DNA of 64,000 bases, from positions 11,133 to 75,132 of IMG/VR virus record IMGVR_UViG_3300050146_000027; one strand, written 5' to 3'. Positions 1-64,000 of the stretch are shown here, piece after piece (the stretch's first letter is position 1; each line of letters begins with the position of its first letter). The stretch comes from a virus. Its lineage: Duplodnaviria; Caudoviricetes. Made by a program: the position numbers and the translations under genes. The notes under the pieces were generated by a model. The model did not search any database. It saw only the letters and a program-made list of their open reading frames with translations, and was not told the DNA's origin.

Positions 1-738
1 CAACGATCGACCCTCATCCATTGGCATGTTGACCGTGCGAAAGGTCTCATAGGGCTTGTTCATGAAGTGCACTGACTCCATGACACGGCTCATCACCTTC
101 ACATGGACATGGAAGTTGTCCGGCAGCACCCACGAGTTGATGGTTGCATTGGGGTTCCACATCTGGATAAAGGCTTCGTTGAGCTCCCAGACTGCCGGAG
201 CCACGCTCTGCATGGTGTCTTCGAACACCTTGAGCAGCATGCCCTCACCAAAGACTTCTTTGGGCACAGCACGGGAACCGTACAGTGCCGTCATGATGGC
301 TTCCTTGGTTTTCTCACGGGTGATCTTGGCAGACTCGCCCAGCACAGCCAGCATGGCTTGGTAGATCACTGTGTAGCCGTCACGGCGCTCAGCTTCTGCC
401 TCTGGACTGAAGTCCAGCTTTTGTGTCTTGATCACATTGACCACATTGCACAGCTCAGCTGCTTTGCGGTCACCAGTCAGTGCAGCCAGGATCTGCAGAC
501 CAGAGCTGGTTGCATCCAGGGAGATCGGATAGCCTGAAGGCTTGCCGGCCTTGATGTCTTGCCAAGCAGTGACACCAGCAAAGTACAGAGCGGGCTCTGC
601 AGCTTGAGGCAGCACTTCCATGAGTTGCGGTTCATGGCGATCGAACCAGTCGATGCGTTCCTTCCAGGTTTTCTTGTCCAAGCCAAAGTTGTTGGCGATG
701 TCGATCTTCAAATAGGTTTTTCCATCAAAGAGTTGCAT
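1..738 (-). CDS. N4-like RNA polymerase II subunit 2 (gp16 homolog), 3'-truncated by window edge
   Basis: Manual translation from ATG at 738 (RBS GGAG): MQLFDGKTYLKIDIANNFGLDK..., matching the N4 RNAP2 N-terminus (YLKIDIAN.xGLDK). Frame runs off the window, so it is absent from the ORF track. Confidence 0.9.
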   Translation of the reverse strand, partial: MQLFDGKTYLKIDIANNFGLDKKTWKERIDWFDRHEPQLMEVLPQAAEPALYFAGVTAWQDIKAGKPSGYPISLDATSSGLQILAALTGDRKAAELCNVVNVIKTQKLDFSPEAEAERRDGYTVIYQAMLAVLGESAKITREKTKEAIMTALYGSRAVPKEVFGEGMLLKVFEDTMQSVAPAVWELNEAFIQMWNPNATINSWVLPDNFHVHVKVMSRVMESVHFMNKPYETFRTVNMPMDEGRSL

Positions 739-739
739 T

Positions 740-1240
740 TTATTTACTCCGTGGTCGTCGGTTATTCGCTTGTTCTTTGCGAGTAGCCCAGCGACAGTTA
801 TTAGGGGCATAGTTGCCATCGTTATCCATACGATCAATGGTCAGTTCATCGGCATATCCCGATTTGCGTGCCCATTGAGCGAAGGTCTCGAAGTCATCCC
901 ATGCAGGACAGATCGTTATTCCACGAGCACCGTAGTAGCTGTAGTTAACTGAGTTTGCGTTGTTGCAACGATCACGCATGCTTCGCCAGATCGTATGCAA
1001 GCGCGTGCCTGTTTGGCCATGTACTCGTGACATGTCGCCAGTCGTCTCACGACGGTAGCATCCACAAGATGTGGTTGTGCCTTTAGTCAGTGCGACCAGA
1101 AACACAATGGTCTCTGTTCCGCACTCGCAAAGGCAGTGCATTTTTCGCACCATACGCCCATTGGGCATCTGTGCAGGCACTGCTTCTTCAACTACTGTGA
1201 GGCGTCCAAAGGTTTGTCCGAGTACATCGAGTCGTCGCAT
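740..1240 (-). CDS. Free-standing HNH homing endonuclease
   Basis: [10 protein letters not shown]-x-C-x-C-G, TTSCGC, W..M..RC.N and [25 protein letters not shown] motifs typical of phage HNH endonucleases; RBS TAGGAG. Confidence 0.9.
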
Positions 1241-1248
1241 GGTAGCTC

Positions 1249-1296
1249 CTAAAAACTGATGAAGTATTGTATGCTATTTCCGGTAAATGTTTGCAT
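1249..1296 (-). pseudogene. Displaced remnant of an RNAP2 5' end ([15 protein letters not shown])
   Basis: Has an RBS GGAG 7 nt upstream. ATGCAAACATTTACCGGAAA aligns with the real RNAP2 start ATGCAACTCTTTGATGGAAA (14/20 nt), then homology ends. Confidence 0.5.
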
Positions 1297-1332
1297 TTCT
1301 CTGCTCCATTGCTTCTTGAGAAGGTTGTTGAA

Positions 1333-1662
1333 TTAGCGAGTAATCGCCCGCACTCTGTCTTTGCATGGTGACTCAGGGTACTTGTCAGAACCCTTGAGCA
1401 CACCACAGACTTTGCACATCTGCAGCTTGTAAAGCATGCTCGTTACTTTGAATCCAGCTTGCTCACCAGTGATCCAAGCATGTTTGAGTTTGCCGTCCTC
1501 ACGGTAGACAAGCAGTTCTTGATTGAGTGACTCGATCACATTGCTGATGACCGTTTCACTCTCCTCTTTGAGTTGCTCACGCACCCAACCTGGCAAGTCC
1601 ATTTGTTCGGACTTGAACCAGGCTGGGATCAGTGATGCAGCGACTTCGTCTGCCTCAGTCAT
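1333..1662 (-). CDS. Hypothetical protein with C-terminal CxxC...C
   Basis: 109-aa ORF, coupled (ATGA overlap) to the upstream ORF in the early operon. Confidence 0.6.
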   Translation of the reverse strand: MTEADEVAASLIPAWFKSEQMDLPGWVREQLKEESETVISNVIESLNQELLVYREDGKLKHAWITGEQAGFKVTSMLYKLQMCKVCGVLKGSDKYPESPCKDRVRAITR

Positions 1663-1832
1663 GGGGCTTTACTCCCACAAGAGTTGCAACAGTAGCCCCG
1701 CATCACAGGCCACTTGCAATGGCGGCATGTGTAGATCTGCGGTGCCCATTCAGTGAGCATTTCAAGCTTTCTTTCCTCAAACTGCTTTGAAGTCGGTGGG
1801 CTTGGCAACTTGCGTTTTTCTTCATCAGTCAT
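1659..1832 (-). CDS. Small zinc-ribbon-like hypothetical protein
   Basis: MTDEEKRK...CRHC...CCNSCG; start overlaps the RNAP1 stop. Confidence 0.55.
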   Translation of the reverse strand: MTDEEKRKLPSPPTSKQFEERKLEMLTEWAPQIYTCRHCKWPVMRGYCCNSCGSKAP

Positions 1833-2644
1833 TCGACATGCTCCTTGTTGGCGAATTGAATTACTGCCTTGTTCCACGCAGCACCTTGATAGGTGACGTG
1901 GTAGCCCTGGCAGTACGTGCGACCACGCTTGTCGTACTTGTGGGTCAAATAGAAATCTGATCCCTCACGTTGAAGCAGGTCGATGACATCTCGTGCAGTG
2001 CGATCGTATTTCTCGAAGGCACGCCGGCGACGATCAAAGTCGGCCTTGGTCTCGCCCTCTTTGGGCTTGTCCAGATTCCGCCACTTGTTCTTCACCATCT
2101 GAGCAGTGCGATGATCGATGGTCAGCTTGATGGCATTCATGCGGTTGATGTGGTCGAGACACACATCATCATCATGGTGGTTGTTCCGGAGAATGACTGA
2201 CCCCTTGGAGGTCAGGTAGCCATTCTCTTTGTTGGTTCCCACGAACTTCGGAGGTACCACCATTGGCAGAGGGAACTGGAAGCGATCCAGTTCTTCTTGC
2301 ACCTTTTCGGAGACTGTGAACTTGACGATGAATGTCTCCAGGACAGGGTCCCAGTCCATGAGATCAGCCTCAGCACTGCGATACAGCAGATCAGCACACT
2401 CTTGTGGATCACGAGTGAGATGCTGCAAGCAGCCCACCATGATTGGCAGAGATGCGCGTTTGTGCAGTGCCATTTGTGTGAGCACTTCAATGGCAAAGCC
2501 TGATGGAATGCCTTTGCTCTCGGCGTATTTCATGAAGTCGAATTCGCTGCAGCCAGCGAACTCTGCACGAATGCGAGGGAGCAACTGGTTTTTGTTGAAC
2601 AGTTGTTCCAGTTGGATCTGATGCTGCTTTTTGGCGTCTCGCAT
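1829..2644 (-). CDS. N4-like RNA polymerase II subunit 1 (gp15 homolog)
   Basis: C-terminal FYLTHKYDKRGRTYCQGYHVTYQG..WNKAVIQFA motif and RFQFPLPMVVPP, characteristic of N4 RNAP1. Confidence 0.9.
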   Translation of the reverse strand: MRDAKKQHQIQLEQLFNKNQLLPRIRAEFAGCSEFDFMKYAESKGIPSGFAIEVLTQMALHKRASLPIMVGCLQHLTRDPQECADLLYRSAEADLMDWDPVLETFIVKFTVSEKVQEELDRFQFPLPMVVPPKFVGTNKENGYLTSKGSVILRNNHHDDDVCLDHINRMNAIKLTIDHRTAQMVKNKWRNLDKPKEGETKADFDRRRRAFEKYDRTARDVIDLLQREGSDFYLTHKYDKRGRTYCQGYHVTYQGAAWNKAVIQFANKEHVE

Positions 2645-2659
2645 TTGATGCTCCTTGAT

Positions 2660-2878
2660 TCAGTTGGGATTGATTGCTGGACGAGCAATCTGTTGAACGA
2701 TGGTTGTCTCGATTTTCACGAGAGCCAGTCGAAGATAGAACTCTTTGTGCTTCTCAGCCAAGAGTTTCTTGGCAAGCCAGACTTCAGCATCTCGTTGTGA
2801 GAGCAGTTCTTGAGCTACACCACCAGCAGCTGTTTGCCACTGGTACACAGAACGCTGGATCGTATTTTCTTTGCACAT
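2660..2878 (-). CDS. Hypothetical protein
   Basis: 72-aa ORF co-oriented and packed in the early operon, with RBS AAGGA. Confidence 0.55.
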   Translation of the reverse strand: MCKENTIQRSVYQWQTAAGGVAQELLSQRDAEVWLAKKLLAEKHKEFYLRLALVKIETTIVQQIARPAINPN

Positions 2879-2900
2879 GATTGATCCTTAATCGGTTGGT

Positions 2901-3284
2901 TTAGAAAGTGCCCCAGTAGTCATAGCCCGCTCCGAGTAATGGTTCCCATTCCAGATCGAAGTGGCAATTCCTCGGTGCTCCGATGAACATCGGAGCAATC
3001 TCCGAATCTTTGAGACCAGCCAAGCCACAGCCAATCCGTGTCACTTGGAACACTAGCTTGGGATGATCTTTGGCGTAGGCAATGAAGCCTTTGATGTACA
3101 GATCGATGCGGCCTGTGGGCAGCGTCTCGATGTACTCATCTTTGGTTGGGATAGCGAACGAGTCACCGCAGTGCCCATAGCTGAAACCCCAACGTGCACC
3201 ATGCTTCTGGTATGCAGTCTTTGCTGCACCAGCACCATGTACACCGGCAGCATTACTACCGAATACAAAAACTCGTTTGGACAT
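2901..3284 (-). CDS. A1S_2505-like phage protein (possible macro-like fold)
   Basis: VFVFGSNAAGVHGAGAA...SFAIPTK...FQVTRIGCGLAG signature of a widespread phage family; the macro-like fold is inference. Confidence 0.7.
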   Translation of the reverse strand: MSKRVFVFGSNAAGVHGAGAAKTAYQKHGARWGFSYGHCGDSFAIPTKDEYIETLPTGRIDLYIKGFIAYAKDHPKLVFQVTRIGCGLAGLKDSEIAPMFIGAPRNCHFDLEWEPLLGAGYDYWGTF

Positions 3285-3304
3285 GTTCTTTCCTTGGTTC
3301 AGAT

Positions 3305-3646
3305 TTAGCAATGGTTTTTGGCCCACTGCAGTCGTTTGGGGTTGATGTGGCAGGTGTCCTGTCTCATTTCAATGCTCATGGAGTTCTCGTCCTTTGAGTA
3401 CCTGTTGAATGGGTATTGCTTGTCTAACCCAGCTTCAACAAATTGCCTGATCATTTCCCCGGCATACATCGTGTGATGACCATAGCAACTGTGCTGAAAA
3501 CAAAACAATCGAAGATTTCCGCAGAGGCCGACACCACGCAAGAACTCAAAAGGATTCTTGGGGTGAAGAACAGTCTCTGGGGCACCAACATCAAGCCAAT
3601 CGACATAAGCTTGATAGAAGGCAGTCAGTTCGTCAGATTGACTCAT
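3305..3646 (-). CDS. Hypothetical protein
   Basis: 113-aa ORF in the early operon with RBS AAAGG. Confidence 0.55.
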   Translation of the reverse strand: MSQSDELTAFYQAYVDWLDVGAPETVLHPKNPFEFLRGVGLCGNLRLFCFQHSCYGHHTMYAGEMIRQFVEAGLDKQYPFNRYSKDENSMSIEMRQDTCHINPKRLQWAKNHC

Positions 3647-3684
3647 GGGAACCTTTCATGTGTTTAGCGATAGGCGCGAGAATA

Positions 3685-3710
3685 CAAACACCGCCCGCTG
3701 GCGGTGTTTG
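3685..3710. terminator. 11-bp perfect hairpin, possible terminator
   Basis: CAAACACCGCC-CGCT-GGCGGTGTTTG in an intergenic gap. Confidence 0.45.
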
Positions 3711-3725
3711 GTTCGAGCTAAAGCT

Positions 3726-3878
3726 TTAGCAGATCACATCAGTCTCAACCCTTACCCGCTCACGCAAGTAAAAGAAGACTTCAGTTTCCCAACTGTCTTG
3801 TCGGTTTTCGATGAACCACCACAGTGCAACTGTGGTGGGCAACGTTTCCAGATAGGCAATCACTTCTTTAGGTGTCAT
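3726..3878 (-). CDS. Small hypothetical protein (50 aa)
   Basis: Manual translation MTPKEVIAYLETLPTTVALWWFIENRQD...; starts 2 nt after the upstream stop; below the ORF-track cutoff. Confidence 0.5.
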   Translation of the reverse strand: MTPKEVIAYLETLPTTVALWWFIENRQDSWETEVFFYLRERVRVETDVIC

Positions 3879-3880
3879 GT

Positions 3881-4429
3881 TCATACTGCTCCCAGTGGCA
3901 CATGAATACGCAACTTGTCAGCTGCCATGTCCCATGTCATTTTGGTGCCACCATCAGCTGGCACATCACCTTCAGCAAAGGTGAACGCCACCATATGGGT
4001 ACAGGTGTTGCCCACCTTGCGATTGCGTGCAGCGAATGCACCGTAGCCAGAGCTGGCAGGTTCTTCAGTGATGGCCACCGAAGATCGGTACATGAATGCT
4101 TGCTTGATGTGGTCCAAGGACTTGAATCCCATGACCTCACTAAACAGCCCGTGGTAGTAGTTGCAAGTCTGGCCAGCACTCATGCTTGGGCCTTCGAACT
4201 TGCCATTCACGAATGGTGCAGGCAGATGCAGGATCAGGCTCTTCACCAGCCCAGTGCCATAGGCCCAGATGGCAACATGGTCAGCCCAGGCAGCACCACC
4301 AGACACGAGCGTGTCTTCTGGCTTGACCTCAGCAGCGATTGTTTCACACATGAAGTCCCAATGTTTGTCAGTCATGGGACGCGTCTTGTCTCGGCCAGCT
4401 GTGCCGATGACTGCGATGATTCGAGACAT
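3881..4429 (-). CDS. SLOG-superfamily (YspA/DprA-like) protein
   Basis: IIAVIGTAGR, LVSGGAAWADH and ARNRKV...HMVAF match SLOG Rossmannoid motifs. Confidence 0.65.
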   Translation of the reverse strand: MSRIIAVIGTAGRDKTRPMTDKHWDFMCETIAAEVKPEDTLVSGGAAWADHVAIWAYGTGLVKSLILHLPAPFVNGKFEGPSMSAGQTCNYYHGLFSEVMGFKSLDHIKQAFMYRSSVAITEEPASSGYGAFAARNRKVGNTCTHMVAFTFAEGDVPADGGTKMTWDMAADKLRIHVPLGAV

Positions 4430-4434
4430 GGTCT

Positions 4435-4449
4435 CTCCTATTTAGGTTG
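4435..4449 (-). repeat. Gene-junction 15-mer CAACCTAAATAGGAG, copy 1
   Basis: Exact copies at 4435-4449, 5308-5322 and 5678-5692; each contains an RBS directly before a start codon. Confidence 0.8.
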
Positions 4450-4453
4450 AGGT

Positions 4454-4822
4454 TTATTTGACGATCTCAACGATAAAGTTGGGATGTTTCCCTTTCCATC
4501 GTTTGATGGCAGCTTCACAAGCCTTGCGTGTGGTAAAGCATTGCTGGGCTCTGTTGTCGTAGCACCAGCCACGAATACCCAGGTCACCTGGGAAAATGAC
4601 AGAACCACGATCATCAATCTCCATGACTGCCCCAAAATAGAGCTCAGAGTCACTGATCTGATTTGCTGATACAGCCCTCCAGTAATCGTTTTCACGAGCA
4701 CTGATGCGGATGCAGACCGCAAAGTTTTTGCCCCCGAGGGTCTTTCTCGAATAGCCTGGGATGAAGGCAAGAGCACCTGGCTTGAGTGTCTTCTTGCTGT
4801 GGGTTGTTGAGCGGATTGGCAT
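4454..4822 (-). CDS. Hypothetical protein
   Basis: 122-aa ORF in the early operon. Confidence 0.55.
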   Translation of the reverse strand: MPIRSTTHSKKTLKPGALAFIPGYSRKTLGGKNFAVCIRISARENDYWRAVSANQISDSELYFGAVMEIDDRGSVIFPGDLGIRGWCYDNRAQQCFTTRKACEAAIKRWKGKHPNFIVEIVK

Positions 4823-4845
4823 GGCTTCTTAATCCTTTTCTTGAT

Positions 4846-5301
4846 TCAGTGTTGAGAGTTGAGCTTCAGTTCTATACGAACTGCTTTGTCCACGAGTTCT
4901 TTGATGTAGTCACCGTGGCATTGTTGTGGTGCGCAGAAGCAGACCAGATTGACTGGCATGCCTTTGAGCACCTTGTTGGCGATGTCGTCAAGCTCTTTGA
5001 TCACAGGCTTGTCTGCCTGCGAGAGCTTTGTGGTCAGCCATCCAGCGTAGAGAGCACAGACCATCTTGCGAGGGACTGATGCTGTGATGGCATGGGGATT
5101 GCCCAGCCTGGAGCCACGGCCGATGTACACGTCATCAGGTGTGGGTACATGGGTGTGCTTGTTGACCACGGTCACCTTCCCAGGTGCCACGGCTGCATGC
5201 AAGAGCATGACAGCGTGATTTGCCCAATCAGCTTTGGTGCGGCAACGGCCACACTTGAAGTCCCAGTTGGACTGGAGGCCTTTCTTGCATGCGCATTGCA
5301 T
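4846..5301 (-). CDS. DUF4326-family protein
   Basis: VVNK...DVYIGRGS.LGNP and NLVCFCAPQQCHGD motifs. Confidence 0.75.
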   Translation of the reverse strand: MQCACKKGLQSNWDFKCGRCRTKADWANHAVMLLHAAVAPGKVTVVNKHTHVPTPDDVYIGRGSRLGNPHAITASVPRKMVCALYAGWLTTKLSQADKPVIKELDDIANKVLKGMPVNLVCFCAPQQCHGDYIKELVDKAVRIELKLNSQH

Positions 5302-5307
5302 GGTTTT

Positions 5308-5322
5308 CTCCTATTTAGGTTG
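5308..5322 (-). repeat. Gene-junction 15-mer, copy 2
   Basis: Exact match to copy 1. Confidence 0.8.
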
Positions 5323-5461
5323 GTGGGAACTTGCCATTGATCCAGTTGGTCACGTCATCCCAGGCCATGCGGCACAAGATGCACAGAACAAAGATAGGAC
5401 CCCAGGCCATGATGGTTGCCATCAAGAACAGCCTGAGAAGGACTTTTTGTTTCTTGGTCAT
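5315..5461 (-). CDS. Small membrane protein (48 aa)
   Basis: MTKKQKVLLRLFLMATIMAWGPIFVLCILCRMAWDD...; one hydrophobic segment; manual translation. Confidence 0.5.
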   Translation of the reverse strand: MTKKQKVLLRLFLMATIMAWGPIFVLCILCRMAWDDVTNWINGKFPPT

Positions 5462-5473
5462 GTGACCTCTTAT

Positions 5474-5671
5474 TTATGTCGCGTCGTAGGCCAAGATCAG
5501 GCCTTGGATTGCCAGGACAGCCATGAAGATCCACATGACAAACATGAGGTAATGCTTTGGGGGAATCACCAACTGGTCTTTTGTGACCATAACGATGATG
5601 TTCAAGAGGAGCACAACACCGTCAGTGAATGTCAGTGTGTTGATCCCAGCTTGAATGAAAAAGTTGAGCAT
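5474..5671 (-). CDS. Small two-TM membrane protein
   Basis: Two hydrophobic stretches; RBS from junction repeat copy 3. Confidence 0.55.
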   Translation of the reverse strand: MLNFFIQAGINTLTFTDGVVLLLNIIVMVTKDQLVIPPKHYLMFVMWIFMAVLAIQGLILAYDAT

Positions 5672-5677
5672 GATCTA

Positions 5678-5692
5678 CTCCTATTTAGGTTG
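5678..5692 (-). repeat. Gene-junction 15-mer, copy 3
   Basis: Exact match to copy 1. Confidence 0.8.
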
Positions 5693-5836
5693 TGAACGCA
5701 GCTTGAGCTGACATTCAGCATGGATGGTGAACAGGGATGTGTAGTAGGCAGCGGCGTTGCCACACACATCTTTCTTGGCTCGTTCTTGAGCTGATGGGAT
5801 CAGCACAATGGGCTTATTGCAGTGGGTGCACTTCAT
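5681..5836 (-). CDS. Small Cys/His zinc-finger-like protein (51 aa)
   Basis: MKCTHCNKPIVLIPSAQERAKK...HAECQLKLRSQPK*; manual translation. Confidence 0.5.
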   Translation of the reverse strand: MKCTHCNKPIVLIPSAQERAKKDVCGNAAAYYTSLFTIHAECQLKLRSQPK

Positions 5837-5917
5837 TTTTACCCTTTAGGTGAGTCCAGCCAAAAAGTTCAAATAAGTAGGGCATGACTTATCGCCATGA
5901 CCTATCGAGTTGAAATG

Positions 5918-5944
5918 AAAAGAGCCACCCGAAGGCAGCTCTTT
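5918..5944 (-). terminator. Intrinsic terminator
   Basis: GAGCTGCC-TTCG-GGTGGCTC-TTTT on the minus strand (UUCG tetraloop), just after a stop codon. Confidence 0.7.
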
Positions 5945-5965
5945 AGATGCGAGTTGGAAGGACGA

Positions 5966-6187
5966 TTACTTCGTCGCAGACTCGCCAAACGTCGAACGAG
6001 GACGCTTGGAATCGATGTCACGGTACTTGCGTTCCTGACGTTGACAGGCAGCTTCCCCGTCCTTGCGATGAACTGCGTGGGTGGCCTGCAAATAAATCTG
6101 AGCAGGCGTCGGCTGACGGATCATGTTGAGCTCAGGCTTCTTCACTTGGCTGAATTGCTTGTCAGTGGCGTTGGCTTTGATGGTCAT
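5966..6187 (-). CDS. Basic hypothetical protein
   Basis: 73-aa ORF with upstream GGAG, followed by a terminator. Confidence 0.5.
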   Translation of the reverse strand: MTIKANATDKQFSQVKKPELNMIRQPTPAQIYLQATHAVHRKDGEAACQRQERKYRDIDSKRPRSTFGESATK

Positions 6188-6283
6188 GGTTTCTCCAGTG
6201 AGAGTTGAAAGTTAAAGGAGGCAAGTTGCCCAGCATACCCTCGGTTAAAAGGGCATGCGGAGTTCTCGGGAACCAGGCTTGGA

Positions 6284-6736
6284 TCAGAACTTCAGTTCAC
6301 GGATGAACTGGTTCTGGTCGGGAGCGATTTCGGCCTGTTCGTCATTGACACGACGCAGCTGGATCGACAGGTTCAGGATGACCTCTTCGCCAGGCTTGAG
6401 CTGTTCAGCACGAGCCATGATCTGGTCCATGAGGTTGTTACGTGCCGATTGGAAGGCAGCAAACTCATGGTTGCGGGAGTTGGTGGCCAGGCGTTCTTGG
6501 CCGTCCAGCGGGATGCCGGCCGGCAACGAGACGAACTTGGTGCCACCAGAGGCTTCATCAGCAACGCCGGAGTCATAGCCGATGTTCAGCCAGAACTTGG
6601 CCTTGGGACGGTCACCAGAGTTGCCCTTGCCATTGACGGAAGTCGGAGCAGGAGCTGCACCGAAAGTGCGATGGAAGTCAATGCCACCAGGAGTACCGGT
6701 AGCAGCAGGAGCATGAGTGTTTGCGTTCGTGGACAT
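6284..6736 (-). CDS. N4 gp2 homolog (ssDNA-binding activator of RNAP II middle transcription)
   Basis: DRPKAKFWLNIGY...FVSLPAGIPLD...LKPGEEVILNLSIQLRRV closely matches N4 gp2; start taken at MSTNAN. Confidence 0.85.
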   Translation of the reverse strand: MSTNANTHAPAATGTPGGIDFHRTFGAAPAPTSVNGKGNSGDRPKAKFWLNIGYDSGVADEASGGTKFVSLPAGIPLDGQERLATNSRNHEFAAFQSARNNLMDQIMARAEQLKPGEEVILNLSIQLRRVNDEQAEIAPDQNQFIRELKF

Positions 6737-6796
6737 GATGTGATCCTTGGAGGTGATGTGAGAGATGAATGAATAGATGCTGACAACCAGCAACCA

Positions 6797-6815
6797 CCAA
6801 AAGACGCGCAGCGTC
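6797..6815 (-). promoter_or_regulatory. vRNAP early hairpin promoter (P2-like)
   Basis: Template (+) strand CCAAAA-GACGC-GCA-GCGTC, versus N4 P2 CCAAAA-GAAGC-GGA-GCTTC; upstream of gp2. Confidence 0.8.
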
Positions 6816-6835
6816 AGTGACTTAGCCGAGCAAGC

Positions 6836-7012
6836 TCAGCGGATGATTCCAACTTTGACAACGGAGTTGAGTGCGTAGAACATGCCAAGAAGCATGGCAG
6901 CAGTGCCCACCCATTGGGTGACTGCGTCAGCTCCAAAGGCAGCACACATGCCGCCCAGGGTGATCATGACCAAGCCTGCAATGAATAGGACGATGAATTG
7001 GAGCAGGGACAT
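6836..7012 (-). CDS. Small two-TM membrane protein
   Basis: MSLLQFIVLFIAGLVMITLGG...AAMLLGMFYALNSVV; RBS GAGG. Confidence 0.55.
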   Translation of the reverse strand: MSLLQFIVLFIAGLVMITLGGMCAAFGADAVTQWVGTAAMLLGMFYALNSVVKVGIIR

Positions 7013-7023
7013 TTGAGGTGACC

Positions 7024-7257
7024 TCACTGGTAGTTGAGTTCGACGTTGATGGTGCGGAAGGTGATTTCTTCGTCATCATTCTCGAAGGTGGTGATGTAGT
7101 GGTCGTGGTTGATGCCGACACCGATGATGCCTGAATCAGCCACTTCCACGCCGACGTAGAGCAGCTTGTCAGAGCCTTCGTAGATCTGACCGTGCTTGAG
7201 GCTTTCACTCCCCAGCGGGTAGAGCTGGGTTGTCTTGTTGTTGATGGTGATGGGCAT
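7024..7257 (-). CDS. Hypothetical early protein
   Basis: 77-aa ORF with RBS AGGAG and strong phage-like codon usage. Confidence 0.6.
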   Translation of the reverse strand: MPITINNKTTQLYPLGSESLKHGQIYEGSDKLLYVGVEVADSGIIGVGINHDHYITTFENDDEEITFRTINVELNYQ

Positions 7258-7300
7258 AGCCACTCCTATTTATGTCTAAAAGACGGAGAGAGTTGGACTC

Positions 7301-7435
7301 TCAGATGCAGGAACGGGAGATCTCATGGCCCATGCAAGCAGGGTCGAAGAGCTCAGCGTTGGTGATGTAGAGACCAACCAGACAGAGCGCAATCAGGATG
7401 ACAGCGACTGTCTTCAGAATGGGATGATTGACCAT
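7301..7435 (-). CDS. Small membrane/secreted protein (44 aa)
   Basis: MVNHPILKTVAVILIALCLVGLYITNAELFDPACMGHEISRSCI*; manual translation. Confidence 0.45.
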   Translation of the reverse strand: MVNHPILKTVAVILIALCLVGLYITNAELFDPACMGHEISRSCI

Positions 7436-7515
7436 GATGATTAGACCTATCTTAGGGATGGGATCAACCTACCCTGGTGAGGGATAGGTTGAAGGGAGGC
7501 TTAGGCCTTGTTTAG

Positions 7516-7836
7516 TTAGGCCTTGAGCAGAGTTGCGAGCTCGTCGTAAGCTTGTTGGTACTGAGTACCATGTTGCTCACTTTGCTTGGCGAATGCTTGC
7601 ATTTGGATGCGTGACTCGGCCAGTTCCTGTGCCTTCTCCTGATGGAGAGTCTTCTCGAAGATGGCGTTGTCCAGCTTGGAGCGGACTTCTTGGCGAAGAG
7701 CAGCGTCAGTGACGAACTTGTTTGCCATGCCAACAGCGGAGTTGATGGCGGTGAGTGCACCAGTAGCAGTATTGGCAGTTGTTTGCACAGCAGCCAGGAT
7801 GGAGCCAACGGTCATGCGTGAGTTAGCGACGGACAT
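7516..7836 (-). CDS. N4 gp1 homolog (first early gene)
   Basis: Ala/Thr-rich N-terminus (TATGALTAINSAVGMAN) and helical C-terminus like gp1 of N4/LIT1; first gene behind a hairpin promoter. Confidence 0.7.
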   Translation of the reverse strand: MSVANSRMTVGSILAAVQTTANTATGALTAINSAVGMANKFVTDAALRQEVRSKLDNAIFEKTLHQEKAQELAESRIQMQAFAKQSEQHGTQYQQAYDELATLLKA

Positions 7837-8498
7837 GTGATGTACCTCAAGATAAGTAGGAAGGATGGATCGATGATGATCCCTACAAGAGGCGCAGCCT
7901 CAATGATGTGGGGTAGGCGTGTGGTCGGTGTGGATACCCTATACCCGCACACACATATGACCCAAATCACTATGTCCCCTCATATTTATTCTGAGGATCT
8001 ACTCACTACCGAGATATCTTAGAGGGAGATCGGCCCCTTTCTTTCTTGGTTCATGCCAAGGGCTTCTCACCACAAAAATATATTGTGGGAAGCTATAGGG
8101 GCGAAGCGATCCACATGAGGAGGTAGCACCAAGGCACGTCTGAGCGCAGCGAGGACGTGGCCTGCAGTGCGGACGAGGATGGGGGATTGCTGAGCGCATG
8201 AATGCTACCCACCAATGAAAGAAGGGAGACCTTCACAGATCTCCCTTCAGTGTCGCAGCAGGATTGAGGAGCCTCCCCTGCGACTGTAGCTGTTACCCAC
8301 CTGCTACTGGGGCATGGCGCAACTCGTCGTACAACCAAGAAGCAGCTCCAGTGTAGCGGAGCCCTTTGCCGTAGGCAATGGGCAATAGGGGACACCATCT
8401 CTTGTCTTCATTTTGTTGAAGGAGATTTCTACAGGGTGTGATAGAGTTTAGGCTTACCTTCGTCGAAAGACAACCCTCAATCTTTGTTGGAGAGACCA
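7837..8498. other. Probable genome-terminus / terminal-repeat junction region
   Basis: 660-bp non-coding gap with divergent transcription between gp1 (N4 left end) and the gp69/terminase block (N4 right end); contains several inverted repeats. Confidence 0.65.
7885..7901 (-). promoter_or_regulatory. vRNAP early hairpin promoter (P1-like)
   Basis: Template strand ACAA-GAGGC-GCA-GCCTC: C:G-closed GNA triloop with G at -8, about 50 nt upstream of gp1. Confidence 0.65.
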
Positions 8499-9278
8499 AT
8501 GAACAGCGCACATGACCTGACCGAAGTCGAGATCAAGAACCTGATTGCCCGTGGCACTGCCCCGAAGATCGAAGAGCATGAGATCGAAGCTCTGATTGTC
8601 AAGGAAGAGTTTCACCAGTTTGCAGGCACGACCCTCATCACCTGCGTGTTGACTTTGAAGAACGGCTACACCGTGAGCGGTGAGTCGGCCTGTGCAGATC
8701 CCACCAACTTCAAGGAAGACACTGGCCGTGCTCTGGCCCGCAAGCAAGCCAAGGGCAAGATCTGGTCGCTGGAAGGCTATGTGCTGAAGAACAAGCTGGC
8801 CTTGATCGAAGCAGCAACCAAGCCCACCAAGCCAGATGCAGATGTCAAGACCTACGTCGGTACGAAGGTGGTTCATGCTTGCCCGATGACTCGACTGGCC
8901 TACAACAAGCTCCGTGGTTGGGAGTTGCCTGCAAATGAAAATGGCGATGACGCCGGCTATCTGGTGGAGTACGCCGACGGTGGTGCACCCAACCTGCCCT
9001 CGTTCCGTGGCTACGTCAGTTGGTCCCCCAAGGATGTCTTTGAGAAAGCCTACACCACTGGGGTAACTTTGAAGAAGACCACCTATGTGGAGCGCATGCT
9101 TGAAGAGGTCGCTCAGCTGGGTGAAAAGATCAGGCTGCTGGACAAGTTCATCGAAGGCAGCATCTTTCCGACCATTGACATTCAGGATGGACAAGATCTG
9201 GTGCTTCAGTTGCAGGTCATGAGCGAGTACCACAGCATCCTGAGCCGTCGCTTGCAGCGGGCACAGAAACAAAGCTGA
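8499..9278 (+). CDS. Three-domain fusion: Phage_gp49_66-like + YxGTK...SWSP domain + crAss001_48-like hairpin (putative multi-signal anti-defence sponge)
   Basis: D1: TCVLTLKNGYTVSGESACADPTNF...G..LA...IWSLEGY. D2: YVGTKVVHACPMTR...GYLVEY...YVSWSPKDVFEKAY. D3: YVERMLEE..QL..KI..L..F...LVLQLQVMSEY..IL.RR. RBS GGAG. Confidence 0.75.
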   Translation: MNSAHDLTEVEIKNLIARGTAPKIEEHEIEALIVKEEFHQFAGTTLITCVLTLKNGYTVSGESACADPTNFKEDTGRALARKQAKGKIWSLEGYVLKNKLALIEAATKPTKPDADVKTYVGTKVVHACPMTRLAYNKLRGWELPANENGDDAGYLVEYADGGAPNLPSFRGYVSWSPKDVFEKAYTTGVTLKKTTYVERMLEEVAQLGEKIRLLDKFIEGSIFPTIDIQDGQDLVLQLQVMSEYHSILSRRLQRAQKQS

Positions 9279-9361
9279 AGCTGATCATTGGGGCATCGCG
9301 CCGCAGGCGCGAGCTACTCCAAGAGTAGCGAGCCCCTCTTACGACATAAGTAGGAAGAACC

Positions 9362-9601
9362 ATGCCCGATTACCTGGACCCCTTTGGGAACTACGACCAC
9401 ATCAAGTCACTGCCGATGGCAGAGGCCGTTGCCCGAGCCAAGGAGATGCAACAGCAGATCCTTGCCTTACATGAAGAAGTCTCCAAGGAGATCCGCATGC
9501 ATGTGTCGACTGTGAAGAGCCGCGAGACGATCCGTGCCAAGATTGCTGTACTCCAAGAAGAGATGAAGTTCCTTCTTGTTCGTAGTGCACTAGCAACCTA
9601 A
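9362..9601 (+). CDS. Coiled-coil hypothetical protein
   Basis: 79-aa ORF with RBS TAGGA. Confidence 0.6.
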   Translation: MPDYLDPFGNYDHIKSLPMAEAVARAKEMQQQILALHEEVSKEIRMHVSTVKSRETIRAKIAVLQEEMKFLLVRSALAT

Positions 9602-9615
9602 GTAGGAAGAAGATC

Positions 9616-10290
9616 ATGACATTGACCGTAGCTGACGTTGCTAAGGCCCTGCCCCCCAATCTCAAGGGGGCAGCCACTCCTGAGTTCGTTGACCAGATCA
9701 ACAACATCGTGACTGACCCGGAGGTGGCCCAGCATGTGCGGGACAACTTCATCAGCTACACCAAAGTCTTGCAGGATGGGAAGTTCAAGACTGAGGACTA
9801 CCTGCATGCGGTGACTTACGTCAGCTTCAAGCTCATGGGGCTCTCCAATCAGGATGCCTACTTCCGTACCTTCCCGGCTCGACATGCTCGACTGGTAGCG
9901 GCCGGCACTTCATCGAAAGACATTGCCGCCTACGTCTCGGGCTACAACCGAGGCAAGTTGGTGAACCTGATCCTGGAGCAAAGCTTGGTGCCCACCTGGG
10001 TTCTGAACCAAGACATCTACCAGAAGGCCATCAACGTGCAGGCTGACTTGATGGCCAATGCCATGAGTGAGCTGGTTCGCACGCAGGCAGCCAACTCGCT
10101 GCTGACTCACCTGGCCAAGCCCAAGGAAGCCGGCCCGCTGGTAAACATCGACATGCGTGAGAGCTCTGGCATGAACGAACTCAAGGACACCCTCACCAAA
10201 TTGGCACTGCAGCAGCAAGCTCTGATCCAAGCCGGTGTGTCTACCAAATCGATCGCTGAACAGAACATCATTGATGTGGAGGCCAAGTAA
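9616..10290 (+). CDS. N4 gp69 homolog (conserved gene upstream of terminase, possible small subunit)
   Basis: ALPPNLK...RDNFISYTKVLQDGKFKTEDYLHAV.YVSFKLMG.SNQDAY motif; synteny. Confidence 0.8.
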   Translation: MTLTVADVAKALPPNLKGAATPEFVDQINNIVTDPEVAQHVRDNFISYTKVLQDGKFKTEDYLHAVTYVSFKLMGLSNQDAYFRTFPARHARLVAAGTSSKDIAAYVSGYNRGKLVNLILEQSLVPTWVLNQDIYQKAINVQADLMANAMSELVRTQAANSLLTHLAKPKEAGPLVNIDMRESSGMNELKDTLTKLALQQQALIQAGVSTKSIAEQNIIDVEAK

Positions 10291-11882
10291 TGACCGCTCT
10301 CATCAAACAAGACTTGGATCTGTGGTTGGATCAAGTCAACTACGCAGACATCAACAGCTCGTTGTATCTGCCGTCTGAGTTTGCACTGACGTTCATGAAC
10401 TTCATCAAGTTGGTGAACGGGAGCCAAGGAGAAAGCAACAAGACTCCTGCAGTTCACTTGAAGATGCTGGACAAGGTTGTGGGTCCAAGCGACTACATTG
10501 CCAACCTCTGCTTTCGTGGTGCAGCAAAGACCACGCTCTTCATGGAATACTTCAGTCTGTTCCTTGGAGTATTCCACTGTCTGCCAGGATTCGGTGCTAT
10601 TGATGGGATGATCTACGTCTCAGACTCTATGGACAACGGCGTCAAGTCAGCACGGAAGAACATTGAGTTCCGCTACAACAACAGTGAGTTCTTGCAGCAG
10701 TGGATTCCGGAAGCGAAGTTTACTGACGCCTACATCGAGTTCAAGAACCGATCGGGCGAGATGCTGGGCATCAAGATGTTCGGTGCCAAGACCGGTCTGC
10801 GGGGTACGAAAATCTTTGGCAAGCGCCCTGTCATTGCCATCCTTGATGACTTGGTGAGTGATGATGACGCCAACTCCAAAGCGGCCATGAGCACCATCAA
10901 GGACACGGTCTACAAGGGCGTGAACCATGCACTGGATCCAACCCGTCGCAAGGTGATTTTCAACGGCACTCCGTTCAACAAGGATGACATCCTGATCGAA
11001 GCGGTTGAATCTGGTGGCTGGGATGTGAACGTCTGGCCAGTCTGCGAAAGGTTTCCATGCAGCCGAGAAGAGTTTGTCGGTGCTTGGCCAGATCGATTCA
11101 GCTACGACTACATCCAAAGTCAGTACGAGCTGGCTGAGAAAACCGGGAAGCTGTCTGGTTTCTACCAAGAGCTCATGCTTCGCATCTCGTCTGAGGATGA
11201 GCGCCTTGTGCAAGATGCAGAAATTCGCTGGTACAAGCGGGCGCAGATCCTCAGCAACAAGGGGATGTACAACTTCTACATCACGACTGACTTTGCCACA
11301 AGCAAAAAACAGACCGCCGATTACAACGTGATCAGCGTTTGGGCCTACAATGCCAATGGCGATTGGTTCTGGGTAGATGGTATCTATGTTCGTCAGACCA
11401 TGGATCACACGATCAACGATCTGTTCCGGCTGGTGCAAGCGTACCGACCACAGCAAGTAGGCGTCGAGATCACAGGCCAGCAGGGTGCTTTCATTCAGTG
11501 GCTTCAGCAAGAAATGCTGAGTCGGAATATCTGGTTCAACTTTGCCAGCTCCGAGAAAAGCAATGAGCCCGGCATTCGTCCTTCTGTTGACAAGCTGCAG
11601 CGATTCAACCTTGTTGTCCCTTGGTTCAAGACCGGCAAGATGTACTTCCCTGAAGAGATGCGGCAAAGTACCATCATGGGTGCGTTCATGCAGCAGATTC
11701 GTTTGACCACGATGTCTGGCATCAAAGGCAAGGATGACTGCCTGGATACCATCTCGATGCTCGGATACTTGAAACCCTGGAAGCCGGCCGACGCTGTACC
11801 ATTGAGTCAGCGTGACGATGGCGTCTGGGAACCAGATGAAGAAGAGGCATCGCCGTCTGCTTTGTCTTCCTACCTTGTGTGA
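10290..11882 (+). CDS. terL: Terminase large subunit (gp68)
   Basis: Walker A-like CFRGAAKTT, Walker B ILDDL, nuclease YITTDFATS and GKDDCLDTISM. Confidence 0.95.
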   Translation: MTALIKQDLDLWLDQVNYADINSSLYLPSEFALTFMNFIKLVNGSQGESNKTPAVHLKMLDKVVGPSDYIANLCFRGAAKTTLFMEYFSLFLGVFHCLPGFGAIDGMIYVSDSMDNGVKSARKNIEFRYNNSEFLQQWIPEAKFTDAYIEFKNRSGEMLGIKMFGAKTGLRGTKIFGKRPVIAILDDLVSDDDANSKAAMSTIKDTVYKGVNHALDPTRRKVIFNGTPFNKDDILIEAVESGGWDVNVWPVCERFPCSREEFVGAWPDRFSYDYIQSQYELAEKTGKLSGFYQELMLRISSEDERLVQDAEIRWYKRAQILSNKGMYNFYITTDFATSKKQTADYNVISVWAYNANGDWFWVDGIYVRQTMDHTINDLFRLVQAYRPQQVGVEITGQQGAFIQWLQQEMLSRNIWFNFASSEKSNEPGIRPSVDKLQRFNLVVPWFKTGKMYFPEEMRQSTIMGAFMQQIRLTTMSGIKGKDDCLDTISMLGYLKPWKPADAVPLSQRDDGVWEPDEEEASPSALSSYLV

Positions 11883-12556
11883 GGCCCAACATGCATTTGT
11901 CTCAATTGCTCAAAGAACTTTCCTTCTCGGAGTTCTCCAACCTTGCTGTTGGGGAAAGTGGCTCTGGAGAAATCTCTGAAATGCGGCTGCCCTCTGTCGT
12001 TGCTGCAGTGAATGGTGCCCTGCTCCGGATCTACTCCAAGTTTCTACAGGACCACAAGACCGTGGTCTTGAAGAAGCTCGCCAATCAAACTCGTTACGTC
12101 ATCTCGTCTGAGTTTGCTGAATCGACGGCGGCCGCTGTGCCCTACGTCATGGATGCAGCTGATCCTTTCAAGGACAACATCCTGAAGATCATCAGCGTGA
12201 ACTACCAGAGTGGCGGGGACTCCAAGGCAATCACAGTCAACGTCCCTCGCACTGTGAACCTGCCTGAAGATGTGCCGGCTGGTACGTTGTTCCTTGTCAA
12301 GTTTCGGGCCAGTCATCCTGAGGTTGTCTACGATGACGACACCTTCATTGAAGCACCGCCTTCAGCATTCGAAGCGATCAAGGCCTATGTCGCCTACAAA
12401 GAATACTCAGCCATGAACACCGAAACTGGTGTGGCAAAGGGTCAAGAGTACCTGGCATCATTCAATGCCCTCTGTGCTGAGCTTACGAATAGCGATACCA
12501 TCGGTGTCACTGAAGAGTTCACTGACACCAAGTTTTCTGATCGAGGGTATGTATGA
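11879..12556 (+). CDS. N4 gp67 homolog (virion head-tail/adaptor protein)
   Basis: LSFSEFSNLAVG, N.ALLRIYSKF and C-terminal DTKFSDRGYV; position after terL. Confidence 0.75.
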   Translation: MRPNMHLSQLLKELSFSEFSNLAVGESGSGEISEMRLPSVVAAVNGALLRIYSKFLQDHKTVVLKKLANQTRYVISSEFAESTAAAVPYVMDAADPFKDNILKIISVNYQSGGDSKAITVNVPRTVNLPEDVPAGTLFLVKFRASHPEVVYDDDTFIEAPPSAFEAIKAYVAYKEYSAMNTETGVAKGQEYLASFNALCAELTNSDTIGVTEEFTDTKFSDRGYV

Positions 12557-12939
12557 GCTGCACCACCAACACCACAGTGTCTTCACGCCGTCGGTCGAAG
12601 CAACTTGATCTGCTGATTGAGCAAGGTGCCACGTTCTCCATTCCGATCGTCTACAAAGAAGATACTCTTCCTGTGGACCTGACTGGTGCCACAGTGCACT
12701 GCCAGTTTCGAGAAAAGATCAACTCTCCTCTTGCTCTTTTGAATCTGTCTTCTGGAGTGAATGGTGGTCTGGTGGTCACTGCCCTTGAAGGCAAGATTGT
12801 CATGACGATCACTGGTGCACAGACTGACGTGATGAAGATCTGGACGGGCGTGTGGGACATGGTGATCACGTTCCCCTCCGGTGAGAAGTTCCGCATCCTC
12901 AAGGGCCAGTGGACGCTGGACCGTGGAGTTACCCGATGA
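12553..12939 (+). CDS. Fibre-attachment beta-sandwich protein (LtfC/BppU-like)
   Basis: LLIEQGATF...PVDLTGATVHCQFR...GVWDMVITFPSGEKFRILKG pattern typical of tail-fibre adaptor proteins. Confidence 0.65.
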   Translation: MSCTTNTTVSSRRRSKQLDLLIEQGATFSIPIVYKEDTLPVDLTGATVHCQFREKINSPLALLNLSSGVNGGLVVTALEGKIVMTITGAQTDVMKIWTGVWDMVITFPSGEKFRILKGQWTLDRGVTR

Positions 12940-14840
12940 GCGAATGGACTGCACCCACTGTTGAGATTGACACTGCAATCGATGTCGTGTCAGAGGTGCC
13001 TGTCGAGACGCCGGTGATTATTCTTCTTGGTTCCAGCTCCAGCATTGAAGTCGCTACCAGTGGAGCAGAGGTCGTCATTGATGCCACCCTAGTCGATGAA
13101 GTTGTGGAGGTTTTGACCAAAACCAAAGGCGACAAGGGTGACAAAGGCGATACAGGAGAACGCGGCCTTCGAGGTCTTCGTGGTATTCCTGGCCCTGAAG
13201 GCTTACGTGGTCCAGATGGTCCAGATGGTCCTCGTGGCTTTCGTGGTGCCATGGGTACTGGGGGTGGTCAAGGAAACCAAGGCAATCAAGGTCCTCCTGG
13301 TGAGGTCGATACTGACTTGGTGATTGAGCTCGTCCAGCCTTTGCTGAACGAAGCTGCAGCCATTCCCATTGCAGAGATTCAACAAGATCTGCAGAGCTTG
13401 CCTGGCAGTATCCTGAGCTCGTTCCTGGGTGACCTGGCCGGCCAAGACATTGCAGATGCTGACTGGGCAGCTGGTGACGACGATGTGCACCATGTTGGCA
13501 CGGTAACTCTCACGTCGATGATCAACGACGAGATCTACAACAGCTATCGCAAGACGACAGCCATGCTTGCCCAAGTGGGTGATTCCTTGGGAGCCGTTCG
13601 AAGTGAGCAGTACGCTCAGGCCGAATATGGCCGAGCTACTGCCGGACAACTCACCCAGTTTGTTGCTCAGACTGGCACGAATGTTGCAGCCATTGAGCAG
13701 CGTCTTGAGGTTGTGTCTACTCAGACTTATGCAACTGCCACTGCCCTTGAGCAGTATAGTGTCACGACCGATGGCTCTTTGGCCCAAGTCACCAATCGAA
13801 TTGACCTTCTGGTTGACGACATCGGGGCTACAACCATTCTTCAAAATGAAGCCATTGCTGCAACCAACGGCAATGTGGCTCTGCTTCAAGATACTGTGGA
13901 ACTGCAAGCTGACGACATCGCAGCAACAGCAGAGGATTTGAATTTGTTGTCGGTGTCTGTCGGCCTTATGGGCAGTGACATTACTGAGTTGTATACCTTG
14001 GTGGCTGACAGCGAAGATGGTCGGTTGTCTGCCAATTACCAGCTCAAAGCGCAGGTCACCGATGGCGATCGTGTTGTACTGACTGGGATGGCATTGGGTG
14101 CTTCTGTTGGCGAGAATGGTGATTACCGTTCTGAGATCATCATGATGGCGGATACTATTGGTTTTCTGACAGCCAATGGCGGAACTCTTCATCAACCATT
14201 TACGTTTGATGTTGCAAACGATACTGCTTACCTGAATTCAGTATTCATCAAGGATGCTGACATTACCAATGCCAAGATTGCCAATCTGGCTGTGACATCA
14301 GCCAAGATCGATAACCTGGCTGTGACTGCTGCCAAGATCAATAACCTGGCAGTGACCAATGCCAAGATTGCTTTGTCTGCAATCAAGACAGCGAATATCG
14401 AAGATGCCGCCATTACTCGACTGCAGGTGGCTGATGCTGCCATTGATACACTACAGATCAATGGAAATGCGGTGACGGTGCCTGTTTCAGCGCAGTGGTC
14501 AGGTTATGCGTCAAACTTTAGTGGACAAATAACAAACACGAGTTCATCAAATTTTCAGGGTTCTCCGGTAGTTATATTTGCGCAAGCCACAGTTAGATCC
14601 GGAGGGTACGCGGCAGAAGTAGCCGTTCGGATATATAGAAACGGTACACATATAGCAACTGGCCCGTATACCACTACATACAGGGGCCCGGAAGACCCGA
14701 CCAATGCGTCGTCTACTTTTATATTTATTGATTATCCTGGCGCCGGAACTTTCAATTATGGGGTTGGGTGCTCAAAGTCCCCTGGGGTCTATGACGGCGT
14801 AATTCAAGCGGCAATTGTTGCGTTGGGGGTCAAACGATGA
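12936..14840 (+). CDS. Tail fibre 1: collagen segment + coiled coil + lambda-J/DUF1983-like domain + 10-aa repeats + variable tip
   Basis: 19 GXY triplets; EIIMMADTIGF...PF...YLNSVFIKDADITNAKI; (AKIxNLAVTx)n repeats. Confidence 0.85.
   Translation: MSEWTAPTVEIDTAIDVVSEVPVETPVIILLGSSSSIEVATSGAEVVIDATLVDEVVEVLTKTKGDKGDKGDTGERGLRGLRGIPGPEGLRGPDGPDGPRGFRGAMGTGGGQGNQGNQGPPGEVDTDLVIELVQPLLNEAAAIPIAEIQQDLQSLPGSILSSFLGDLAGQDIADADWAAGDDDVHHVGTVTLTSMINDEIYNSYRKTTAMLAQVGDSLGAVRSEQYAQAEYGRATAGQLTQFVAQTGTNVAAIEQRLEVVSTQTYATATALEQYSVTTDGSLAQVTNRIDLLVDDIGATTILQNEAIAATNGNVALLQDTVELQADDIAATAEDLNLLSVSVGLMGSDITELYTLVADSEDGRLSANYQLKAQVTDGDRVVLTGMALGASVGENGDYRSEIIMMADTIGFLTANGGTLHQPFTFDVANDTAYLNSVFIKDADITNAKIANLAVTSAKIDNLAVTAAKINNLAVTNAKIALSAIKTANIEDAAITRLQVADAAIDTLQINGNAVTVPVSAQWSGYASNFSGQITNTSSSNFQGSPVVIFAQATVRSGGYAAEVAVRIYRNGTHIATGPYTTTYRGPEDPTNASSTFIFIDYPGAGTFNYGVGCSKSPGVYDGVIQAAIVALGVKR
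13128..13304 (+). repeat. Collagen-like Gly-X-Y repeat
   Basis: GDKGDKGDTGERGLRGLRGIPGPE...GNQGNQGPPGE. Confidence 0.9.
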
Positions 14841-15424
14841 TCAAGGTTGCCTACTTTATTCAAGCCGATGGGCAGGTGTTTTCAATCCTCACTGGCCCGT
14901 CGCTTGCGGGTATGCCAGACGCACCTGCCGGTCAATTTGCAACCCTCACGGATTACAGCGGCCCGCTGCCAGCCTACTGGAATGGTTCGACGGTTCAGGC
15001 AATACCCATGCAGCCATCCTCCTCGCACGCCTGGAACTGGTCGACCAAGCAATGGGCCTACGATCTCACCGAAGGCCGGGCGCAGAGCTGGTCCCGCATC
15101 AAGTCCGCCCGTAAATCCGCAGAGTTTGGTCCGTTCGTGTGGGGTGGTCACGTCTTTGATGGTGATGAGGTGTCGCGCAGTCGTTTTGGCGTGGCTCTTG
15201 AGGGGGCCAAAGAAGCGATTTCGGCAGGCAACACAACATGGTCAAAGCCATGGAAACTGGCAAACAACGCTGTCATTATGCTTTCGGCGCCGGATCTTGT
15301 TGAGGTTGTTCGCGCCCACGGCGAGAACATGGAGGCCGCCCACGCCACGGCGGGGGTGCTCTCCTACTTCATCGACGCAGCAACCACTCCTGAAGAACTG
15401 GAGGCAATTCAATGGCCGGTCTAA
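14837..15424 (+). CDS. Tail fibre assembly chaperone (DUF4376-like)
   Basis: WNWSTKQW...SWSRIKSARKSAEFGPF.WGGHVFDGD..S...WKLANN.V..L...IDAATTPEELEAIQW. Confidence 0.8.
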   Translation: MIKVAYFIQADGQVFSILTGPSLAGMPDAPAGQFATLTDYSGPLPAYWNGSTVQAIPMQPSSSHAWNWSTKQWAYDLTEGRAQSWSRIKSARKSAEFGPFVWGGHVFDGDEVSRSRFGVALEGAKEAISAGNTTWSKPWKLANNAVIMLSAPDLVEVVRAHGENMEAAHATAGVLSYFIDAATTPEELEAIQWPV

Positions 15425-15630
15425 AATCTTATTTGTGGAACCTGCTGGTCAGCTTGGACCAGTCCCTGAACACTATCCTTGGAGGGCATCCTGATGAGAC
15501 AATCAGCAGTCGGGCAGCCAAGTCTCGAAAGCAAGGTAAACGTTGGGCATGTATCCTGTGCGACTTGCTCGACAAGCTGGACCCCAATCACTGTGAGAAG
15601 AGCATTGAAGCGGACGAAGGCTTCCATTAA
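15412..15630 (+). CDS. Conserved small tail-module protein
   Basis: LDQSLNTILGGHPDETISSR...W...LD..HC motif, recurrent next to proteobacterial phage fibre genes; function unknown. Confidence 0.65.
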   Translation: MAGLKSYLWNLLVSLDQSLNTILGGHPDETISSRAAKSRKQGKRWACILCDLLDKLDPNHCEKSIEADEGFH

Positions 15631-15645
15631 TTGAAGAGAACAACC

Positions 15646-15816
15646 ATGGCAGCACCTACTCTTGAAAAAATTATTGAGCACCATCTGTCCCAGAATGCTG
15701 GACAGAAGTTGACTCCCCATCTTATTACTGGCTTGGTGATTCTTATTGGTCAGAACATCCGCCAAGCTGATTTGCACAAAGAACCTGCTGTGGTTGCGGA
15801 GGAATCTCATGATTGA
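15646..15816 (+). CDS. Small hypothetical protein
   Basis: 56 aa, overlapping the next gene's RBS and start. Confidence 0.5.
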   Translation: MAAPTLEKIIEHHLSQNAGQKLTPHLITGLVILIGQNIRQADLHKEPAVVAEESHD

Positions 15817-17116
15817 CTTTGGCGACTATAAAGTGGACCTGGACACGGCCCGGCCCAATCCAACGAACAACACTCAAGTTGTTCGTGGTGACTCTCCTCG
15901 CACGGCATTTAGCAAATACAACGACATGCTTGATGCTGTGCATCAAGTGACTCGTCATGTTGGTCCTTTGGCTCCATCTCCTACTTCACCGTGGATGCAG
16001 TGGCTGGATACAAGTATTGATCCTCCTGTTGAGCGCCAACGTAATAGCATCGATACTGCGTGGGTTCTTGCCACTGTAAATGGTGCTTTGCGAGTTGATT
16101 CAAATGGCAATGTGGGCATTGGCGTAAGCGACCCAGATGCACCTTTGGTCATAAAAGCAAACTCAGCCTCTTATGGCATTTCTGTGAGAGGGAGGTCATC
16201 TGATAGTGCGAGTCTGATTGCATTCCGTTCAAATAACAATTCTACGGAGTTGGCTCGTCTCTTAAGATCTTCCGACGGGAACTTGGCAATCAGCAATACT
16301 TCTGGCGGTTCGTCAATAACACTGACTCCATTGGGGTCGAGCGGAAACTCTTACTTTTCTTTTACCTCCGCAGGAAACTTCACCAACGTCGGGACAAATG
16401 ATGCGATTCATGTCATCAACCAGACCGACCCAGTCGCAACAAACAACAAAAGCCCGATTATCTCTTTGAGAAAAGCGGGAGTCATCTCATTCAATCTCTC
16501 TTGCGATGGCGGTAACACTGGTTTGACAAGGTATGACGCAAAGAGCAATACCGGTCAGCATCAATTTTATACAGACGGTGTCGAGAGGGTAAAAATCAGT
16601 CCTCCCGGTAACTTGTTGGTCGGGATAACTTCTTCTTCTGCAAGGCTGCACGTTCAAGGTTCTGGTGGGGCAAATGATCTTGGTTTCTTTCAACAAGGTG
16701 GAACATCAAGCGCAGTGGTGGTGATCAACCATGAAGATCCTCTAGGAACAAACCCAGGATCGAGACCGGTTTTGTCTTTGAGAAAAGGAAACGTCACCTC
16801 GTTCAATTTATCAGTGGACGGTACAACGCTTGGGGCCACGTACTACGACGCTATTGGCCCCAATGGGCAACATCGCTTCTACACAAACGGAACCGAACGG
16901 CTGACCGTCAGAGAAAGCGGGTTCGTAGGTATTGGTACACCAACACCCACAGCAAGACTGGATGTCAGTAGCGATACGCTCCGGTTGAGAACAGCAAAGA
17001 CGCCTGCCAGTGGGACTGCTACAGGCAATGCCGGTGACGTTTGCTGGGACGCCAGCTACATCTACGTCTGCGTAGCAACCAACACATGGAAGCGATCGGC
17101 AATCGCAACATGGTAA
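15809..17116 (+). CDS. Tail fibre/spike 2 (trimeric beta fibre)
   Basis: RGDSPRTAFSKYN N-terminal anchor, GNVGIG/GFVGIG repeats, C-terminal TPASGTATGNAGDVCWDASYIYVCVATNTWKR; RBS GGAGG. Confidence 0.8.
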   Translation: MIDFGDYKVDLDTARPNPTNNTQVVRGDSPRTAFSKYNDMLDAVHQVTRHVGPLAPSPTSPWMQWLDTSIDPPVERQRNSIDTAWVLATVNGALRVDSNGNVGIGVSDPDAPLVIKANSASYGISVRGRSSDSASLIAFRSNNNSTELARLLRSSDGNLAISNTSGGSSITLTPLGSSGNSYFSFTSAGNFTNVGTNDAIHVINQTDPVATNNKSPIISLRKAGVISFNLSCDGGNTGLTRYDAKSNTGQHQFYTDGVERVKISPPGNLLVGITSSSARLHVQGSGGANDLGFFQQGGTSSAVVVINHEDPLGTNPGSRPVLSLRKGNVTSFNLSVDGTTLGATYYDAIGPNGQHRFYTNGTERLTVRESGFVGIGTPTPTARLDVSSDTLRLRTAKTPASGTATGNAGDVCWDASYIYVCVATNTWKRSAIATW

Positions 17117-17136
17117 TATTTACCGGAGAAGCACAA

Positions 17137-17646
17137 GTGACCACTCAAATCAAGATCGCCATCCTGTTGGCCAGCACCCTGCTTATCTTTGGCTACACCA
17201 AAGCCATTCAACATCTTGCTTACCAAGATGGTGCCGCTTCTGTACAGTCAAGGTGGGACACGGAGACTGCCCGACGTGATCTCATCACTGAGCAGCTCAA
17301 GTCCAAAAACGAAAAGCTGAGCCAAGAGAACAAAGATCTCACGGCCGGCATTGCCACAAACCTGGAGAATGCAAATGTCGCTCACGCAAAAGTCATTGCT
17401 GGTGTGCGTGCTGAGTACACTGACCGCTTGCGCAAGTCAGAAGCCCGCTCGGGAATTTATCGAGAGCAAGCCGAAGGTGGAGCCACTCAGTGCCGGCGTC
17501 TTGCAAGCCATGCAACCGAACTCGACCGAAGTCTTGAAGAAGGCCGATCAGTGGTACAAGAGCTCCGGACTACTGTTGGACTCCGTGACCAACAACTCGA
17601 ACAACTAGGACGGCAGATCCTTGCTGATCGTGCACTCCTGAATTGA
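17137..17646 (+). CDS. Rz: Inner-membrane spanin (Rz-like)
   Basis: GTG start after GGAG; N-terminal TM helix followed by a long coiled coil; position before portal as for N4 gp60. Confidence 0.8.
17369..17608 (+). CDS. Rz1: Outer-membrane spanin lipoprotein (Rz1-like), embedded in Rz
   Basis: Alternative frame fully inside Rz; signal peptide with lipobox LTAC followed by a Pro-containing segment. Confidence 0.75.
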   Translation: MQMSLTQKSLLVCVLSTLTACASQKPAREFIESKPKVEPLSAGVLQAMQPNSTEVLKKADQWYKSSGLLLDSVTNNSNN

Positions 17647-17653
17647 GGCTTAC

Positions 17654-19867
17654 ATGCAGACCGACACCCAACATCCACAGTCCCCAGACGTTTCCAGCAA
17701 GATGACAACCTGGGCCAATGAGCCCACGTTGGCTGCATTGAAGACAGATCTGGAAGCGGCCAAGCCTGCACACGATGCTCAGGTTGCTCGCATCAATCAC
17801 TGGAATGATCTGCTGAAAGTCAAAGGCAATGCCAAGCCCAAGACGGTGAAAGGTCGATCTTCTGTTCAACCGAAATTGATTCGTCGCCAAGCTGAGTGGC
17901 GATACTCGGCTTTGAGTGAGCCGTTCTTGAGCTCACCCAAATTGTTCAACATCAATCCGGTGACGTTTGAAGACACGAAAGCGGCCAAACAAAATGAGTT
18001 GGTGCTGAACTGGCAGTTCCGGACCAAGCTCAACCGTGTGAAGTTCATCGACGATTACGTGCGTGCCACTGTCGATGAAGGCACCTGCATTGCTAAGCTC
18101 GGATGGAAGCGAGCAACCAAAATGGTCAAAGAAGACGTGCCTGTCTTCGATCATTTTGAAATTGACAATGAAGAGAATCTCAAGGTTCTGCAGCAGGCCA
18201 TTGAGCTCAAAGTTTCGAATCCTCGTGAGTTCGAAGAAAAGGCAAGCCCTGAAGTCAAGGCCAGCGTTACTTTGTATGAAGAGACTGGTCAGGCCACGAT
18301 TGCCGTAAAAAATGGCACTCAAAAGGTTGATGTCGAAAAGGTGCTGGAGAATCGCCCTATCGTCGACATCATGAACCCAGCCAATGTCTACATCGACCCG
18401 AGCTGTGGTGGTGACATTGACCGGGCTATGTTTGTTGCCATTACCTTTGAGACCTGCCATGCAGATCTGAAGAAGGAAGGCAAAAAATACAAGAACTTGG
18501 GCAAGGTTTTGCTTGATGGTGCCAATCCATTGAACGAACCCGACCATGCCACCAATACCCCGAACGACTTCAACTTTGCTGACAAGGCACGGAAGAAGGT
18601 CGTGGCCTACGAATACTGGGGCTATTTCGACATTGAGGGTAATGGCGAGCTGGTTCCATTTGTGGCTACCTGGATCGGCAATGTTTTGATTCGAATGGAG
18701 CTCAATCCATTCCCCGACCAGAAGCTCCCTTTTGTTGTGGTTCCCTACCTGCCGGTCACTCGTGATCTGTACGGTGAGCCTGATGCTGAGCTGCTGGAAG
18801 ACAATCAGCGTGTCCTGGGTGCGGTCATGCGTGGCATGGTTGACTTGATGGGCAAGTCGGCCAATGCACAGCAGGGCATGGCCAAGGGTTTGTTGGATCC
18901 TTTGAACCGTCGTCGATTTGATTCCGGTGAGAACTACGAGTTCAACCCCAATCAGCATCCCAACAACGGGATGCTTCAGCATACCTTTCCAGAGATTCCT
19001 CAGTCAGCCATGCTGATGCTGGGTTTGCAGAACCAAGAAGCAGAAGGCCTCACTGGTGTGAAGTCCTTCAGTGGTGGTGTCTCAGGTGCTGCTTACGGTG
19101 ACGTGGCTGCTGGTATTCGGGGCGCACTGGATGCTGCCTCCAAACGAGAGATGGCTATTCTCCGTCGTTTGGCTAAGGGCATGTCGGACATTGGCAGCAA
19201 AATCATTGCCATGAACGGTGAGTTCATGTCTGAGTCGGAAATCATCCGGATCACCAATGAAGAGTTTGTCGATGTGCTTCGTGAAGACCTGGCCGGCAAC
19301 TTCGACTTGGAAGTGGACATTTCGACGGCTGAGGTTGATGACGCCAAAGCCAAGGACCTGGGTTTCATGCTGCAGACTCTGGGTCCAAACATGGACAGCA
19401 GTATCACCATGATGATCCTGTCTGAGATTGCTCGACTCAAGCGCATGCCTGAATTGGCCAACATGCTTACCAATTGGAAACCTACTCCCGATCCTTTGGC
19501 TCAGGCTCTCAAAGAAGCTGAACTTCAAAAAGCCCAGAAAGAGGTTGAAAAGCTGCAAAGCGAGATCGACCTCAATCAGGCCAAAGCTGCTGAAGCTCGT
19601 GCCAGCAAGGAACAGAAAGACTTGGACTTTGTCGAACAGGAGACCGGTACCAAGCACGCCCGTGAACTTGAGAAACAAGGTGGCCAGGCTCGTGGCAATC
19701 AGAATTTGGAAGTGACCAAGGCTTTGCTGAAATCACGCAAGCCTGATGAATCTGCTCCTGATGTTGAAGCAGGTATTGGCTTCAACCAACTTAGTGATAT
19801 GATTGAGGGAGGACAAGGCCAACCTGGCCTGGGTTCCATCCCAGCAATCCAAGCACCGAGCTACTAA
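17654..19867 (+). CDS. Portal protein (gp59)
   Basis: 737 aa; [26 protein letters not shown] and [17 protein letters not shown], as in N4 portal. Confidence 0.95.
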
Positions 19868-19881
19868 GAGGAATTTCCACC

Positions 19882-20217
19882 ATGTCTGAAACCGCCGCAC
19901 TGATCAAGCAACAAGAAGATGCCAAGGCCTTCATGGCTCGCCGTGATACGGCTTTGAGGCTCTACGACAATCCTGACTTCAAGAAACTCATCCTGAAGGA
20001 ATTCTGTGTCGAAGAATGTGCTCGCTACGTGCACACCAGTGCCGACCCTGCGCTGAAGCCGGAGAATCGTGCTGATGCCCTGGCTCTTGCCCAGGCTGCT
20101 GGCCATCTTCGCCGCTGGTTGTCGGTGGTTGTCCAGATGGGCAATCAGGCCGAAGGCCAACTCCAAAGCCTGGATCAGGCCATCGAAGAAGCTCGTCAAG
20201 AAGGGGGCGCTGAATGA
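19882..20217 (+). CDS. N4 gp58 homolog
   Basis: LYDNPDFKKLILKEFCVEECARYV...AQAAGHLRRWL; synteny. Confidence 0.8.
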   Translation: MSETAALIKQQEDAKAFMARRDTALRLYDNPDFKKLILKEFCVEECARYVHTSADPALKPENRADALALAQAAGHLRRWLSVVVQMGNQAEGQLQSLDQAIEEARQEGGAE

Positions 20218-21429
20218 CTGGTGAAATCCTCGCCATGTCGGACGAGGAGTTTCTGAAACTCAGCGAACCCCCGGCAGTGTCTGGGGCTTCGACTGAATCG
20301 TCAGATTCCACGGTCACCGACGAAGAGCGTGCTGCTGAACAGGCTGCAGCCGCTTCTGCCCAAGCTCAAGCAGATGCTAACGCAGCTGCTGAGTTGTCCC
20401 GTCAAACTGAAGAAGCAGCTGCGCTTGCCTCACAATGGTGATACAGTCGCCACCGAGTCCGGTGAGCAAACTCCCACGGCAAACAAGCCCGCTGAGAATG
20501 CGCCCCCTGTTGATCAATCAGGCAAGGCAAATTCCAGTGGCGAGTCCACAGAAAATTCTTCTGTTGGTTCCAAGGCTGAAGGCCAGGGTGAGACTCCCGA
20601 CTATGAGGGGTTCTACAAGCAGATCATGTCGCCGCTAAAAGCGAACGGCAAAACGATCACTTTGCAGGATCCCAAAGAAGCGATTCAGCTCATGCAGATG
20701 GGCGCCAATTACACCCGCAAAATGCAGGAATTGGCGCCTCACCGCAAACTGCTGATGATGCTTGACGCCAACGGCTTGATGGATGAAGGTCAACTTTCTT
20801 TTGCCATTGACTTGGTGAAGAAGAATCCTGAAGCCATCAAGAAGTTGGTCAAAGACGCTGGCATTGATCCTCTGGATATTGATGCCAGCACTGAACCGAA
20901 CTACCAAGCAGGCAATCACAGGGTGTCTGATCAGGAAGTGTCTTTCGCCACTGTCCTTGACGATGTCAAGGGCAAGGATGGCGGTACCGAGACGCTCCGG
21001 GTCATTCAGACCCAATGGGATCAAGCCAGCAAGGATGTGTTGTGGGCAAACCCAGATCTGATGGACACGATTCACGAACAGCGTGCTTCGGGCATTTATG
21101 GCCGAATTGCCGATGAAGTGGAACGCCAAAAGACCCTTGGTGCCATCCCTGCTCAGATGCCTTTCATCCAAGCCTACAAGGCTGTCGGTGACAAACTGGC
21201 TGATGCCGGCGCGTTCAACGATCTGGTGAAGACAGAGCCAGCGAAACCTCAAGAGTCCAAGACTCCTGTGGCCACTCGTGCAGCTGTTGTCAAACCGGTG
21301 GTCAAGAATGGCGACAAGGTCAATGCTGCTTCGGCAATACGAACCACTCCCAAGACTGCTGAAATGAAGGTCAATCCTTTGTCGCTGAGCGACGATGACT
21401 TCATGAAGCAAATGGCAAACCGCCTGTGA
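20214..21429 (+). CDS. N4 gp57 homolog (scaffold/tape-measure-annotated), interrupted by a +1 frameshift near 20430
   Basis: N-terminal [10 protein letters not shown] is in ORF 20214-20441; conserved ANGK...[17 protein letters not shown] is in an overlapping ORF ending 21429 that has no suitable start of its own. Confidence 0.75.
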
Positions 21430-21439
21430 AGGAAACACC

Positions 21440-22669
21440 ATGTTGAATTACAACGCCCCGGCCGACGGCCAGAAGTCGAGCATCGACGGTGATGGCTCCG
21501 ACCAACTGAACACCTTTTTCTGGTTGAAGAAGGCCATCATCGAGACCCGCAAGGATCAGTTCTTCATGCCACTGGCTTCGGTCGTGAACATGCCCAAGAA
21601 CTACGGCAAGACCATCAAGGTCTATGAGTACGTTCCTCTGCTGGATGATCGCAACATCAATGACCAAGGCATCGACGCCAACGGTGCCACCATGGCCAAG
21701 GGCAACCTGTATGGTTCCAGCCGTGACGTGGGCACCATCACCGGCAAGCTGCCTCTGCTGACCGAAAACGGTGGCCGTGTGAACCGTGTCGGCTTCACCC
21801 GTCTGACCCTGGAAGGTTCGATCCACAAGTTCGGCTTCTTTTATGAGTTCACCCAGGAAACTCTGGACTTCGACTCCGACGACATGCTCAAAGATCACCT
21901 GGCCCGTGAACTGCTGAGCGGTGCTGTGCAGCTGACTGAAGCTGTTCTGCAAAAGGACCTGCTGGCCGGTGCTGGTACCATCCTGTACGCCGGTGCTGCC
22001 ACGAGCGACGACGAAGTAACCGGTGAAGTGACTCCTCCTGCCGGTGGTGCACCTGAACTGCCTGCCTCTGTGCTGAGCTACCGCAACCTGATGCGTCTGG
22101 ACCAAATCCTGACCGACAAGCGCACGCCCAAGCAGACCAAGGTGATCACCGGCTCCCGCATGGTTGACACCATGGTCATCCCTGCCGGCCGCATCGCCTA
22201 CGTTGGCTCCGAGCTCGTGCCCTGGCTGAAGGAAATGAAGGACCTGTTCAACAACAAGGCCTTCATCGAAGTGCAGCACTATGCTGACGCCGGTACCGTC
22301 CTGAACGGCGAGATCGGCAGCATTGATGCCTTCCGCTTCATCCAGGTGCCCGAGATGCTGCACTGGGCTGGTGCTGGTGCCATCGTCGATGACAACCCTG
22401 GATACCGTTCAACCTTGGTCGGCGGCACGGAGCACTACGACGTGTTCCCCATCCTGGTTGTGGGCGATGACAGCTTCACCACGATCGGTTTCCAGACCGA
22501 TGGCAAGACCGTGAAATTCTCGGTCATCACCAAGATGCCTGGCCAAGCCACTGCGGATCGCAACGATCCCTACGGCGAAACCGGTTTCAGCTCGATCAAG
22601 TGGTACTACGGTATCCTGATCAAGCGTCCCGAGCGGCTGGGCCTGATCAAGACTGTTGCTCCTGTCTGA
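21440..22669 (+). CDS. Major capsid protein (gp56)
   Basis: MLNYNAP...[37 protein letters not shown]...[16 protein letters not shown]. Confidence 0.97.
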
Positions 22670-22684
22670 TGACTGGGCACCGAG

Positions 22685-22712
22685 AACCAAGGGGGAAACC
22701 CCTTGGTTTTTT
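22685..22712 (+). terminator. Intrinsic terminator after MCP
   Basis: AACCAAGGGG-GAAA-CCCCTTGGTT-TTTT. Confidence 0.85.
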
Positions 22713-22732
22713 ACAACCTGTGGAGAGATTTC

Positions 22733-23356
22733 ATGAGCGAACAATCTGAAGGCACCGGCCAAACCGATGAGCTGCAAATCGATGAGTTGACGTTGCTGAA
22801 GCAACGTGCTCGCATGATGGGCATCACTTTTTCCAACAACATCAGCGTCGAGACACTGAGTGAGAAGATTGCTGCCAAGCAGGCCGGCAATGCAGATGAG
22901 GCACCCAAAGCGGATGCTGATGTCGAAGTCAAAACCGAAAATCCCTTGGCTGTTGAAGAAACCCCCAAACAAAAAAAGCTGTCGGTCCGCAATTACATGA
23001 TCCAAGAGAACATGAAGTTGGTCCGCATTCGCGTCACCTGCCTGGATCCGAAGAAGAAGGAATGGCCTGGTGAGTTCCTGACTGTCGCCAATGAGTTCCT
23101 GGGCACTGTGACCAAATTCGTGCCTTTTGGTGAAGCCACGGACAACGGCTACCACGTCCCGCACTGCATCTACAAGATGCTGAAAAACCGAAAGTTCCTG
23201 AGCATTCGGACGTTCAAGGACCGTGCCAATGCCGGCCAGATCAAGGTCGAGCAGCGTTGGGCCAACGAGTTCGCCATTGAAGTGATGGAACCGTTGACTG
23301 CCCAAGAGCTGGCCAAGCTTGCTGCTGCCCAGACCGCTGGTGGCAACATTAGCTGA
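22733..23356 (+). CDS. N4 gp55 homolog
   Basis: DELTLLKQRARMMGITFSNNI and KLVRIRVTCLDPKKKEWPGE motifs. Confidence 0.85.
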   Translation: MSEQSEGTGQTDELQIDELTLLKQRARMMGITFSNNISVETLSEKIAAKQAGNADEAPKADADVEVKTENPLAVEETPKQKKLSVRNYMIQENMKLVRIRVTCLDPKKKEWPGEFLTVANEFLGTVTKFVPFGEATDNGYHVPHCIYKMLKNRKFLSIRTFKDRANAGQIKVEQRWANEFAIEVMEPLTAQELAKLAAAQTAGGNIS

Positions 23357-23379
23357 ACCTGTTCTTCTTGGTTCGGCGG

Positions 23380-23408
23380 AGCCCTCCACATGGAGGGCTT
23401 CTTCGTTT
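23380..23408 (+). terminator. Intrinsic terminator
   Basis: AGCCCTCC-ACAT-GGAGGGCT followed by a T-rich tail. Confidence 0.65.
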
Positions 23409-23444
23409 AAGATACCCCCAACTCATATTTGATTGGAGCAGGCC

Positions 23445-24395
23445 ATGGCCGTACTTGACCCAGCAGCAGATGCCAATGCTCTGTTCAGCCAGTTGACTGA
23501 AGACTATGCTCTTTCCCTACCTGAATTTGACTTGAGCGGGCCTCAATTTGATTTCCCCTTTGACCAGACATCTACGATCTACGATGCTGTCGCCAAGATC
23601 TCCATCTGTGACCTGACTACCGGAGAAGTTGGTGGCTCTGGTGTATTTGACTCGCTGATGAAGACGGTGGCTGCCCACCTGAAAGCTGAGTTTGACGCTG
23701 GCCGAATTACCGGTGCGGAATACACCAAGTCCTACATTGCAGCCATTGAATCGTCGATGAGCAATGGCACTCAGTTTCTGCTTCAAAAGGATGCAGCGTT
23801 TTGGCAAGCACAGACAGCCCAACTGGCTGCCATCACTGCACGAGTGCAGCTGCAAACTGCTAAGGCTCAGCTGGTTCAGACCATGTACGGAGCCCTGACG
23901 GAGAAGGCAAAGTACGCCTTGCTGAAAATGCAAGCCACTACAGCCACGATCGAATACAAGGTTGCCGAATACAACCACACGATGATGCAGCCTCTTCAGA
24001 AGGAAATTCTGGAGAAGCAATCTGCGACTACCACGCTTCAGATTGAAGGCCTGGACCTGGACAACCAAACCAAAGACTTCACCCTAATCAACATCCTGCC
24101 GACGCAGCGGAATCTGCTCACTGAGCAAATGGAAGCTGCTCGTGCCCAGACCTTGGATGTGCGTAGCGACGGGACTACTCCAGTCACCGGCTCTGTGGGC
24201 AAGCAAAAGGACCTGTACGCCCAGCAGATTACTTCCTACCAGCGCAAGTCTGAACTCGACGCAGCACGCCTGTGGTCGGATGCCTGGACTGTCCAGAAAA
24301 CCATTGATGAAGGTTTGACGGCACCCACCAACTTCACGAACACCAACGTGGATACTGTGCTTTCTCGTATCCGGACAGCTAATGGGCTGACGTAA
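23445..24395 (+). CDS. N4 gp54 homolog (virion structural protein)
   Basis: GSGVFDSLM...HLKAEFDAGRITGAEY and GSVGKQKDLYAQQITSY...WSDAW. Confidence 0.85.
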   Translation: MAVLDPAADANALFSQLTEDYALSLPEFDLSGPQFDFPFDQTSTIYDAVAKISICDLTTGEVGGSGVFDSLMKTVAAHLKAEFDAGRITGAEYTKSYIAAIESSMSNGTQFLLQKDAAFWQAQTAQLAAITARVQLQTAKAQLVQTMYGALTEKAKYALLKMQATTATIEYKVAEYNHTMMQPLQKEILEKQSATTTLQIEGLDLDNQTKDFTLINILPTQRNLLTEQMEAARAQTLDVRSDGTTPVTGSVGKQKDLYAQQITSYQRKSELDAARLWSDAWTVQKTIDEGLTAPTNFTNTNVDTVLSRIRTANGLT

Positions 24396-27064
24396 TGGGC
24401 AGCAAGAAAACCTATGTGGCTTCTGCCGTGTACAACATGGCAGGGGACATCAAAGACCGCCCCCACTATCTCAAAACGATGGTGGCTGGGCGAGTGCTTT
24501 CTGGCCAACCTGCTACTGAAAGTTTCACAGCCACAAGTCTTCGAAGCTATTTAAAAGGTCCTGGCATTGACCTTCGCCATTTTGTTCGATGGGCCCGTTT
24601 AGATGGCTACAACGCAAATCTTGGTGAGGTACAGAGCACAATCTCAGTGCCGAACAACATCAATACTACGGCCCTGTCTGCACAGTTGGAACTGATCTAC
24701 GGCAAAACTCTGTACCTGAACCGAGTCAACGTGGGCATGGCTGATTATGGCATTTGGGCTAATCAGTACATGTTGGCAAATCACCAGGACAAGTACACAA
24801 CAGCATGGGCAGCTGATTTTAATGAAGCTACTGGGCAGATCATCATTCGAATTCCTATGATGTCGCCAATCACATTCACCCCAGTTGGTTATGTGCAGTC
24901 GGCTCAGTACATGTATGTAAGCCTGAACCAAGAGAAGGATTTTGTGTCTTCGTCAGAGACTTCGGGTTGGTTGGTTGGTCAGGTAGACGTCCCTGACGAT
25001 TACACAATCCAAAGCAACCAGACCAACAGCGTCACTGTATTGCTCGAAGACACGACAGTTGTTTCTCAAACTTTGAATGGTGGAGTGCCTTACAGTTCTG
25101 CTTTTAGTAACCCACACTACGAGACCATTTCTCTGACAAGCCAGCTCTATACCCGTAAGTCAAATTTACCAAACATCGACTCTGACCTTGTTGTGGGCAG
25201 TGTCACTGAAAGCATTGAGATTCGTGAGGTGCAGAGCATTCACGAGAAAATCAACACGAGCACGTTGACTGAGTTAGTTCAAGCTGGCACTCGAATCAGT
25301 AATACCACTAGCACAATTCAAACACTTCAGAAACACACAGAGTATCAAAAGATTACTGTGACTGTTCGTGAGAAGTCTTGGGCAAATGAAGAGATTTTCA
25401 TCTACCGACAAGGTAGCGGCAATGCTGCGCTTGATGCTTTGTTTGTGGCTCGCAGTGCGGCAGGTTCATTTTTCCCAGCTATTCCTATTCGCATTAACAA
25501 CAAGTTTGTGACGGAACCTCAGTACGCTGGAATTCTTCCTTGGGTACAGAAGGCTGTTGCTCGCTCTACCAACTTTACTTTTGAAAAGTTGCTGGATATT
25601 GTCAAAGACAATCCAAGCCTCAAAGACATTGATTTTGCTTACATGCTTTTTGGTGTGTCGCTAAACTCTACAGAAAATGCATCCAAGCGGTACATGTATG
25701 AGTTTTTCCGAAATGCTGGGCAGCCCTCTACAGCAGCCATGAATCAATTCTGGAATGACTACTGGGTTGCAGTGGCTTCTTGGGATGCATGGGTTCAGTG
25801 GTATGAGAGTGGCCGCTACGAATCGAATAGGTATGACTGGGATAACTCGATGCCAACTGAGCCAACTCGGTTGCCTATGCCAACGCTCCCAAAGCAGGGC
25901 ATCAATGTCCGATCTCAGTATAACTACAACCTTTTGATTGAGTTTTCTGGGGCTGTTGAGGAGTTGTTTGAAGGAAAGTATTCTCCATCAGCAAAGATCA
26001 ATACCCTTCGAATCTACAAAGGTCCAACATTGAACTTTAGGCAGTACCCGCAGCAAAGTGAAAAAGGCAGTCGAGCGTATCAAGGCTACTTCCTCGACAC
26101 CAACGACAGTGCGCCTGCCTACCAGACTGTGATTATTGATTGGCAATACGCGCATGGTGCGTATCGTCGTTTGACTATTACTGGATTGAAGCACGTCAAT
26201 TTTGTGTACGGAGGTAAAGCAGTTGAGATCACGGCATGGGATGCTCTTGATGATTTGGAAGAATCTGGATTTATCATCCCCCTACAAGAAGAAACGTTGT
26301 TTGGGTTGCCGCTTTCGGTGACTACCCAGTTGACCACGGCCTCGACCTACATGATGTTCAACTCGTACCAGATCGTCAAACAAGAGTGGTACCAGACTGG
26401 CATTTTTAAAGTCGTCCTGGTCATCATTACGATCGTCCTCAGTATTTACTTTCCCCCGGCTTCAGGGGTTACTGGTGGTTTGCTTGGCACCAACGTTGCT
26501 ATTGGAACTGCTCTTGGTTTCACAGGCACTGCGGCTATTATTGCTGGGGCCATCGCCAATGCTATTGTTTCGATGATCGTTACTGAGATCATTTCCCGTG
26601 CTTCTATTGCTTTACTTGGACCTAGAGTTGGTTCCATTGTTGGTGCTATTCTTTCGATTGTGGTTGTTTCTGTCGGCACAAGCATGGCAGGCGGAAAGCC
26701 TCTGTCAATTTCTTTTGGCAACCTCATCAATGCAGAGAATCTGATGAAGTTGACTTCTGCTCTGAGCACTGGCATCTCTGCCTACATTGCTTCAGGCACT
26801 CAAGACACCATCGTCGAAACTCAGGATGTTCTTGAGGACTACAAACGTCAGGCGAAGTCCATTGCTGAGCGGTACACTCAAGAATTTGGTGACTCTTCTG
26901 GCGTCATCGATCCTCTTGCTGTTGCTGACGCTGTGCAGTTCCAAATAGAAGATCCCAGCATCTTCTTGAATCGCACGTTGATGAACGGCACAGACATTGC
27001 TGACTTGTCCCACAACATGTTGGATAATTTCACAACCCTCACTACGGCCTTGCCCTTGGAGTGA
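24395..27064 (+). CDS. N4 gp53 homolog (large virion structural/tail protein)
   Basis: KKTYVASAVYNMAGD N-terminus; FFPAIPIRINN; ESGFIIPL...VKQEWYQTGIF followed by a hydrophobic stretch. Confidence 0.85.
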   Translation: MGSKKTYVASAVYNMAGDIKDRPHYLKTMVAGRVLSGQPATESFTATSLRSYLKGPGIDLRHFVRWARLDGYNANLGEVQSTISVPNNINTTALSAQLELIYGKTLYLNRVNVGMADYGIWANQYMLANHQDKYTTAWAADFNEATGQIIIRIPMMSPITFTPVGYVQSAQYMYVSLNQEKDFVSSSETSGWLVGQVDVPDDYTIQSNQTNSVTVLLEDTTVVSQTLNGGVPYSSAFSNPHYETISLTSQLYTRKSNLPNIDSDLVVGSVTESIEIREVQSIHEKINTSTLTELVQAGTRISNTTSTIQTLQKHTEYQKITVTVREKSWANEEIFIYRQGSGNAALDALFVARSAAGSFFPAIPIRINNKFVTEPQYAGILPWVQKAVARSTNFTFEKLLDIVKDNPSLKDIDFAYMLFGVSLNSTENASKRYMYEFFRNAGQPSTAAMNQFWNDYWVAVASWDAWVQWYESGRYESNRYDWDNSMPTEPTRLPMPTLPKQGINVRSQYNYNLLIEFSGAVEELFEGKYSPSAKINTLRIYKGPTLNFRQYPQQSEKGSRAYQGYFLDTNDSAPAYQTVIIDWQYAHGAYRRLTITGLKHVNFVYGGKAVEITAWDALDDLEESGFIIPLQEETLFGLPLSVTTQLTTASTYMMFNSYQIVKQEWYQTGIFKVVLVIITIVLSIYFPPASGVTGGLLGTNVAIGTALGFTGTAAIIAGAIANAIVSMIVTEIISRASIALLGPRVGSIVGAILSIVVVSVGTSMAGGKPLSISFGNLINAENLMKLTSALSTGISAYIASGTQDTIVETQDVLEDYKRQAKSIAERYTQEFGDSSGVIDPLAVADAVQFQIEDPSIFLNRTLMNGTDIADLSHNMLDNFTTLTTALPLE

Positions 27065-27066
27065 CC

Positions 27067-27525
27067 ATGTCTCAATACCAGTACAACCCTTTGGCCACGT
27101 TTGGCAGCGGCTCTCTGCAATTCGGTCAGCAAAGCCCCTTGGGCAACTTCACTCTTGGCGGCGGTCCTCTTGGCGGCGACAACCCCTACGCTTCAACAGA
27201 CTTCCTTGCCCAAGCTGCAGGCAGCTCTACAGGAGGTGCTGTCCCTCAAGCTGGTGGCTTCCAGCTAGGCATGAATGCGCCGACCATCGGGATGGGCCTG
27301 TCTGGATTGAACAGCTTGGCCAACATCTGGGGTGCCTGGCAAGCCAACAAGCTGGCCAAGGATCAGTTGGCTTTCACAAAAGCCACGACCAACACCAACT
27401 TGAACAACTCGATCAAGTCCTACAACACTTCTCTTGAAGATCGGGCGCGGACTCGTGGCTTTACCGAAGGCCAGTCTGCTGCTCAAATTCAAGACTACGT
27501 TTCCACCAATCGGCTCAGCCGGTAA
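27067..27525 (+). CDS. N4 gp52 homolog (small ejection protein)
   Basis: NKLAKDQLAFTK...NLNNSIKSYNTSLEDRARTR motif; Cys-free. Confidence 0.8.
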   Translation: MSQYQYNPLATFGSGSLQFGQQSPLGNFTLGGGPLGGDNPYASTDFLAQAAGSSTGGAVPQAGGFQLGMNAPTIGMGLSGLNSLANIWGAWQANKLAKDQLAFTKATTNTNLNNSIKSYNTSLEDRARTRGFTEGQSAAQIQDYVSTNRLSR

Positions 27526-27534
27526 GGAGCCATC

Positions 27535-29541
27535 ATGGCAATTTTGACCTGGCGTAACGTTGATGCGCCCAACTTCTCTGGTGCTTTGGAAGGCTACCGC
27601 ACTGCCAGTCAATTGCTGAGCAGTGCAGTCAAGTCTGGTCAAGACGTCGTTGGTGCTTACACCCAGGCCAACACTGATGCTGCTGACCGTGCCATCATGA
27701 ATCGTGCACTTGGTGTGCAGGACTCTGGGGCATATCGAACTGCCTTGGCTTCCGGTTCTCTTGTTGGTTCTGATGGCCAAAACGCATCCATGAAGCTGCT
27801 TGGCGATCTGGACACCCGCACAGGCACTCTATTGAATCGTGATGTGGTTCGTGAAAACCTGGGTCAGACTCAGTACACAAACCAGCGTGGCCAGCAGAGC
27901 GATGCTCTCATGGATGAGGCCGGTCCTGACGCTGCACAGGCTCGTTTGCTGGCCCGCAACAATGACCAAGTCGGTCTCAACAAGTTGCTGCAAAGCAGCC
28001 CCACTCTACAAAAGCTGCGTCCTGACCAGCTGGCTACTTTGTTGACCGGCGTGGACAGCTTGTCTACGAGCTTTCAAGGTCGTCGTGGCAGCGATTCGAG
28101 CTTCAAGCAAAGTGAATGGCGTTTTGGCAATGAAGTTCGTGACTCGAAGGATGCTCAAGCTGCTCAAGAGGCTTGGCTTCAGATCCAACGAGATAATGCC
28201 ACTCCTGGCACAGTGCAGGGTGCTGTCAATGCACGTGCTAGCACGATGTCTCCCGGTGCCATGGCCCGACTCAACAACCTTGCCAAAGGCGGTGGCTACA
28301 GCATCAACGGCCCGGTGGGTGCTGATGCGCCCAACATGGGCGGCCCCGGTGTTCCTTCTTCTGGTTCAGGTGGTGGTGATTCGTCTCTGTCGATCATGAC
28401 CGGTGGGGCACAGTTGCCCGACAACATTCGAACTGTTGGCGACATGGTGGACAACAAGTCCACTTTGTTGAAAACCAATCCGAAAGGCACTGCCACGGGA
28501 ATGTGGCAGATCACTGCTGACACATGGACTGACTTTGCACCAAAAGCTTTGGGCTCTGAGTGGCGTTCGGCTGACATCCGAGATCCTCAAGTTCAGAACA
28601 AGGTGGCGGAGTCCATTTGGAATTCTGCACGCAGTAGCGGGAAGACCATCAAAGGTCGATGGGATTCGTTGACCCAAGAAGAAGCAAACAGCATGCAGGG
28701 CATGTCATGGGACCAAGCCCGTGACATCATCAGCCGAAAAGAGTCTGGTGCAGTGGCCACGGAGATTTTGAATCAAGCTCGCAGTCGTGCAGGCAACAAT
28801 CTTGGTGTGGATCTCACACGTCAAGAGATGCGTGATCGTGCCGGCCAAAACCAAGCTACAGGTATCTTCCCTGAGCTCGATGCTTTGCAAGCAAGCCGCA
28901 GCAAGTCTGTTGATGTTGCTGACCAGCTCATTGGAGAAAAGGGTCCTCTTCGTGGTGCAAACCGTGGTGAGGTGCTTGACTACATTAACTGGATCGTCGA
29001 CAACAGCAAGGGTCGAATCAATCCAGCCATGGCTGGTGAGATGCTGGCCCGCAATGTGGGCAGTGCTGACAACTTCGCTGAACGCGCTGGCAGTATGCTT
29101 TTGGACGTGGTTGGTGCTCCATTTGGTCGTAAAGTTCGAACTGGGAACCTGACCCAAGGCAGCGATGGTATTCGTCTCAAAGACGAAGGCGTTTACCAGA
29201 TGATGAACGAGTATCTCTCCGGTGGTACGGCTGTTCGTCGAACTAGTCAACAAGCCCTGGCAGCCGAGGATCAGTCACTTGAAAAGCTCCGAACTAAGTA
29301 CAACGACGCAGACGCCCTGTATCGCGAAATGCGTGCACAAAGCAAGACCCGCCCTGGACTCGCTGCTGTCCTCCCTGAGTATCAGCAAAAGCGTGACGCA
29401 TTGGAACAGGCACTTGAACGTGCAATCAGTGAAACGAACAGCAATCAAACTTTGATGCCAAGCCGGGATCGCCCTACACCACAACCTGTCCAAAAAAGTG
29501 CACCTGGTGTTGACATTACCAAAAATCCTGCCTTCAAATGA
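27535..29541 (+). CDS. N4 gp51 homolog (ejection protein) with internal lysozyme/lytic-transglycosylase-like motif
   Basis: MAILTWRNVDAPNFS start; internal TATGMWQITADTW...DPQVQ; Cys-free; lies directly upstream of vRNAP. Confidence 0.8.
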   Translation: MAILTWRNVDAPNFSGALEGYRTASQLLSSAVKSGQDVVGAYTQANTDAADRAIMNRALGVQDSGAYRTALASGSLVGSDGQNASMKLLGDLDTRTGTLLNRDVVRENLGQTQYTNQRGQQSDALMDEAGPDAAQARLLARNNDQVGLNKLLQSSPTLQKLRPDQLATLLTGVDSLSTSFQGRRGSDSSFKQSEWRFGNEVRDSKDAQAAQEAWLQIQRDNATPGTVQGAVNARASTMSPGAMARLNNLAKGGGYSINGPVGADAPNMGGPGVPSSGSGGGDSSLSIMTGGAQLPDNIRTVGDMVDNKSTLLKTNPKGTATGMWQITADTWTDFAPKALGSEWRSADIRDPQVQNKVAESIWNSARSSGKTIKGRWDSLTQEEANSMQGMSWDQARDIISRKESGAVATEILNQARSRAGNNLGVDLTRQEMRDRAGQNQATGIFPELDALQASRSKSVDVADQLIGEKGPLRGANRGEVLDYINWIVDNSKGRINPAMAGEMLARNVGSADNFAERAGSMLLDVVGAPFGRKVRTGNLTQGSDGIRLKDEGVYQMMNEYLSGGTAVRRTSQQALAAEDQSLEKLRTKYNDADALYREMRAQSKTRPGLAAVLPEYQQKRDALEQALERAISETNSNQTLMPSRDRPTPQPVQKSAPGVDITKNPAFK

Positions 29542-29704
29542 TTGAGTGATTTTGGCACTGACTACATCAGTCCGGAAGGCAAAAAGGTTTTTCAAAGTCG
29601 TGTTGCTGAGGCTAAAAGTGGAGGTAAACAACTGACTGAAGTTGAAATCCTTCGCGCAAAGCAGGCAGGGTTGCTATGATTATGGGAACTCTCAGGAACC
29701 AAAC

Positions 29705-32700
29705 ATGGCTGACGTCAACTCCCTTCTGAATCATGCTCTCAGCATGATGTCTGCTCCCACAGCAGTCGATACCAAAAAGCAGTCTGTTGCTGCAGCAGTC
29801 GATGAAAAGAAAAGTGCCCTGGGCAAGACCCCGGACTTTTACCAAATCGCTGCTGCAGGCAGTACCGATGCTGGTCTGGCTTCTGCTGGTGAGTTGGAGA
29901 AGGACGTGCGGACCATGAACCAGAGTCAGCTCTGGCAGAAGTACGGTGACAAAGCTCCCCAACTGTTCCGCCAAATGGCTGATGGTCAGCAAAAGTTTTC
30001 TGCTGACATGACGATCGATCGTAATGCTGGTGAGCTCTTTAGCGACTCTACCTCAGGTGCTGCTTCTAGTTTTGTTGGTGGCTTGGGTAGCATTGCTGCT
30101 TTAGGTACTGGTCTGGTCAATGCAGACGCCGGTGCTGCTTTGTCCGGTGCTGTGGCCAAAATGGGTGAGGTTGTTCAGGGCGTTCAGTCGGAAGGTGTTG
30201 GCGCTGCACGTCGAGTTCAACAAGCTCGCTCAGCCAACACCAGTCGCGATAACGAACAACAGTACAACCAAGACGTTGCCGATGGCAGCTCTGAGTTGGT
30301 TGCTGGCTTGAAGCAGTTTGGTCGTGATTTTGTTGACACAGCAGGCAACTCCACAGACGCGGCTTTTTTTGCCCAAGGCACCGCCGAAGCAGCCGGCTCC
30401 CTTTTGTCTGGCTCTCCTGTGGCTGCAGGTCTTCGCAAGATTGGCACAGCACTTATGGGCGGAGCTGCCAAACAACGTGCTGTTGCTTTGGCTGCCCAAA
30501 TTGACCGCACCACTGGTGTTGCATCGACTGCTCGTGTCGCTGATCGTGCTCGCAAAATTGGCTCGGGTGCGGCTTGGCCTCTGGCAACTGCAGCACTTGA
30601 AGGTGGTGGTGCCTACACAGGCACGGTCAATGAAATCATGGGCATGACTCATGATCAGCTGCAAGAAGGCTCTCCTCAGTATCGTCAAATGTTGGCTGAC
30701 ATGGTAGCCAGTGGCGTTCCTGTTGCTGACGCACGAGAACAAGTCAAAGTCACTTTGGCGAACCAAGCAGGGGAACAGGCTGCTGCCATCCAGGCCCCTA
30801 TTGCAGGCGTCACTGGTTTGCTGACTCGTGCTTTGGAAAAACCCTTCACTGCACCATCTGTGCGTGCTGCCGCTCGTGCTACGTTTGTCAACGAACCTGT
30901 TGAAGAGGCTGTTCAGTCATCGACTGGTCAGCTGGCTCAAAACATTGGTGTCCAAGCCAATGCCAATGAGAACCAAAATCTGGCCAAGGGTGTTGGCGAA
31001 CAAGGTGCCATGGGTGCTATGTTTGGCATGACTTCTGCAGGTAGTGTTCAAGGTCCTGCTGTTGCCGGTTTGGGTGCACGCAATGTGTATCGTGGAGCCA
31101 AAGCTGCCGTGTCTGCTGCTGTGGAAGCAGGCAAGCCTTTGTACCAAGCACTCATTGAACGTGGTGACCGCATTCTGCGTCAGCAAGAACAAGCTTCTCC
31201 TGTCAGCGATGAAGCCATCACCGCAGCAACCAACAATCTCAACGCAGTCGCTGAAAACTCGACTGCTGTGATGACGGAAGCCTTGAACACAGCCAAGATC
31301 GATGAAGCAGTCAAGCAGTCCGGCAACCAGTACGTTTCCTCTTTGGTTCAGTCTCTGCAGTTTGACCCAGCTGAGTTGGAAGGTGCCCCTGACTATGTGC
31401 GTCAAGCTGTGGGTGATACCACCTCTCGTGCTGAAGCCGCCATCAAGCTGGCCGACTTGGTGAACAAGTCTCAAACTGATCAAGATGCTTTGAACAACGC
31501 AGCAATGCTGTGGATGCTCATGGAACCTGTGAAGGCCATGAAAGAAGCTGACCCAGAGGCGTTTGCTTCACTACCCAAGGACAGCCCTGCTCTGTCGCTT
31601 GTGCAGCAGTATTCCCAAGTCGCGAACAGCATTGAAGCCAATGCTACTGTTCGACGTGCACTTCGTGCTGTTGAGCCTTTGCTGACTCGTGCGGCCGCTA
31701 CGATTCAACCGGTGACTGAAGAATCTCTGGCCACTCCAGAAGGTCAACAGAACGTGCAGAACGCCATTGCTGTGGCATCGCTGCACCCAGACAAAGGCAA
31801 CCTGGACGCCAACGAACAGATCTTGACCCATGCTGCCCAGGGCAAGCTGAATCTCACACCCGACCAGCTGAACACGCTGAAGACTTCTGTCACGTTGCTC
31901 CGAGCTCGTGCCAAGATGGAGGAACAGATTGCTGCTTCTGGCACCCGTCGGGTCAAAGATGTGGTGTCCAGTCAGATCGTGGCCGGCAATGATCCTCTTC
32001 GCAAGGTGGCCAAGTCTGCTTTGCAGCACACGCAGGAAATCCTGTCTGCCATGCGAGGCCAGAACTCTGAATTGGCCACAGCTCGTCTTGAGGATTTTGG
32101 CAAGTTTGTTCAGCACATGCAGAACAAAGTCATGGCCCTCAACACTCACTTTGCAAACGGCAATCCGAATGCAGATGGCGTGCCATACCAACAACTCCAG
32201 CCCACAGGCAATCGTGATTTCAGGCTGTCGCGTGATGGCATGTTTGTCAACACAAACAAAGGCAGCTCGATCGATTTGGCCCAGTCTGCTGCCATCGAAG
32301 CACAAATCTTGGCAGACGTATACAACGGTCTGGTGGGCACCTTTCCTGAACTCAATCAAGCCACCATTGCAGCAGTGCCATTGGATGCTGCGTTGATCGG
32401 CGATTCTGAGACTCTGGCTCAAGGCTTTCGTGATGCACGCAAGCCAGCCAAAGCACAGCCTGTGGAGACTGACAATGCAAACCGAAATGTCGATGGTGAG
32501 CCAAGTGCCGTGGTACCTGCACGAGATGTACGGGTGGCAGCTGGGGATGAAACAGTCGTTGCAACTCCTGCTCCAACAGAAGTTGTTGACCAAGGACGAA
32601 GCGAAGCAGTTCCACCAGTTGTGGAAACAAAACAAGACAGCACCCCCACACCTGTGGTCGAAGTGCGAGATCCTGTACCTGACGCAGTTGATGCCAGCGA

Positions 32701-35700
32701 ACCGCCTGCCAGTGTGATCACCACTCCTCTGGATGATTTGTACGGTGACAACAACTTTGCTCGGTCCAGCTTCGTCTACCCAGATGAGGCCACAACCCGC
32801 CTCAGTGCTGAAGAGTCTCCAATCGCTGCAGTGCGTCGTGCACTGTCGAGCGAGACCCGCTTGAGTTCTTTCCTCTTTGGTTCGACCAAGCGAAATACTT
32901 TGAAGCCTGAAACTGCTTCTGCTTATCAACGGCTGCTCACAGACACCCTGGCACCAGTGGTCATGGCTGTGCAGCAGCAGTTGGCTGACTTCTTGAACAG
33001 CAGTTATTCCAAGAGCGTTCCACAAACGATGCAGGAAATTTTCCTGAACAACATCGAAGTTCCTCGCAAATCTGGCAAGCCATTGATGGGTTCAGAAATG
33101 AACCGACTGGCTCGCGCCAAGGTGCTGAACTTCACTCAGTTGGACAGCAATGGCAACTTGATCTACCAACCCCAGATGTTGGAACAAGCATCGTTGGCTG
33201 CCATGCAGTGGCTGCTGTCGTCTGATTCTTTCTCCAGTGTGATGGATGAGTCTGACGTGGCCCAGATGACTGGCCTGTCTGAAACAGCACTGCAACGAAA
33301 CCCTGAACTGATTGAGCAACTGACTGAAGGCATGAGCGTTGCTCAGGCCAAAGGCTCACTCTCGATCAAGATTCGAAAGTACATGGGGCTGCAGTCGAAG
33401 AGCACCGCTGACATGGCCTACTCCAACGGTATCATCAATGCGATGGCTGCCGAGCTTCTGCGTGCCATGGCTTCTGCTGGGTTGCTGGAGATCAACAACA
33501 CCAAGCTGACCCCTGCTGTGCACGGAGTCAAGAAAGACAAGACGTTCACTCGCATCGTTGTCAAAAAGCTGGATGACAAAGAAGCTCTGGCTTCTTTTCA
33601 GGACGCCATTGAAGTGGCTTCACTGGTTGCTCCCGAAGTCACCAATTACATCGGTGACGTGACTCCTGATGTCGCTGAGCGTCAGATGAACAACAACGAA
33701 GTGGCGAATACCACGAACCAAAAGGATGCATTGAGCAAGGAACAACAAACTCCTTTCTACGTGAATCCTGCCATGGTCAGTTTCTACACATCGCTGGGCA
33801 AAGACAATTTGCTGGCCTTGTTTGGAACTTCGTTGGATGACGAAGAGGTGTTCAACGATGCTCACTTGAAATCAGTGAAAAGCAAGAACAACTCTGTGAC
33901 TTCGGCTTTTGATCATCTGCTTAGTGTCTTAGCTGATGTCAGCAACGTGGCTGAAACTGCAGGGACTGCTTTGGATCAAACCCCGATCCGTTACGCCTAC
34001 AACATGAGCCGAGTGGGTCGCATGCAAATGCTTGGCAAGTACGGTCCACAAGCCAGCAAGCTGGTTCGTGAGGCCATCCTGCCTACTCGATCCACTCTGA
34101 ATCTGTCCAACCAGAACAGTGGGTCATTTACTGCCTATGGTCTGGGCTTGGCCCAAGCCCTTGGCATCAAGGTGCACAACCAGCCGGCTGACGTGTCCGT
34201 AACTGAGGTCATGGCCAAGCTGAATGGTGGTCTGGCTCCTGCTGTTGAAATGGTTCGTGAATGGTTGTCGGCAGTCGATTTGAATCGCCCTGCCGAAATG
34301 ACTGCCGAGCTCACGACAGACCAAGTCATGCAGCTCAAGGATGCCTTTGCTGCTGCCAAAGCAGATCTCTCGATGGTTGGTCTGCATGCTCTTGTTGATT
34401 ACGCTCGCTACTTGGCCAGTGAAGATCAATCAGCATTCCAGACTTCAATGTACTTGGAAGCAGACGGCGTCACCAACGGTCCCATCAATGCCATGGCCCT
34501 GATGAGCATCGGTGGTTTTACGCCGGCATGGGTTAACAATGTTTCCAAGGGTGGTTTGGCATTTGGCCAGCCCACTACGATGGCCGACATTCGCAAAAGC
34601 GACTCCAAGGATCTGTATCAGGCATCGACTGATGCAACTCGTGCACGCCTCTCTGAACTCCGGGATTCCCTGAGCCAAGAAGGTACTGAGCAAATGGATC
34701 ATCTGCTCAATCTGATGTCGCTGTTCAGCCCAGATGTGATTTTCAATCCAGATGCCAAATGGGAAGATGGCTCTTTGGAGCTGAAGCGTGGAATCGCCAA
34801 GAACCCTCTGACCATTACCATCTACGGCTCAGGCCAGTCTGGTATTGCAGGCAAGCTGACTGGTGCTTTGGTCGATGAGATCTACGCACGCATGAGCACG
34901 CTCCTGCAGGCACGCAAAGCCAATCCAGACATCTCGGTGGCCGATGCCATGTTCCCTGGTGATCTTGATGCTGCCAACAAGCTGGATCGTTTCAGCAAGT
35001 CGATTCATGCTCTGACCACTCTGGTGCCTGTTCGTGAGAAAGGCAATCTGCTTTTTGATGCAGTCAGCCAACCTGCCCGCAAGTTTGTGCCCAAGACGTT
35101 CAGCTTCACAGCCAGTGAACTGGAAACCATGGAAGCCAACATGCTGGAGCTGTTCGTGAAGCCGATGCGTCAAGGCATTGCTGACACTGTCGGTGAGCCA
35201 TTGATGCAGGCAGTTGCTACCCTCCGTGATGCTGCTCAAGTGCAATCGATCTTCTTGGAAGCGATGTACGTCCAACGCATTGATGAGGCCATGAACAAAA
35301 AAGAAGCCACCGATCCGATTTGGCGTCGTGGTGACTTCTTGAGTCAAGCTGAACTGAAAAAGATCACTGCCGACCTGCGTAACATTTCTCCTTTGGTTCA
35401 GACAGGGGATCAAACTTTCCTGATTACCAGCAAACAGACACTTGACCTCGAAGGTCGTGATCTGGAATTTGGTCGTGCACTGGATGACAGTCTTCGTCCT
35501 GACGCAGACATGTTTGGTCCTGGCCAAGCTGGTGTGCGTGCAATCCCAATGATGACCATTGGTATGGGCGACGGCATGATGATGCAACTGCTGGCCCAGA
35601 TGGGCTTGCAAGGCACGCTCAAGATCTTTGATGGCATGAACATGCCTTTGGACAAGATCGGTCAGTACAGCGAACAAGCCAATGCTGCTGTTTACGAATC

Positions 35701-38700
35701 GTGGAAGGGCAACCCACACGCTGAGATGCTGAAGACTTTTGAGACGTTCTTGGACAATGTCTCTGAAGCAACAATCACACCGGCCATGCTGCCTACTCTG
35801 ACTCAGACTTTGTTCTCGTCGTCAGAGCGTCGTTCCATGGCAAAGACTGGTGAAGTGCCCAGCAATGCAATGATCATGGAACGGATCAAGCAACTGCAAG
35901 GCAACTTGGAATGGTCTGCCAAGAGCATTGATGCTCGTCACGCTGCCATTGAATCTTTGCCTGTGTCGGTTGACCAGATGGCTGCTGCCGGCCGCCCATA
36001 TACGAACGGCCGTACAACTACCGCACGCATGACCACTGATGATGCTGTGGCTGCTTTGAACAAGGCCTATGAAGCTGCCATGGATGGCGGTGCTGTTCCA
36101 GCGACCGCACCCATCGCTTCCGTGCCTGCTGTACCAAAGGCTGTCGCATCCCCCATTGACTTGGTGGGTCGTGTTGCTGCATCTGGGGTTCGTGTTCTGT
36201 CGCCTACTGCCATTGAGAGCCTTTCCCGTGACGGCATGACTGAGGCACAAAAAGCTGTCTACAGCGAGATCCGTCGATCCAATGCAGTGCAGGGCTACAA
36301 GGTGGTAGCTGGTACGGCTGAGCAACTTGATGCATTCATCGCTGAGACTGGCCGCTCACAGCGTCCAGCCCAAGAGGTGCATGGCTGGATCAACGTTGGT
36401 GACAAGACCATCTACATGATCAACCCGTCGGTTGAGACTCTGGTCCACGAGCTTGTGCATGCAGGTTCCTATGAGACGGTTCTGGCTCACTATCGTGGCG
36501 AGAGTGTCAGCACTGAAGTGGCTGCTGCTGTCGGTCGCCTGGAAACTTTGATGGCTGAGTTTGTTGAAACTGATGTCAGTCAGTTTGATCCAGCACTGCG
36601 TGCTGCTTACGACTCAGCCAAGGCTGCAATCCTTTCGGCCAACTTGGAATCGGATCAGTCTGTGGCCATGGCCAAAGCACTGAATGAATTCATGGCCTGG
36701 GGCTTGACCAACGAACAGCTGACCAAGGACCTGAAGAGTAAGCCTGCTCCTGTTCTGGTCCGTTTGGCCAAGGGCATCGTTGCTGCGATCAAGTCTCTGA
36801 TCTGTGGCCGCAAGATTGCACCCAAGCCTGCCGACGATTTCCTCAGCAACCTGCAATTCAACTCTGGTGTGATCTTCCGCAGCCAACCCAACATTGCTGC
36901 TGTGGTTCGCAGCGGTGAGCTCTATCACTCGACTGCCTATGGCAACTCCAACCGCATCAACACCATCCGTCAGACGTTTGCTCAGAAGATCGTTGACCTT
37001 CTGGCCACTGAGAAGTGGCAACGTGGTACGAAGATGCGTCAGGTGGAAGTCTCTCAAGCTGTGCAAGAAGCTGTCTTGGTGGGTCTGTCCTTTAATGCCC
37101 ACGGCTTTCCGATGAACCAACAAGAAGGAACTACCTTCCGCATGATGCTGGCTGCCCTGGCTACTGAAGCCGACATTGACGCAAACTCGATGGATCGTGC
37201 ACAAGAGCTCTACGCCCACGTCTCCAAGAACTTGACGGTTGAAGACTTCATGGCTGATCCATCTTCATTGGATCCCCAGATGCGTTACGACGCACAAGAG
37301 AAGTACAGCGTGATCATGGGCCAGTACCTCACGGTGAAAGATGCCAAGGGTCGCAGCTCACTGCTCCCATCATTCCTGGCTCTGGCTACTGTGAACGATG
37401 AGTTCCGTGCTGTTTTGGCCAAGATGGCTTTGCCCAAAACTGTCAAGAACATGGATGGCACTTTGGATTCGATCTTGAGCAATGCTGGCGACTCGGTGAT
37501 GGACTCTTTGAGCCGTCGCTTGGCCGGCGATGTCAAAGGCAAGTCGGTTCGTGACTCCATCGACAACCTGCTGGAGCACATTCGCAAGGAAGCCCAAAAC
37601 GAACAAACGTTCCTTGACCAGTACGCTTCAGTCTCTGGTGGCATCGTTGACCGTGCCAATGAAATTGTGACCAATGGTCTGAAAGCTGCTTCTGACGCAT
37701 TGCTTGCTCGTGCTGATGCTGCTGAGAAGAATGCATCGAATGCTTTGGTCAAGAGTGGTGCCCGCTTTGCCAAGCTGGTGGCTTTGGTGGCAAGCGAGAA
37801 GAACGGTGCCATCATCTCTGAAGGTCTGCTGGCATCCACCAACGCCACAAAGATGTGGGAGCCCCTGCGTACTTTCATCAGCGACATGGTTGGTCGGACT
37901 GAGTCCAATGCCAACGTGTACGACATGATCAAAGCAGTTCGCTCAGCAGTGCAGCAAACTCGTCAGCAGTTCCGTGATGGGGTGCCTCAGATCATCAACA
38001 GCAAATTCAAGAAGAAGGTGACTCCTGCTCAATGGACCGCAATGTTCAGCACCCTGGCCAAGACTGACCTGGCTGTGCTTCGCGGTTCAATGCAGCATGC
38101 TGAGATCGCAGCTTTGATCTCTGACCAAGCTGCTCGTGACACTGAGATCAACAAACTGGAAGCTCAGATTCAAGCTTCGAATCCTCGCCACTGGGCAATC
38201 TTGTCGGCCAAGATGAAGCAACTGGCTGTGTTCATGAACACTGGTGTCCCTGGTGTGAACCTGCTTCGCAATGCAGAAGCCATCGGTCGCCTGCTTGGTG
38301 AGCAGAAGGCCAACAACTACAGCCTGCCCAATGCAACCACCAAAACTGCCATCGACAAGCTGGTGAGCCTGTACGCTTTGGAAGCACTGCCTGACGCTAC
38401 CCGAGACACAGTTTCCTCTTTGGTTCAAAGCGAAGCAGATGGTGTCAGCTTTGTAGTTGACTACTTGGTTGGTCAACGCAAAGAGGAAGTTCGCAAGGCC
38501 ACCGGCACTGCAATGCTGAATGCTTACAAGGGCTACATCCCTTCTGAACAAGAAGGCGGTGTGTCCATGCAAATTGCCAGTGACTCGGAGTTTGCCAACC
38601 TTCGTGAGCTTGGCTACGTTCGCGTTGCTCCTTACAAGGGCAGCTCTGTCGAACTTGGTCAAGAGCTCAAGAGCTACTACTACGCTCCTTTGTCGGGACG

Positions 38701-40285
38701 TGCCATCTTCAACCAAGGCATCATGCAGAACGTCCGACACACTGCAGGCGGTGTTGATGCAACGTCTGGTTTCACTGTCGGCATGACTGCTGGTCGAGTG
38801 ACCGGCAAGCAGCAGATTGCTCGCATCCTCAGCCGCATGGGCCAAGAAAAGAGCACGGTTGAAACCTTCATGCCTGTGTATGACTCTGTTGGTGAGGTCA
38901 TTGCTCTGGAGCGTTCAGTTGATCCTAAGATCGCTGCCAAGCTCAACAACAGCAAGGACCTTGCTCGCATGATTGGTGTCTGGCGTGGTCGTCAAGTTGA
39001 AGAAGCCACCAGCCAAATCTACAACGAGCAGTTGATCGACAAGCTCAAGGCTATGTACGACGAAGACATGAAAGTGTCTTCTTCAAACAAGGCACAGTAT
39101 GTGAACCTTCTGGACAACAAGACGGCCAAGGGGAACCCAGTCATTGCTGATGCTGTCTCGCTGTTTACCAATGAGACTCTTGACTACATCCGAAGCAAGT
39201 TTGGTCAAGATTTCTGGGTTCGTCGTGACATGGTGCGTGATGCTGTTGGCGAACGCTCTGCTTCGATTGGGGATCTGTGGAGTGGTGTCTCGAACATGTC
39301 AAAAGACAATCGTGACCATCTTCGCAAAGCTCTCGTTGGTGCGCTTGGTATCGACGCATACCGCAAAGTGGTTGGTGCAGAACGTTTGCTGCAGAACTTC
39401 ATGGCTGACATGCGGACACTGATTGTGGTGAAGTCGGTGATTGTTCCGGCTGCCAACTTCGTGTCGAACATCTATCAGCTGATCAGCCGTGGTGTGCCCA
39501 TGCTCTACATTGCGAAGACCATGCCTGCCAAGCTGACTGAGATCGATTCGTATGCCAAGACCCAGCTGCGTCAGATTGAAGCTGAAGCTGAGCTTCGGGC
39601 TGCCACTGGCAATGCCGTTGCTGAGCGTAAATTGAAGGCTGAGATTCAATCGATCAAAGATGCCCACAAGCGTATGAGCATCTGGCCTCTGATCGAAGCT
39701 GGCGAGTTCAGTTCAATTGCTGACGTGGGCATGCAGGCTGAAGACTTGGATCTGACTTCAGGCAAGCTGGCCTCTTACGTTGAACGCCAAGTGGACAAGC
39801 TGCCTGACAGCATCAAAACTGCTGGCCGCTATGCTTTGATCACCAAGGACACTGCTCTGTATCGTGGCTTGCAGAAGTCGGTGCAGTACGGTGACTTTGT
39901 GGCCAAGGCAGTGCTCTTTGATGATCTGACCAAACGTCAGAAGAAGACCAAGGCAGAAGCCCTGGCCCGTATCACTGAAGAGTTTGTGAACTACGATCGG
40001 TTGCCCGGCCGGTTCCGCAGCTACCTGGAGAACTCCGGTCTGCTGTGGTTCTACAACTTCAAGATCCGTTCGACCAAGGTGGCTCTGAGCACGATCCGGA
40101 ACAACCCAGTGCATGCTTTGATGTCGATGACACTGCCTGCTCCGGATTTCTTGGGCAGCATCGGCTCACCCATAAGTGACAACATCCTGGCCAAGTCTCT
40201 CAGTGATTCTCTTGGTTCCTCGATCGGCACTGACATGGCTTTCCGAGCACCAACGCTGAACCCCTGGATGAACATGATCCACTGA
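29705..40285 (+). CDS. Virion-encapsidated RNA polymerase (gp50, ~3,526 aa)
   Basis: Size; motif A YLEADGVTNGP, motif B KRGIAKNPLTITIYGSG, motif C LKIFDGMN; only one Cys in the whole protein. Confidence 0.98.
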   Translation: MADVNSLLNHALSMMSAPTAVDTKKQSVAAAVDEKKSALGKTPDFYQIAAAGSTDAGLASAGELEKDVRTMNQSQLWQKYGDKAPQLFRQMADGQQKFSADMTIDRNAGELFSDSTSGAASSFVGGLGSIAALGTGLVNADAGAALSGAVAKMGEVVQGVQSEGVGAARRVQQARSANTSRDNEQQYNQDVADGSSELVAGLKQFGRDFVDTAGNSTDAAFFAQGTAEAAGSLLSGSPVAAGLRKIGTALMGGAAKQRAVALAAQIDRTTGVASTARVADRARKIGSGAAWPLATAALEGGGAYTGTVNEIMGMTHDQLQEGSPQYRQMLADMVASGVPVADAREQVKVTLANQAGEQAAAIQAPIAGVTGLLTRALEKPFTAPSVRAAARATFVNEPVEEAVQSSTGQLAQNIGVQANANENQNLAKGVGEQGAMGAMFGMTSAGSVQGPAVAGLGARNVYRGAKAAVSAAVEAGKPLYQALIERGDRILRQQEQASPVSDEAITAATNNLNAVAENSTAVMTEALNTAKIDEAVKQSGNQYVSSLVQSLQFDPAELEGAPDYVRQAVGDTTSRAEAAIKLADLVNKSQTDQDALNNAAMLWMLMEPVKAMKEADPEAFASLPKDSPALSLVQQYSQVANSIEANATVRRALRAVEPLLTRAAATIQPVTEESLATPEGQQNVQNAIAVASLHPDKGNLDANEQILTHAAQGKLNLTPDQLNTLKTSVTLLRARAKMEEQIAASGTRRVKDVVSSQIVAGNDPLRKVAKSALQHTQEILSAMRGQNSELATARLEDFGKFVQHMQNKVMALNTHFANGNPNADGVPYQQLQPTGNRDFRLSRDGMFVNTNKGSSIDLAQSAAIEAQILADVYNGLVGTFPELNQATIAAVPLDAALIGDSETLAQGFRDARKPAKAQPVETDNANRNVDGEPSAVVPARDVRVAAGDETVVATPAPTEVVDQGRSEAVPPVVETKQDSTPTPVVEVRDPVPDAVDASEPPASVITTPLDDLYGDNNFARSSFVYPDEATTRLSAEESPIAAVRRALSSETRLSSFLFGSTKRNTLKPETASAYQRLLTDTLAPVVMAVQQQLADFLNSSYSKSVPQTMQEIFLNNIEVPRKSGKPLMGSEMNRLARAKVLNFTQLDSNGNLIYQPQMLEQASLAAMQWLLSSDSFSSVMDESDVAQMTGLSETALQRNPELIEQLTEGMSVAQAKGSLSIKIRKYMGLQSKSTADMAYSNGIINAMAAELLRAMASAGLLEINNTKLTPAVHGVKKDKTFTRIVVKKLDDKEALASFQDAIEVASLVAPEVTNYIGDVTPDVAERQMNNNEVANTTNQKDALSKEQQTPFYVNPAMVSFYTSLGKDNLLALFGTSLDDEEVFNDAHLKSVKSKNNSVTSAFDHLLSVLADVSNVAETAGTALDQTPIRYAYNMSRVGRMQMLGKYGPQASKLVREAILPTRSTLNLSNQNSGSFTAYGLGLAQALGIKVHNQPADVSVTEVMAKLNGGLAPAVEMVREWLSAVDLNRPAEMTAELTTDQVMQLKDAFAAAKADLSMVGLHALVDYARYLASEDQSAFQTSMYLEADGVTNGPINAMALMSIGGFTPAWVNNVSKGGLAFGQPTTMADIRKSDSKDLYQASTDATRARLSELRDSLSQEGTEQMDHLLNLMSLFSPDVIFNPDAKWEDGSLELKRGIAKNPLTITIYGSGQSGIAGKLTGALVDEIYARMSTLLQARKANPDISVADAMFPGDLDAANKLDRFSKSIHALTTLVPVREKGNLLFDAVSQPARKFVPKTFSFTASELETMEANMLELFVKPMRQGIADTVGEPLMQAVATLRDAAQVQSIFLEAMYVQRIDEAMNKKEATDPIWRRGDFLSQAELKKITADLRNISPLVQTGDQTFLITSKQTLDLEGRDLEFGRALDDSLRPDADMFGPGQAGVRAIPMMTIGMGDGMMMQLLAQMGLQGTLKIFDGMNMPLDKIGQYSEQANAAVYESWKGNPHAEMLKTFETFLDNVSEATITPAMLPTLTQTLFSSSERRSMAKTGEVPSNAMIMERIKQLQGNLEWSAKSIDARHAAIESLPVSVDQMAAAGRPYTNGRTTTARMTTDDAVAALNKAYEAAMDGGAVPATAPIASVPAVPKAVASPIDLVGRVAASGVRVLSPTAIESLSRDGMTEAQKAVYSEIRRSNAVQGYKVVAGTAEQLDAFIAETGRSQRPAQEVHGWINVGDKTIYMINPSVETLVHELVHAGSYETVLAHYRGESVSTEVAAAVGRLETLMAEFVETDVSQFDPALRAAYDSAKAAILSANLESDQSVAMAKALNEFMAWGLTNEQLTKDLKSKPAPVLVRLAKGIVAAIKSLICGRKIAPKPADDFLSNLQFNSGVIFRSQPNIAAVVRSGELYHSTAYGNSNRINTIRQTFAQKIVDLLATEKWQRGTKMRQVEVSQAVQEAVLVGLSFNAHGFPMNQQEGTTFRMMLAALATEADIDANSMDRAQELYAHVSKNLTVEDFMADPSSLDPQMRYDAQEKYSVIMGQYLTVKDAKGRSSLLPSFLALATVNDEFRAVLAKMALPKTVKNMDGTLDSILSNAGDSVMDSLSRRLAGDVKGKSVRDSIDNLLEHIRKEAQNEQTFLDQYASVSGGIVDRANEIVTNGLKAASDALLARADAAEKNASNALVKSGARFAKLVALVASEKNGAIISEGLLASTNATKMWEPLRTFISDMVGRTESNANVYDMIKAVRSAVQQTRQQFRDGVPQIINSKFKKKVTPAQWTAMFSTLAKTDLAVLRGSMQHAEIAALISDQAARDTEINKLEAQIQASNPRHWAILSAKMKQLAVFMNTGVPGVNLLRNAEAIGRLLGEQKANNYSLPNATTKTAIDKLVSLYALEALPDATRDTVSSLVQSEADGVSFVVDYLVGQRKEEVRKATGTAMLNAYKGYIPSEQEGGVSMQIASDSEFANLRELGYVRVAPYKGSSVELGQELKSYYYAPLSGRAIFNQGIMQNVRHTAGGVDATSGFTVGMTAGRVTGKQQIARILSRMGQEKSTVETFMPVYDSVGEVIALERSVDPKIAAKLNNSKDLARMIGVWRGRQVEEATSQIYNEQLIDKLKAMYDEDMKVSSSNKAQYVNLLDNKTAKGNPVIADAVSLFTNETLDYIRSKFGQDFWVRRDMVRDAVGERSASIGDLWSGVSNMSKDNRDHLRKALVGALGIDAYRKVVGAERLLQNFMADMRTLIVVKSVIVPAANFVSNIYQLISRGVPMLYIAKTMPAKLTEIDSYAKTQLRQIEAEAELRAATGNAVAERKLKAEIQSIKDAHKRMSIWPLIEAGEFSSIADVGMQAEDLDLTSGKLASYVERQVDKLPDSIKTAGRYALITKDTALYRGLQKSVQYGDFVAKAVLFDDLTKRQKKTKAEALARITEEFVNYDRLPGRFRSYLENSGLLWFYNFKIRSTKVALSTIRNNPVHALMSMTLPAPDFLGSIGSPISDNILAKSLSDSLGSSIGTDMAFRAPTLNPWMNMIH

Positions 40286-40290
40286 CCAAA

Positions 40291-40318
40291 AACAAAGCCC
40301 CACTTCTGGGGCTTTGTT
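40291..40318. terminator. Bidirectional terminator at the late/middle convergence
   Basis: AACAAAGCCCC-ACTTCT-GGGGCTTTGTT between convergent genes. Confidence 0.8.
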
Positions 40319-40503
40319 CATTGGCAGTTGAGGCATGACACGTCATCGCCCATGTCACACATGCAACATTTCATGCTCCCGCAGAACTCACACTTCACCA
40401 ACTCAGTTGGGATGTCATCGTCAGGGTAGTTGTTTGCCTTGCGTTCACGATCATTGAAGCTGCTTCCGCAGCATGGGCATTCGTCGTCAACTTCGGAGCT
40501 CAA
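40318..40503 (-). CDS. Small Cys-rich zinc-binding protein
   Basis: CPCCG...CEFCGSMKCCMC...CLNC. Confidence 0.55.
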   Translation of the reverse strand: MSSEVDDECPCCGSSFNDRERKANNYPDDDIPTELVKCEFCGSMKCCMCDMGDDVSCLNCQ

Positions 40504-40679
40504 AACGTCACCCCCATCCTTTTGAGAGCCTGAAAGATGTGTTCACGTACACCCGATGCAACAGCCGGTTCATCTTCGGTGTGGGCGTTTTGCATCATGG
40601 CCATGAGTGCACAAGCTTCGGCTTGGGTCATTTCCATTTCGATCTTGTAGCTGACAACCTCCTGGACAACAGTTTTCAT
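40500..40679 (-). CDS. Small hypothetical protein (59 aa)
   Basis: MKTVVQEVVSYKIEMEMTQAEACALMAMMQN...; RBS GAGG; manual translation. Confidence 0.55.
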   Translation of the reverse strand: MKTVVQEVVSYKIEMEMTQAEACALMAMMQNAHTEDEPAVASGVREHIFQALKRMGVTF

Positions 40680-40704
40680 CTTGGTTCCTCAAAGTTATAT
40701 CCAG

Positions 40705-40732
40705 AAAAAGAAAAGCCCCCGAAGGGGCTTTT
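40705..40732 (-). terminator. Intrinsic terminator
   Basis: AAAAGCCCC-TTCG-GGGGCTTTT plus a further T run on the minus strand. Confidence 0.8.
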
Positions 40733-40750
40733 CACACTGCCGATCGGAGA

Positions 40751-41203
40751 TCAGCTGTTCTTGGGACGCTGCAGGCCACCGAACAGGCTCTTGGGCGTGG
40801 TGGCCGGAGCTGCTTCGACTTGGGAAGTCGCTTCGGTCTGCTCAGCTTCGCCAGTGACCTGACCAGCCTCAGCTTCTTGGACCACCGAGCCAGTTTCCTG
40901 GGCCGTGGCTGCGTTTTCTTGAGCAGCCGAGGCCTGGGTAGCCGGATCAGGCTGCACTTCGCTGACGGCCTTCACAGCGGCCACCGCGACAGGCTTGATG
41001 TTGGTCGAGCGGGTGACTTGGGCCACAGCCGTGGGGGCAACCTGGCCGGGCTCGATCAGATCGATCGTGGCAGTGATGCCATTGGCACCACGAGTGGCGG
41101 CCAGATCGATGCTGAAGGTGGTGCCTTCGGCCAGGGTCAGGCGAGAGGCGACGTAGTCACGCAGGGCTTGTTCGACTTCAGTTTGGACGAGGGTGATTTG
41201 CAT
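40751..41203 (-). CDS. Conserved N4-like protein with low-complexity C-terminus
   Basis: MQITLVQTEVEQALRDYV...IDLAATRGANGITATIDL...KSLFG. Confidence 0.7.
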   Translation of the reverse strand: MQITLVQTEVEQALRDYVASRLTLAEGTTFSIDLAATRGANGITATIDLIEPGQVAPTAVAQVTRSTNIKPVAVAAVKAVSEVQPDPATQASAAQENAATAQETGSVVQEAEAGQVTGEAEQTEATSQVEAAPATTPKSLFGGLQRPKNS

Positions 41204-41212
41204 GGAAACTCC

Positions 41213-41773
41213 TTAGACTGTATTCAGCAGTCGGATCAGGTTTTGAAATTGCTGGGTGTTGACCCCAGCGTGGATTGCCCCGATGGCATCGGCCATGTGT
41301 TCAGCACTGGAAGCGTTGATCACACCGCCATGCAGAGGCCAATTGGCTGTCGGGTAGTCAGCCACAGCGGCTGAGATCATCTGATCCTTTGTCGCTGTTT
41401 TTGAGTTAGTCATGGCTTTTTTGACTTCACTCGCAGTGACCTCAATGAGCGGGATGTTCTGAGCACGCAAGGCACCAAGTAGACCAACACAAATGCCATA
41501 GGCTTTCATGCCAGCAGCACTTTGTGAGCCCACAGGGGCTTCCACAAAGATGACTTTGGAGGACAGAACCAAAGGAAGAATGTTGCTGAACAGCTTGTTG
41601 GCACGTTCAATGTCATAGCTGTTCACGCGAACTTGCTTCCCCTTTGGTTCATCTCCAGTCTTGATGACAGACAACACAGGCACATCAAGTACCCCTGTTG
41701 CCAGGTCAAGACTGGAGAAGGCCAGTCCCCAGTTGCGCATGCTCGGATCCATCCCTAGAACAGGGACCCTCAC
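41213..41773 (-). CDS. RuvC-like Holliday junction resolvase
   Basis: VLGMDPSMRNWG, IFVEAP, EVKKA...ATKDQMI, EHMADAIGA. Confidence 0.85.
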   Translation of the reverse strand: MRVPVLGMDPSMRNWGLAFSSLDLATGVLDVPVLSVIKTGDEPKGKQVRVNSYDIERANKLFSNILPLVLSSKVIFVEAPVGSQSAAGMKAYGICVGLLGALRAQNIPLIEVTASEVKKAMTNSKTATKDQMISAAVADYPTANWPLHGGVINASSAEHMADAIGAIHAGVNTQQFQNLIRLLNTV

Positions 41774-41776
41774 AGG

Positions 41777-42529
41777 TCAGCTCTTGGGGCCGAACAGGCT
41801 CTTACGAGCTGTTGCAGCAACTTCGCCGGCCTTGGGTGGGGCTGTGCGAGCACCACCAGCAGCACCGTCCTTGATCGTGCGCTTGTCACGAGTCTGACCC
41901 TTGTTGCGTTCGAGCCAAGAATCCCAGAACTTCGCTTCGGTCTGGCCTTGGCGAGCTTCGGCCACAGTCAGCTTCTGTTCAGGGTGGTAGACCTTGTCGG
42001 TCACGTTGATCTCACGGGTTTCGGCCGTGGGCACGTACTCGGCGTCAGCACCGGTGCCGGACTTCTCGTTCTTGTTTTCCAGCACCTTCAAGATGCCCAA
42101 CGAGATGGGTTGGCCAATGGCGGCCACCAGCATGTCGACGCCTTTGGGCAGTTCCTTCTTGGCTTCGTAGTCGTAGAGCTTGATGGTGCGCTCTTCGAAA
42201 GCAGACTCGGACAAGGGAACGCCAGTGGCGATCAGGCAGATGTCGTCAGCGATGGTGAAGCCAGGCAGAGGAACCTTCTTGGTTCTGTCGTCCTTGTTCA
42301 GGAAGAAGTTCTCACCCTTCTTGTTCGTGATCCAGAAGGTCTCACGGAACTCGGTGCCGCTGAAGTCAGCGATCAGGGTCAGAGATGCGGCACCGCCGTC
42401 GGATTTGCCGGCGTACAGGGCTTTGATCTTGCCGGTGTAGATGTCAGTTTCGAGGGGGCGAAAACCGCCCAGACGGTCTTGGGATTCTTCCAGACCTTCG
42501 CTTTTCAGATTGCCAAACAGAGCACTCAT
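41777..42529 (-). CDS. N4-type single-stranded DNA-binding protein (gp45)
   Basis: EESQDRLGG...FRETFWITN...KKVPLPGF...W..RNKG..RD...KSLF. Confidence 0.85.
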   Translation of the reverse strand: MSALFGNLKSEGLEESQDRLGGFRPLETDIYTGKIKALYAGKSDGGAASLTLIADFSGTEFRETFWITNKKGENFFLNKDDRTKKVPLPGFTIADDICLIATGVPLSESAFEERTIKLYDYEAKKELPKGVDMLVAAIGQPISLGILKVLENKNEKSGTGADAEYVPTAETREINVTDKVYHPEQKLTVAEARQGQTEAKFWDSWLERNKGQTRDKRTIKDGAAGGARTAPPKAGEVAATARKSLFGPKS

Positions 42530-42599
42530 GATGCTGCCTTTCGTTGCAGTTGTTGAACAGAGCAGAGAATTCTGCTCCCAGTTCTACGGGAACGGTAGC

Positions 42600-43325
42600 T
42601 TAACCGTAGTACGCCCGCAGTCGTTTGAACACAAGGTCCATGTCGTTGTCGATGTACAGCTCGTTGCGGTTCCAAAGACCCATGGCTGACCGCATTTTGC
42701 TGCCAGCTGTTTCCTTGGTGATCCGTGTACAGAACACGTACTTGACTCCGTCTTCCTTCTCAGCATCGGTGATGGTGAGCAAGTCGTTTTCGATGCCTTC
42801 CAGCTTTTTGACTGGAATCTGCATCGTGCGCAAGATGGTCGTGAAGTCAGCTTCAACGCCAACCTTGCCGACAGCACCCTTCACAGGAACCCGAGCTTCC
42901 ATCATCTGAGCCTGTTCATTCAAGGACTCGTCTTCGTGAGCAAAGATGGTGTAGTTCTTGGTTCCTGATTTGATGGCATGGATCAGATCACGGTAGAAGT
43001 TGCCGTAATCGCCCCATGCAGATTGACCAGTCTTGGTCCCGGCAAAGGGAGCCACGTACTGGCGTTCGTACATGTTCATCAAGAACGTGATGGTGTCAAG
43101 CACCGCACCCGTGACGCCAGGTTCTTCTTCAATCTGGGTCACGTACTCGATCACGTCTTTGGCATCAGCGATTTCGACGCTCTGCATGAAGCGGTCACGG
43201 AATGGGAGTTCCTTCAGATCAGCATTCAAGTAGACCATCGAACTCTGTGGGAGATTCCGAAGTGATGTCGACTTGCCGGTGTTGGGCTTGCCCATCACCA
43301 AGACGATGTTTTTGTTCTGGGCCAT
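42600..43325 (-). CDS. AAA/Sak4-like ATPase (gp44)
   Basis: Walker A GKPNTGKS, VLDTITF, VPVKG...GVEADF. Confidence 0.85.
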   Translation of the reverse strand: MAQNKNIVLVMGKPNTGKSTSLRNLPQSSMVYLNADLKELPFRDRFMQSVEIADAKDVIEYVTQIEEEPGVTGAVLDTITFLMNMYERQYVAPFAGTKTGQSAWGDYGNFYRDLIHAIKSGTKNYTIFAHEDESLNEQAQMMEARVPVKGAVGKVGVEADFTTILRTMQIPVKKLEGIENDLLTITDAEKEDGVKYVFCTRITKETAGSKMRSAMGLWNRNELYIDNDMDLVFKRLRAYYG

Positions 43326-43387
43326 TTGTATTCCTTTGGTTCCGGAGATTGATAACCAAAGAAAGGGATGACGGTGCACCCCCTTCT

Positions 43388-45544
43388 TCAACGTGCGGTG
43401 AATCGTTTAGCCACAGTTACCATGATCGTGCTGTCCAATTCATCTTTGTCCAGCGGAGCATTGAGCTTGCTGTTGAACGCATGTACCTGATGGGTGACCT
43501 CAATCAAATTCATACCGTTGTCCACCAGGGCCAGTGCGTATTTCAGCATCTGGTTGTTGCGATTGCCACTGGCAATGCGAGAGGCAAACCAACGCTCCAA
43601 GTTGTCCAGTGATTGGACTTGTTGGAAGTTTTTGGCGTACTCAGCGTTCTTGCTGGTTTTGGGAATGAATGGCAGTGCATCCAAGGTCATGCCTTCAAGA
43701 TTGAAGTGGATCTCTCCATCAGCAAATGACTCCCACTTGCGTGAGCGTTGATTTGCAGATTCGTCAACCTTGAATGGCAGCCAGCCCACCACGTTTGTCA
43801 TGAACTCCTTGTACTCATCCACATCGAGTGCAAGCTCGTAGTTGATGGGAAGCACCAGTCGGAAGCGGTCACCGTAACCTTCGGTCTGGTGACGCTTCGT
43901 CGTGTAGATCATGTACTTGTAGTCCTTGAGCAGTTCACGCGCGAAATCCAAGTTGTGGCCTTCATCGACATCGATCACGACAAGGTTGAAACCAACCAAG
44001 ACGTTTTCTTCTGCACGATGGCCGGCTTTGAAATGGTGGTTGGCCCAGTGCATGCCTTCAGCTTGAGCGACCACACCCAGCTGATCGAAGGGAACCTTCT
44101 CGCCCAGGTAGCTGTAAGCCCAGTGATCGCTGTAGCTGATGAACATCTCATTGAGATCAGTCTCTTTGAGCTTTTCGCCACGGAAGAACTCGATGCCATC
44201 GACAAACGTCTTCTTGATGATGATGTGCTTCTTGTAGCCCCAGGCCGTAGCCAGGGTCATCATCTCGTTGCGTGCTGCATTGCCGCTCTTGTAGAACGGC
44301 AAGGCTTCCAGCAAGTCAGCGTGAGTGACTTCTTCGTCGATGCTGGCAATATACTTAGCCAGCTTCACGTAGGTCTTCTCACGATTCAAAATGGATTGGA
44401 AAGCAGCACCGCTCTCCTCCACCAGCAGGATGGCCTGCATCAGGTGTTCCATTTCGATCTCGCTGGATCGATCCACGAATGCGTAGGCACCGGCCAGCTT
44501 CAAGGCTTTGAAGTAGCGATGCGAGATCTCGGCCTTGCGGATTTCTTCGTGATCAGCCATCAGATCAGCTGCCTTTTCGCAGGCGATCTTGTACTCCAGC
44601 AGACGAATGCCCACGGGCTCATCAACCGTCATCTTCCAGCCGAAGCGGGCAGGGTCAGCCAGATCATGGAAGTGCATGGACCACTTGTCCACCACACTGC
44701 TGTTGCCAGTCGAGATCAACTTTTGATAGATCTCGGTTGGTGTCATTGTGTTGAAAGCCTTGCGGTCGTGCTGCCCAATTCCAAACAGACAACGACGTGC
44801 ATAGCCGGTGTCGAGGAATGAGTAGAACTGGTCCTCGGTTTGGCCACCATCCAGCAACTTGCTTGGAGTACCGAACAGCAGCATGTTGGTTGGTGTCTTG
44901 CCGTCGATCTCCTCGCCACGAGTGTTTTCAGCTGTGTTCTTGGTGAGCTTTTGCTTTACCAAACCTTGGTCGTACAGCTCCAGGAACAAGGTCAACATGT
45001 CGGTTGCCTCGATCAGGTTAGAACCGATTTCGTCGATCTGCAGATTGATGGATCCGCAGTTGGCCAGACGCAGCTTGTGGATCAACTGCTTGACGGCAGG
45101 TGTGGTACCGCTGTCGAACGTGAAAGGGAATGCACCAGCACGCTTGAACTCGGAGCTGACGCCGTCGAATTCCTCTTGAGCATCGGTACCTTGACGGGCA
45201 GCACGGTCATTGGCGATCTCCCACAGATGCTTTTCAGCAACCACAGGCATGGTGTCTTCCATGAAACGCTTTTTGAAGCCTTTGATGAACTCGTTCTCCA
45301 TGATGTTCACGGAGTGGCCTTTGCCAAAGCCTGAAGTAGCTAAAGCAAGTGCGTAGATGTTCACAGGGACTTCGCCACGATCCTTGGTCACAATGGTTGC
45401 TCGTTGTGAGCTGGCCAACTTGCCCAGGAAGTAGCAAACTTCAACACGGAAGAATCCACGATCGGTGTTGGTGGTCTTGTTGCACAAGACATCGACAATC
45501 TCAGAGACTGCCGAATGATGGGTGACGCCAGCGAGGTCAATCAA
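43388..45544 (-). CDS. DNA primase (gp43)
   Basis: TTG start after AGGAG; SGFGKGHS, LQIDEIGSNL, VIDVDEG, YTTKRH...RFRL, GNRNNQM (PriCT-like C-terminus). Confidence 0.85.
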   Translation of the reverse strand: MIDLAGVTHHSAVSEIVDVLCNKTTNTDRGFFRVEVCYFLGKLASSQRATIVTKDRGEVPVNIYALALATSGFGKGHSVNIMENEFIKGFKKRFMEDTMPVVAEKHLWEIANDRAARQGTDAQEEFDGVSSEFKRAGAFPFTFDSGTTPAVKQLIHKLRLANCGSINLQIDEIGSNLIEATDMLTLFLELYDQGLVKQKLTKNTAENTRGEEIDGKTPTNMLLFGTPSKLLDGGQTEDQFYSFLDTGYARRCLFGIGQHDRKAFNTMTPTEIYQKLISTGNSSVVDKWSMHFHDLADPARFGWKMTVDEPVGIRLLEYKIACEKAADLMADHEEIRKAEISHRYFKALKLAGAYAFVDRSSEIEMEHLMQAILLVEESGAAFQSILNREKTYVKLAKYIASIDEEVTHADLLEALPFYKSGNAARNEMMTLATAWGYKKHIIIKKTFVDGIEFFRGEKLKETDLNEMFISYSDHWAYSYLGEKVPFDQLGVVAQAEGMHWANHHFKAGHRAEENVLVGFNLVVIDVDEGHNLDFARELLKDYKYMIYTTKRHQTEGYGDRFRLVLPINYELALDVDEYKEFMTNVVGWLPFKVDESANQRSRKWESFADGEIHFNLEGMTLDALPFIPKTSKNAEYAKNFQQVQSLDNLERWFASRIASGNRNNQMLKYALALVDNGMNLIEVTHQVHAFNSKLNAPLDKDELDSTIMVTVAKRFTAR

Positions 45545-46553
45545 AATACTTCTCCTTTTGGCTACAGATGGGGAATGCTTCGCAATAGCCACAGCGTTTG
45601 GGCTCCCCGGGTTTGGTAATCAGAACGCCCTTGCCTGCTTTGGACGCCAAAAAAGATTTGGCATCTGCGGCATTGTCAAAGTTTTTCGTTGACCGGCCAG
45701 TTGTCTTGGCCGGGTCTGAGTAGTATTTGTACACAGGATCTGAGATCCACAGTTCTTCATCAGTGCAGTGAGGAACGTCAACTTCATCTGCTTCAGCGTA
45801 TTTCAAGAAAGCAGCCAGCTTGGCTTTGATCCAGGCGTCAGTCTCTTCAATGGACATCAAAGGTACGTCTTTGAATGTGCAGCGGCTTTGCGGGTAATTT
45901 GAATTGGCCTTGGCCATCATCTTTGACCAGTCGGTGAAGATGAAGTTGATGCGGATGAAGTCCTCAGTGATGCGATCAACACCCAGAGGCTGAGTGCATT
46001 CAGCATCTTCAAAGCCGTTGGTGTTGAGCCATCGATAGATGCTGCCTTGCAGCTTGTAGTCATCATCCTTGGTTCCAAACAACCAAGTCATCGCAGTCGT
46101 GGACTTGTTGTCATGCACGATGCCTTCAGCCACCATGTCGAATTTGCCGCCAATGGTGAATTCAATTCCATCCACAGTGACTTTCTTGAAGGCACGCTGT
46201 TCCAGATAAACAGGAATGGTATTCGGCTTCAAGTCACTTACAGCCGGGTTGACCAGCACACGATCAATGACTGCTTGGGGATAGCCCAGCTTTTTGAGAT
46301 TCTTGTTCTTGGCATTGACCCATGATTTTTCAATGGAGTCGTGCAAAGAGTGGCCCATGGCACGAGACACAAAGTCCGCAAGATCCATTTCACGTTCAGC
46401 TGAGGGCACACGATCAGGCAGAACCAAGTGACGAATTGGCTTCATCAACTTGGTGGCTGAAACGTAGTTGTCTGCCTTGACATAGTCGTACTCGTCATGT
46501 ACCAGCCACACAGCCAGTGCGAGAGGGATGTTGCTGTTGTTCGTGATGTTCAT
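45537..46553 (-). CDS. PD-(D/E)XK exonuclease (gp42 homolog)
   Basis: IGGKFDMV...HDNKST...QGSIY and terminal RCGYCEAFPICSQ. Confidence 0.8.
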   Translation of the reverse strand: MNITNNSNIPLALAVWLVHDEYDYVKADNYVSATKLMKPIRHLVLPDRVPSAEREMDLADFVSRAMGHSLHDSIEKSWVNAKNKNLKKLGYPQAVIDRVLVNPAVSDLKPNTIPVYLEQRAFKKVTVDGIEFTIGGKFDMVAEGIVHDNKSTTAMTWLFGTKDDDYKLQGSIYRWLNTNGFEDAECTQPLGVDRITEDFIRINFIFTDWSKMMAKANSNYPQSRCTFKDVPLMSIEETDAWIKAKLAAFLKYAEADEVDVPHCTDEELWISDPVYKYYSDPAKTTGRSTKNFDNAADAKSFLASKAGKGVLITKPGEPKRCGYCEAFPICSQKEKYFD

Positions 46554-46612
46554 GGAACACTCCATATTAAATTGAAAGACCGCAGCCCAGAGAAAGAGCT
46601 GCGGTCTGGGGG

Positions 46613-46924
46613 TCACGCTTCGCGTTCAGCTTTGCGCAGAATTCGGCCCGAGTAGTGGACCATCTTTTGCGCAGCACGCAATGGGGTGTTGCCCATTTTG
46701 CCAGTGCCTTGGCGGGCATTGGCAGTACGCCAGATCTCCTTGAAGATATTCGCTTCATCAGGGCTGAGGGCGAGAGCATCCATGATGTCTTCGCACTCGG
46801 CCTGATAAGGAATTTGCTCTTCACGTTGGGGGTGATCTACCTTCACAAGGTAGTAGTTCACACGGCCCCCGGAGATTTCGCCTTCAATCGCCTTTGGGGA
46901 CGGCTGCAACGATGGAGTCGACAT
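46613..46924 (-). CDS. N4 gp41 homolog (DUF3310-like)
   Basis: SGGRVNYYLV...YQAECEDIMDAL...EANIFKEIWR...QKMVHY. Confidence 0.7.
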   Translation of the reverse strand: MSTPSLQPSPKAIEGEISGGRVNYYLVKVDHPQREEQIPYQAECEDIMDALALSPDEANIFKEIWRTANARQGTGKMGNTPLRAAQKMVHYSGRILRKAEREA

Positions 46925-47297
46925 CAGGAGCCTTGTCTGCTTGTGCGTGCTCGCCGTTGGCAGCACCCAGAGCACTGTCCAGTTCGGTGGCCACTTGTTG
47001 CACAGACATGCCAGCAGGCGGTTGCTTGAACTCGGCTTCGGTGAACTGACCCAAGTAGGTAAAGCTCATCAGAACCACGTCCACGACTTGGACTTCATTG
47101 GCACTGATGCCAGTGCTCTTGAAGAAGTTCAGCTGCAGGATCTGCTGGGCCTTGCTCAGCGAACGAGCAGGCAGGTCAGTCGTGTCCGTGATCAAGACGC
47201 CGTTCAAGGGCACGCTGCCGGGCTGTTCAGTCTCCTTGTTCAGGAAGACGACATTGCCTGCGATCAGGAAGTGGTGTTTCTTTTCGGTTGCGTCCAT
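46884..47297 (-). CDS. N4 gp40 homolog
   Basis: HHFLIAGNVVF...DVVLMSFTYLGQFTEAEF; synteny. Confidence 0.7.
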   Translation of the reverse strand: MDATEKKHHFLIAGNVVFLNKETEQPGSVPLNGVLITDTTDLPARSLSKAQQILQLNFFKSTGISANEVQVVDVVLMSFTYLGQFTEAEFKQPPAGMSVQQVATELDSALGAANGEHAQADKAPDVDSIVAAVPKGD

Positions 47298-47318
47298 GTT
47301 GGACTCCTTGTTTTGGGC

Positions 47319-48053
47319 TTAGCCCATTGCTTTGATGACACATCGTCGGATTTGTTCTTCAGATGCATCGATTGGGATCCCGATCTCTTCACACCATGTT
47401 GGCCAGAAAATGGAGAGCTCGCCTCCAAGTTTGACTTCATCGTGCTGGATGTCGGGATGGTCCTGCCACTGCACAGCCTTCACGAGGTGCTCATTGGTGT
47501 ACATGACTGCATTGATGTCATCGCGGACAAGCATGTACTGGGCATCGTGGATGTGGGCACATGGCCGGATGTCGAGGCGGTGTCCTGACTTGCGGACACC
47601 ACCCATGAATTCTGCACTGGCTCGGCTGTTCAGTAAACACCAAGATTGGCCAAGAGCATTGCCGGCCGTTCGACCTTCTGCCTCAGCTTCATAGGGTGTT
47701 TTGCTGTTGCCTCTGATCACTTGCTTGAGCAAGGGTGTGCGAAGACGCAGACCAAATGCTGCAGTGATGTAGCCATCTTTCGAGGCCTGATCAAGCTTGG
47801 CCTGTACCCAGGCATCACTAATCTTGTAGAGCTCGTGATACCTGGCTTCCACCATCAATGCCTTCTCTTTGGAGAAGCCGCAATTCTTGATCAGAGTGAT
47901 GTAGGTTCCCTGGTAGGTCAGTGCAAAAGTGGGTGCTTTGCTGTCCTGACGTTGTGGCTTGTAGAGGTCCTGGATCGAGTTGATCTCAGCGACGTTAAAG
48001 TCTCGCAATGGAACCTCCTCTATCTTGGCTCCAGGCTTGAGTTGAATTTGCAT
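47319..48053 (-). CDS. Family A DNA polymerase, C-terminal part (motifs B and C)
   Basis: RQDSKAPTFALTYQG (motif B), RTAGNALGQS, IHDAQY (motif C); own RBS GGAG and ATG. Confidence 0.9.
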   Translation of the reverse strand: MQIQLKPGAKIEEVPLRDFNVAEINSIQDLYKPQRQDSKAPTFALTYQGTYITLIKNCGFSKEKALMVEARYHELYKISDAWVQAKLDQASKDGYITAAFGLRLRTPLLKQVIRGNSKTPYEAEAEGRTAGNALGQSWCLLNSRASAEFMGGVRKSGHRLDIRPCAHIHDAQYMLVRDDINAVMYTNEHLVKAVQWQDHPDIQHDEVKLGGELSIFWPTWCEEIGIPIDASEEQIRRCVIKAMG

Positions 48054-48065
48054 GATTGCTCCGAT

Positions 48066-48095
48066 AAAAAAGCCGCCCACATTTCTGTAGGCGGC
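48066..48095 (-). terminator. Strong hairpin plus U-run between the polymerase halves
   Basis: GCCGCCTACA-GAAA-TGTGGGCGGC-TTTTTT. Confidence 0.75.
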
Positions 48096-48101
48096 CCCCC
48101 A

Positions 48102-50252
48102 TCATGAAGTGAAATGGTCTTCCACGTTCATGACAGTACCATCTGGCAGGGCGACAGTATCCCCTTCCACCAGATAGATCACTTCGTCACCTTGGGTGAC
48201 ACGAAAAGCTTTCACACTTTCCACTTGTCGGATCAAAGGCATCTCTGAACCAAAGTAGGCATAAGCACGCAGGCTGTGGCCGTCGTAGCCGTCGGTGTAA
48301 ACCTTCAGCTTGTTCGGGTCCTTTGTTGTCAAGGCACTGATGCGGTCTTCGAGAGATGCGAAGTCCAAACCACAAAACAACCATCCAGGTGGTGCTTGGA
48401 AGCAGCTCTTGATGAGCTTGCCCAAATGGAGCTTGCCTTTCTTGATGAACTTGCCAGCTCCCATGGATTCCAGCAACACCAGCACAGCAGCCACCAGCGC
48501 AACCTCCACGTTGGCAGGGAGGTTCTGCAGGTTTGGTTCACTGGAACTGAGTCGACCAGACAGAGTCCCACCAAGGTTGAAGTTGCCGAACAAGTAGTGC
48601 CAGCCGTCAGGTCCGAGAGCAGCATTTTTCATCGCTGGGATGAATGATGTGAGGATCTTGTTCACTGCACCGTAGTCCAGCATGGCTGCAAGGAACTCTT
48701 TCACCTCGGGAGTCTTGGCGTGGTTGACCAAGGCTTCTAAAGTGTCACGATCAACTGAAGGTTGTTTGCTGGCTGTCAACCCAATGACAGGCATTCCCAG
48801 AATTTCAAACAAGATCTCTTGCAGTTGCGGGCCTGAGTTGGGATTGAAAGTGATTTCAGTGCGAATGGCCTCAGAGGTTTGGCTTGCAGCTAACATCTCT
48901 TGAACAGTCATTCGCTTTTTCTTCCACTCCTTGTTTTTTTCCTCAGTGAATCGTTCGAGTCGGGTGTACTCGTACTCCTGAATCAGCTTGCATTGATGGA
49001 TCGTATTCAGAGCATGGTCGTAGACCACGGTCAGAATGCTCTCTACTTTGAGAACCTGGTCCATGCTGAGTGGCAGGCCAGTCAACTGCATCTGGATGAT
49101 GTCAGTCGTCGCTGGCTTGAACAGACTTTGGTACACGTTCAGCTGCTGATCGTTGACCATCGTTTGGTAGTGTTTTTCATGCACATACCATGTGGAGAGG
49201 GCATCGACCAAGTTGTACCGCAAGAGCTTTGGCAAAGGTATCTTTGTGATGTCCTTGATGTCATCGTCGTTCATCGCGTAGTTGCCAGAATACTCTTGAG
49301 ACTGGTCTTTGAGACCGAGCTTGTTACCAGCGCAGCTGTTGGTGGCCAAGTAGGTGATCAGCTTGGTGTCGTCCCAGCATCGCAGCATCACGTCGATACC
49401 TTCGAGCAAGCCTTCTGTGTCCAATAGATCTTTCATGTAGAGCTGATAGATCAACACGTACACGTCGAAGCTGATGTTGTGCCAGATCATTTGCTTGAGG
49501 TAGCGATTGAAAAAGTCTTTCAGCAGTGCACGCACAGGCCCGTTACGGGCGTTGCGCCCATACGGTGCTTCGGTAGCATCTTCGATCGGCTCGTAGTCTA
49601 CCGCAAAGGCAATGCCCTCGTGCTTGTTCCAGGCCAGTGCAATGCTGCCAATGCCGGCCTTGTGGTGCTTTAGATCGAAGGCTTCAATGTCGGCTGTGAA
49701 ATCCACATTCATAGCCAGCAGCTTCTCCAAAGCAGCAGCGATCTCAGTTGGTCCGGATGGGTACTCTTCGTACTTGATGATGTCTGTGCCTGGTGCTTGG
49801 TAGCTGCCGGCAACGTGATCAAGCAGAGCGTTTATGCCCTGCTTGATCTTTGCACGAACCTTTTCAGGATCGTAGAACACAGCCCGGTAGCTTGGAACGT
49901 AGACCACCTTCCAAGGACCAAACACGCAGTCCATCATGTAGCCAAGATTTGCCTCAGTCTTGGCAGACTTTGTCAGTACCTTGAAGTAGTCGCTGTCGGC
50001 AACGATCAGGTACTTGGCCTGGCTGTCCTGGAGCACAGGCACCAACTCGCTTTTGATGAATTGCTTCATCTCTTCGGCTGGCGTCTTCTTTTTGGTCTGA
50101 GAGTAGTGCAGATCGCAGATCAGCACATCATCTTCTGGGATACCAAAAGGAGTGAGGTATTCCTTTTGGATCTCATCCTTACGGATGGTGGGGACCAGAA
50201 ACACCAGTGGGTAGGTGACCAGATCTTGTTGTGAGTAGAACAGCTGTCTCAT
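48102..50252 (-). CDS. Family A DNA polymerase, N-terminal part (UDG-like region, 3'-5' exonuclease, motif A)
   Basis: ADIEAF (ExoI), IWHNISFD, YNLVDAL, GTLSGRLSSSEPNLQNLP, GLDFASLEDR (motif A). Confidence 0.92.
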   Translation of the reverse strand: MRQLFYSQQDLVTYPLVFLVPTIRKDEIQKEYLTPFGIPEDDVLICDLHYSQTKKKTPAEEMKQFIKSELVPVLQDSQAKYLIVADSDYFKVLTKSAKTEANLGYMMDCVFGPWKVVYVPSYRAVFYDPEKVRAKIKQGINALLDHVAGSYQAPGTDIIKYEEYPSGPTEIAAALEKLLAMNVDFTADIEAFDLKHHKAGIGSIALAWNKHEGIAFAVDYEPIEDATEAPYGRNARNGPVRALLKDFFNRYLKQMIWHNISFDVYVLIYQLYMKDLLDTEGLLEGIDVMLRCWDDTKLITYLATNSCAGNKLGLKDQSQEYSGNYAMNDDDIKDITKIPLPKLLRYNLVDALSTWYVHEKHYQTMVNDQQLNVYQSLFKPATTDIIQMQLTGLPLSMDQVLKVESILTVVYDHALNTIHQCKLIQEYEYTRLERFTEEKNKEWKKKRMTVQEMLAASQTSEAIRTEITFNPNSGPQLQEILFEILGMPVIGLTASKQPSVDRDTLEALVNHAKTPEVKEFLAAMLDYGAVNKILTSFIPAMKNAALGPDGWHYLFGNFNLGGTLSGRLSSSEPNLQNLPANVEVALVAAVLVLLESMGAGKFIKKGKLHLGKLIKSCFQAPPGWLFCGLDFASLEDRISALTTKDPNKLKVYTDGYDGHSLRAYAYFGSEMPLIRQVESVKAFRVTQGDEVIYLVEGDTVALPDGTVMNVEDHFTS

Positions 50253-50260
50253 TGTTGCTC

Positions 50261-50773
50261 CTAGCAGACCAGTGCTGCAACCGAATAGGCTTGAATCAAA
50301 GGCAAAGCTTTTTCGTATGCACGCACAGCATACGGATCGCTTCTGATGAAGACAGTGTTGTCTTCTTTGGTTCTCGACAGGTGGGAGATCTGCGGGATCA
50401 AATGGATCAAGCACTCCGGCAAAGAATCCCTGATGTCCTGCACACTAGTGCAGTTGATGAGCAAAGGGGCAAGGGCTTGCTTGATGCGTGCTTTGTCATT
50501 CTCTATCTGAGCCATGTCAGCGTCGAACTGAGTTAGTTTGTCCTGCAGATGAAAACCTAGAGTGGGAACAGGGTAATTGCTCAAAACCTTATTCTGAGAT
50601 TCGTAATTTGGATCTATGTACTTCTTGCCGTGGTGCATAAACCCAAAATGCTGTATGCCAATGCGCTGGCTGTTTTCTTTATTGAGCTGACTGACAACCC
50701 TCCCAAGCCTTTTGGTGTCAGGCTGGAAAAGGTTGGCAATGATCATGTCAACCCATTCGTGTGCATTCTGCAT
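50261..50773 (-). CDS. N4 gp38 homolog
   Basis: Lies between helicase and polymerase; QDIRDSLPECL motif. Confidence 0.7.
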   Translation of the reverse strand: MQNAHEWVDMIIANLFQPDTKRLGRVVSQLNKENSQRIGIQHFGFMHHGKKYIDPNYESQNKVLSNYPVPTLGFHLQDKLTQFDADMAQIENDKARIKQALAPLLINCTSVQDIRDSLPECLIHLIPQISHLSRTKEDNTVFIRSDPYAVRAYEKALPLIQAYSVAALVC

Positions 50774-50786
50774 GTCGATGACCTTA

Positions 50787-52085
50787 TTATTTGACCAAAC
50801 CCCCGTATTTTGAGGCAAGGTCTCCGTAGAGGAAAATCCCGTGGCGAGCCCGGCTGAACGCGACGTAAAGCATACGGGCCGCTTGGTTGGGGTTGTGGCA
50901 GGTGGAGATGTCACCGAGATCGACGAAGACGTAGTCATGACTACTCCCTTGAGACTTGTGCACTGTTGCCGAATCCCTGGGGCGGAGATCAGGGTAGTTG
51001 TTCTTCAACTTGTAGTACATCGGCCAGCGCTTTTGCTGTTGGTAATGCTTGACCAGTTGATTGAAGTGGGCCTTGTCTTCAGGCAGCATCACGTCGTCAT
51101 ACGAGCCGTGATAGTCAGTCGTCAGTGTGGCTCGCCGGCACTCCAAGAAAACACCATCTTCAATCTCAACCATCTCGGTCAAAAGCGACAGGTTGGTGAT
51201 GGTGACTTCTTCTTCAACAGAAAGCATGCAGGTCTTCAAGGTGACTGCTGAGTTGTTGATCAGTCGTTCACCTTCGATATAGGTCGAGTTGATCTGGCGA
51301 ATGGCACGAACATGATTGTTGTAGTCCGTGACCCGGCGATTGGTATAGGCCAGGATGCGAGCATCTGCTTTGCCGTCAAGAAACACCTCATCGATCTTGG
51401 CTTCCATCTGAGCACTGTCAAGATGTTCGATGACACCTGGCACCAGTTGGATTGGGTAGAACTCACCGGTCTCAACTGTGTCTCGCATTTGCAAGTTGAG
51501 GTTTTGCAGATGAGGACAACCAGTTCGCATCGGTTCTGTCAGCTCAAAAAACGGCAGGTTCTGGTTGTAGACTGGACTGATGGGTTCATGCACTGGTGCC
51601 AATTGGCAATGGTCACCAACGTAGACGATCTTGCACTTGCTGGTCCCTTCACGCATGAAGGCCAACAACTGACGATCAATCATGGAGCACTCGTCCACAA
51701 AAATGATCGTGTTCTGGTGCACAACCCAACTGTTGGACTTGGTGATTTGGCTGCGGCCTGTGCTGTAATCGTCTTTCACTTTGAGATTGAAAAACGAATG
51801 AGCAGTTTCTGCTGGCCGGCCAGTGGAATGGCTCAGCACATCAACAGCCTTGTTGGTTGTGGCTGTCATCTGGACATTGTTGTATTCCGGGTGAAGGCCC
51901 ATCAACTGACAGGTCTGCTCGTAGCGGGGCATGATGTCGTCGATCAGATAGCCCATGAGGAACGTCTTGCCAACACCGCCTGGACCGGAAATGATCAGCT
52001 CACGGGCATCGCTGAACAGAAATTGAAAGAAGCCATCAGCGGCTGCTTGTTGACCCTTGTTCAGAGTCTTGGTTTCTTGAGTCAT
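50787..52085 (-). CDS. SF1 (Dda/RecD-like) DNA helicase (gp37)
   Basis: GPGGVGKT, IFVDECSM, VGDHCQLAPV, TVHKSQGSS, LYVAFSRAR. Confidence 0.93.
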   Translation of the reverse strand: MTQETKTLNKGQQAAADGFFQFLFSDARELIISGPGGVGKTFLMGYLIDDIMPRYEQTCQLMGLHPEYNNVQMTATTNKAVDVLSHSTGRPAETAHSFFNLKVKDDYSTGRSQITKSNSWVVHQNTIIFVDECSMIDRQLLAFMREGTSKCKIVYVGDHCQLAPVHEPISPVYNQNLPFFELTEPMRTGCPHLQNLNLQMRDTVETGEFYPIQLVPGVIEHLDSAQMEAKIDEVFLDGKADARILAYTNRRVTDYNNHVRAIRQINSTYIEGERLINNSAVTLKTCMLSVEEEVTITNLSLLTEMVEIEDGVFLECRRATLTTDYHGSYDDVMLPEDKAHFNQLVKHYQQQKRWPMYYKLKNNYPDLRPRDSATVHKSQGSSHDYVFVDLGDISTCHNPNQAARMLYVAFSRARHGIFLYGDLASKYGGLVK

Positions 52086-52102
52086 GTTGTGTCTTTCTTG
52101 GT

Positions 52103-52327
52103 TCAGATGAAATACGCAATTGCGTTGAACACCTGTTGGCCTGTTGGGGTAAGTCGAACGTAGCTGTAGTGCGGTCTTTCACGCACTTCAACCAGTTCTT
52201 GGGGGAGCTTGCGAACCAAAGAAAGAACAGGCCTGCTGGTTAGTGTCCAGCCGCTTTCATTCTTGTCTTTGTCAATGAGTTGGATCAGGTGGATCTCGCC
52301 TGAGTCAAGTTTGCGTGGAGTTGTCAT
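52103..52327 (-). CDS. Small winged-helix-like hypothetical protein
   Basis: 74-aa ORF ending ...VRLTPTGQQV. Confidence 0.55.
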   Translation of the reverse strand: MTTPRKLDSGEIHLIQLIDKDKNESGWTLTSRPVLSLVRKLPQELVEVRERPHYSYVRLTPTGQQVFNAIAYFI

Positions 52328-52329
52328 GA

Positions 52330-52779
52330 TTAGCCTTCGAAAAAATGATCATCTGGGTTGTTGAGCCAACTGATGGCCATCGGAATCAGGTAACTCAAGT
52401 TGTACATCTTGGGCATTTGCCCCAAGTTCAATGTGAGATCATTCCAAACGTCAACGATCACAACTTCTTCGCTTTCCATTGTTTGGCAGGAGTTGATCAA
52501 AGAATCCGACACTTGGGCGCACATGAAGTACACCTTGTTGTTGGTGTCCCGGTAGTAGCGTTCAGTGTGAAAGTTGGTCCAATCCAGGGGATTGATATCT
52601 ACTCCAGCTTCTTCAAAAAATTCTCGACTCATGGCTCCACGAGGACTCTCACCAATTTCAATTTTTCCTCCGATGCCGTTGAACTTGCCTGCCATTTGAC
52701 GTGGCCCACGATTTTTACGAATCAACACGACACGATTCAAATCAGGGCTGAAAAGAAATCCACAAACGTATGTAGTCAT
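52330..52779 (-). CDS. NUDIX hydrolase
   Basis: Nudix box GGKIEIGESPRGAMSREFFEEAG. Confidence 0.9.
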   Translation of the reverse strand: MTTYVCGFLFSPDLNRVVLIRKNRGPRQMAGKFNGIGGKIEIGESPRGAMSREFFEEAGVDINPLDWTNFHTERYYRDTNNKVYFMCAQVSDSLINSCQTMESEEVVIVDVWNDLTLNLGQMPKMYNLSYLIPMAISWLNNPDDHFFEG

Positions 52780-53075
52780 ATTGTGTCCTCATTGAAGTTG
52801 ATTGTGTTTCGCGGCACCAGGATGAGATAGTGTTCTTCCATGAGATCGCAAAACTTGTACCAATCGTTGATATCTGGTTTTGTGTGGGTGCAGTGCAAGC
52901 ACTGCTGAGCACCTTTGAGCTGTTCGCTGATGGTCGTATGCACATCCATCCCGTATGTCTTTGAAAAGCGACCAACTGTGGACCCGTCCAAGGCATAAAC
53001 CCAGACTGTGGTGCCACATTGGCTCACTTGAATTTGATGATCCTTGATGTTCATGATTTGGTTTTCCAAGGTCAT
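52776..53075 (-). CDS. Hypothetical protein
   Basis: 99 aa with DGSTVGRF...GMDVH and CLHCTH. Confidence 0.55.
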   Translation of the reverse strand: MTLENQIMNIKDHQIQVSQCGTTVWVYALDGSTVGRFSKTYGMDVHTTISEQLKGAQQCLHCTHTKPDINDWYKFCDLMEEHYLILVPRNTINFNEDTI

Positions 53076-53087
53076 AGCGACCTCAAT

Positions 53088-53115
53088 AAAAAAAAAAGGG
53101 ACCCGAAGGTCTCTC
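53088..53115 (-). terminator. Intrinsic terminator
   Basis: GAGACC-TTCG-GGTCCC followed by 10 T. Confidence 0.85.
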
Positions 53116-53135
53116 TCATTGCTTGCTGAAGATGA

Positions 53136-53705
53136 TCAGACTTCGTAGAACACAGGTTCTGTGTAGCTGGCCGATTTCAGAAACTTGCCCTTTGGTGCAT
53201 CAGGCTGATCGCTGCCTGATTTCATGATCATCGTTGGGTAGTCACCTTCGAAGTACACATCAGTCACGCCACGCTCAGCATGGAATTTGATGGTGGCTTC
53301 CTTGTCTGCTTCGTTCTTGATGAAGCGAGTCATCACACCATCAATGACTGAGTACATGTCACGATCGGCATCAATGCCCATGAAATGGTGGGCACCGTAG
53401 GCAAAAACATGAATGTCGGACAGGCCGTCACGAACACCATTCAGGCTCACGTTGCCGGAACCTTCCTTGCGGAGAGTCTCCAGGTTGTTCTTGAAGTTGT
53501 GAGCGGCCAGTTGAGCTGAAGCCTTGTCAGCACCCAGGGCTACGAAGACCTCAGCCAGCTCATCAGCAATGCTCAGCGACTGCTTGGCCACACGATTCCA
53601 GTCGATGCTGGTCGTGAAGCCTTTGGGGTTATTGAAAGCATTGTTCATGTGGGCGACCAACATGAAATTGGATGGTCCATTCAGGACGTGACGATCATGG
53701 GACAT
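53136..53705 (-). CDS. MazG-like / PRA-PH-like NTP pyrophosphohydrolase
   Basis: IADELAE, VRDGLSDIHVFAYG, GKFLKS motifs. Confidence 0.75.
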   Translation of the reverse strand: MSHDRHVLNGPSNFMLVAHMNNAFNNPKGFTTSIDWNRVAKQSLSIADELAEVFVALGADKASAQLAAHNFKNNLETLRKEGSGNVSLNGVRDGLSDIHVFAYGAHHFMGIDADRDMYSVIDGVMTRFIKNEADKEATIKFHAERGVTDVYFEGDYPTMIMKSGSDQPDAPKGKFLKSASYTEPVFYEV

Positions 53706-54024
53706 TGTTGCTTCCTTGGTTCAACAGGTGACGGGCATGTTCTTGCTTGACCAACTGCCTCACGAAGTCCTTGATGGACATCGTCTTGCTCAGTTGATCG
53801 GCCAGCCACTCTTGCTCGTCGGGATTGAGTGAAAGAAACACGTCTTCCATGAAGGAGCGACGTGTATCAGCTGGTGGAATTTTCAGGGACTTCAGGCGAA
53901 GTGTGATGGTGGTAGGATGGCACTCCAATGCTCGTGCAATCGTTGCCAAAGACAGTCCAACACTGTTCAGGCGAATGATGTCAGCATCAGTGGCTTTGCG
54001 GTTTGCTCGAAATACAGAGGACAT
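53695..54024 (-). CDS. Conserved N4-like HTH protein
   Basis: DIIRLNSVGLSLATIARALECHPTTITLRL...PADTRRSFMED. Confidence 0.75.
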   Translation of the reverse strand: MSSVFRANRKATDADIIRLNSVGLSLATIARALECHPTTITLRLKSLKIPPADTRRSFMEDVFLSLNPDEQEWLADQLSKTMSIKDFVRQLVKQEHARHLLNQGSNNVP

Positions 54025-54045
54025 GGCAGTTCCCATGGTGGAGAA

Positions 54046-54080
54046 AGGTACCCTCAGTATAACTTGAACTGAGGGTACCT
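54046..54080. terminator. Perfect 13-bp inverted repeat after rIIB
   Basis: AGGTACCCTCAGT-ATAACTTGA-ACTGAGGGTACCT. Confidence 0.55.
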
Positions 54081-54091
54081 GGGCAGCTGAC

Positions 54092-55780
54092 TCAGCTCAG
54101 CAAAGCTTTCAGGGTTTCCCCTGCATTTTCAGGCAGACCCCAGACGGTCCAGCCTTTCTTGGCCTTCTTCTTGAAGTCCAGCAGTTCCTGGGCCTTGCCC
54201 GGCTTGCCAGCCAGAGCTTCATCCCACATTCCCGTGACCAGTTCAGTCTGGGTGATGGGTCCTTTGACTTCCAGCTTGAGTGCCTGGTCGTTGCCGGCCT
54301 TGAGCTTGTTCACAGCACGGACATCGACAGGAACATCACCACGGCCGATTTGAGCGGCTTCCAGGGGAGTGGCCTTTTTGACCGCCGTGGTGGCCTTTTT
54401 GACTGCCACCTTGCGTTTGGCCTTTTTGGCTTTCTTGGAAATGGTCTTGGCAACTTTCTTGACAGGTGGCTTGGGTGCAGGTGCCACGTCCTTCAGTTCT
54501 TCAGCCAAAGCTTCAATTTCTGCAGGATCTGAGACCACAGTCTGCACCTCCGATTCAGTGTCAGACTCGTCAACAGGCTCCTCACCAGTCACGATTTCAG
54601 TGATCTTGATGTTGGTGCTGTTTTGTCCACAGATCTTGACCATCTCAGTGATGCCGATGTGGTTGCCTGCAATGGCTTGGCCAAGCAGTTCTTCACCACC
54701 TTCAGCGTCAGAGATCGGCCGGTTCTCCACAATGGCTTTGAACTGCATCTGGGTGAGCTCAGCGATGATGTGATAGCCACAGACGCGCATTTTGTTTGCG
54801 TCATAGTTGGGTACAGCGATCACATCTTCAGGCCTGACTTTGGCCAAGACCACAACATCGCCGCTGAAACCATTGATGTAGCCACGACGTGCTACATGAA
54901 GGCCGTTGGAGCATTCATTGCGGCGATTGTGGTCCACCAAGGATGGGTCCATGTGCACATAGGAACCAACACGTTGTGTGACCTTTCTTGAGTGCACATC
55001 CACATAACCATCTCCACGGCGTTCCAAACGCTTGTAGATGATGATCGTGCCGTCGTTGGCGATTGGCAAGTCACCACGTTCCATGAAACGCAGCAGCTCG
55101 TCTGGAGTGTGTTGCCGCTGGTTGCGAACAGCAGCCAATCGTTCCAAAAAGATTGTCAGACCTTTTGCATCACCCTGCTTGGCTGCAGCAGCAAACTGGG
55201 ATTTGATGCGCTCCATTCCAGCAACGATGCCACCTTTGGGTGTGATGGCCACAATGGTGTCTTCGTGTTTGTCATGATGCTGGTCAGACCCATTTTCACT
55301 CCTGTCGGTAGGAGTTTTTTTGTCGCCTTCGACCACGGGTCGCTGTGCAGCAACTTTGGTTTCGTCGAATTCAGCTGCAGCCACAGGGACAGCATGCTTC
55401 AAGATTTCATTCACAGCAGCCATATTTCTGATGGCTTGCTCAGAGCGAGTAGGGGCCACAACAGGCAAAGTACCTACTGTTTGCGGGGCAACCACAGAAG
55501 GCACTTCATCAGACCTGAACAAGCTTGCCAACTTGGACTTGGCAACACGAAACAAGCGCACAGCACTGTTCGACTTTGCTTCAAACTCCTTCCAGGTGTT
55601 TTCCGTGGACAGATCCACATCGGCGTACTTTTGAGTAGCCAAGAGTGGGGTGACTTGTTCCAGCAGGGGACGCAAACGCTTGTCTCCCTGCAACATTTCG
55701 ATGGTCGTGCCATCTTGTTTGTACAGGATCGCCTTTTTGGTATCGACGATCACTGCAACAATGCGGGTCAGGTTGGTCAT
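54092..55780 (-). CDS. rIIB: rIIB-like protein (gp34)
   Basis: LPIANDGTIIIYK...VDHNRRNECSNGLHVARRGY...VRPEDVIAVP...KMRVCGY. Confidence 0.9.
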   Translation of the reverse strand: MTNLTRIVAVIVDTKKAILYKQDGTTIEMLQGDKRLRPLLEQVTPLLATQKYADVDLSTENTWKEFEAKSNSAVRLFRVAKSKLASLFRSDEVPSVVAPQTVGTLPVVAPTRSEQAIRNMAAVNEILKHAVPVAAAEFDETKVAAQRPVVEGDKKTPTDRSENGSDQHHDKHEDTIVAITPKGGIVAGMERIKSQFAAAAKQGDAKGLTIFLERLAAVRNQRQHTPDELLRFMERGDLPIANDGTIIIYKRLERRGDGYVDVHSRKVTQRVGSYVHMDPSLVDHNRRNECSNGLHVARRGYINGFSGDVVVLAKVRPEDVIAVPNYDANKMRVCGYHIIAELTQMQFKAIVENRPISDAEGGEELLGQAIAGNHIGITEMVKICGQNSTNIKITEIVTGEEPVDESDTESEVQTVVSDPAEIEALAEELKDVAPAPKPPVKKVAKTISKKAKKAKRKVAVKKATTAVKKATPLEAAQIGRGDVPVDVRAVNKLKAGNDQALKLEVKGPITQTELVTGMWDEALAGKPGKAQELLDFKKKAKKGWTVWGLPENAGETLKALLS

Positions 55781-55788
55781 GATGACTC

Positions 55789-58413
55789 CTAGTTGATGAT
55801 AAGGTTCAGAATGTCTTTGACTTTCGTCATGGCAGCAGGATCTCCCGAGTGCTTGACGGCGTATGCCTCCAAGAGCGAGTTATCCAGCAAACCAATCAAA
55901 GGATTGGCGATGAGCTTGTCTGCAAACTCTTTGACTTCATCGCACAACGGAACAGCTGCCAGTGCTTTCCTGGCTTCTTGGATCTCCGTATATGAATGGA
56001 ATCGGTAATTGTCCTTGGCATTGCGCCAAACCACAACACGAAGTTGATCTTCGTAAGACAGGGGCGTGAAACCGGGTACCAGAGTGCTCAACGTATCGTT
56101 GTTCAACAGTATCCGGTAAACCGACTGAAGCAAGTTCCCTTTGGTGTAGCAAGCGCAGTGACTTCGGATGTAGTCATCGACAACGAACTCGTCATACTTC
56201 ATGAATTCCAGAATTTCTGGCTTCACAGCGATCTCAATGGCGATGCGATCTATCAGGAATTTGCTGACGTTCATAGTGCCCTTTGCAATTTGGCGGTCAT
56301 AGACTGCCTGGTTGTTGGTAACAGCTCCTTGCGAGCCCCACAGTTTTGCAACTGCGAAAGCCAATTGTTCATTGAGACAGCTGGTTTCTTTGCGAGTGTC
56401 TACTGCTGTCGAAACCTTCTCAATGAATGTCGGCTCTGTAGTTCGAGTTGGGTCCACTTCAGTGACGAGCACCTCTGTGTCAATTGTCTTGCTTGACCCA
56501 ACAAGCAAAACATCCATGCGGACTAAACCAGCACGTTTTACTTTTTTGATTGGTTCGTCTTTGCCGTCAGCAAGTGCAGCAGCATTCTTTCTGCGAGACC
56601 GCTGGGCTTTGGATATGCGATCTTGGTACTCGACTTCTTCAATGTCCAGTCGACCAGTCAGATCCATCAGCTCAATGCCCGGCACTGAACTAAGCATCTC
56701 CAAAGTAGCGGCTGCTTTGTCTTTGACTCGCGTCAGCTCAATCACAAAGTATGTGCCGAACTGGAATGTGCCAGTAGACTCACTCATCATCACATGCTTC
56801 ATACGACGAGTGATGATTTGTGCGTTATGGCACACCACCACTGTCGGTTGAATCAGGTGAATCAGGTTGTTCGTATGGCTGGGCATGTACACAGCACCAA
56901 GTCTTTTGGTCTGGATACTGCCACGTTCACTTTCAAGATCGCTGATTTTGCGACTCATAAAAGTGATCTTGTCTGCTTTCAGATCTGGAACTGCCGCTTG
57001 CAGTTTTCGAACCAAAGGAACCATGACACGCTTGCGCCACCAGCCTGTTGCTGCAGTCCCTTCGCTAAACACACTTTCTCGATCAAAGTCACTGTAGTAC
57101 GAGCGGTAGGCGTGCTTTGGATTTTGCAAGAATTTCTTGGCCTTGCGTGCAGTGTCTTGCCAAGTCGAAGTCAAGCCTCGTGGGATTGCTCCTGCAGCAG
57201 CCATGCCATTGAGCATGCGGTTAATTACGCTAAGCCATTTGCTGGTCTGCAGACTTCGGCCGTTGCCGCTGTAGCGTAACAAAACTTCCAACATGGCAAA
57301 GTCCTCAACAGAGCTGAGGAACTTCTTCTTATGCATGCTTGGAATACCAGGCACATGCCAATCTTCGATGCGCAGCTTATCCACGACATGGATTTCTGTA
57401 GAGATAGCAGCTGCATCAACGTAACCCACAACCATTTCTTCGTGGCGAACTGTGAGCTCACGATTTCTCATGATCTTGGCCAGAAAATCTGACAACAGGA
57501 TCTTGAGTGTGTTGACAGTCAGCTCACTCATCGTGAGCGATTCACGGCTTGGCGTGATGCTGATGCTGTTAGGCGGAGACATCAGAATCAGACGGCACTT
57601 GTAGACTTGCGTCAACAAGTTGTGGGTCTTGTTGTAGAGCATCTGAATCTCTTCAGAGCTTTCCACCGGGTAGATGACGTTGCCGTAGCGAACGTAGATT
57701 CGGTCTCTTGTCAGATGATGAACAGATAATTCTGAGTCCGCTTGATCGTTGATCAGCATGAATCCGTTTTCAGCTTTTGAGAGACCAAGAACAGGCAACT
57801 GTTCACTATTCAATGTGGCCAGGATGTCTCCATTGAATACCACCTGGCGAATCAATAAATTGATGCGGTTGTCTCCTGCATCGCCTTTCAGATCAATGCT
57901 GATTTGAATGCCTGACTCTTCAGTAGGAAAGGAAGCGATTTTGGTGACGCTGGGCTTGCCCATCTTTTCAGCTGAAGACTTGCTCATGCTGTAGATGGTG
58001 CGAGTACCTGCATGATGGCTGATCACTTCGAAGTGATCGGTGTAGGCAAATGGGCTTTTGCAACCCAGACCAAAGCCACCAGTTTGGCGGCCATCATTCT
58101 TCTTGGTCGATGCCCCGTACACAGCATAGACAGGACCGATCTTGTCATGGGGAATGCCACGACCGTAGTCACGAATGACCAGCTTTTCGCCAGTCAATGT
58201 GATGGTCAATGAGCGATCAGTACGACCGCTGTCGATGTGAGCATCCCAACCATTGCAGATGGTTTCGCGGATCATGGCCAGCAAAGGATCCTTGTACAGC
58301 GACTGCGACAAGATCTGGAAGAATGCTGGATCGTCAGAGATACCAAAGCTGATGTTGTCAGAGCCACCCAGGACAGCATGGGTGACGTGATCGGTTTGAT
58401 GTGCAACTTGCAT
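55789..58413 (-). CDS. rIIA: rIIA-like protein (gp33) with N-terminal GHKL ATPase
   Basis: LYKDPLLAMIRETICNGWDAH, IRDYGRGI, GGFGLGCKSPFAYTD. Confidence 0.9.
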   Translation of the reverse strand: MQVAHQTDHVTHAVLGGSDNISFGISDDPAFFQILSQSLYKDPLLAMIRETICNGWDAHIDSGRTDRSLTITLTGEKLVIRDYGRGIPHDKIGPVYAVYGASTKKNDGRQTGGFGLGCKSPFAYTDHFEVISHHAGTRTIYSMSKSSAEKMGKPSVTKIASFPTEESGIQISIDLKGDAGDNRINLLIRQVVFNGDILATLNSEQLPVLGLSKAENGFMLINDQADSELSVHHLTRDRIYVRYGNVIYPVESSEEIQMLYNKTHNLLTQVYKCRLILMSPPNSISITPSRESLTMSELTVNTLKILLSDFLAKIMRNRELTVRHEEMVVGYVDAAAISTEIHVVDKLRIEDWHVPGIPSMHKKKFLSSVEDFAMLEVLLRYSGNGRSLQTSKWLSVINRMLNGMAAAGAIPRGLTSTWQDTARKAKKFLQNPKHAYRSYYSDFDRESVFSEGTAATGWWRKRVMVPLVRKLQAAVPDLKADKITFMSRKISDLESERGSIQTKRLGAVYMPSHTNNLIHLIQPTVVVCHNAQIITRRMKHVMMSESTGTFQFGTYFVIELTRVKDKAAATLEMLSSVPGIELMDLTGRLDIEEVEYQDRISKAQRSRRKNAAALADGKDEPIKKVKRAGLVRMDVLLVGSSKTIDTEVLVTEVDPTRTTEPTFIEKVSTAVDTRKETSCLNEQLAFAVAKLWGSQGAVTNNQAVYDRQIAKGTMNVSKFLIDRIAIEIAVKPEILEFMKYDEFVVDDYIRSHCACYTKGNLLQSVYRILLNNDTLSTLVPGFTPLSYEDQLRVVVWRNAKDNYRFHSYTEIQEARKALAAVPLCDEVKEFADKLIANPLIGLLDNSLLEAYAVKHSGDPAAMTKVKDILNLIIN

Positions 58414-58429
58414 CTTGATTCCTGAATAG

Positions 58430-58467
58430 AAAATGAAATCGCCCCAACATCTTTCGATGAAGGGGCG
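58430..58467 (-). terminator. Possible intrinsic terminator
   Basis: CGCCCC-TT-CATC-GAAA-GATG-TT-GGGGCG followed by a T-rich tail. Confidence 0.5.
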
Positions 58468-58484
58468 TTACCCACAAAACGAGT

Positions 58485-58736
58485 TCAGGGTAGGGTCTGG
58501 TCAGCTGGGAAGATGAAACACTCTGCTGTAATGAGACTATTTTTTCCAGGGATTCCTAAGAATCCACAGATTGGAGTTGGAATGTAATCAGTGCTGTCAG
58601 CTGGCATGATCACAAGACCGTTAATAGCGCACGCTACATAGAAATCTGCGATGGTGCTATCTGTTGGATTGACTCTCATTGTTGTGTACGCTGGTTCGAT
58701 TGCTAATCGTGCAGCGTTGTACTGGTCCATGTTCAT
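58485..58736 (-). CDS. Hypothetical protein
   Basis: 83 aa, RBS GGAGG inside the upstream gene. Confidence 0.55.
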   Translation of the reverse strand: MNMDQYNAARLAIEPAYTTMRVNPTDSTIADFYVACAINGLVIMPADSTDYIPTPICGFLGIPGKNSLITAECFIFPADQTLP

Positions 58737-59047
58737 GTGTAACCCCTCCTGGTGAATGCATCAACCTCAGCAACCCAACTAAGCTGCCACTCTCCTGTTC
58801 CTCCTTTGGGTTCAGGGCACTGTCTCCAGTATGGTTGTGGTGTGATGTCAGCTGAGTATGGAATTAAATCCAAACCATTCATCGCCAGCCCCATCAAGAA
58901 CAAGCCATTCCAAGTTGCACCATCCTCCTGCTTGCCGGCAAAGTTAAGAGCTTGTTGAAGCTTTACCTTGTAGGTAGCTTGCAGCTTGGCCAATTCAGCA
59001 AGCTCACGAGCTTGCTGGTCGAATGCTGCTTGCTCAGCCGGGGACAT
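58733..59047 (-). CDS. Hypothetical protein
   Basis: 104 aa, TGATG-coupled to thyA. Confidence 0.55.
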   Translation of the reverse strand: MSPAEQAAFDQQARELAELAKLQATYKVKLQQALNFAGKQEDGATWNGLFLMGLAMNGLDLIPYSADITPQPYWRQCPEPKGGTGEWQLSWVAEVDAFTRRGYT

Positions 59048-59889
59048 CAGACAGCCACCGGAGCCTTGATGGCTGAGTGATGCTGGTAGTCCAGCATCTC
59101 AAAGTCATCGAGTTCGTAGCCGAAGATCGAATCAGGCTTGCGTTTGATGTTCAGCATTGGGTAAGGGTGGGGCTGGCGACTGAGTTGCAGCTCGACCTGC
59201 TCAGTGTGGTTGCTGTAGATGTGGCAGTCACCGCCGGTCCAGATGAAGTCGCCTACATCAAGATTGCATTGTTGAGCAACCATGTGTGTGAGCAAAGCAT
59301 AGCTGGCAATGTTAAAGGGCACGCCCAGAAAGATGTCTGCACTGCGTTGGTAGAGCTGGCAGCTGAGCTTGCCATTGGCCACGTAGAACTGGAAGAGACA
59401 ATGGCATGGAGGCAAAGCCATGTCACCCACTTCTGCGGGATTCCAGGCAGTCACGATGTGACGACGGCCGTTGGGGTTCTTCTTGATGCCTTCGATCACA
59501 TCAGTGATCTGGTCGATACACCCTTGTGGAGTGTCACCAAACTCACCAATGCTAGGCCATGAACGCCATTGCTTGCCATACACAGGTCCCAGGTTGCCCT
59601 GAGCATCGGCCCACTCATCCCAGATGGTGATGCCATGATCGTGCAGGAATTGCACATTGGTGTCGCCACGCAGAAACCACAGCAGCTCCACGATGATGGA
59701 CTTGAGGTGCACCTTCTTGGTGGTAATCAGCGGAAAGCCTTTGCTCAGATCAAAACGCATTTGGTGACCAAACACACTGCGTGTGCCGGTACCGGTGCGA
59801 TCGTCTTTGAAAGCGCCCGTGGTGTGTACAAGGCACATGAAATCTTCGTACTGGCCGTCAATCACGGTTTCTTCTTGTCGGTCGGACAT
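59047..59889 (-). CDS. thyA: Thymidylate synthase (ThyA type)
   Basis: [50 protein letters not shown]. Confidence 0.97.
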
Positions 59890-60125
59890 GGTGTTTCCTT
59901 TGGTTCGGGTTGTTCGGATGTGAGTGCAACCGCTTTTGCTGTGAGGTATGCCAGTGAGAACCACTTGGCCAACTTCAACAGAAAGTAGGTAAATAGCCCG
60001 ACACCAAGTCCAGCAAAGAATCCGCCAGTGATCATTGCAATCAGAGTTGCAATGGCAATGATGATCCAACGAAGGAACAAAGAGACGATGACTACTGCAA
60101 TCAGCAGGATGATGAGAATTTCCAT
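59862..60125 (-). CDS. Membrane protein (2-3 TM)
   Basis: Highly hydrophobic first ~65 aa and a charged C-terminal tail; RBS GAGGA. Confidence 0.6.
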
Positions 60126-60149
60126 AGGTCCTCTCAGTTGAAATTAAAA

Positions 60150-60244
60150 GAGCCCCAACAAAGCAACTCTCAGGCGCACGCAAGACGACTACACCCTGAA
60201 TGGGTTGAGTCCTTAAAGCGTTAGAGGGTTGCCTTGTGGGGCTC
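60150..60244 (-). ncRNA. Candidate ~95-nt rod-shaped structured RNA
   Basis: Terminal arms GAGCCCCACAAGGCAACCCTCT / AGAGTTGCTTTGTTGGGGCTC, inner ACGC/GCGT and ACCC/GGGT pairings, followed by TTTT. Confidence 0.45.
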
Positions 60245-60350
60245 AGTTCCAGTGCTCTCCTGGATGTCACAACGAATAGTTATGCACTATTGCTTGCCTG
60301 TGGACTTAACCACTCGACTCATGCTGGCAGATCGTGTATTGCCGCTGCTC

Positions 60351-60438
60351 TGGTGGACACTGGCAGAATTTGAACCTGCGATAGACCGACAAGCTGTAAC
60401 CCTTGTCGGTGACTCTACCAACTGAGTCCATCAGGCCC
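60351..60438 (-). tRNA. Aberrant tRNA-like gene 1 (type I body; 9-bp anticodon stem, 8-nt loop containing U-UAC-A)
   Basis: D arm GACTC-AGTTGGTA-GAGTC, T arm GCAGG-TTCAAAT-TCTGC, encoded 3' ACCA; acceptor stem with a one-nt bulge. Confidence 0.7.
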
Positions 60439-60452
60439 TTAAAGAACAATTT

Positions 60453-60547
60453 TGGGCATTGTAGGCAGGACTCGAACCTGCACAGGGATCTTCGATCTCC
60501 CAGGCCTGCGAAGGAGGCCCACGTCTACCAATTTTGTCACTACGCCC
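60453..60547 (-). tRNA. Aberrant tRNA-like gene 2 (Leu-like type II body, loop CCUUCGC)
   Basis: AAATTGGTAGACG D loop, GGCCT/AGGCC anticodon stem, long variable arm, GCAGG-TTCGAGT-CCTGC T arm; acceptor GGGC-GTAG / CTAC-(AAT)-GCCC. Confidence 0.7.
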
Positions 60548-60600
60548 AAGGCCGGTGATCAACCGGCCCACCTTGCAGGGATTGCGGCCCCTGCCAGGGT

Positions 60601-61143
60601 TTACTGGCGTGCGAACTTCTCGCCGAGGATCTCGACTTGATCGGGCAGAGGTTCGCTGAAGTCCACGAAAACGTTGGCAGATGCGGCCAGCAGCTTGACG
60701 ATGGCCTTGCTGTTTTTGATTGCATCCCAGCAGGTGGGGAACATCAGCTTGTTGCCGTGGCTCAAGCGAATGGCATCAACGCTCATCCAGGCAAAGGTGT
60801 AGTCGGTAGCTGCTGTTTCGGGTGCTTCGGCAAAGATGTAGCCGGCGTTCTGCAGAAAGTTGGCCACATGGAAACGGCCAAAGATGTTCACACCACGCAG
60901 ATCGATGATCTCGATGTTGGTCAGATCAGGCGTGCGGTGAGCATTCTCAGCTGCTTCCATGGCTTTGGCCAGTTGCTCACCGAAATTGGTGATGGCTTTG
61001 CCATTGACGTCAGACGGGACTTCTGCAGCTTGAGCTTTGGCGGGCGATGCCTCTTGCTGCACGGCCTTGGGCTTGGGACCGGGTTTGCGGCGGGTGGTCT
61101 TCACGGCCACGGGTGCGGCCTTCTTGGTGTACGGACGGGGCAT
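60601..61143 (-). CDS. Hypothetical protein with basic Lys/Pro/Ala-rich N-terminus
   Basis: MPRPYTKKAAPVAVKTTRRKPGPKPK...; RBS AGGAG; strong codon bias. Confidence 0.65.
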   Translation of the reverse strand: MPRPYTKKAAPVAVKTTRRKPGPKPKAVQQEASPAKAQAAEVPSDVNGKAITNFGEQLAKAMEAAENAHRTPDLTNIEIIDLRGVNIFGRFHVANFLQNAGYIFAEAPETAATDYTFAWMSVDAIRLSHGNKLMFPTCWDAIKNSKAIVKLLAASANVFVDFSEPLPDQVEILGEKFARQ

Positions 61144-61191
61144 GTGTGCTCCTAGTTAGTTGAGGGTGCTTTCCACAAAACAAGCTTGCGG

Positions 61192-61701
61192 TCAGCGTGC
61201 GGGGACTGGTTTGTCTTCCTGGTTCTGGTACTTGCCTTGGTAGGCACGTTTCAAAGAGATCTTGTGAAACAACACTTGAGCAATGCCAGTTCCAGCCGGG
61301 ATGAGCAAGTCATCTTCGCCGTGGTACACCAACTCAAGAGTCAAGAATCCTTTCCAGCCCGGTTCGATCACAGTGTTGAATACCGAGAGACCTCGACGAG
61401 CCCAGGTGGACTTGTCGTGAACCACGCCAACCAGACAGGAAGGCATGTCGAATTCTTCAATGGCCGAGGCCAATGTGAAGCAGCCGTTGATGAGTTTGAT
61501 TTTGCCGAGCTCATCAGTCATTTTGACAACACGGACGCGACTGTGACCATTGAAGTGGGTAGTGAACTGGATCTGTTGTTTCAAACACAAGTCATAGCCA
61601 GCTTCAGTCAGGCCATGCGAAGACAAAGGTCCTTTGATCTTCTTGTGAAGCATGTCCTTGATTGGACTGAGTCGCAACAGGTCAACATCGTTGATGATCA
61701 T
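61192..61701 (-). CDS. dcd: dCTP deaminase
   Basis: GLTEAGYDL, VHDKSTWARRGL, VIEPGWKGFLTLEL, YQGKYQNQ. Confidence 0.92.
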   Translation of the reverse strand: MIINDVDLLRLSPIKDMLHKKIKGPLSSHGLTEAGYDLCLKQQIQFTTHFNGHSRVRVVKMTDELGKIKLINGCFTLASAIEEFDMPSCLVGVVHDKSTWARRGLSVFNTVIEPGWKGFLTLELVYHGEDDLLIPAGTGIAQVLFHKISLKRAYQGKYQNQEDKPVPAR

Positions 61702-61711
61702 GGCAACTCTT

Positions 61712-62020
61712 TCAGCTGGCAGACCAGCCGTTGGTGCGCTTCATGCGGCGTTCGCGTTTGGCAACTGCAGCCTCCTTGATGCGCACTTGTTCTTGCGAGC
61801 TCAGCTTGCTGTTGGAACCGATGCGACGAGCAGGAGTTGCCGGTGCCAACAAGCTGTTCAGCATGGCAGCAGTCAAAACCTTTTTGCGAGGCTTGCGAGC
61901 AGGCTTGACGGATTCTTCCTTCAAGACTTCAGCAGCCTCTTTGGTATCAGCAGGCTGGCCTGACAGGAAAGCAGATGCAGCGGACAAGCCAGCCTTGATG
62001 CGATTGGTGACAGAGGTCAT
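61712..62020 (-). CDS. Basic hypothetical protein
   Basis: 102 aa, Lys/Arg-rich; RBS AGGA. Confidence 0.6.
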   Translation of the reverse strand: MTSVTNRIKAGLSAASAFLSGQPADTKEAAEVLKEESVKPARKPRKKVLTAAMLNSLLAPATPARRIGSNSKLSSQEQVRIKEAAVAKRERRMKRTNGWSAS

Positions 62021-62028
62021 GGGAGTTC

Positions 62029-63204
62029 CTATTTGATGTGGACCATTTGGCCGAAAGGCACGGTCGCACGAGGGTTGTTGTAGACGGCCCAGATGACAGG
62101 CACATCAATGGTCAGCGGTTCCATGGGCGTGACCAACATATCCGAGAAAACAACAGCAGCGGTGGGTTTGTGCTTCTCGATAAAGTTGCGGACAGGCACC
62201 AGGCAGGTACCACCACGTCCAATGACTTTGATTTCATCAAAGGGATCATCAGCAGCGAATTCATCAACCTTCTGAATGCGAGTGTCGAACTGCACCAGAG
62301 TCAGCTTCTGGGGGTTGAGTTGTTCTTGGATGTATTTCACCTCGCTGTTGAAACGAAGAATGTCGTCGTCACTGATGGACCCGGACACATCAAGAAAGAA
62401 CACAAGATGTTCAAGCCGACCATCATCAGTGAACCGAGATGGCAAGTACATGTCGGGGTACCGGCGATTGGGACGAGCCCAGGTGTAGTCTTCATCGAGC
62501 ATGTCAGTGAAGAACTTCATCAAGAGTTGCTGCCATGGAACGACAGGCTCCAAGAAATGCCTCAGCACATCCTCAACATCACCCGGGATGTTGCCAGCTT
62601 GTCCGGCCAGCTTGGCTTGTTGGACGGCCTGGACCACAGTGTTGATAATCCTTTGTTCTTCTCCTTGGTTCAGGGGCACCATGTCGCCAGCACCATCAGG
62701 TTCGATGCCCGCACCGAAGCTACCACCCGAGGGTGGTGGGATTTGGTTGGCCATGATGAGGTCATAGATCTCTTCCTCCGACAACAGACGCTTGGCATCT
62801 TGATCGTAGGTGTGATCTTTCCAGCATTCTTCGATACCGACGAATGAGTTCTTTTCGTTCTCAAGGTCGTTGTTGATTCGAATGTCACAGGCCCAGTTGA
62901 ATTCCTTGTGCGAACGAGATCCAACACGAAGCATGTGCATTCGAGCAACGTGCCAGAGCTCATGCTTCAAAACCGTGGCTCGTGTCTCACGAGTCAGGGC
63001 CATGAAGAAGTCAGGGTTCCATTGCAAATAAATGCCGTTGGTACAGGCACTCTCAATGGAACGTGTCCACTGGAAATCCAATGAACACATGATGGAACCA
63101 AAGAACACAGCATCCTTGGCCATGAACACTGTTGCTTTGGTTCGGTCGAGCTCACGGGTGAGTTGATCTTGCGTGTAGCTGCTGGGATCGACTTTTTGGA
63201 ACAT
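62029..63204 (-). CDS. N4 gp25 homolog: metallopeptidase (HExxH) + VWA domain
   Basis: ACTNG, LKHELWHV, YTWARPNRR, FLDVSGSIS, GRGGT, FSDM. Confidence 0.9.
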   Translation of the reverse strand: MFQKVDPSSYTQDQLTRELDRTKATVFMAKDAVFFGSIMCSLDFQWTRSIESACTNGIYLQWNPDFFMALTRETRATVLKHELWHVARMHMLRVGSRSHKEFNWACDIRINNDLENEKNSFVGIEECWKDHTYDQDAKRLLSEEEIYDLIMANQIPPPSGGSFGAGIEPDGAGDMVPLNQGEEQRIINTVVQAVQQAKLAGQAGNIPGDVEDVLRHFLEPVVPWQQLLMKFFTDMLDEDYTWARPNRRYPDMYLPSRFTDDGRLEHLVFFLDVSGSISDDDILRFNSEVKYIQEQLNPQKLTLVQFDTRIQKVDEFAADDPFDEIKVIGRGGTCLVPVRNFIEKHKPTAAVVFSDMLVTPMEPLTIDVPVIWAVYNNPRATVPFGQMVHIK

Positions 63205-63206
63205 GA

Positions 63207-64000
63207 TCAGCCGTTCAGGTATTTGCCCAACGTGGCCATGGCTCCCACAAATGCCGGGTTCTGGCGAAGTGCGGGATTGCGAACCAACGTCGAACGATAG
63301 AACAAGATGCGGAAATCGACACTGAAGCGATCCACGTAGGTGCACAGCTGCGAGAAGTTCTTGGTATCGACCTTCTCCATCATGTGCGAGATGGTGGCCC
63401 AACGCATGTTTTGGTCATTGGGCAACGGGCACTTGGCAGGGTCGGCCAGAATCTGATCAATGGTGATCAGGTCCATGTAGATCTTGCAGAACTGCACGAA
63501 GTCCACAGCAGTGCCTGATGTGATCGTGCCGGCCAGCAATGGAGCATCGCTGTCTGTGACCACCCTGCCGGAAATAATTCGATTGACGAACTCCCAGGTG
63601 CGTGGGCAGCAGAAGGTCTTGTCTTTGTGATCAGGACGGAAGTCCATCAGCTTGCTGGGGAACTGCGACAAGTACGCAATGATGCGGCTGTCGTAGTTCT
63701 CTTTGAGGGCCACGTCGTAGAGCCACTCTTCGAAGTTGACTTGCATCTCCAAGTGCACCACGCGGGATTGCATGGCTGTGCTCAGAGCATTGGTGATGGC
63801 ACGGTCACCAGCCAGGTTGCCGGCTGCCGTGACCACAACATTGCTGTGCAGATTGAACTGGCCGACTTGTCGATCCAAGATCAACTTGTAGGCAGCAGCC
63901 TGGACTGACTTGGAAGCAGAGTTGAACTCATCCAAGAACAACATCCAACCATCTTTGCCTTCAGGTATCGTGTCACCTTCCAAAGGGAAGAGATCACCAA
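63207..64000 (-). CDS. N4 gp24 homolog: MoxR-like AAA+ ATPase, 5'-truncated
   Basis: FLDEFNSA, AAGN, STAMQSRVVH, CPRTWEF; frame stays open to the window edge. Confidence 0.9.
   Translation of the reverse strand, partial: GDLFPLEGDTIPEGKDGWMLFLDEFNSASKSVQAAAYKLILDRQVGQFNLHSNVVVTAAGNLAGDRAITNALSTAMQSRVVHLEMQVNFEEWLYDVALKENYDSRIIAYLSQFPSKLMDFRPDHKDKTFCCPRTWEFVNRIISGRVVTDSDAPLLAGTITSGTAVDFVQFCKIYMDLITIDQILADPAKCPLPNDQNMRWATISHMMEKVDTKNFSQLCTYVDRFSVDFRILFYRSTLVRNPALRQNPAFVGAMATLGKYLNG

Follow-up and report, generated by a model that had tools for sequence, protein, structure and literature searches.

The window (the whole 64,000-nucleotide stretch of DNA that was analysed) encodes a three-module protein, P0001, of an N4-like (Schitoviridae) phage; it is probably an anti-defence sponge for several signals, built on the Acb4-Sequestin plan, with a further module (D2) inserted between the two sponge domains. 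The insertion is the new part of the gene; D2 has neither a Pfam family nor a functional annotation in the libraries searched. The complete gene occupies 8499..9278 on the plus strand and specifies 259 aa (from the list of open reading frames and its translation), with an ATG start at 8499 and a stop codon at 9276-9278. This ATG was preferred over an in-frame TTG at 8484 because of the position of a ribosome-binding site read from the sequence (GGAGAG, 8489..8494, plus strand), the ATG beginning 4 nt downstream of it. A megablast search of 8000-10300 against phage records gave zero matches.

The AlphaFold2 model of P0001 (mean pLDDT 87.7) consists of three compact modules separated by short linkers of lower confidence, all encoded on the plus strand: an Acb4-family domain, D1 (8571..8813, residues 25-105, placed by PF13876 and a Foldseek match to 9E4W); linker 1 (8814..8846, residues 106-116), a non-regular stretch between helix 73-105 and strand 117-120 in which block-mean pLDDT drops to 76-85 and whose length varies across homologues; D2 (8847..9056, residues 117-186), the unnamed "hub" module; linker 2 (9057..9080, residues 187-194, block-mean pLDDT 70-76); and a Sequestin-family helical hairpin, D3 (9081..9272, residues 195-258, placed by PF21825). 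An earlier note on this DNA had described three separable modules in one gene, with borders that agree with these to within a few bases, and the HMM searches it proposed gave matches of PF13876 to D1 and of PF21825 to D3 and none of PF11195 to D2, even at E ≤ 10.

The likeness of D1 to Phage_gp49_66 (PF13876) is supported by both sequence and fold. [quoted passage not shown] 2025) at E 5.6e-4 to 1.4e-3 across chains and probability 1.00. TM on target is 0.66-0.76, with an rmsd of 1.5 Å over 68 residues (1.2-1.6 Å across 65-70 residues for most chains), and the alpha-beta-beta-beta-alpha core fold of SPO1 Acb4 is present in D1. The family includes this anti-CBASS sponge, as stated in the note, Acb4 being assigned to PF13876 in the literature (10.1101/2025.07.12.664507; 10.1101/2024.12.30.630793). 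SPO1 Acb4 shares its fold and Pfam family with D1, but it is a stand-alone protein of 96 aa with about 26% identity to D1, and D1 has other residues in place of the nucleobase-specific K36 and E49 of SPO1 Acb4 and of its phosphate-contacting Y57 and T70. On a mapping that combines the published list of ligand contacts (K36, F48, E49, V56, Y57, F62, N63, I66, and T70) with a weak phmmer alignment (E 0.4; the sole match of whole P0001 among PDB sequences), K36 corresponds to T45, E49 to T58, Y57 to A66, and T70 to L79, and aromatic character is kept at two contact positions (F48 to Y57 and F62 to F71). All eight Acb4 homologues tested bind 3'3'-cGAMP, and binding of 3'3'-cAA varies among them. 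Because the nucleobase contacts of SPO1 are mostly replaced in D1, a ligand cannot be named for this domain, a pattern that does not by itself argue against binding.

D3 is a crAss001_48-like helical hairpin, as had been noticed from the sequence: PF21825 (crAss001_48) matches residues 195-254 (9081-9260) over positions 2-61 of its 61 (E 3.4e-13, 49.7 bits, cut-off 24.8; 52.5 bits in the scan of the phage's own genome), and in the AlphaFold2 model helices 196-219 and 228-258 form a hairpin of some 60 residues (block pLDDT 91-98). The further equation of this hairpin with the TIR-signal sponge Sequestin agrees with the use of PF21825 by Tal et al. (2025; 10.1101/2025.07.12.664507). SequestinA, SequestinB, and T4 Y16O have the helical hairpin and the conserved R, E, Q, and R in common with D3, but are stand-alone proteins of 60-80 aa, whereas D3 makes up only the C-terminal third of P0001 (259 aa). 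The four residues (R8, E12, Q47, and R61 in SequestinA; R7, E11, Q45, and R59 in SequestinB) are placed in the pocket by the authors' model of the 3'cADPR site; anti-defence activity was lost when E, Q, or R was replaced by alanine, but not when the first R was (10.1101/2025.07.12.664507). The predicted ligand residues of D3 are R199 (9093-9095), E203 (9105-9107), Q237 (9207-9209), and R251 (9249-9251), all on the plus strand, with the same spacing (4/34/14) as in SequestinB; this mapping is based on spacing and HMM register, not on a pairwise alignment to SequestinA. Across an alignment of 40 homologues, E203, Q237, and R251 never vary, and conservation of R199 is at least 90%.

A precedent for both domains in one chain is gp59 of Pseudomonas phage vB_PaeP_C2-10_Ab09, likewise N4-like, in which an N-terminal Acb4 is fused to a C-terminal Sequestin (Fedorova et al., bioRxiv 10.64898/2026.06.04.730250). 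The Ab09 protein is a tetramer that binds 1''-3' gcADPR tightly and 3'3'-cGAMP weakly, also binds 2'3'-cAA, and blocks type I Thoeris and, in part, type II-A CBASS (10.64898/2026.06.04.730250). P0001 aligns with it pairwise from end to end, with 34% identity over the two common domains and with R199, E203, Q237, and R251 all shared; relative to Ab09 gp59, whose 147 aa hold directly abutting domains, D2 is a single clean insertion of about 75-80 aa at the Acb4/Sequestin junction. Scans of P0001's genome with PF13876 and PF21825 found no second copy of either domain. With D1 and D3 placed in sponge families by HMM, fold, and residues, and with Ab09 gp59 as precedent, the proposal that one polypeptide sequesters several signals has emerged as the best reading of this gene. 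By analogy with the characterised relatives, the Acb4 domains would bring four protomers together, with cyclic dinucleotide (CBASS-type) signals held in the four pockets between them, and the C-terminal hairpins would pair as antiparallel dimers, with two pockets per dimer capturing 3'cADPR (1''-3' gcADPR), the type I Thoeris signal; the signals would be held and not cleaved, and host effectors would stay off. For P0001 itself, the state of assembly and what D1 and D3 bind are inferred, as is whatever D2 may do. The two-signal sponge reading of D1 and D3 is well supported and is already known biology; Acb4-Sequestin fusions have been published, and the whole gene therefore adds a variant rather than a new principle.

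D2 itself is a self-contained, very conserved, acidic, aromatic-rich alpha/beta module. Its translation carries TYVGTK, GYLVEY, and SWSPKDVFEKAY, and the motifs quoted for it in the earlier note were all located within residues 117-186. The modelled layout is a beta-hairpin, a helix, an acidic loop, a strand, a loop, a strand, and a helix (pLDDT 90.5 for D2 alone). Of 28 invariant positions in the alignment of 40 homologues, D2 holds 19, and mean pairwise identity among homologues is 70% for D2 versus 45% for D1 and 36% for D3. Invariant Lys/Arg are accompanied by many aromatic residues (K123, R132, R139, Y135, W141, Y158, Y172, W175, F181, and Y185); mean net charge is −3.2 (n = 298), and 14% of residues are aromatic. 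Pfam gave zero matches to D2 even at E ≤ 10, and the two families that it does match, phrog_872 (E 3.9e-27) and phrog_9467 (E 7.2e-30), are both without function annotation. A Foldseek search of the PDB gave no convincing fold match (best E 1.4), and VIA-align against 48,161 chains gave at best DUF1653 (3BE3; Z 4.1, rmsd 2.0 Å over 51 residues), followed by small beta domains of the chromo, Tudor, CarD, and Mfd-RID type (Z 2.4-3.2), all of these scores lying under the level judged adequate for naming a fold. A relation to Tad2 was considered and not detected by sequence or profile: PF11195 gives no match at E ≤ 10, and hhalign to the Tad2 domains of D2-Tad2 fusions gives a probability of 0.6%. 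In the fold searches, apo SPO1 Tad2 (8WJE_D) appears as a weak Foldseek row (E 3.2, TM about 0.3) and is absent from the VIA rows. The idea that the acidic loop (N-E-N-G-D-D-A-G-Y-L-V-E) resembles an EF-hand was set aside, the loop being shorter in CP51 and in CB1 gp68.

A profile built on D2 retrieves 1,559 cluster representatives at E ≤ 1e-3, and the hosts of these phages span Proteobacteria, Firmicutes, and Bacteroidota, from Clostridium to Pseudomonas; D2 identity is about 70% between distantly related N4-like phages and lower in phages of the three bacterial phyla. Among the best 150 of the 1,559 representatives, D2 is fused in 139 and stands alone in 11; its partners there are Sequestin (46), Tad2 (PF11195; 41), Acb4 (35), and the Acb2/Tad1 hairpin (2), so that the frequent fusion to Tad2 stated in the earlier note is confirmed, and the domain order in these 150 varies (D2-Tad2, D2-Seq, Acb4-D2-Seq, D2-Acb4, and Seq-D2). 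D2 is also fused to RyR Tad and to Lockin (D2 profile on the Lockin fusion, E 5.9e-11), which brings its sponge partners to six families: Acb4, Sequestin, Tad2, the Acb2/Tad1 hairpin, RyR Tad, and Lockin. Stand-alone D2 clusters in the ESM Atlas are 67-93 aa long, and stand-alone D2 genes occur in hundreds of viral sequences; two of these genes are complete ORFs, and zero Pfam families were found among their neighbours. Given that D2 also exists as a gene by itself, it is most likely active in its own right rather than a simple spacer.

In the Sequestin table of Tal et al., at least 148 sequences contain D2's SWSP motif, those sampled being D2-Sequestin fusions; the passages of the main text found with the word "fused" do not mention a D2-like module (10.1101/2025.07.12.664507). 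D2 was overlooked there because it is without a Pfam family. No paper was retrieved by a full-text literature search for the D2 motifs, such as SWSPKDVF and GYLVEY with their variants; these are absent from the supplements of Hadary et al., and the N-domain goes undiscussed in the RyDEP preprint. The literature searched gives the D2-type domain one sentence only.

Two homologues of D2 come with data. RyR Tad of Pectobacterium phage vB_PatP_CB1 (gp68) has an N-terminal domain (residues 1-67) homologous to D2, the D2 profile matching residues 3-66 with 46 bits (E 1.1e-11) and BLASTP giving 32% identity (E 3e-5). This domain is sponge-fused too and has the K.V.A.PMT, EGYLV.Y, and SWSP..VF motifs in common with D2, but it is without the RGW motif and acidic DGG loop of D2, and its partner is an RyR-repeat sponge, neither Acb4 nor Sequestin. 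It is the sole D2-type member with both a crystal structure and a functional test. In the published crystal the N-domain is a domain-swapped dimer, each protomer lending strand beta1 to the five-stranded sheet of its partner, and the domain contributes to dimerisation; residues 1-86 alone had no anti-Thoeris-I activity (Thoeris I being the only system reported), and the sponge activity resides entirely in the C-domain. The PDB copies searched hold no RyR Tad structure, and gp68 matches in them are to RyR repeats only. By homology, D2 most likely pairs between protomers as a (domain-swapped) dimer. The second homologue is gp49 of the model phage N4, also of the Schitoviridae (D2 profile on residues 7-75, E 4.6e-31). 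N4 has the D2 module and, in the adjoining gp48, an Acb4; it differs in that D2 is joined to Tad2, Acb4 is a gene of its own, Sequestin is absent, and the gp48-gp49 locus adjoins vRNAP. Panoptes, a system that senses sponges, catches N4 by way of the Acb4 protein gp48. A role for D2 as an anti-Panoptes shield is weakened by this case, N4 having D2 (gp49) and yet being Panoptes-sensitive through gp48.

The gene opens a late block and is preceded by a 660-bp divergent gap; it is followed by a gp69-like gene (9616-10290, phrog_2109) and by TerL, the large terminase (10290-11882). Its position at the genome end, as proposed in the earlier note, is supported by synteny with relatives and not by its own record, where it lies at 19,631-20,407 of 75,132 bp; from this internal place we conclude that the assembly is probably permuted. 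The copy in Rhizobium phage RHph_X3_15 (record marked circular) is at 71.1-71.8 kb of 76.2 kb and that in Axy13 at 67.8-68.2 kb of 70.1 kb, and in CB1 no more than about 2 kb separates the gp69-like/TerL block from the annotated terminal repeat. The anti-signalling hotspot of N4-like phages is the primase-vRNAP region (10.64898/2026.06.04.730250), in which the Ab09 gp59 gene is found; the gene described here is outside it, where the late (terminase/structural) block begins. A promoter scan of 7700-9700 found no sigma-70-like site, and four terminator-like hairpins in the scan are not clearly above chance. Position alone, upstream of the gp69-like gene and TerL in the same order as in RHph_X3_15, would favour a packaging or structural component, such as a small terminase. 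Such a role is highly improbable, two of the three modules being bona fide sponge families and the same modules being placed elsewhere (behind the lysis cassette in Huey, within the CP51 head module, and beside vRNAP in N4), as is typical of moron or anti-defence cargo.

What D2 contributes to a sponge that would already cover two signals can be read in several ways. Possibly, D2 is an anti-immune module that acts autonomously and represents a sponge or inhibitor family not recognised before, bolted onto whatever sponge a phage carries; its target might be a signal or host component outside the reach of the known families. Given the acidic, aromatic-rich surface, one possibility is that this target could be a positively charged NAD-derived moiety. 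D2 could possibly be a third sponge, its dimer pockets taking a further signal that Acb4 and Sequestin do not cover (for example His-ADPR, N7-cADPR, cCMP/cUMP, cA3, or cA4/cA6), with the protein then neutralising three signalling systems. The guilt-by-fusion argument that uncovered Sequestin applies more strongly to D2, with its six sponge partners, and only the want of a Pfam family kept Tal et al. from finding it, at least 148 SWSP-bearing entries being present in the Sequestin table; the module is small, occurs alone in clusters of 67-93 aa, and has a homologue that dimerises, and its invariant Lys/Arg and aromatic residues suit phosphate contacts and nucleotide stacking. The earlier note had regarded D2 as an uncharacterised sponge flagged by its partners; the flagging, by six sponge families, stands, but a sponge role of its own is opposed by the inactivity of the gp68 N-domain alone against Thoeris I and by the acidity of D2, the pockets of known sponges being positively charged. 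Known sponges are also mostly stand-alone, compared with 11 of the 150 closest D2 representatives, and R132, Y135, R139, and W141 are lost in the distant gp68 and Lockin-fused homologues.

The RyR Tad crystal, with its swapped strand and its sponge activity wholly in the C-domain, is also consistent with D2 as an assembly clamp only, a domain-swapped dimer that ties or stabilises sponge oligomers without a ligand of its own; fusion in 139 of the best 150 representatives points the same way, and a dimer would be compatible with dimeric, tetrameric, or hexameric partners. This is somewhat unlikely: all six partner families oligomerise without D2, Ab09 gp59 is a tetramer without it, stand-alone genes occur in hundreds of viral sequences, and the conservation of the module (70% identity, across phages of three phyla, with many charged or polar positions) is beyond the usual need of a clamp. 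The acidic and aromatic composition of D2 has further been weighed as a sign that it binds a protein or a cationic ligand instead of an anionic nucleotide and is delivered alongside the phage's sponge, either as an acidic decoy or inhibitor of a host immune component or as an aromatic cage for an NAD-derived cationic moiety. Some Thoeris inhibitors are not sponges and act by binding ThsB or ThsA (Tad3-8), and the weak fold likenesses of D2 are to peptide- or protein-binding chromo, Tudor, CarD, and Mfd-RID domains and to DUF1653, but these matches are under any reliable threshold, a single conserved target from Clostridium to Pseudomonas is hard to name, and N4 with gp49 is still caught by Panoptes, so that D2 in trans is no shield from that guard; we consider this reading improbable.

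The significance of the preferred reading, a sponge of the Acb4-Sequestin type with D2 inserted, lies in the reach of the inserted module, which has about 1,560 cluster representatives and six structurally unrelated sponge partners and occurs also in gp49 of the model phage N4. N4 gp49 and CB1 gp68 are ready experimental systems for D2. Should D2 be a dimer clamp and nothing more, this too would be new, showing that sponge assemblies require an additional tie. With a target of its own, D2 would be a widespread missing piece of phage counter-defence; D2 could then serve as bait, and the approximately 20% of its partners that belong to no assigned family would be candidates for further sponges.

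The three-module gene (8499-9278, + strand) is a single ORF of 259 codons with a ribosome-binding site (GGAGAG) 4 nt 5' of its ATG. A Pfam search, as proposed in the earlier note, places the N-terminal module D1 in PF13876 (residues 25-100, 85.7 bits against a cut-off of 27) and the C-terminal module D3 in PF21825 (residues 195-254, 49.7 bits against 24.8); the middle part, D2, has no Pfam match even at E≤10, and its PHROGs assignments (phrog_872 and phrog_9467) carry no annotated function. An AlphaFold2 model built from an alignment of 40 homologs (mean pLDDT 87.7) consists of three compact units joined by short lower-confidence linkers, and the module borders from Pfam and from the model agree to within a few bases with those first read from the DNA. 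The literature bears out the earlier note's equation of the gp49_66 family (PF13876) with the CBASS sponge Acb4 (Chang et al., 10.1101/2024.12.30.630793; Tal et al., 10.1101/2025.07.12.664507) and that of the crAss001_48-like hairpin (PF21825) with Sequestin (Tal et al., 10.1101/2025.07.12.664507).

The source record is a 75,132-bp IMG/VR virus, of which the window covers bases 11,133-75,132. It belongs to the N4-like podoviruses (Schitoviridae), with a 3,547-aa virion RNA polymerase ORF (29,642-40,285) and an N4-type RNA polymerase subunit (1,829-2,644, - strand); its large terminase (TerL; 10,290-11,882, + strand) has at most 77% identity to those of Pseudomonas phage Arace01, Achromobacter phage Axy13, and Erwinia phage phiEaP8. 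The three-module gene opens the rightward late block, and the leftward early genes lie beyond a 660-bp divergent non-coding gap (7837-8498) containing several hairpins, including one with a 12-bp stem (8221-8248). In this assembly, which seems to be permuted, the gap probably holds both the ends of an N4-type genome and early promoters. Gene order in Rhizobium phage RHph_X3_15 is identical (gap, three-module gene, gp69-like gene, TerL), the gp69-like gene here lying at 9,616-10,290 (+ strand; phrog_2109), and copies of the gene in relatives are found a few kilobases from the high-coordinate record end. Location at the genome end, as the earlier note had it, is thus plausible from synteny, although the window's own assembly is probably permuted. 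The three-module and gp69-like genes flank a 79-aa, probably helical ORF (9362-9601, + strand) with no PHROG and no significant Pfam family, and the early block includes a DUF4326-domain gene (4846-5301, - strand; E 1.5e-17). The sole tRNA, a tRNA-Glu (anticodon ttc; 60455-60546, - strand), has a predicted length of 92 bases, exceeding the usual ~76. A profile scan of the genome found no Acb4, Sequestin, or Tad2 gene besides the three-module gene.

Judged by its sequence, the window protein is a variant of the characterized Ab09 gp59, a 147-aa Acb4-Sequestin fusion from an N4-like Pseudomonas phage (Fedorova et al., 10.64898/2026.06.04.730250). Both domains align (34% identity), and the window protein differs by one clean insertion of ~75-80 residues at the domain junction. 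Experiments showed Ab09 gp59 to be a tetramer with tight binding of 1''-3' gcADPR and weaker binding of 3'3'-cGAMP and 2'3'-cAA; the protein blocks type I Thoeris, partly inhibits type II-A CBASS, and triggers Panoptes (Fedorova et al., 10.64898/2026.06.04.730250). By this relationship, D1 and D3 very probably act as gp59 does, forming an oligomer that soaks up type I Thoeris and CBASS signals. D1 superimposes on SPO1 Acb4 crystallized with 3'3'-cGAMP (9E4W) at an rmsd of 1.5 Å over 68 residues (TM-score on target 0.66-0.76). Most of the residues that confer nucleobase specificity in SPO1 Acb4 are substituted in D1, and tested Acb4-family homologs differ in which cyclic dinucleotides they bind, so its ligand cannot be named. 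D3 is a two-helix hairpin in which R199, E203, Q237, and R251, invariant or nearly so among the 40 homologs, have exactly the spacing of SequestinB R7/E11/Q45/R59; in Sequestin, mutating E, Q, or R abolishes anti-Thoeris activity (Tal et al., 10.1101/2025.07.12.664507).

Conservation is by far highest in D2: mean pairwise identity is 70% (minimum 59%) versus 45% for D1 and 36% for D3, and the module holds 19 of the 28 invariant positions in the alignment of 40 homologs. Modeled by itself (pLDDT 90.5), it starts with a beta-hairpin and a short helix, continues through an acidic loop and two further strands, and closes with a C-terminal helix; mean net charge is -3.2, and 14% of residues are aromatic. 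Foldseek found no match to this fold in the PDB (best E 1.4). Exhaustive VIA-align gave a top Z of 4.1 (DUF1653) and Z ~3 to chromo, Tudor, and CarD-like domains, none accepted as an assignment at such scores (Z ~3-4.1), and a profile-profile comparison with Tad2 was negative.

An exhaustive phmmer search with D2 returned 1,559 cluster representatives (815 at E≤1e-10), and the module occurs in 133 of 50,697 phage genomes, including phages of Proteobacteria, Clostridium, and Parabacteroides and one crAss-like phage. Architectures were counted in the best 150 of the 1,559 representatives with our own domain HMMs. D2-Tad2 (Tad2 being PF11195; Tal et al., 10.1101/2025.07.12.664507; Chang et al., 10.1101/2024.12.30.630793) accounts for 33, D2-Sequestin for 19, Acb4-D2 for seven, D2-Acb4 for six, and D2 alone for 11, the remainder including rarer orders such as Seq-D2 and Tad2-D2. 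The Acb4-D2-Sequestin arrangement is common, forming the majority of the closest database matches and 21 of these 150 (18, plus three with extras). Pfam tallies for the same 150 are Sequestin 46, Tad2 41, Acb4 35, and Acb2/Tad1 hairpin two; the frequent fusion to Tad2 stated in the earlier note is thus confirmed. A BFVD lead, the RyR-domain protein of Yersinia phage TG1, is a relative of gp68 of Pectobacterium phage vB_PatP_CB1, a published RyR Tad sponge, and D2 is homologous to the N-terminal 67 residues of gp68 (BLASTP E 3e-5; D2 profile E 1.1e-11). At least two Lockin homologs in Table S4 of Tal et al. (2025) begin with a D2-like module (e.g., IMGVR_UViG_3300009488_001237), and the D2 profile matches the N-terminus of one of them (43.6 bits, E 5.9e-11), making Lockin the sixth fused sponge family. 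The suggestion that fusion partners flag D2 therefore holds for six sponge families that are unrelated to one another, and the module may stand on either side of its partner. In another 30 or so of the best 150, the C-terminal partner is a stretch of 49-149 aa without a Pfam family, by BLASTP mostly singletons with a few small groups (e.g., residues 75-154 of the D2 proteins P0019/P0035/P0038/P0039, the C-terminal ~65 aa of P0140/P0143/P0150, and P0175/P0233); because signal sponges make up almost all known D2 partners, these domains are candidates for new sponge families.

D2 often lies within small anti-signaling gene clusters. In Clostridium phage vB_CpeS-CP51 (locus positions 1795-2465), a 68-aa Tad2 gene is followed directly by a D2-Acb4 fusion of reverse domain order whose D2 lacks the DGG..PN loop, the pair sitting between a minor capsid gene and head genes. 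Escherichia phage Huey (2501-3616) has a D2-Tad2 gene and, two genes on, a stand-alone Acb4, both after the lysis cassette. Both are labeled "anti-CRISPR protein", which looks like a mis-annotation since Pfam shows only Tad2-like and Phage_gp49_66 domains; the label may stem from the Tad2/AcrIIA7 link. In phage N4 (NC_008720, locus positions 1133-1986), Acb4 is encoded on its own as gp48, and gp49 joins D2 (residues 7-75) to Tad2 (80-159).

That D2 is itself a sponge with its own ligand is a tentative possibility. An activity of its own is favored by the six partner families, the variable domain order, the extreme conservation, which includes charged and aromatic positions, and the autonomous genes: the ESM Atlas holds stand-alone clusters of 78 aa (114 members), 67 aa (75), 93 aa (78), and 75 aa (58), and two stand-alone genes are complete ORFs. 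The net acidic charge speaks against a classical nucleotide pocket and would be compatible with binding to a protein or to a cationic ligand, a distinctly unlikely alternative. It is somewhat unlikely that D2 is only a clamp, as the rarity (7%) of stand-alone forms among close relatives and the sole homolog examined experimentally, the gp68 N-domain, might suggest: its crystal has the first strand swapped with the other protomer, aiding dimerization, and residues 1-86 alone had no activity against type I Thoeris, the only defense system reported for it. N4 weakens the case for a role as a shield against sponge-sensing Panoptes: the phage has D2 in gp49 and is reportedly still caught through gp48.

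In the literature searched, D2 receives one sentence; the Sequestin catalog of Tal et al. (10.1101/2025.07.12.664507) contains at least 148 sequences with its SWSP motif, and the passages searched in that paper make no mention of a D2-like module. The Acb4-Sequestin type is already characterized, and the unpublished part is the hub behavior of D2, a module that can be studied in the model phage N4.

Follow-up and report, generated by a model that had tools for sequence, protein, structure and literature searches.

Among the described systems closest to the locus analyzed here are fractured genes and the split polymerases of two Vibrio phages. According to the "fractured genes" model, an invading endonuclease gene supplies a stop codon, a transcription stop signal and a new Met, and is later lost; cited examples are Aeh1 nrdA-mobE and the split gp43 of T4-like phages (Dassa et al., 2009, PMC2677866). 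In the N4-like Vibrio phages JA-1 and VchO139-I, the DNA polymerase is split by an HNH gene, which the authors suggested to reflect an intron (Fouts et al., 2013, PMC3670811).

We analyzed a stretch of 64,000 nucleotides (the window) from a 75,132-bp virus record of an N4-like phage, in which the DNA polymerase is encoded on the minus strand by a 716-aa gene followed by a 244-aa gene, in the following called N-half and C-half. The features of the locus are:

48102..50252, minus strand: N-half gene, 716 aa plus UGA (ATG at 50252, last codon at 48105), comprising the N-terminal region, the thumb and the palm (motif A); 57-62% identity to the DNA polymerases of N4, phiEaP8 and Achromobacter phages, PHROG 17
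48342..48365, minus strand: motif A (DFASLEDR), with which the catalytic motifs of the N-half end, from the alignment with intact relatives and the Pfam profile coordinates
48105..48236, minus strand: junction tail (about 44 aa), which intact polymerases lack, an insertion relative to intact homologs with homologs in all split relatives
48104-48102, minus strand: UGA stop codon of the N-half
48066..48095, minus strand: hairpin (10 bp, GAAA loop) followed by U6, with the form of an intrinsic terminator, from sequence and folding
48059..48062, minus strand: Shine-Dalgarno sequence GGAG of the C-half, 5 nt before the ATG, kept in the closest relative, L004
47319..48053, minus strand: C-half gene, 244 aa plus stop (ATG 48053-48051, stop 47321-47319), comprising the fingers (motif B) and the palm (motif C)
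47985..48053, minus strand: junction head (about 22 aa), likewise lacking in intact polymerases, from the alignment with intact relatives
47907..47951, minus strand: motif B (RQDSKAPTF...; RQDSKAPTFALTYQG), the O-helix region, from the alignment with intact relatives

A first-pass annotation had described a polymerase split by a single in-frame UGA with an adjoining hairpin, and coordinates, frame and hairpin were all reproduced. The distance from 50252 to 48053 is 2199, or 3 x 733, which places both halves in one frame, and the 16 spacer codons contain no stop. The halves are separated by the UGA and 48 nt that hold the hairpin, the U6 and the GGAG, so that the gap size and the separate ribosome-binding site of the downstream half were also correctly described. 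Pfam coverage and the alignment with intact relatives bear out that the break lies between motif A (48365-48342) and motif B (47951-47907). The extra terminal segments are likewise present, but their lengths of about 40 and 16 aa had to be corrected: the roughly 75 additional positions compared with intact relatives consist of the tail of about 44 aa, the head of about 22 aa and the 16-codon spacer.

As expected for a family A (Pol I-type) enzyme, the two genes together cover the Pfam profile DNA_pol_A with its motifs A and B: the N-half matches positions 13-199 (90 bits) and the C-half positions 199-303. At 33.6 bits, the C-half just misses the cut-off of 34.3, since it holds no more than a part of the domain. 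Proteins matching the C-half at E<=0.001 number 1604, with lengths of 134-427 aa. When the polymerase domain was modelled as one joined chain with AF2 (pLDDT 83), it showed the palm-fingers-thumb fold of Pol I and aligned with Bst Pol I, Klenow and Pol theta over 336-360 residues at Z scores of about 20 (VIA; 20.5 for Bst Pol I, rmsd 3.5 over 336 residues, and 19.6 for Klenow). The best polymerase matches, with 57-62% identity, are from the N4-like Schitoviridae, and the order of the replication module (helicase, an unnamed gene, polymerase, two unnamed genes, exonuclease, primase) is that of ort11 and phiEaP8. Furthermore, most substitutions between the window and L004 are at third codon positions (148 of 187 in the N-half, 67 of 81 in the C-half), and both halves are therefore under purifying selection.

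As the overall explanation we consider it likely that the phage has a two-chain polymerase with a mobile junction cassette and an accidentally shared frame. The polymerase would be made as two polypeptides, each from its own start, which together would rebuild one family A polymerase, and the chain would be broken between motifs A and B, in a loop on the surface of the fingers. All split forms carry homologous tails and heads, which make up conserved families (alignments A10 and A12), and the 83 representatives matched by the tail profile at E<=0.001 were, as far as they were checked, all polymerase N-halves, their fragments or repeat proteins. In the AF2 model the tail forms four beta strands and a short helix (pLDDT 85-94) and the head a beta strand at model residues 304-308 (pLDDT about 94). 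Secondary structure and model confidence thus suggest that tail and head may pair into a small beta-sheet clasp, through which, we infer, the two chains could assemble. A complex prediction of N-half residues 650-716 with C-half residues 1-45, each with an alignment, gave 0.21 and 0.23 (mark 0.32), values that count neither for nor against a pairing. The isolated junction module was modelled with low confidence (pLDDT 56); it was folded with the tail-only alignment because MAFFT placed heads on tail columns or the reverse. The proposal of the first-pass annotation that a two-chain enzyme is aided by its new termini is supported by the occurrence of tail and head in all split relatives and by the confidently modelled strands.

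The split form accounts for about a third of the related loci in metagenomes, and a tblastn search with junction and tails against 50,697 deposited phage genomes gave no match. These two-chain family A polymerases, common in environmental N4-like phages, are apparently an undescribed family. In eight of the loci the gap contains a NUMOD4 and HNH_3 endonuclease (L019, L028, L030, L078, L101, L102, L109, L143); other gaps hold anti-defence genes, for a Tad2-like protein (7 loci) or an Acb2/Tad1 hairpin domain (2 loci), or a class II ribonucleotide reductase (3-4 loci). The 48-nt gap of the window has no ORF, and no endonuclease lies between its halves. In the polymerase tree, intact forms, site-1 splits and three site-2 tail types are interleaved, even among proteins with at least 75% identity, and P0002 follows the window at 90-100% identity until about residue 645, where it switches to the sequence of P0012, which is about 70% identical elsewhere. 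This switch point is located about 25 aa before the junction. The scattering of split state and tail type on the tree together with the sharp recombination boundary beside the junction indicates that the junction behaves as a mobile cassette; the patchy distribution seen in the tree and the co-conversion of flanks seen in P0002 are those of a fractured gene. Tail, head and intervening content would accordingly form one cassette that targets this polymerase gene and presumably originated by homing. In relatives it would carry an I-HmuI-type HNH homing endonuclease, or the position would be taken by anti-defence genes or ribonucleotide reductase. The window would represent a cargo-free cassette, of which the stop codon, the terminator-like hairpin with U6 and the ribosome-binding site are left. 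A group I intron was rejected as explanation, since 48 nt would not accommodate one and the flanks show conservation at the protein level.

The hairpin consists of a 5' arm (48095-48086), the GAAA loop (48085-48082) and a 3' arm (48081-48072), with one G-U among the 10 bp, and is directly followed by T6 (48071-48066). Folding of an 86-nt context gave an MFE of -32.6 kcal/mol (z = -4.6), and none of 200 shuffled sequences was equally stable. In L004 all 24 nt of the hairpin are identical, compared with four substitutions and one indel in the flanking 24-nt spacer. Hairpins of unrelated sequence follow the N-half stop at ten loci (the window, L004, L088, L090, L089, L018, L021, L011, L033 and L037); a U run follows in six of them and is missing in four, and L088, L090, L033 and L037 show the stem and U-run arrangement of the window with other sequences. 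Two short-gap marine relatives, L074 and L075, have no hairpin. Judged from these predicted folds, it is the structure rather than the sequence of the hairpin that is conserved.

A GC-rich hairpin with a U run directly behind it is the sequence signature of an intrinsic (Rho-independent) terminator, and we slightly favor a function as leaky intrinsic terminator or 3'-end stabiliser. A scan with a terminator consensus did not pick up the window hairpin, probably owing to pairing of its G run with the U run. The terminator that the first-pass annotation proposed is plausible; placing one between two subunits that are required in equal amounts is counter-intuitive. Less probable, though worth considering, is that the hairpin is a promoter of the hairpin type for a phage RNA polymerase, which would provide the C-half with its own transcript. 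In the N4-like phage LUZ7, the start site of middle promoters lies about 15 bp downstream of a GC-rich hairpin whose stem has at least 6 bp and whose loop has 3-4 nt (bioRxiv 10.1101/2022.03.18.484859); the window hairpin is located about 20-30 nt upstream of the C-half ATG. However, terminators classically have their U run right behind the stem, a layout kept in the six loci mentioned above, and in L011, L018 and L021 the hairpin is at least 100 nt away from the C-half start. Translational coupling was also considered, since the lower stem in the window pairs the stop-codon region with the GGAG, and was rejected because this pairing is not conserved in L004.

With tail and head at the two sides of the break, a working split intein that ligates the halves by protein trans-splicing has to be weighed, and we regard it as very improbable. 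Searched against the whole PDB, the tail profile matches the Aes123 PolB1 split intein best (E 0.003), with a GDT..G....E motif on residues 8-26 of the latter, and inteins make up 17 of the 50 best structural neighbours (VIA, Z 2.0-4.1) of the low-confidence module model. The smallest Hint domains have about 125-135 aa, and tail and head with about 66 aa together reach roughly half of that. Moreover, there is no conserved Cys or Ser at the splice junction (some tail types have Cys, the window has Ala), and alignments A10 and A12 contain neither a position-1 nucleophile nor a TxxH block, a terminal His-Asn or a Cys/Ser/Thr at +1. Pfam searches of 58 tails and heads at E<=10 returned no Hint or intein family, the head profile had no match in the PDB, and Foldseek found nothing at E<=0.001 for the module model. 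Longer forms of at least 1254 aa, for example intein-bearing polymerases, were not found either, which is weak evidence. The arrangement of N-part, homing endonuclease and C-part also equals that of fractured genes (PMC2677866), a point in favor of an intein. The statement of the first-pass annotation that intein signatures are missing thus holds for the catalytic residues, but the tail does weakly resemble intein block A. As a tentative reading, which we put at somewhat below even chances, tail and head could be a shrunken remnant of a split intein that has lost splicing and is kept as a portable non-covalent clasp; the homing cassette would thus split the polymerase non-lethally and open a protected slot that is filled with anti-defence genes or ribonucleotide reductase.

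Equally improbable is that hairpin-stimulated read-through of the UGA, or insertion of Trp or Sec, yields a single enzyme of about 977 aa, as had been offered as second option in the first-pass annotation. The window alone combines a shared open frame with a stable hairpin a few nt past the UGA, and the AF2 model of the read-through chain is a normal polymerase fold. An uninterrupted spacer in the same frame is expected by chance in roughly one of 6-7 cases (1/3 x about 0.46), so that the shared open frame alone is no more than chance. L004, which was found in two samples and has 96% amino acid identity, carries the same hairpin, but a U5 brings its halves out of frame; T5 in place of T6 is also present in L086 and L087. 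Frames are random among the 11 short-gap relatives (3/5/3), and all 13 other same-frame loci contain 1-26 further stops. Overall, 14 of 28 loci have their halves in the same frame, a slight excess (P about 0.05, the loci not being independent). Besides TGA (18 relatives), TAG and TAA (5 each) serve as stop codon of the N-half, the peptide encoded by the spacer shows no conservation and is disordered in the model (pLDDT below 50), and the GGAG-ATG of the C-half is conserved across relatives. A downstream reading frame that stays in frame and stop-free among relatives, as programmed read-through demands, was hence not found, and the frame comparison across split homologs that the first-pass annotation had itself named as a possible refutation went against read-through. 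The hairpin, as read from its sequence, lacks the bulged U and the loop features of a bacterial SECIS; with the frame data, this ruled out a selenocysteine reading. In the light of its relatives the in-frame stop is best described as a coincidence, an accident of the 48-nt spacer and no read-through switch.

That the locus is a decaying pseudogene or an assembly artefact with a non-functional polymerase, as a stop within an essential gene of a metagenome-derived record might suggest, can practically be dismissed, as dozens of contigs and samples, independent of one another, show the same architecture, purifying selection acts on both halves, start and ribosome-binding site of the C-half are conserved and the record is rated 100% complete.

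The two-chain polymerase with its mobile junction removes a tempting regulatory story, the read-through switch. If the peptides of 44 and 22 aa truly hold the halves together, they would form a small protein-complementation pair of natural origin, which is of interest to protein engineers. The junction peptides could furthermore show how selfish elements make the breaking of a gene tolerable, and may represent the final stage of a decaying intein; as recurrent landing place for anti-defence genes the junction is a useful marker in mining phage counter-defence.

As in fractured genes (PMC2677866), an essential replication gene is present as two adjacent genes on the same strand with a homing endonuclease between them in relatives, a stop, a transcription stop signal and a new Met are found at the insert ends, and endonuclease-free derivatives exist. 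In contrast to these, the target is the family A polymerase of N4-like phages, the insert ends encode a conserved non-splicing tail and head pair instead of a split intein or nothing, and the slot is reused for anti-defence genes and ribonucleotide reductase. In JA-1 and VchO139-I an N4-like polymerase is likewise encoded by two ORFs, theirs flanking a NUMOD4/HNH_3 endonuclease, but their break is inside motif A (559 + 332 aa) and their ends have no tail or head and resemble intron-exon borders. The naturally split intein of Aes123 PolB1 (PDB 9hth) also interrupts a phage DNA polymerase and is matched by the tail profile over the motif resembling intein block A; however, Aes123 PolB1 is a family B polymerase with a full Hint domain that splices, whereas the window peptides have half the size and every catalytic residue is missing. 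The gap enzymes of the relatives, with NUMOD4, HNH_3 and I-HmuI NUMOD-like domains, are like the HNH endonucleases of the I-HmuI type, which target family A polymerase genes of SPO1-like phages. Those enzymes lie inside self-splicing group I introns, whereas the flanks of the cassettes described here are translated.

The record from which the window derives comprises 75,132 bp and is rated complete. The region belongs to an N4-like phage and forms its replication module, in which all genes are encoded on the minus strand in the order Dda-like helicase, unnamed gene, DNA polymerase, two unnamed genes, exonuclease and primase, and the identical order is present in Sinorhizobium phage ort11, Rhizobium phage RHph_X2_28B and Erwinia phage phiEaP8. 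The polymerase gene is organized as follows:

Elements of the polymerase gene in the window
50252-48105, minus strand, polymerase N-half, 716 aa
48104-48102, minus strand, UGA stop codon of the N-half
48095-48072, minus strand, hairpin of 10 bp with a GAAA loop within the 48-nt spacer
48071-48066, minus strand, run of six T directly after the hairpin
48062-48059, minus strand, GGAG, five nt ahead of the ATG of the C-half
48053-47322, minus strand, polymerase C-half, 244 aa

Both halves lie in one frame and the 16 intervening codons are open. Coordinates and folding confirmed each element reported in the first-pass annotation, namely the split polymerase in the same frame, the hairpin, the T6 run and the separate ribosome binding site.

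That annotation had also considered a polymerase assembled from two chains, and this is supported by our analysis. The match of the N-half to Pfam DNA_pol_A ends at profile position 199 and the match of the C-half restarts at 199. A comparison of the window with its cultured relatives (57-62% identity), which all encode a single gene of 870-900 aa, revealed ~75 additional positions, which lie precisely at the break, within the loop separating motif A from motif B. Residues 440-977 of the read-through translation were modelled with AlphaFold2 (mean pLDDT 83), and the model can be superposed on Bst Pol I, Klenow and Pol theta with Z scores of ~20. Furthermore, the related contig L004 shares 91% nucleotide identity with the window and ~80% of the substitutions in either half are at third codon positions, which indicates that both halves are maintained as coding sequence.

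Searching 5.8 billion clustered proteins showed that the best-matching relatives of the N-half often have a length of 664-722 aa, as against ~880 aa, and the C-half matched 1604 proteins of 134-427 aa. The split state occurs in about one third of 80 related viral loci. All N-halves are closed by a homologous tail of ~44-50 aa, which exists in several sequence types that can be aligned as one family (alignment A10), and all C-halves are opened by a homologous head of ~22 aa (alignment A12), whose type tracks that of the tail. AlphaFold2 predicts four strands in the tail (model residues 243-248, 251-256, 260-262 and 268-270), followed by a helix at 271-277 (pLDDT 85-94 for the tail), and these strands probably pair with the strand of the head at 304-308 (pLDDT ~94). 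Upstream of this break, at a distance of 20-odd (~25) residues, a second site (site 2) follows KLKVY and bears a comparable tail and head; the tail is homologous, but the head is of its own type. Examples are L044 (4364-5146) and the proteins P0006, P0023, P0028, P0053, P0071, P0076 and P0148-P0234 (heads of 61-70 aa). In a few single-gene polymerases (P0103, L098 and P0144) a shortened tail is joined directly to a head, and P0144 carries a site-1 head together with a fused site-2 module. The 73-aa protein P0314 is a middle piece whose start resembles the C-part of Vibrio phage JA-1 and whose end is a site-1 tail; this sequence suggests a three-piece polymerase in a JA-1-like lineage.

Among 1.84 billion proteins the tail profile matched no more than 83 representatives, and the matches inspected were polymerase N-halves, fragments thereof or unrelated repeat proteins matching part of the profile. 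Neither the rest of the window nor the fetched loci contained further copies of the tail, and none was detected in 50,697 deposited phage genomes. We found no description of a conserved tail/head pair at such a break.

The tail contains a motif resembling intein block A, and when a low-confidence model of the module was compared with known structures, inteins made up 17 of its 50 nearest neighbours (Z 2.0-4.1). In addition, the Aes123 PolB1 split intein was the top match of the tail profile against the whole PDB (E 0.003 for the sequence, 12.9 bits for the best single stretch). These matches speak for a relationship to inteins. A working intein at the junction is nevertheless very unlikely, as none of the catalytic residues is conserved in tail or head, both together reach about half the size of a Hint domain, and Pfam, Foldseek and the head profile gave no match to inteins. 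That tail and head are an intein-derived relic is a tentative reading, which we tend to doubt.

Hairpin-stimulated read-through of the UGA, the other option of the first-pass annotation, is refuted by the lack of a conserved frame among split homologs; a random frame among them was one part of what the annotation itself had named as speaking against it. Of 28 non-redundant loci that share this split site, window included, the window alone has a stop-free spacer in the same frame, and the other 13 same-frame loci contain 1-26 stops between the halves. L004, L086 and L087, contigs from two samples with 96% amino acid identity to the window, carry an identical hairpin of 24 nt but T5 instead of T6, and the C-half therefore falls in another frame. 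In the 11 loci with gaps below 200 nt the frame difference is 0, 1 or 2 in 3, 5 and 3 cases, and the N-half ends with TGA in 18, TAG in five and TAA in five loci. The spacer peptide is not conserved across relatives and was modelled as disordered (AlphaFold2, pLDDT <50), and nothing suggests that the hairpin acts on the ribosome at the UGA. Same-frame halves occur in 14 of 28 loci versus ~9 expected (P ~0.05, with non-independent loci and those with kilobase cargo included), which might go back to an insert that was originally in frame or reflect the non-independence of the loci.

The stability of the hairpin far exceeds that of shuffled sequence (z = -4.6), and its form is that of an intrinsic terminator. 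Strong hairpins of unrelated sequence directly follow the N-half stop with a U run in the window, L004, L088, L090, L033 and L037, and without it in L089, L018, L021 and L011; L089 differs from L018/L021 by compensatory stem changes with a conserved loop. All 24 hairpin nucleotides are identical between L004 and the window, whereas the remaining 24 nt of the spacer show four substitutions and one indel, and the structure is therefore under selection. It is absent where a cargo gene starts within ~10 nt of the stop and also in L074 and L075. Many leaky, stage-dependent terminators are known from the N4-like phage LUZ7, which also has hairpin-type middle promoters. We slightly favour an attenuator or 3'-end element as the predicted role; a promoter is unlikely, and the rest falls to another function or none. 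Within the replication module, two more strong hairpins lie on the gene strand, one with a T run in classic terminator form (40710-40733, minus strand) and one without at a gene junction (46577-46607, minus strand). In the minimum-energy fold of 48051-48107 (minus strand) the stop-codon region pairs with the GGAG of the C-half via a lower stem; such a pairing would allow translational coupling, and it is not predicted in L004.

The halves are separated by gaps of 10 nt to 2.2 kb. Homing endonucleases with NUMOD4 and HNH_3 domains are located there in L019, L028, L030, L078, L101, L102, L109 and L143, and their reading frames overlap with the tail at its end and with the head at its start. Other genes in the gap are:

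Cargo genes between the polymerase halves
L051 4527-5264, Tad2-like (PF11195)
L069 4410-5030, Tad2-like
L070 4521-5024, Tad2-like
L073 4533-5036, Tad2-like
L077 4542-5006, Tad2-like
L078 3611-4075, Tad2-like
L079 4685-5161, Tad2-like
L061 4730-5200, Acb2/Tad1 hairpin domain (PF24729)
L071 4531-4731, Acb2/Tad1 hairpin domain
L033 4503-6494, class II (B12-type) ribonucleotide reductase, ~650 aa
L037 4601-6544, same reductase
L041 4554-6497 (L041/L042), same reductase

The split site acts as a slot for anti-defence genes, and we found no description of a break reused for anti-defence and nucleotide-metabolism genes. The Tad2-like and Acb2/Tad1 genes belong to marine-type relatives and are tightly packed against both halves; the reductase is preceded by hairpin and U run directly after the N-half stop (L033, L037). 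In L101 and L109 the 5' end of the HNH gene contains a hairpin (~2853-2872) whose stem is kept, with the loop UUGC in one contig and GCAA in the other. The C-half frame is broken again inside motif B (after ...PTFALT) in L030 (~5330-5400), L078 (~4720-4800), L102 (~2870) and L143 (~3620), which could point to one more intron or insert in this gene.

The junction acts like a mobile cassette that doubles as a cargo slot. In a tree built from the 660 N-terminal residues that the polymerases share, five states (intact, split at site 1, and split at site 2 with three tail types) are interleaved, even within the window's own clade at >=75% identity. The polymerase P0002 matches the window at 90-100% identity as far as residue ~645 and then continues with the sequence of P0012, which is only ~70% identical outside the switched region; the switch begins ~25 residues ahead of the junction and runs into a different tail type. 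A patchy distribution combined with a co-converted flank is the trace typical of homing elements.

This is in line with the "fractured genes" model, in which an invading endonuclease gene supplies a stop codon, a transcription stop signal and a new Met and may later be lost (PMC2677866). The layout matches the split polymerase loci, with the window fitting the endonuclease-free stage, and the locus is a variant of the known theme of genes in pieces by homing endonuclease. The split already known for an N4-like polymerase, that of Vibrio phage JA-1 (PMC3670811), is a separate event, as its break is inside motif A and lacks tail and head.
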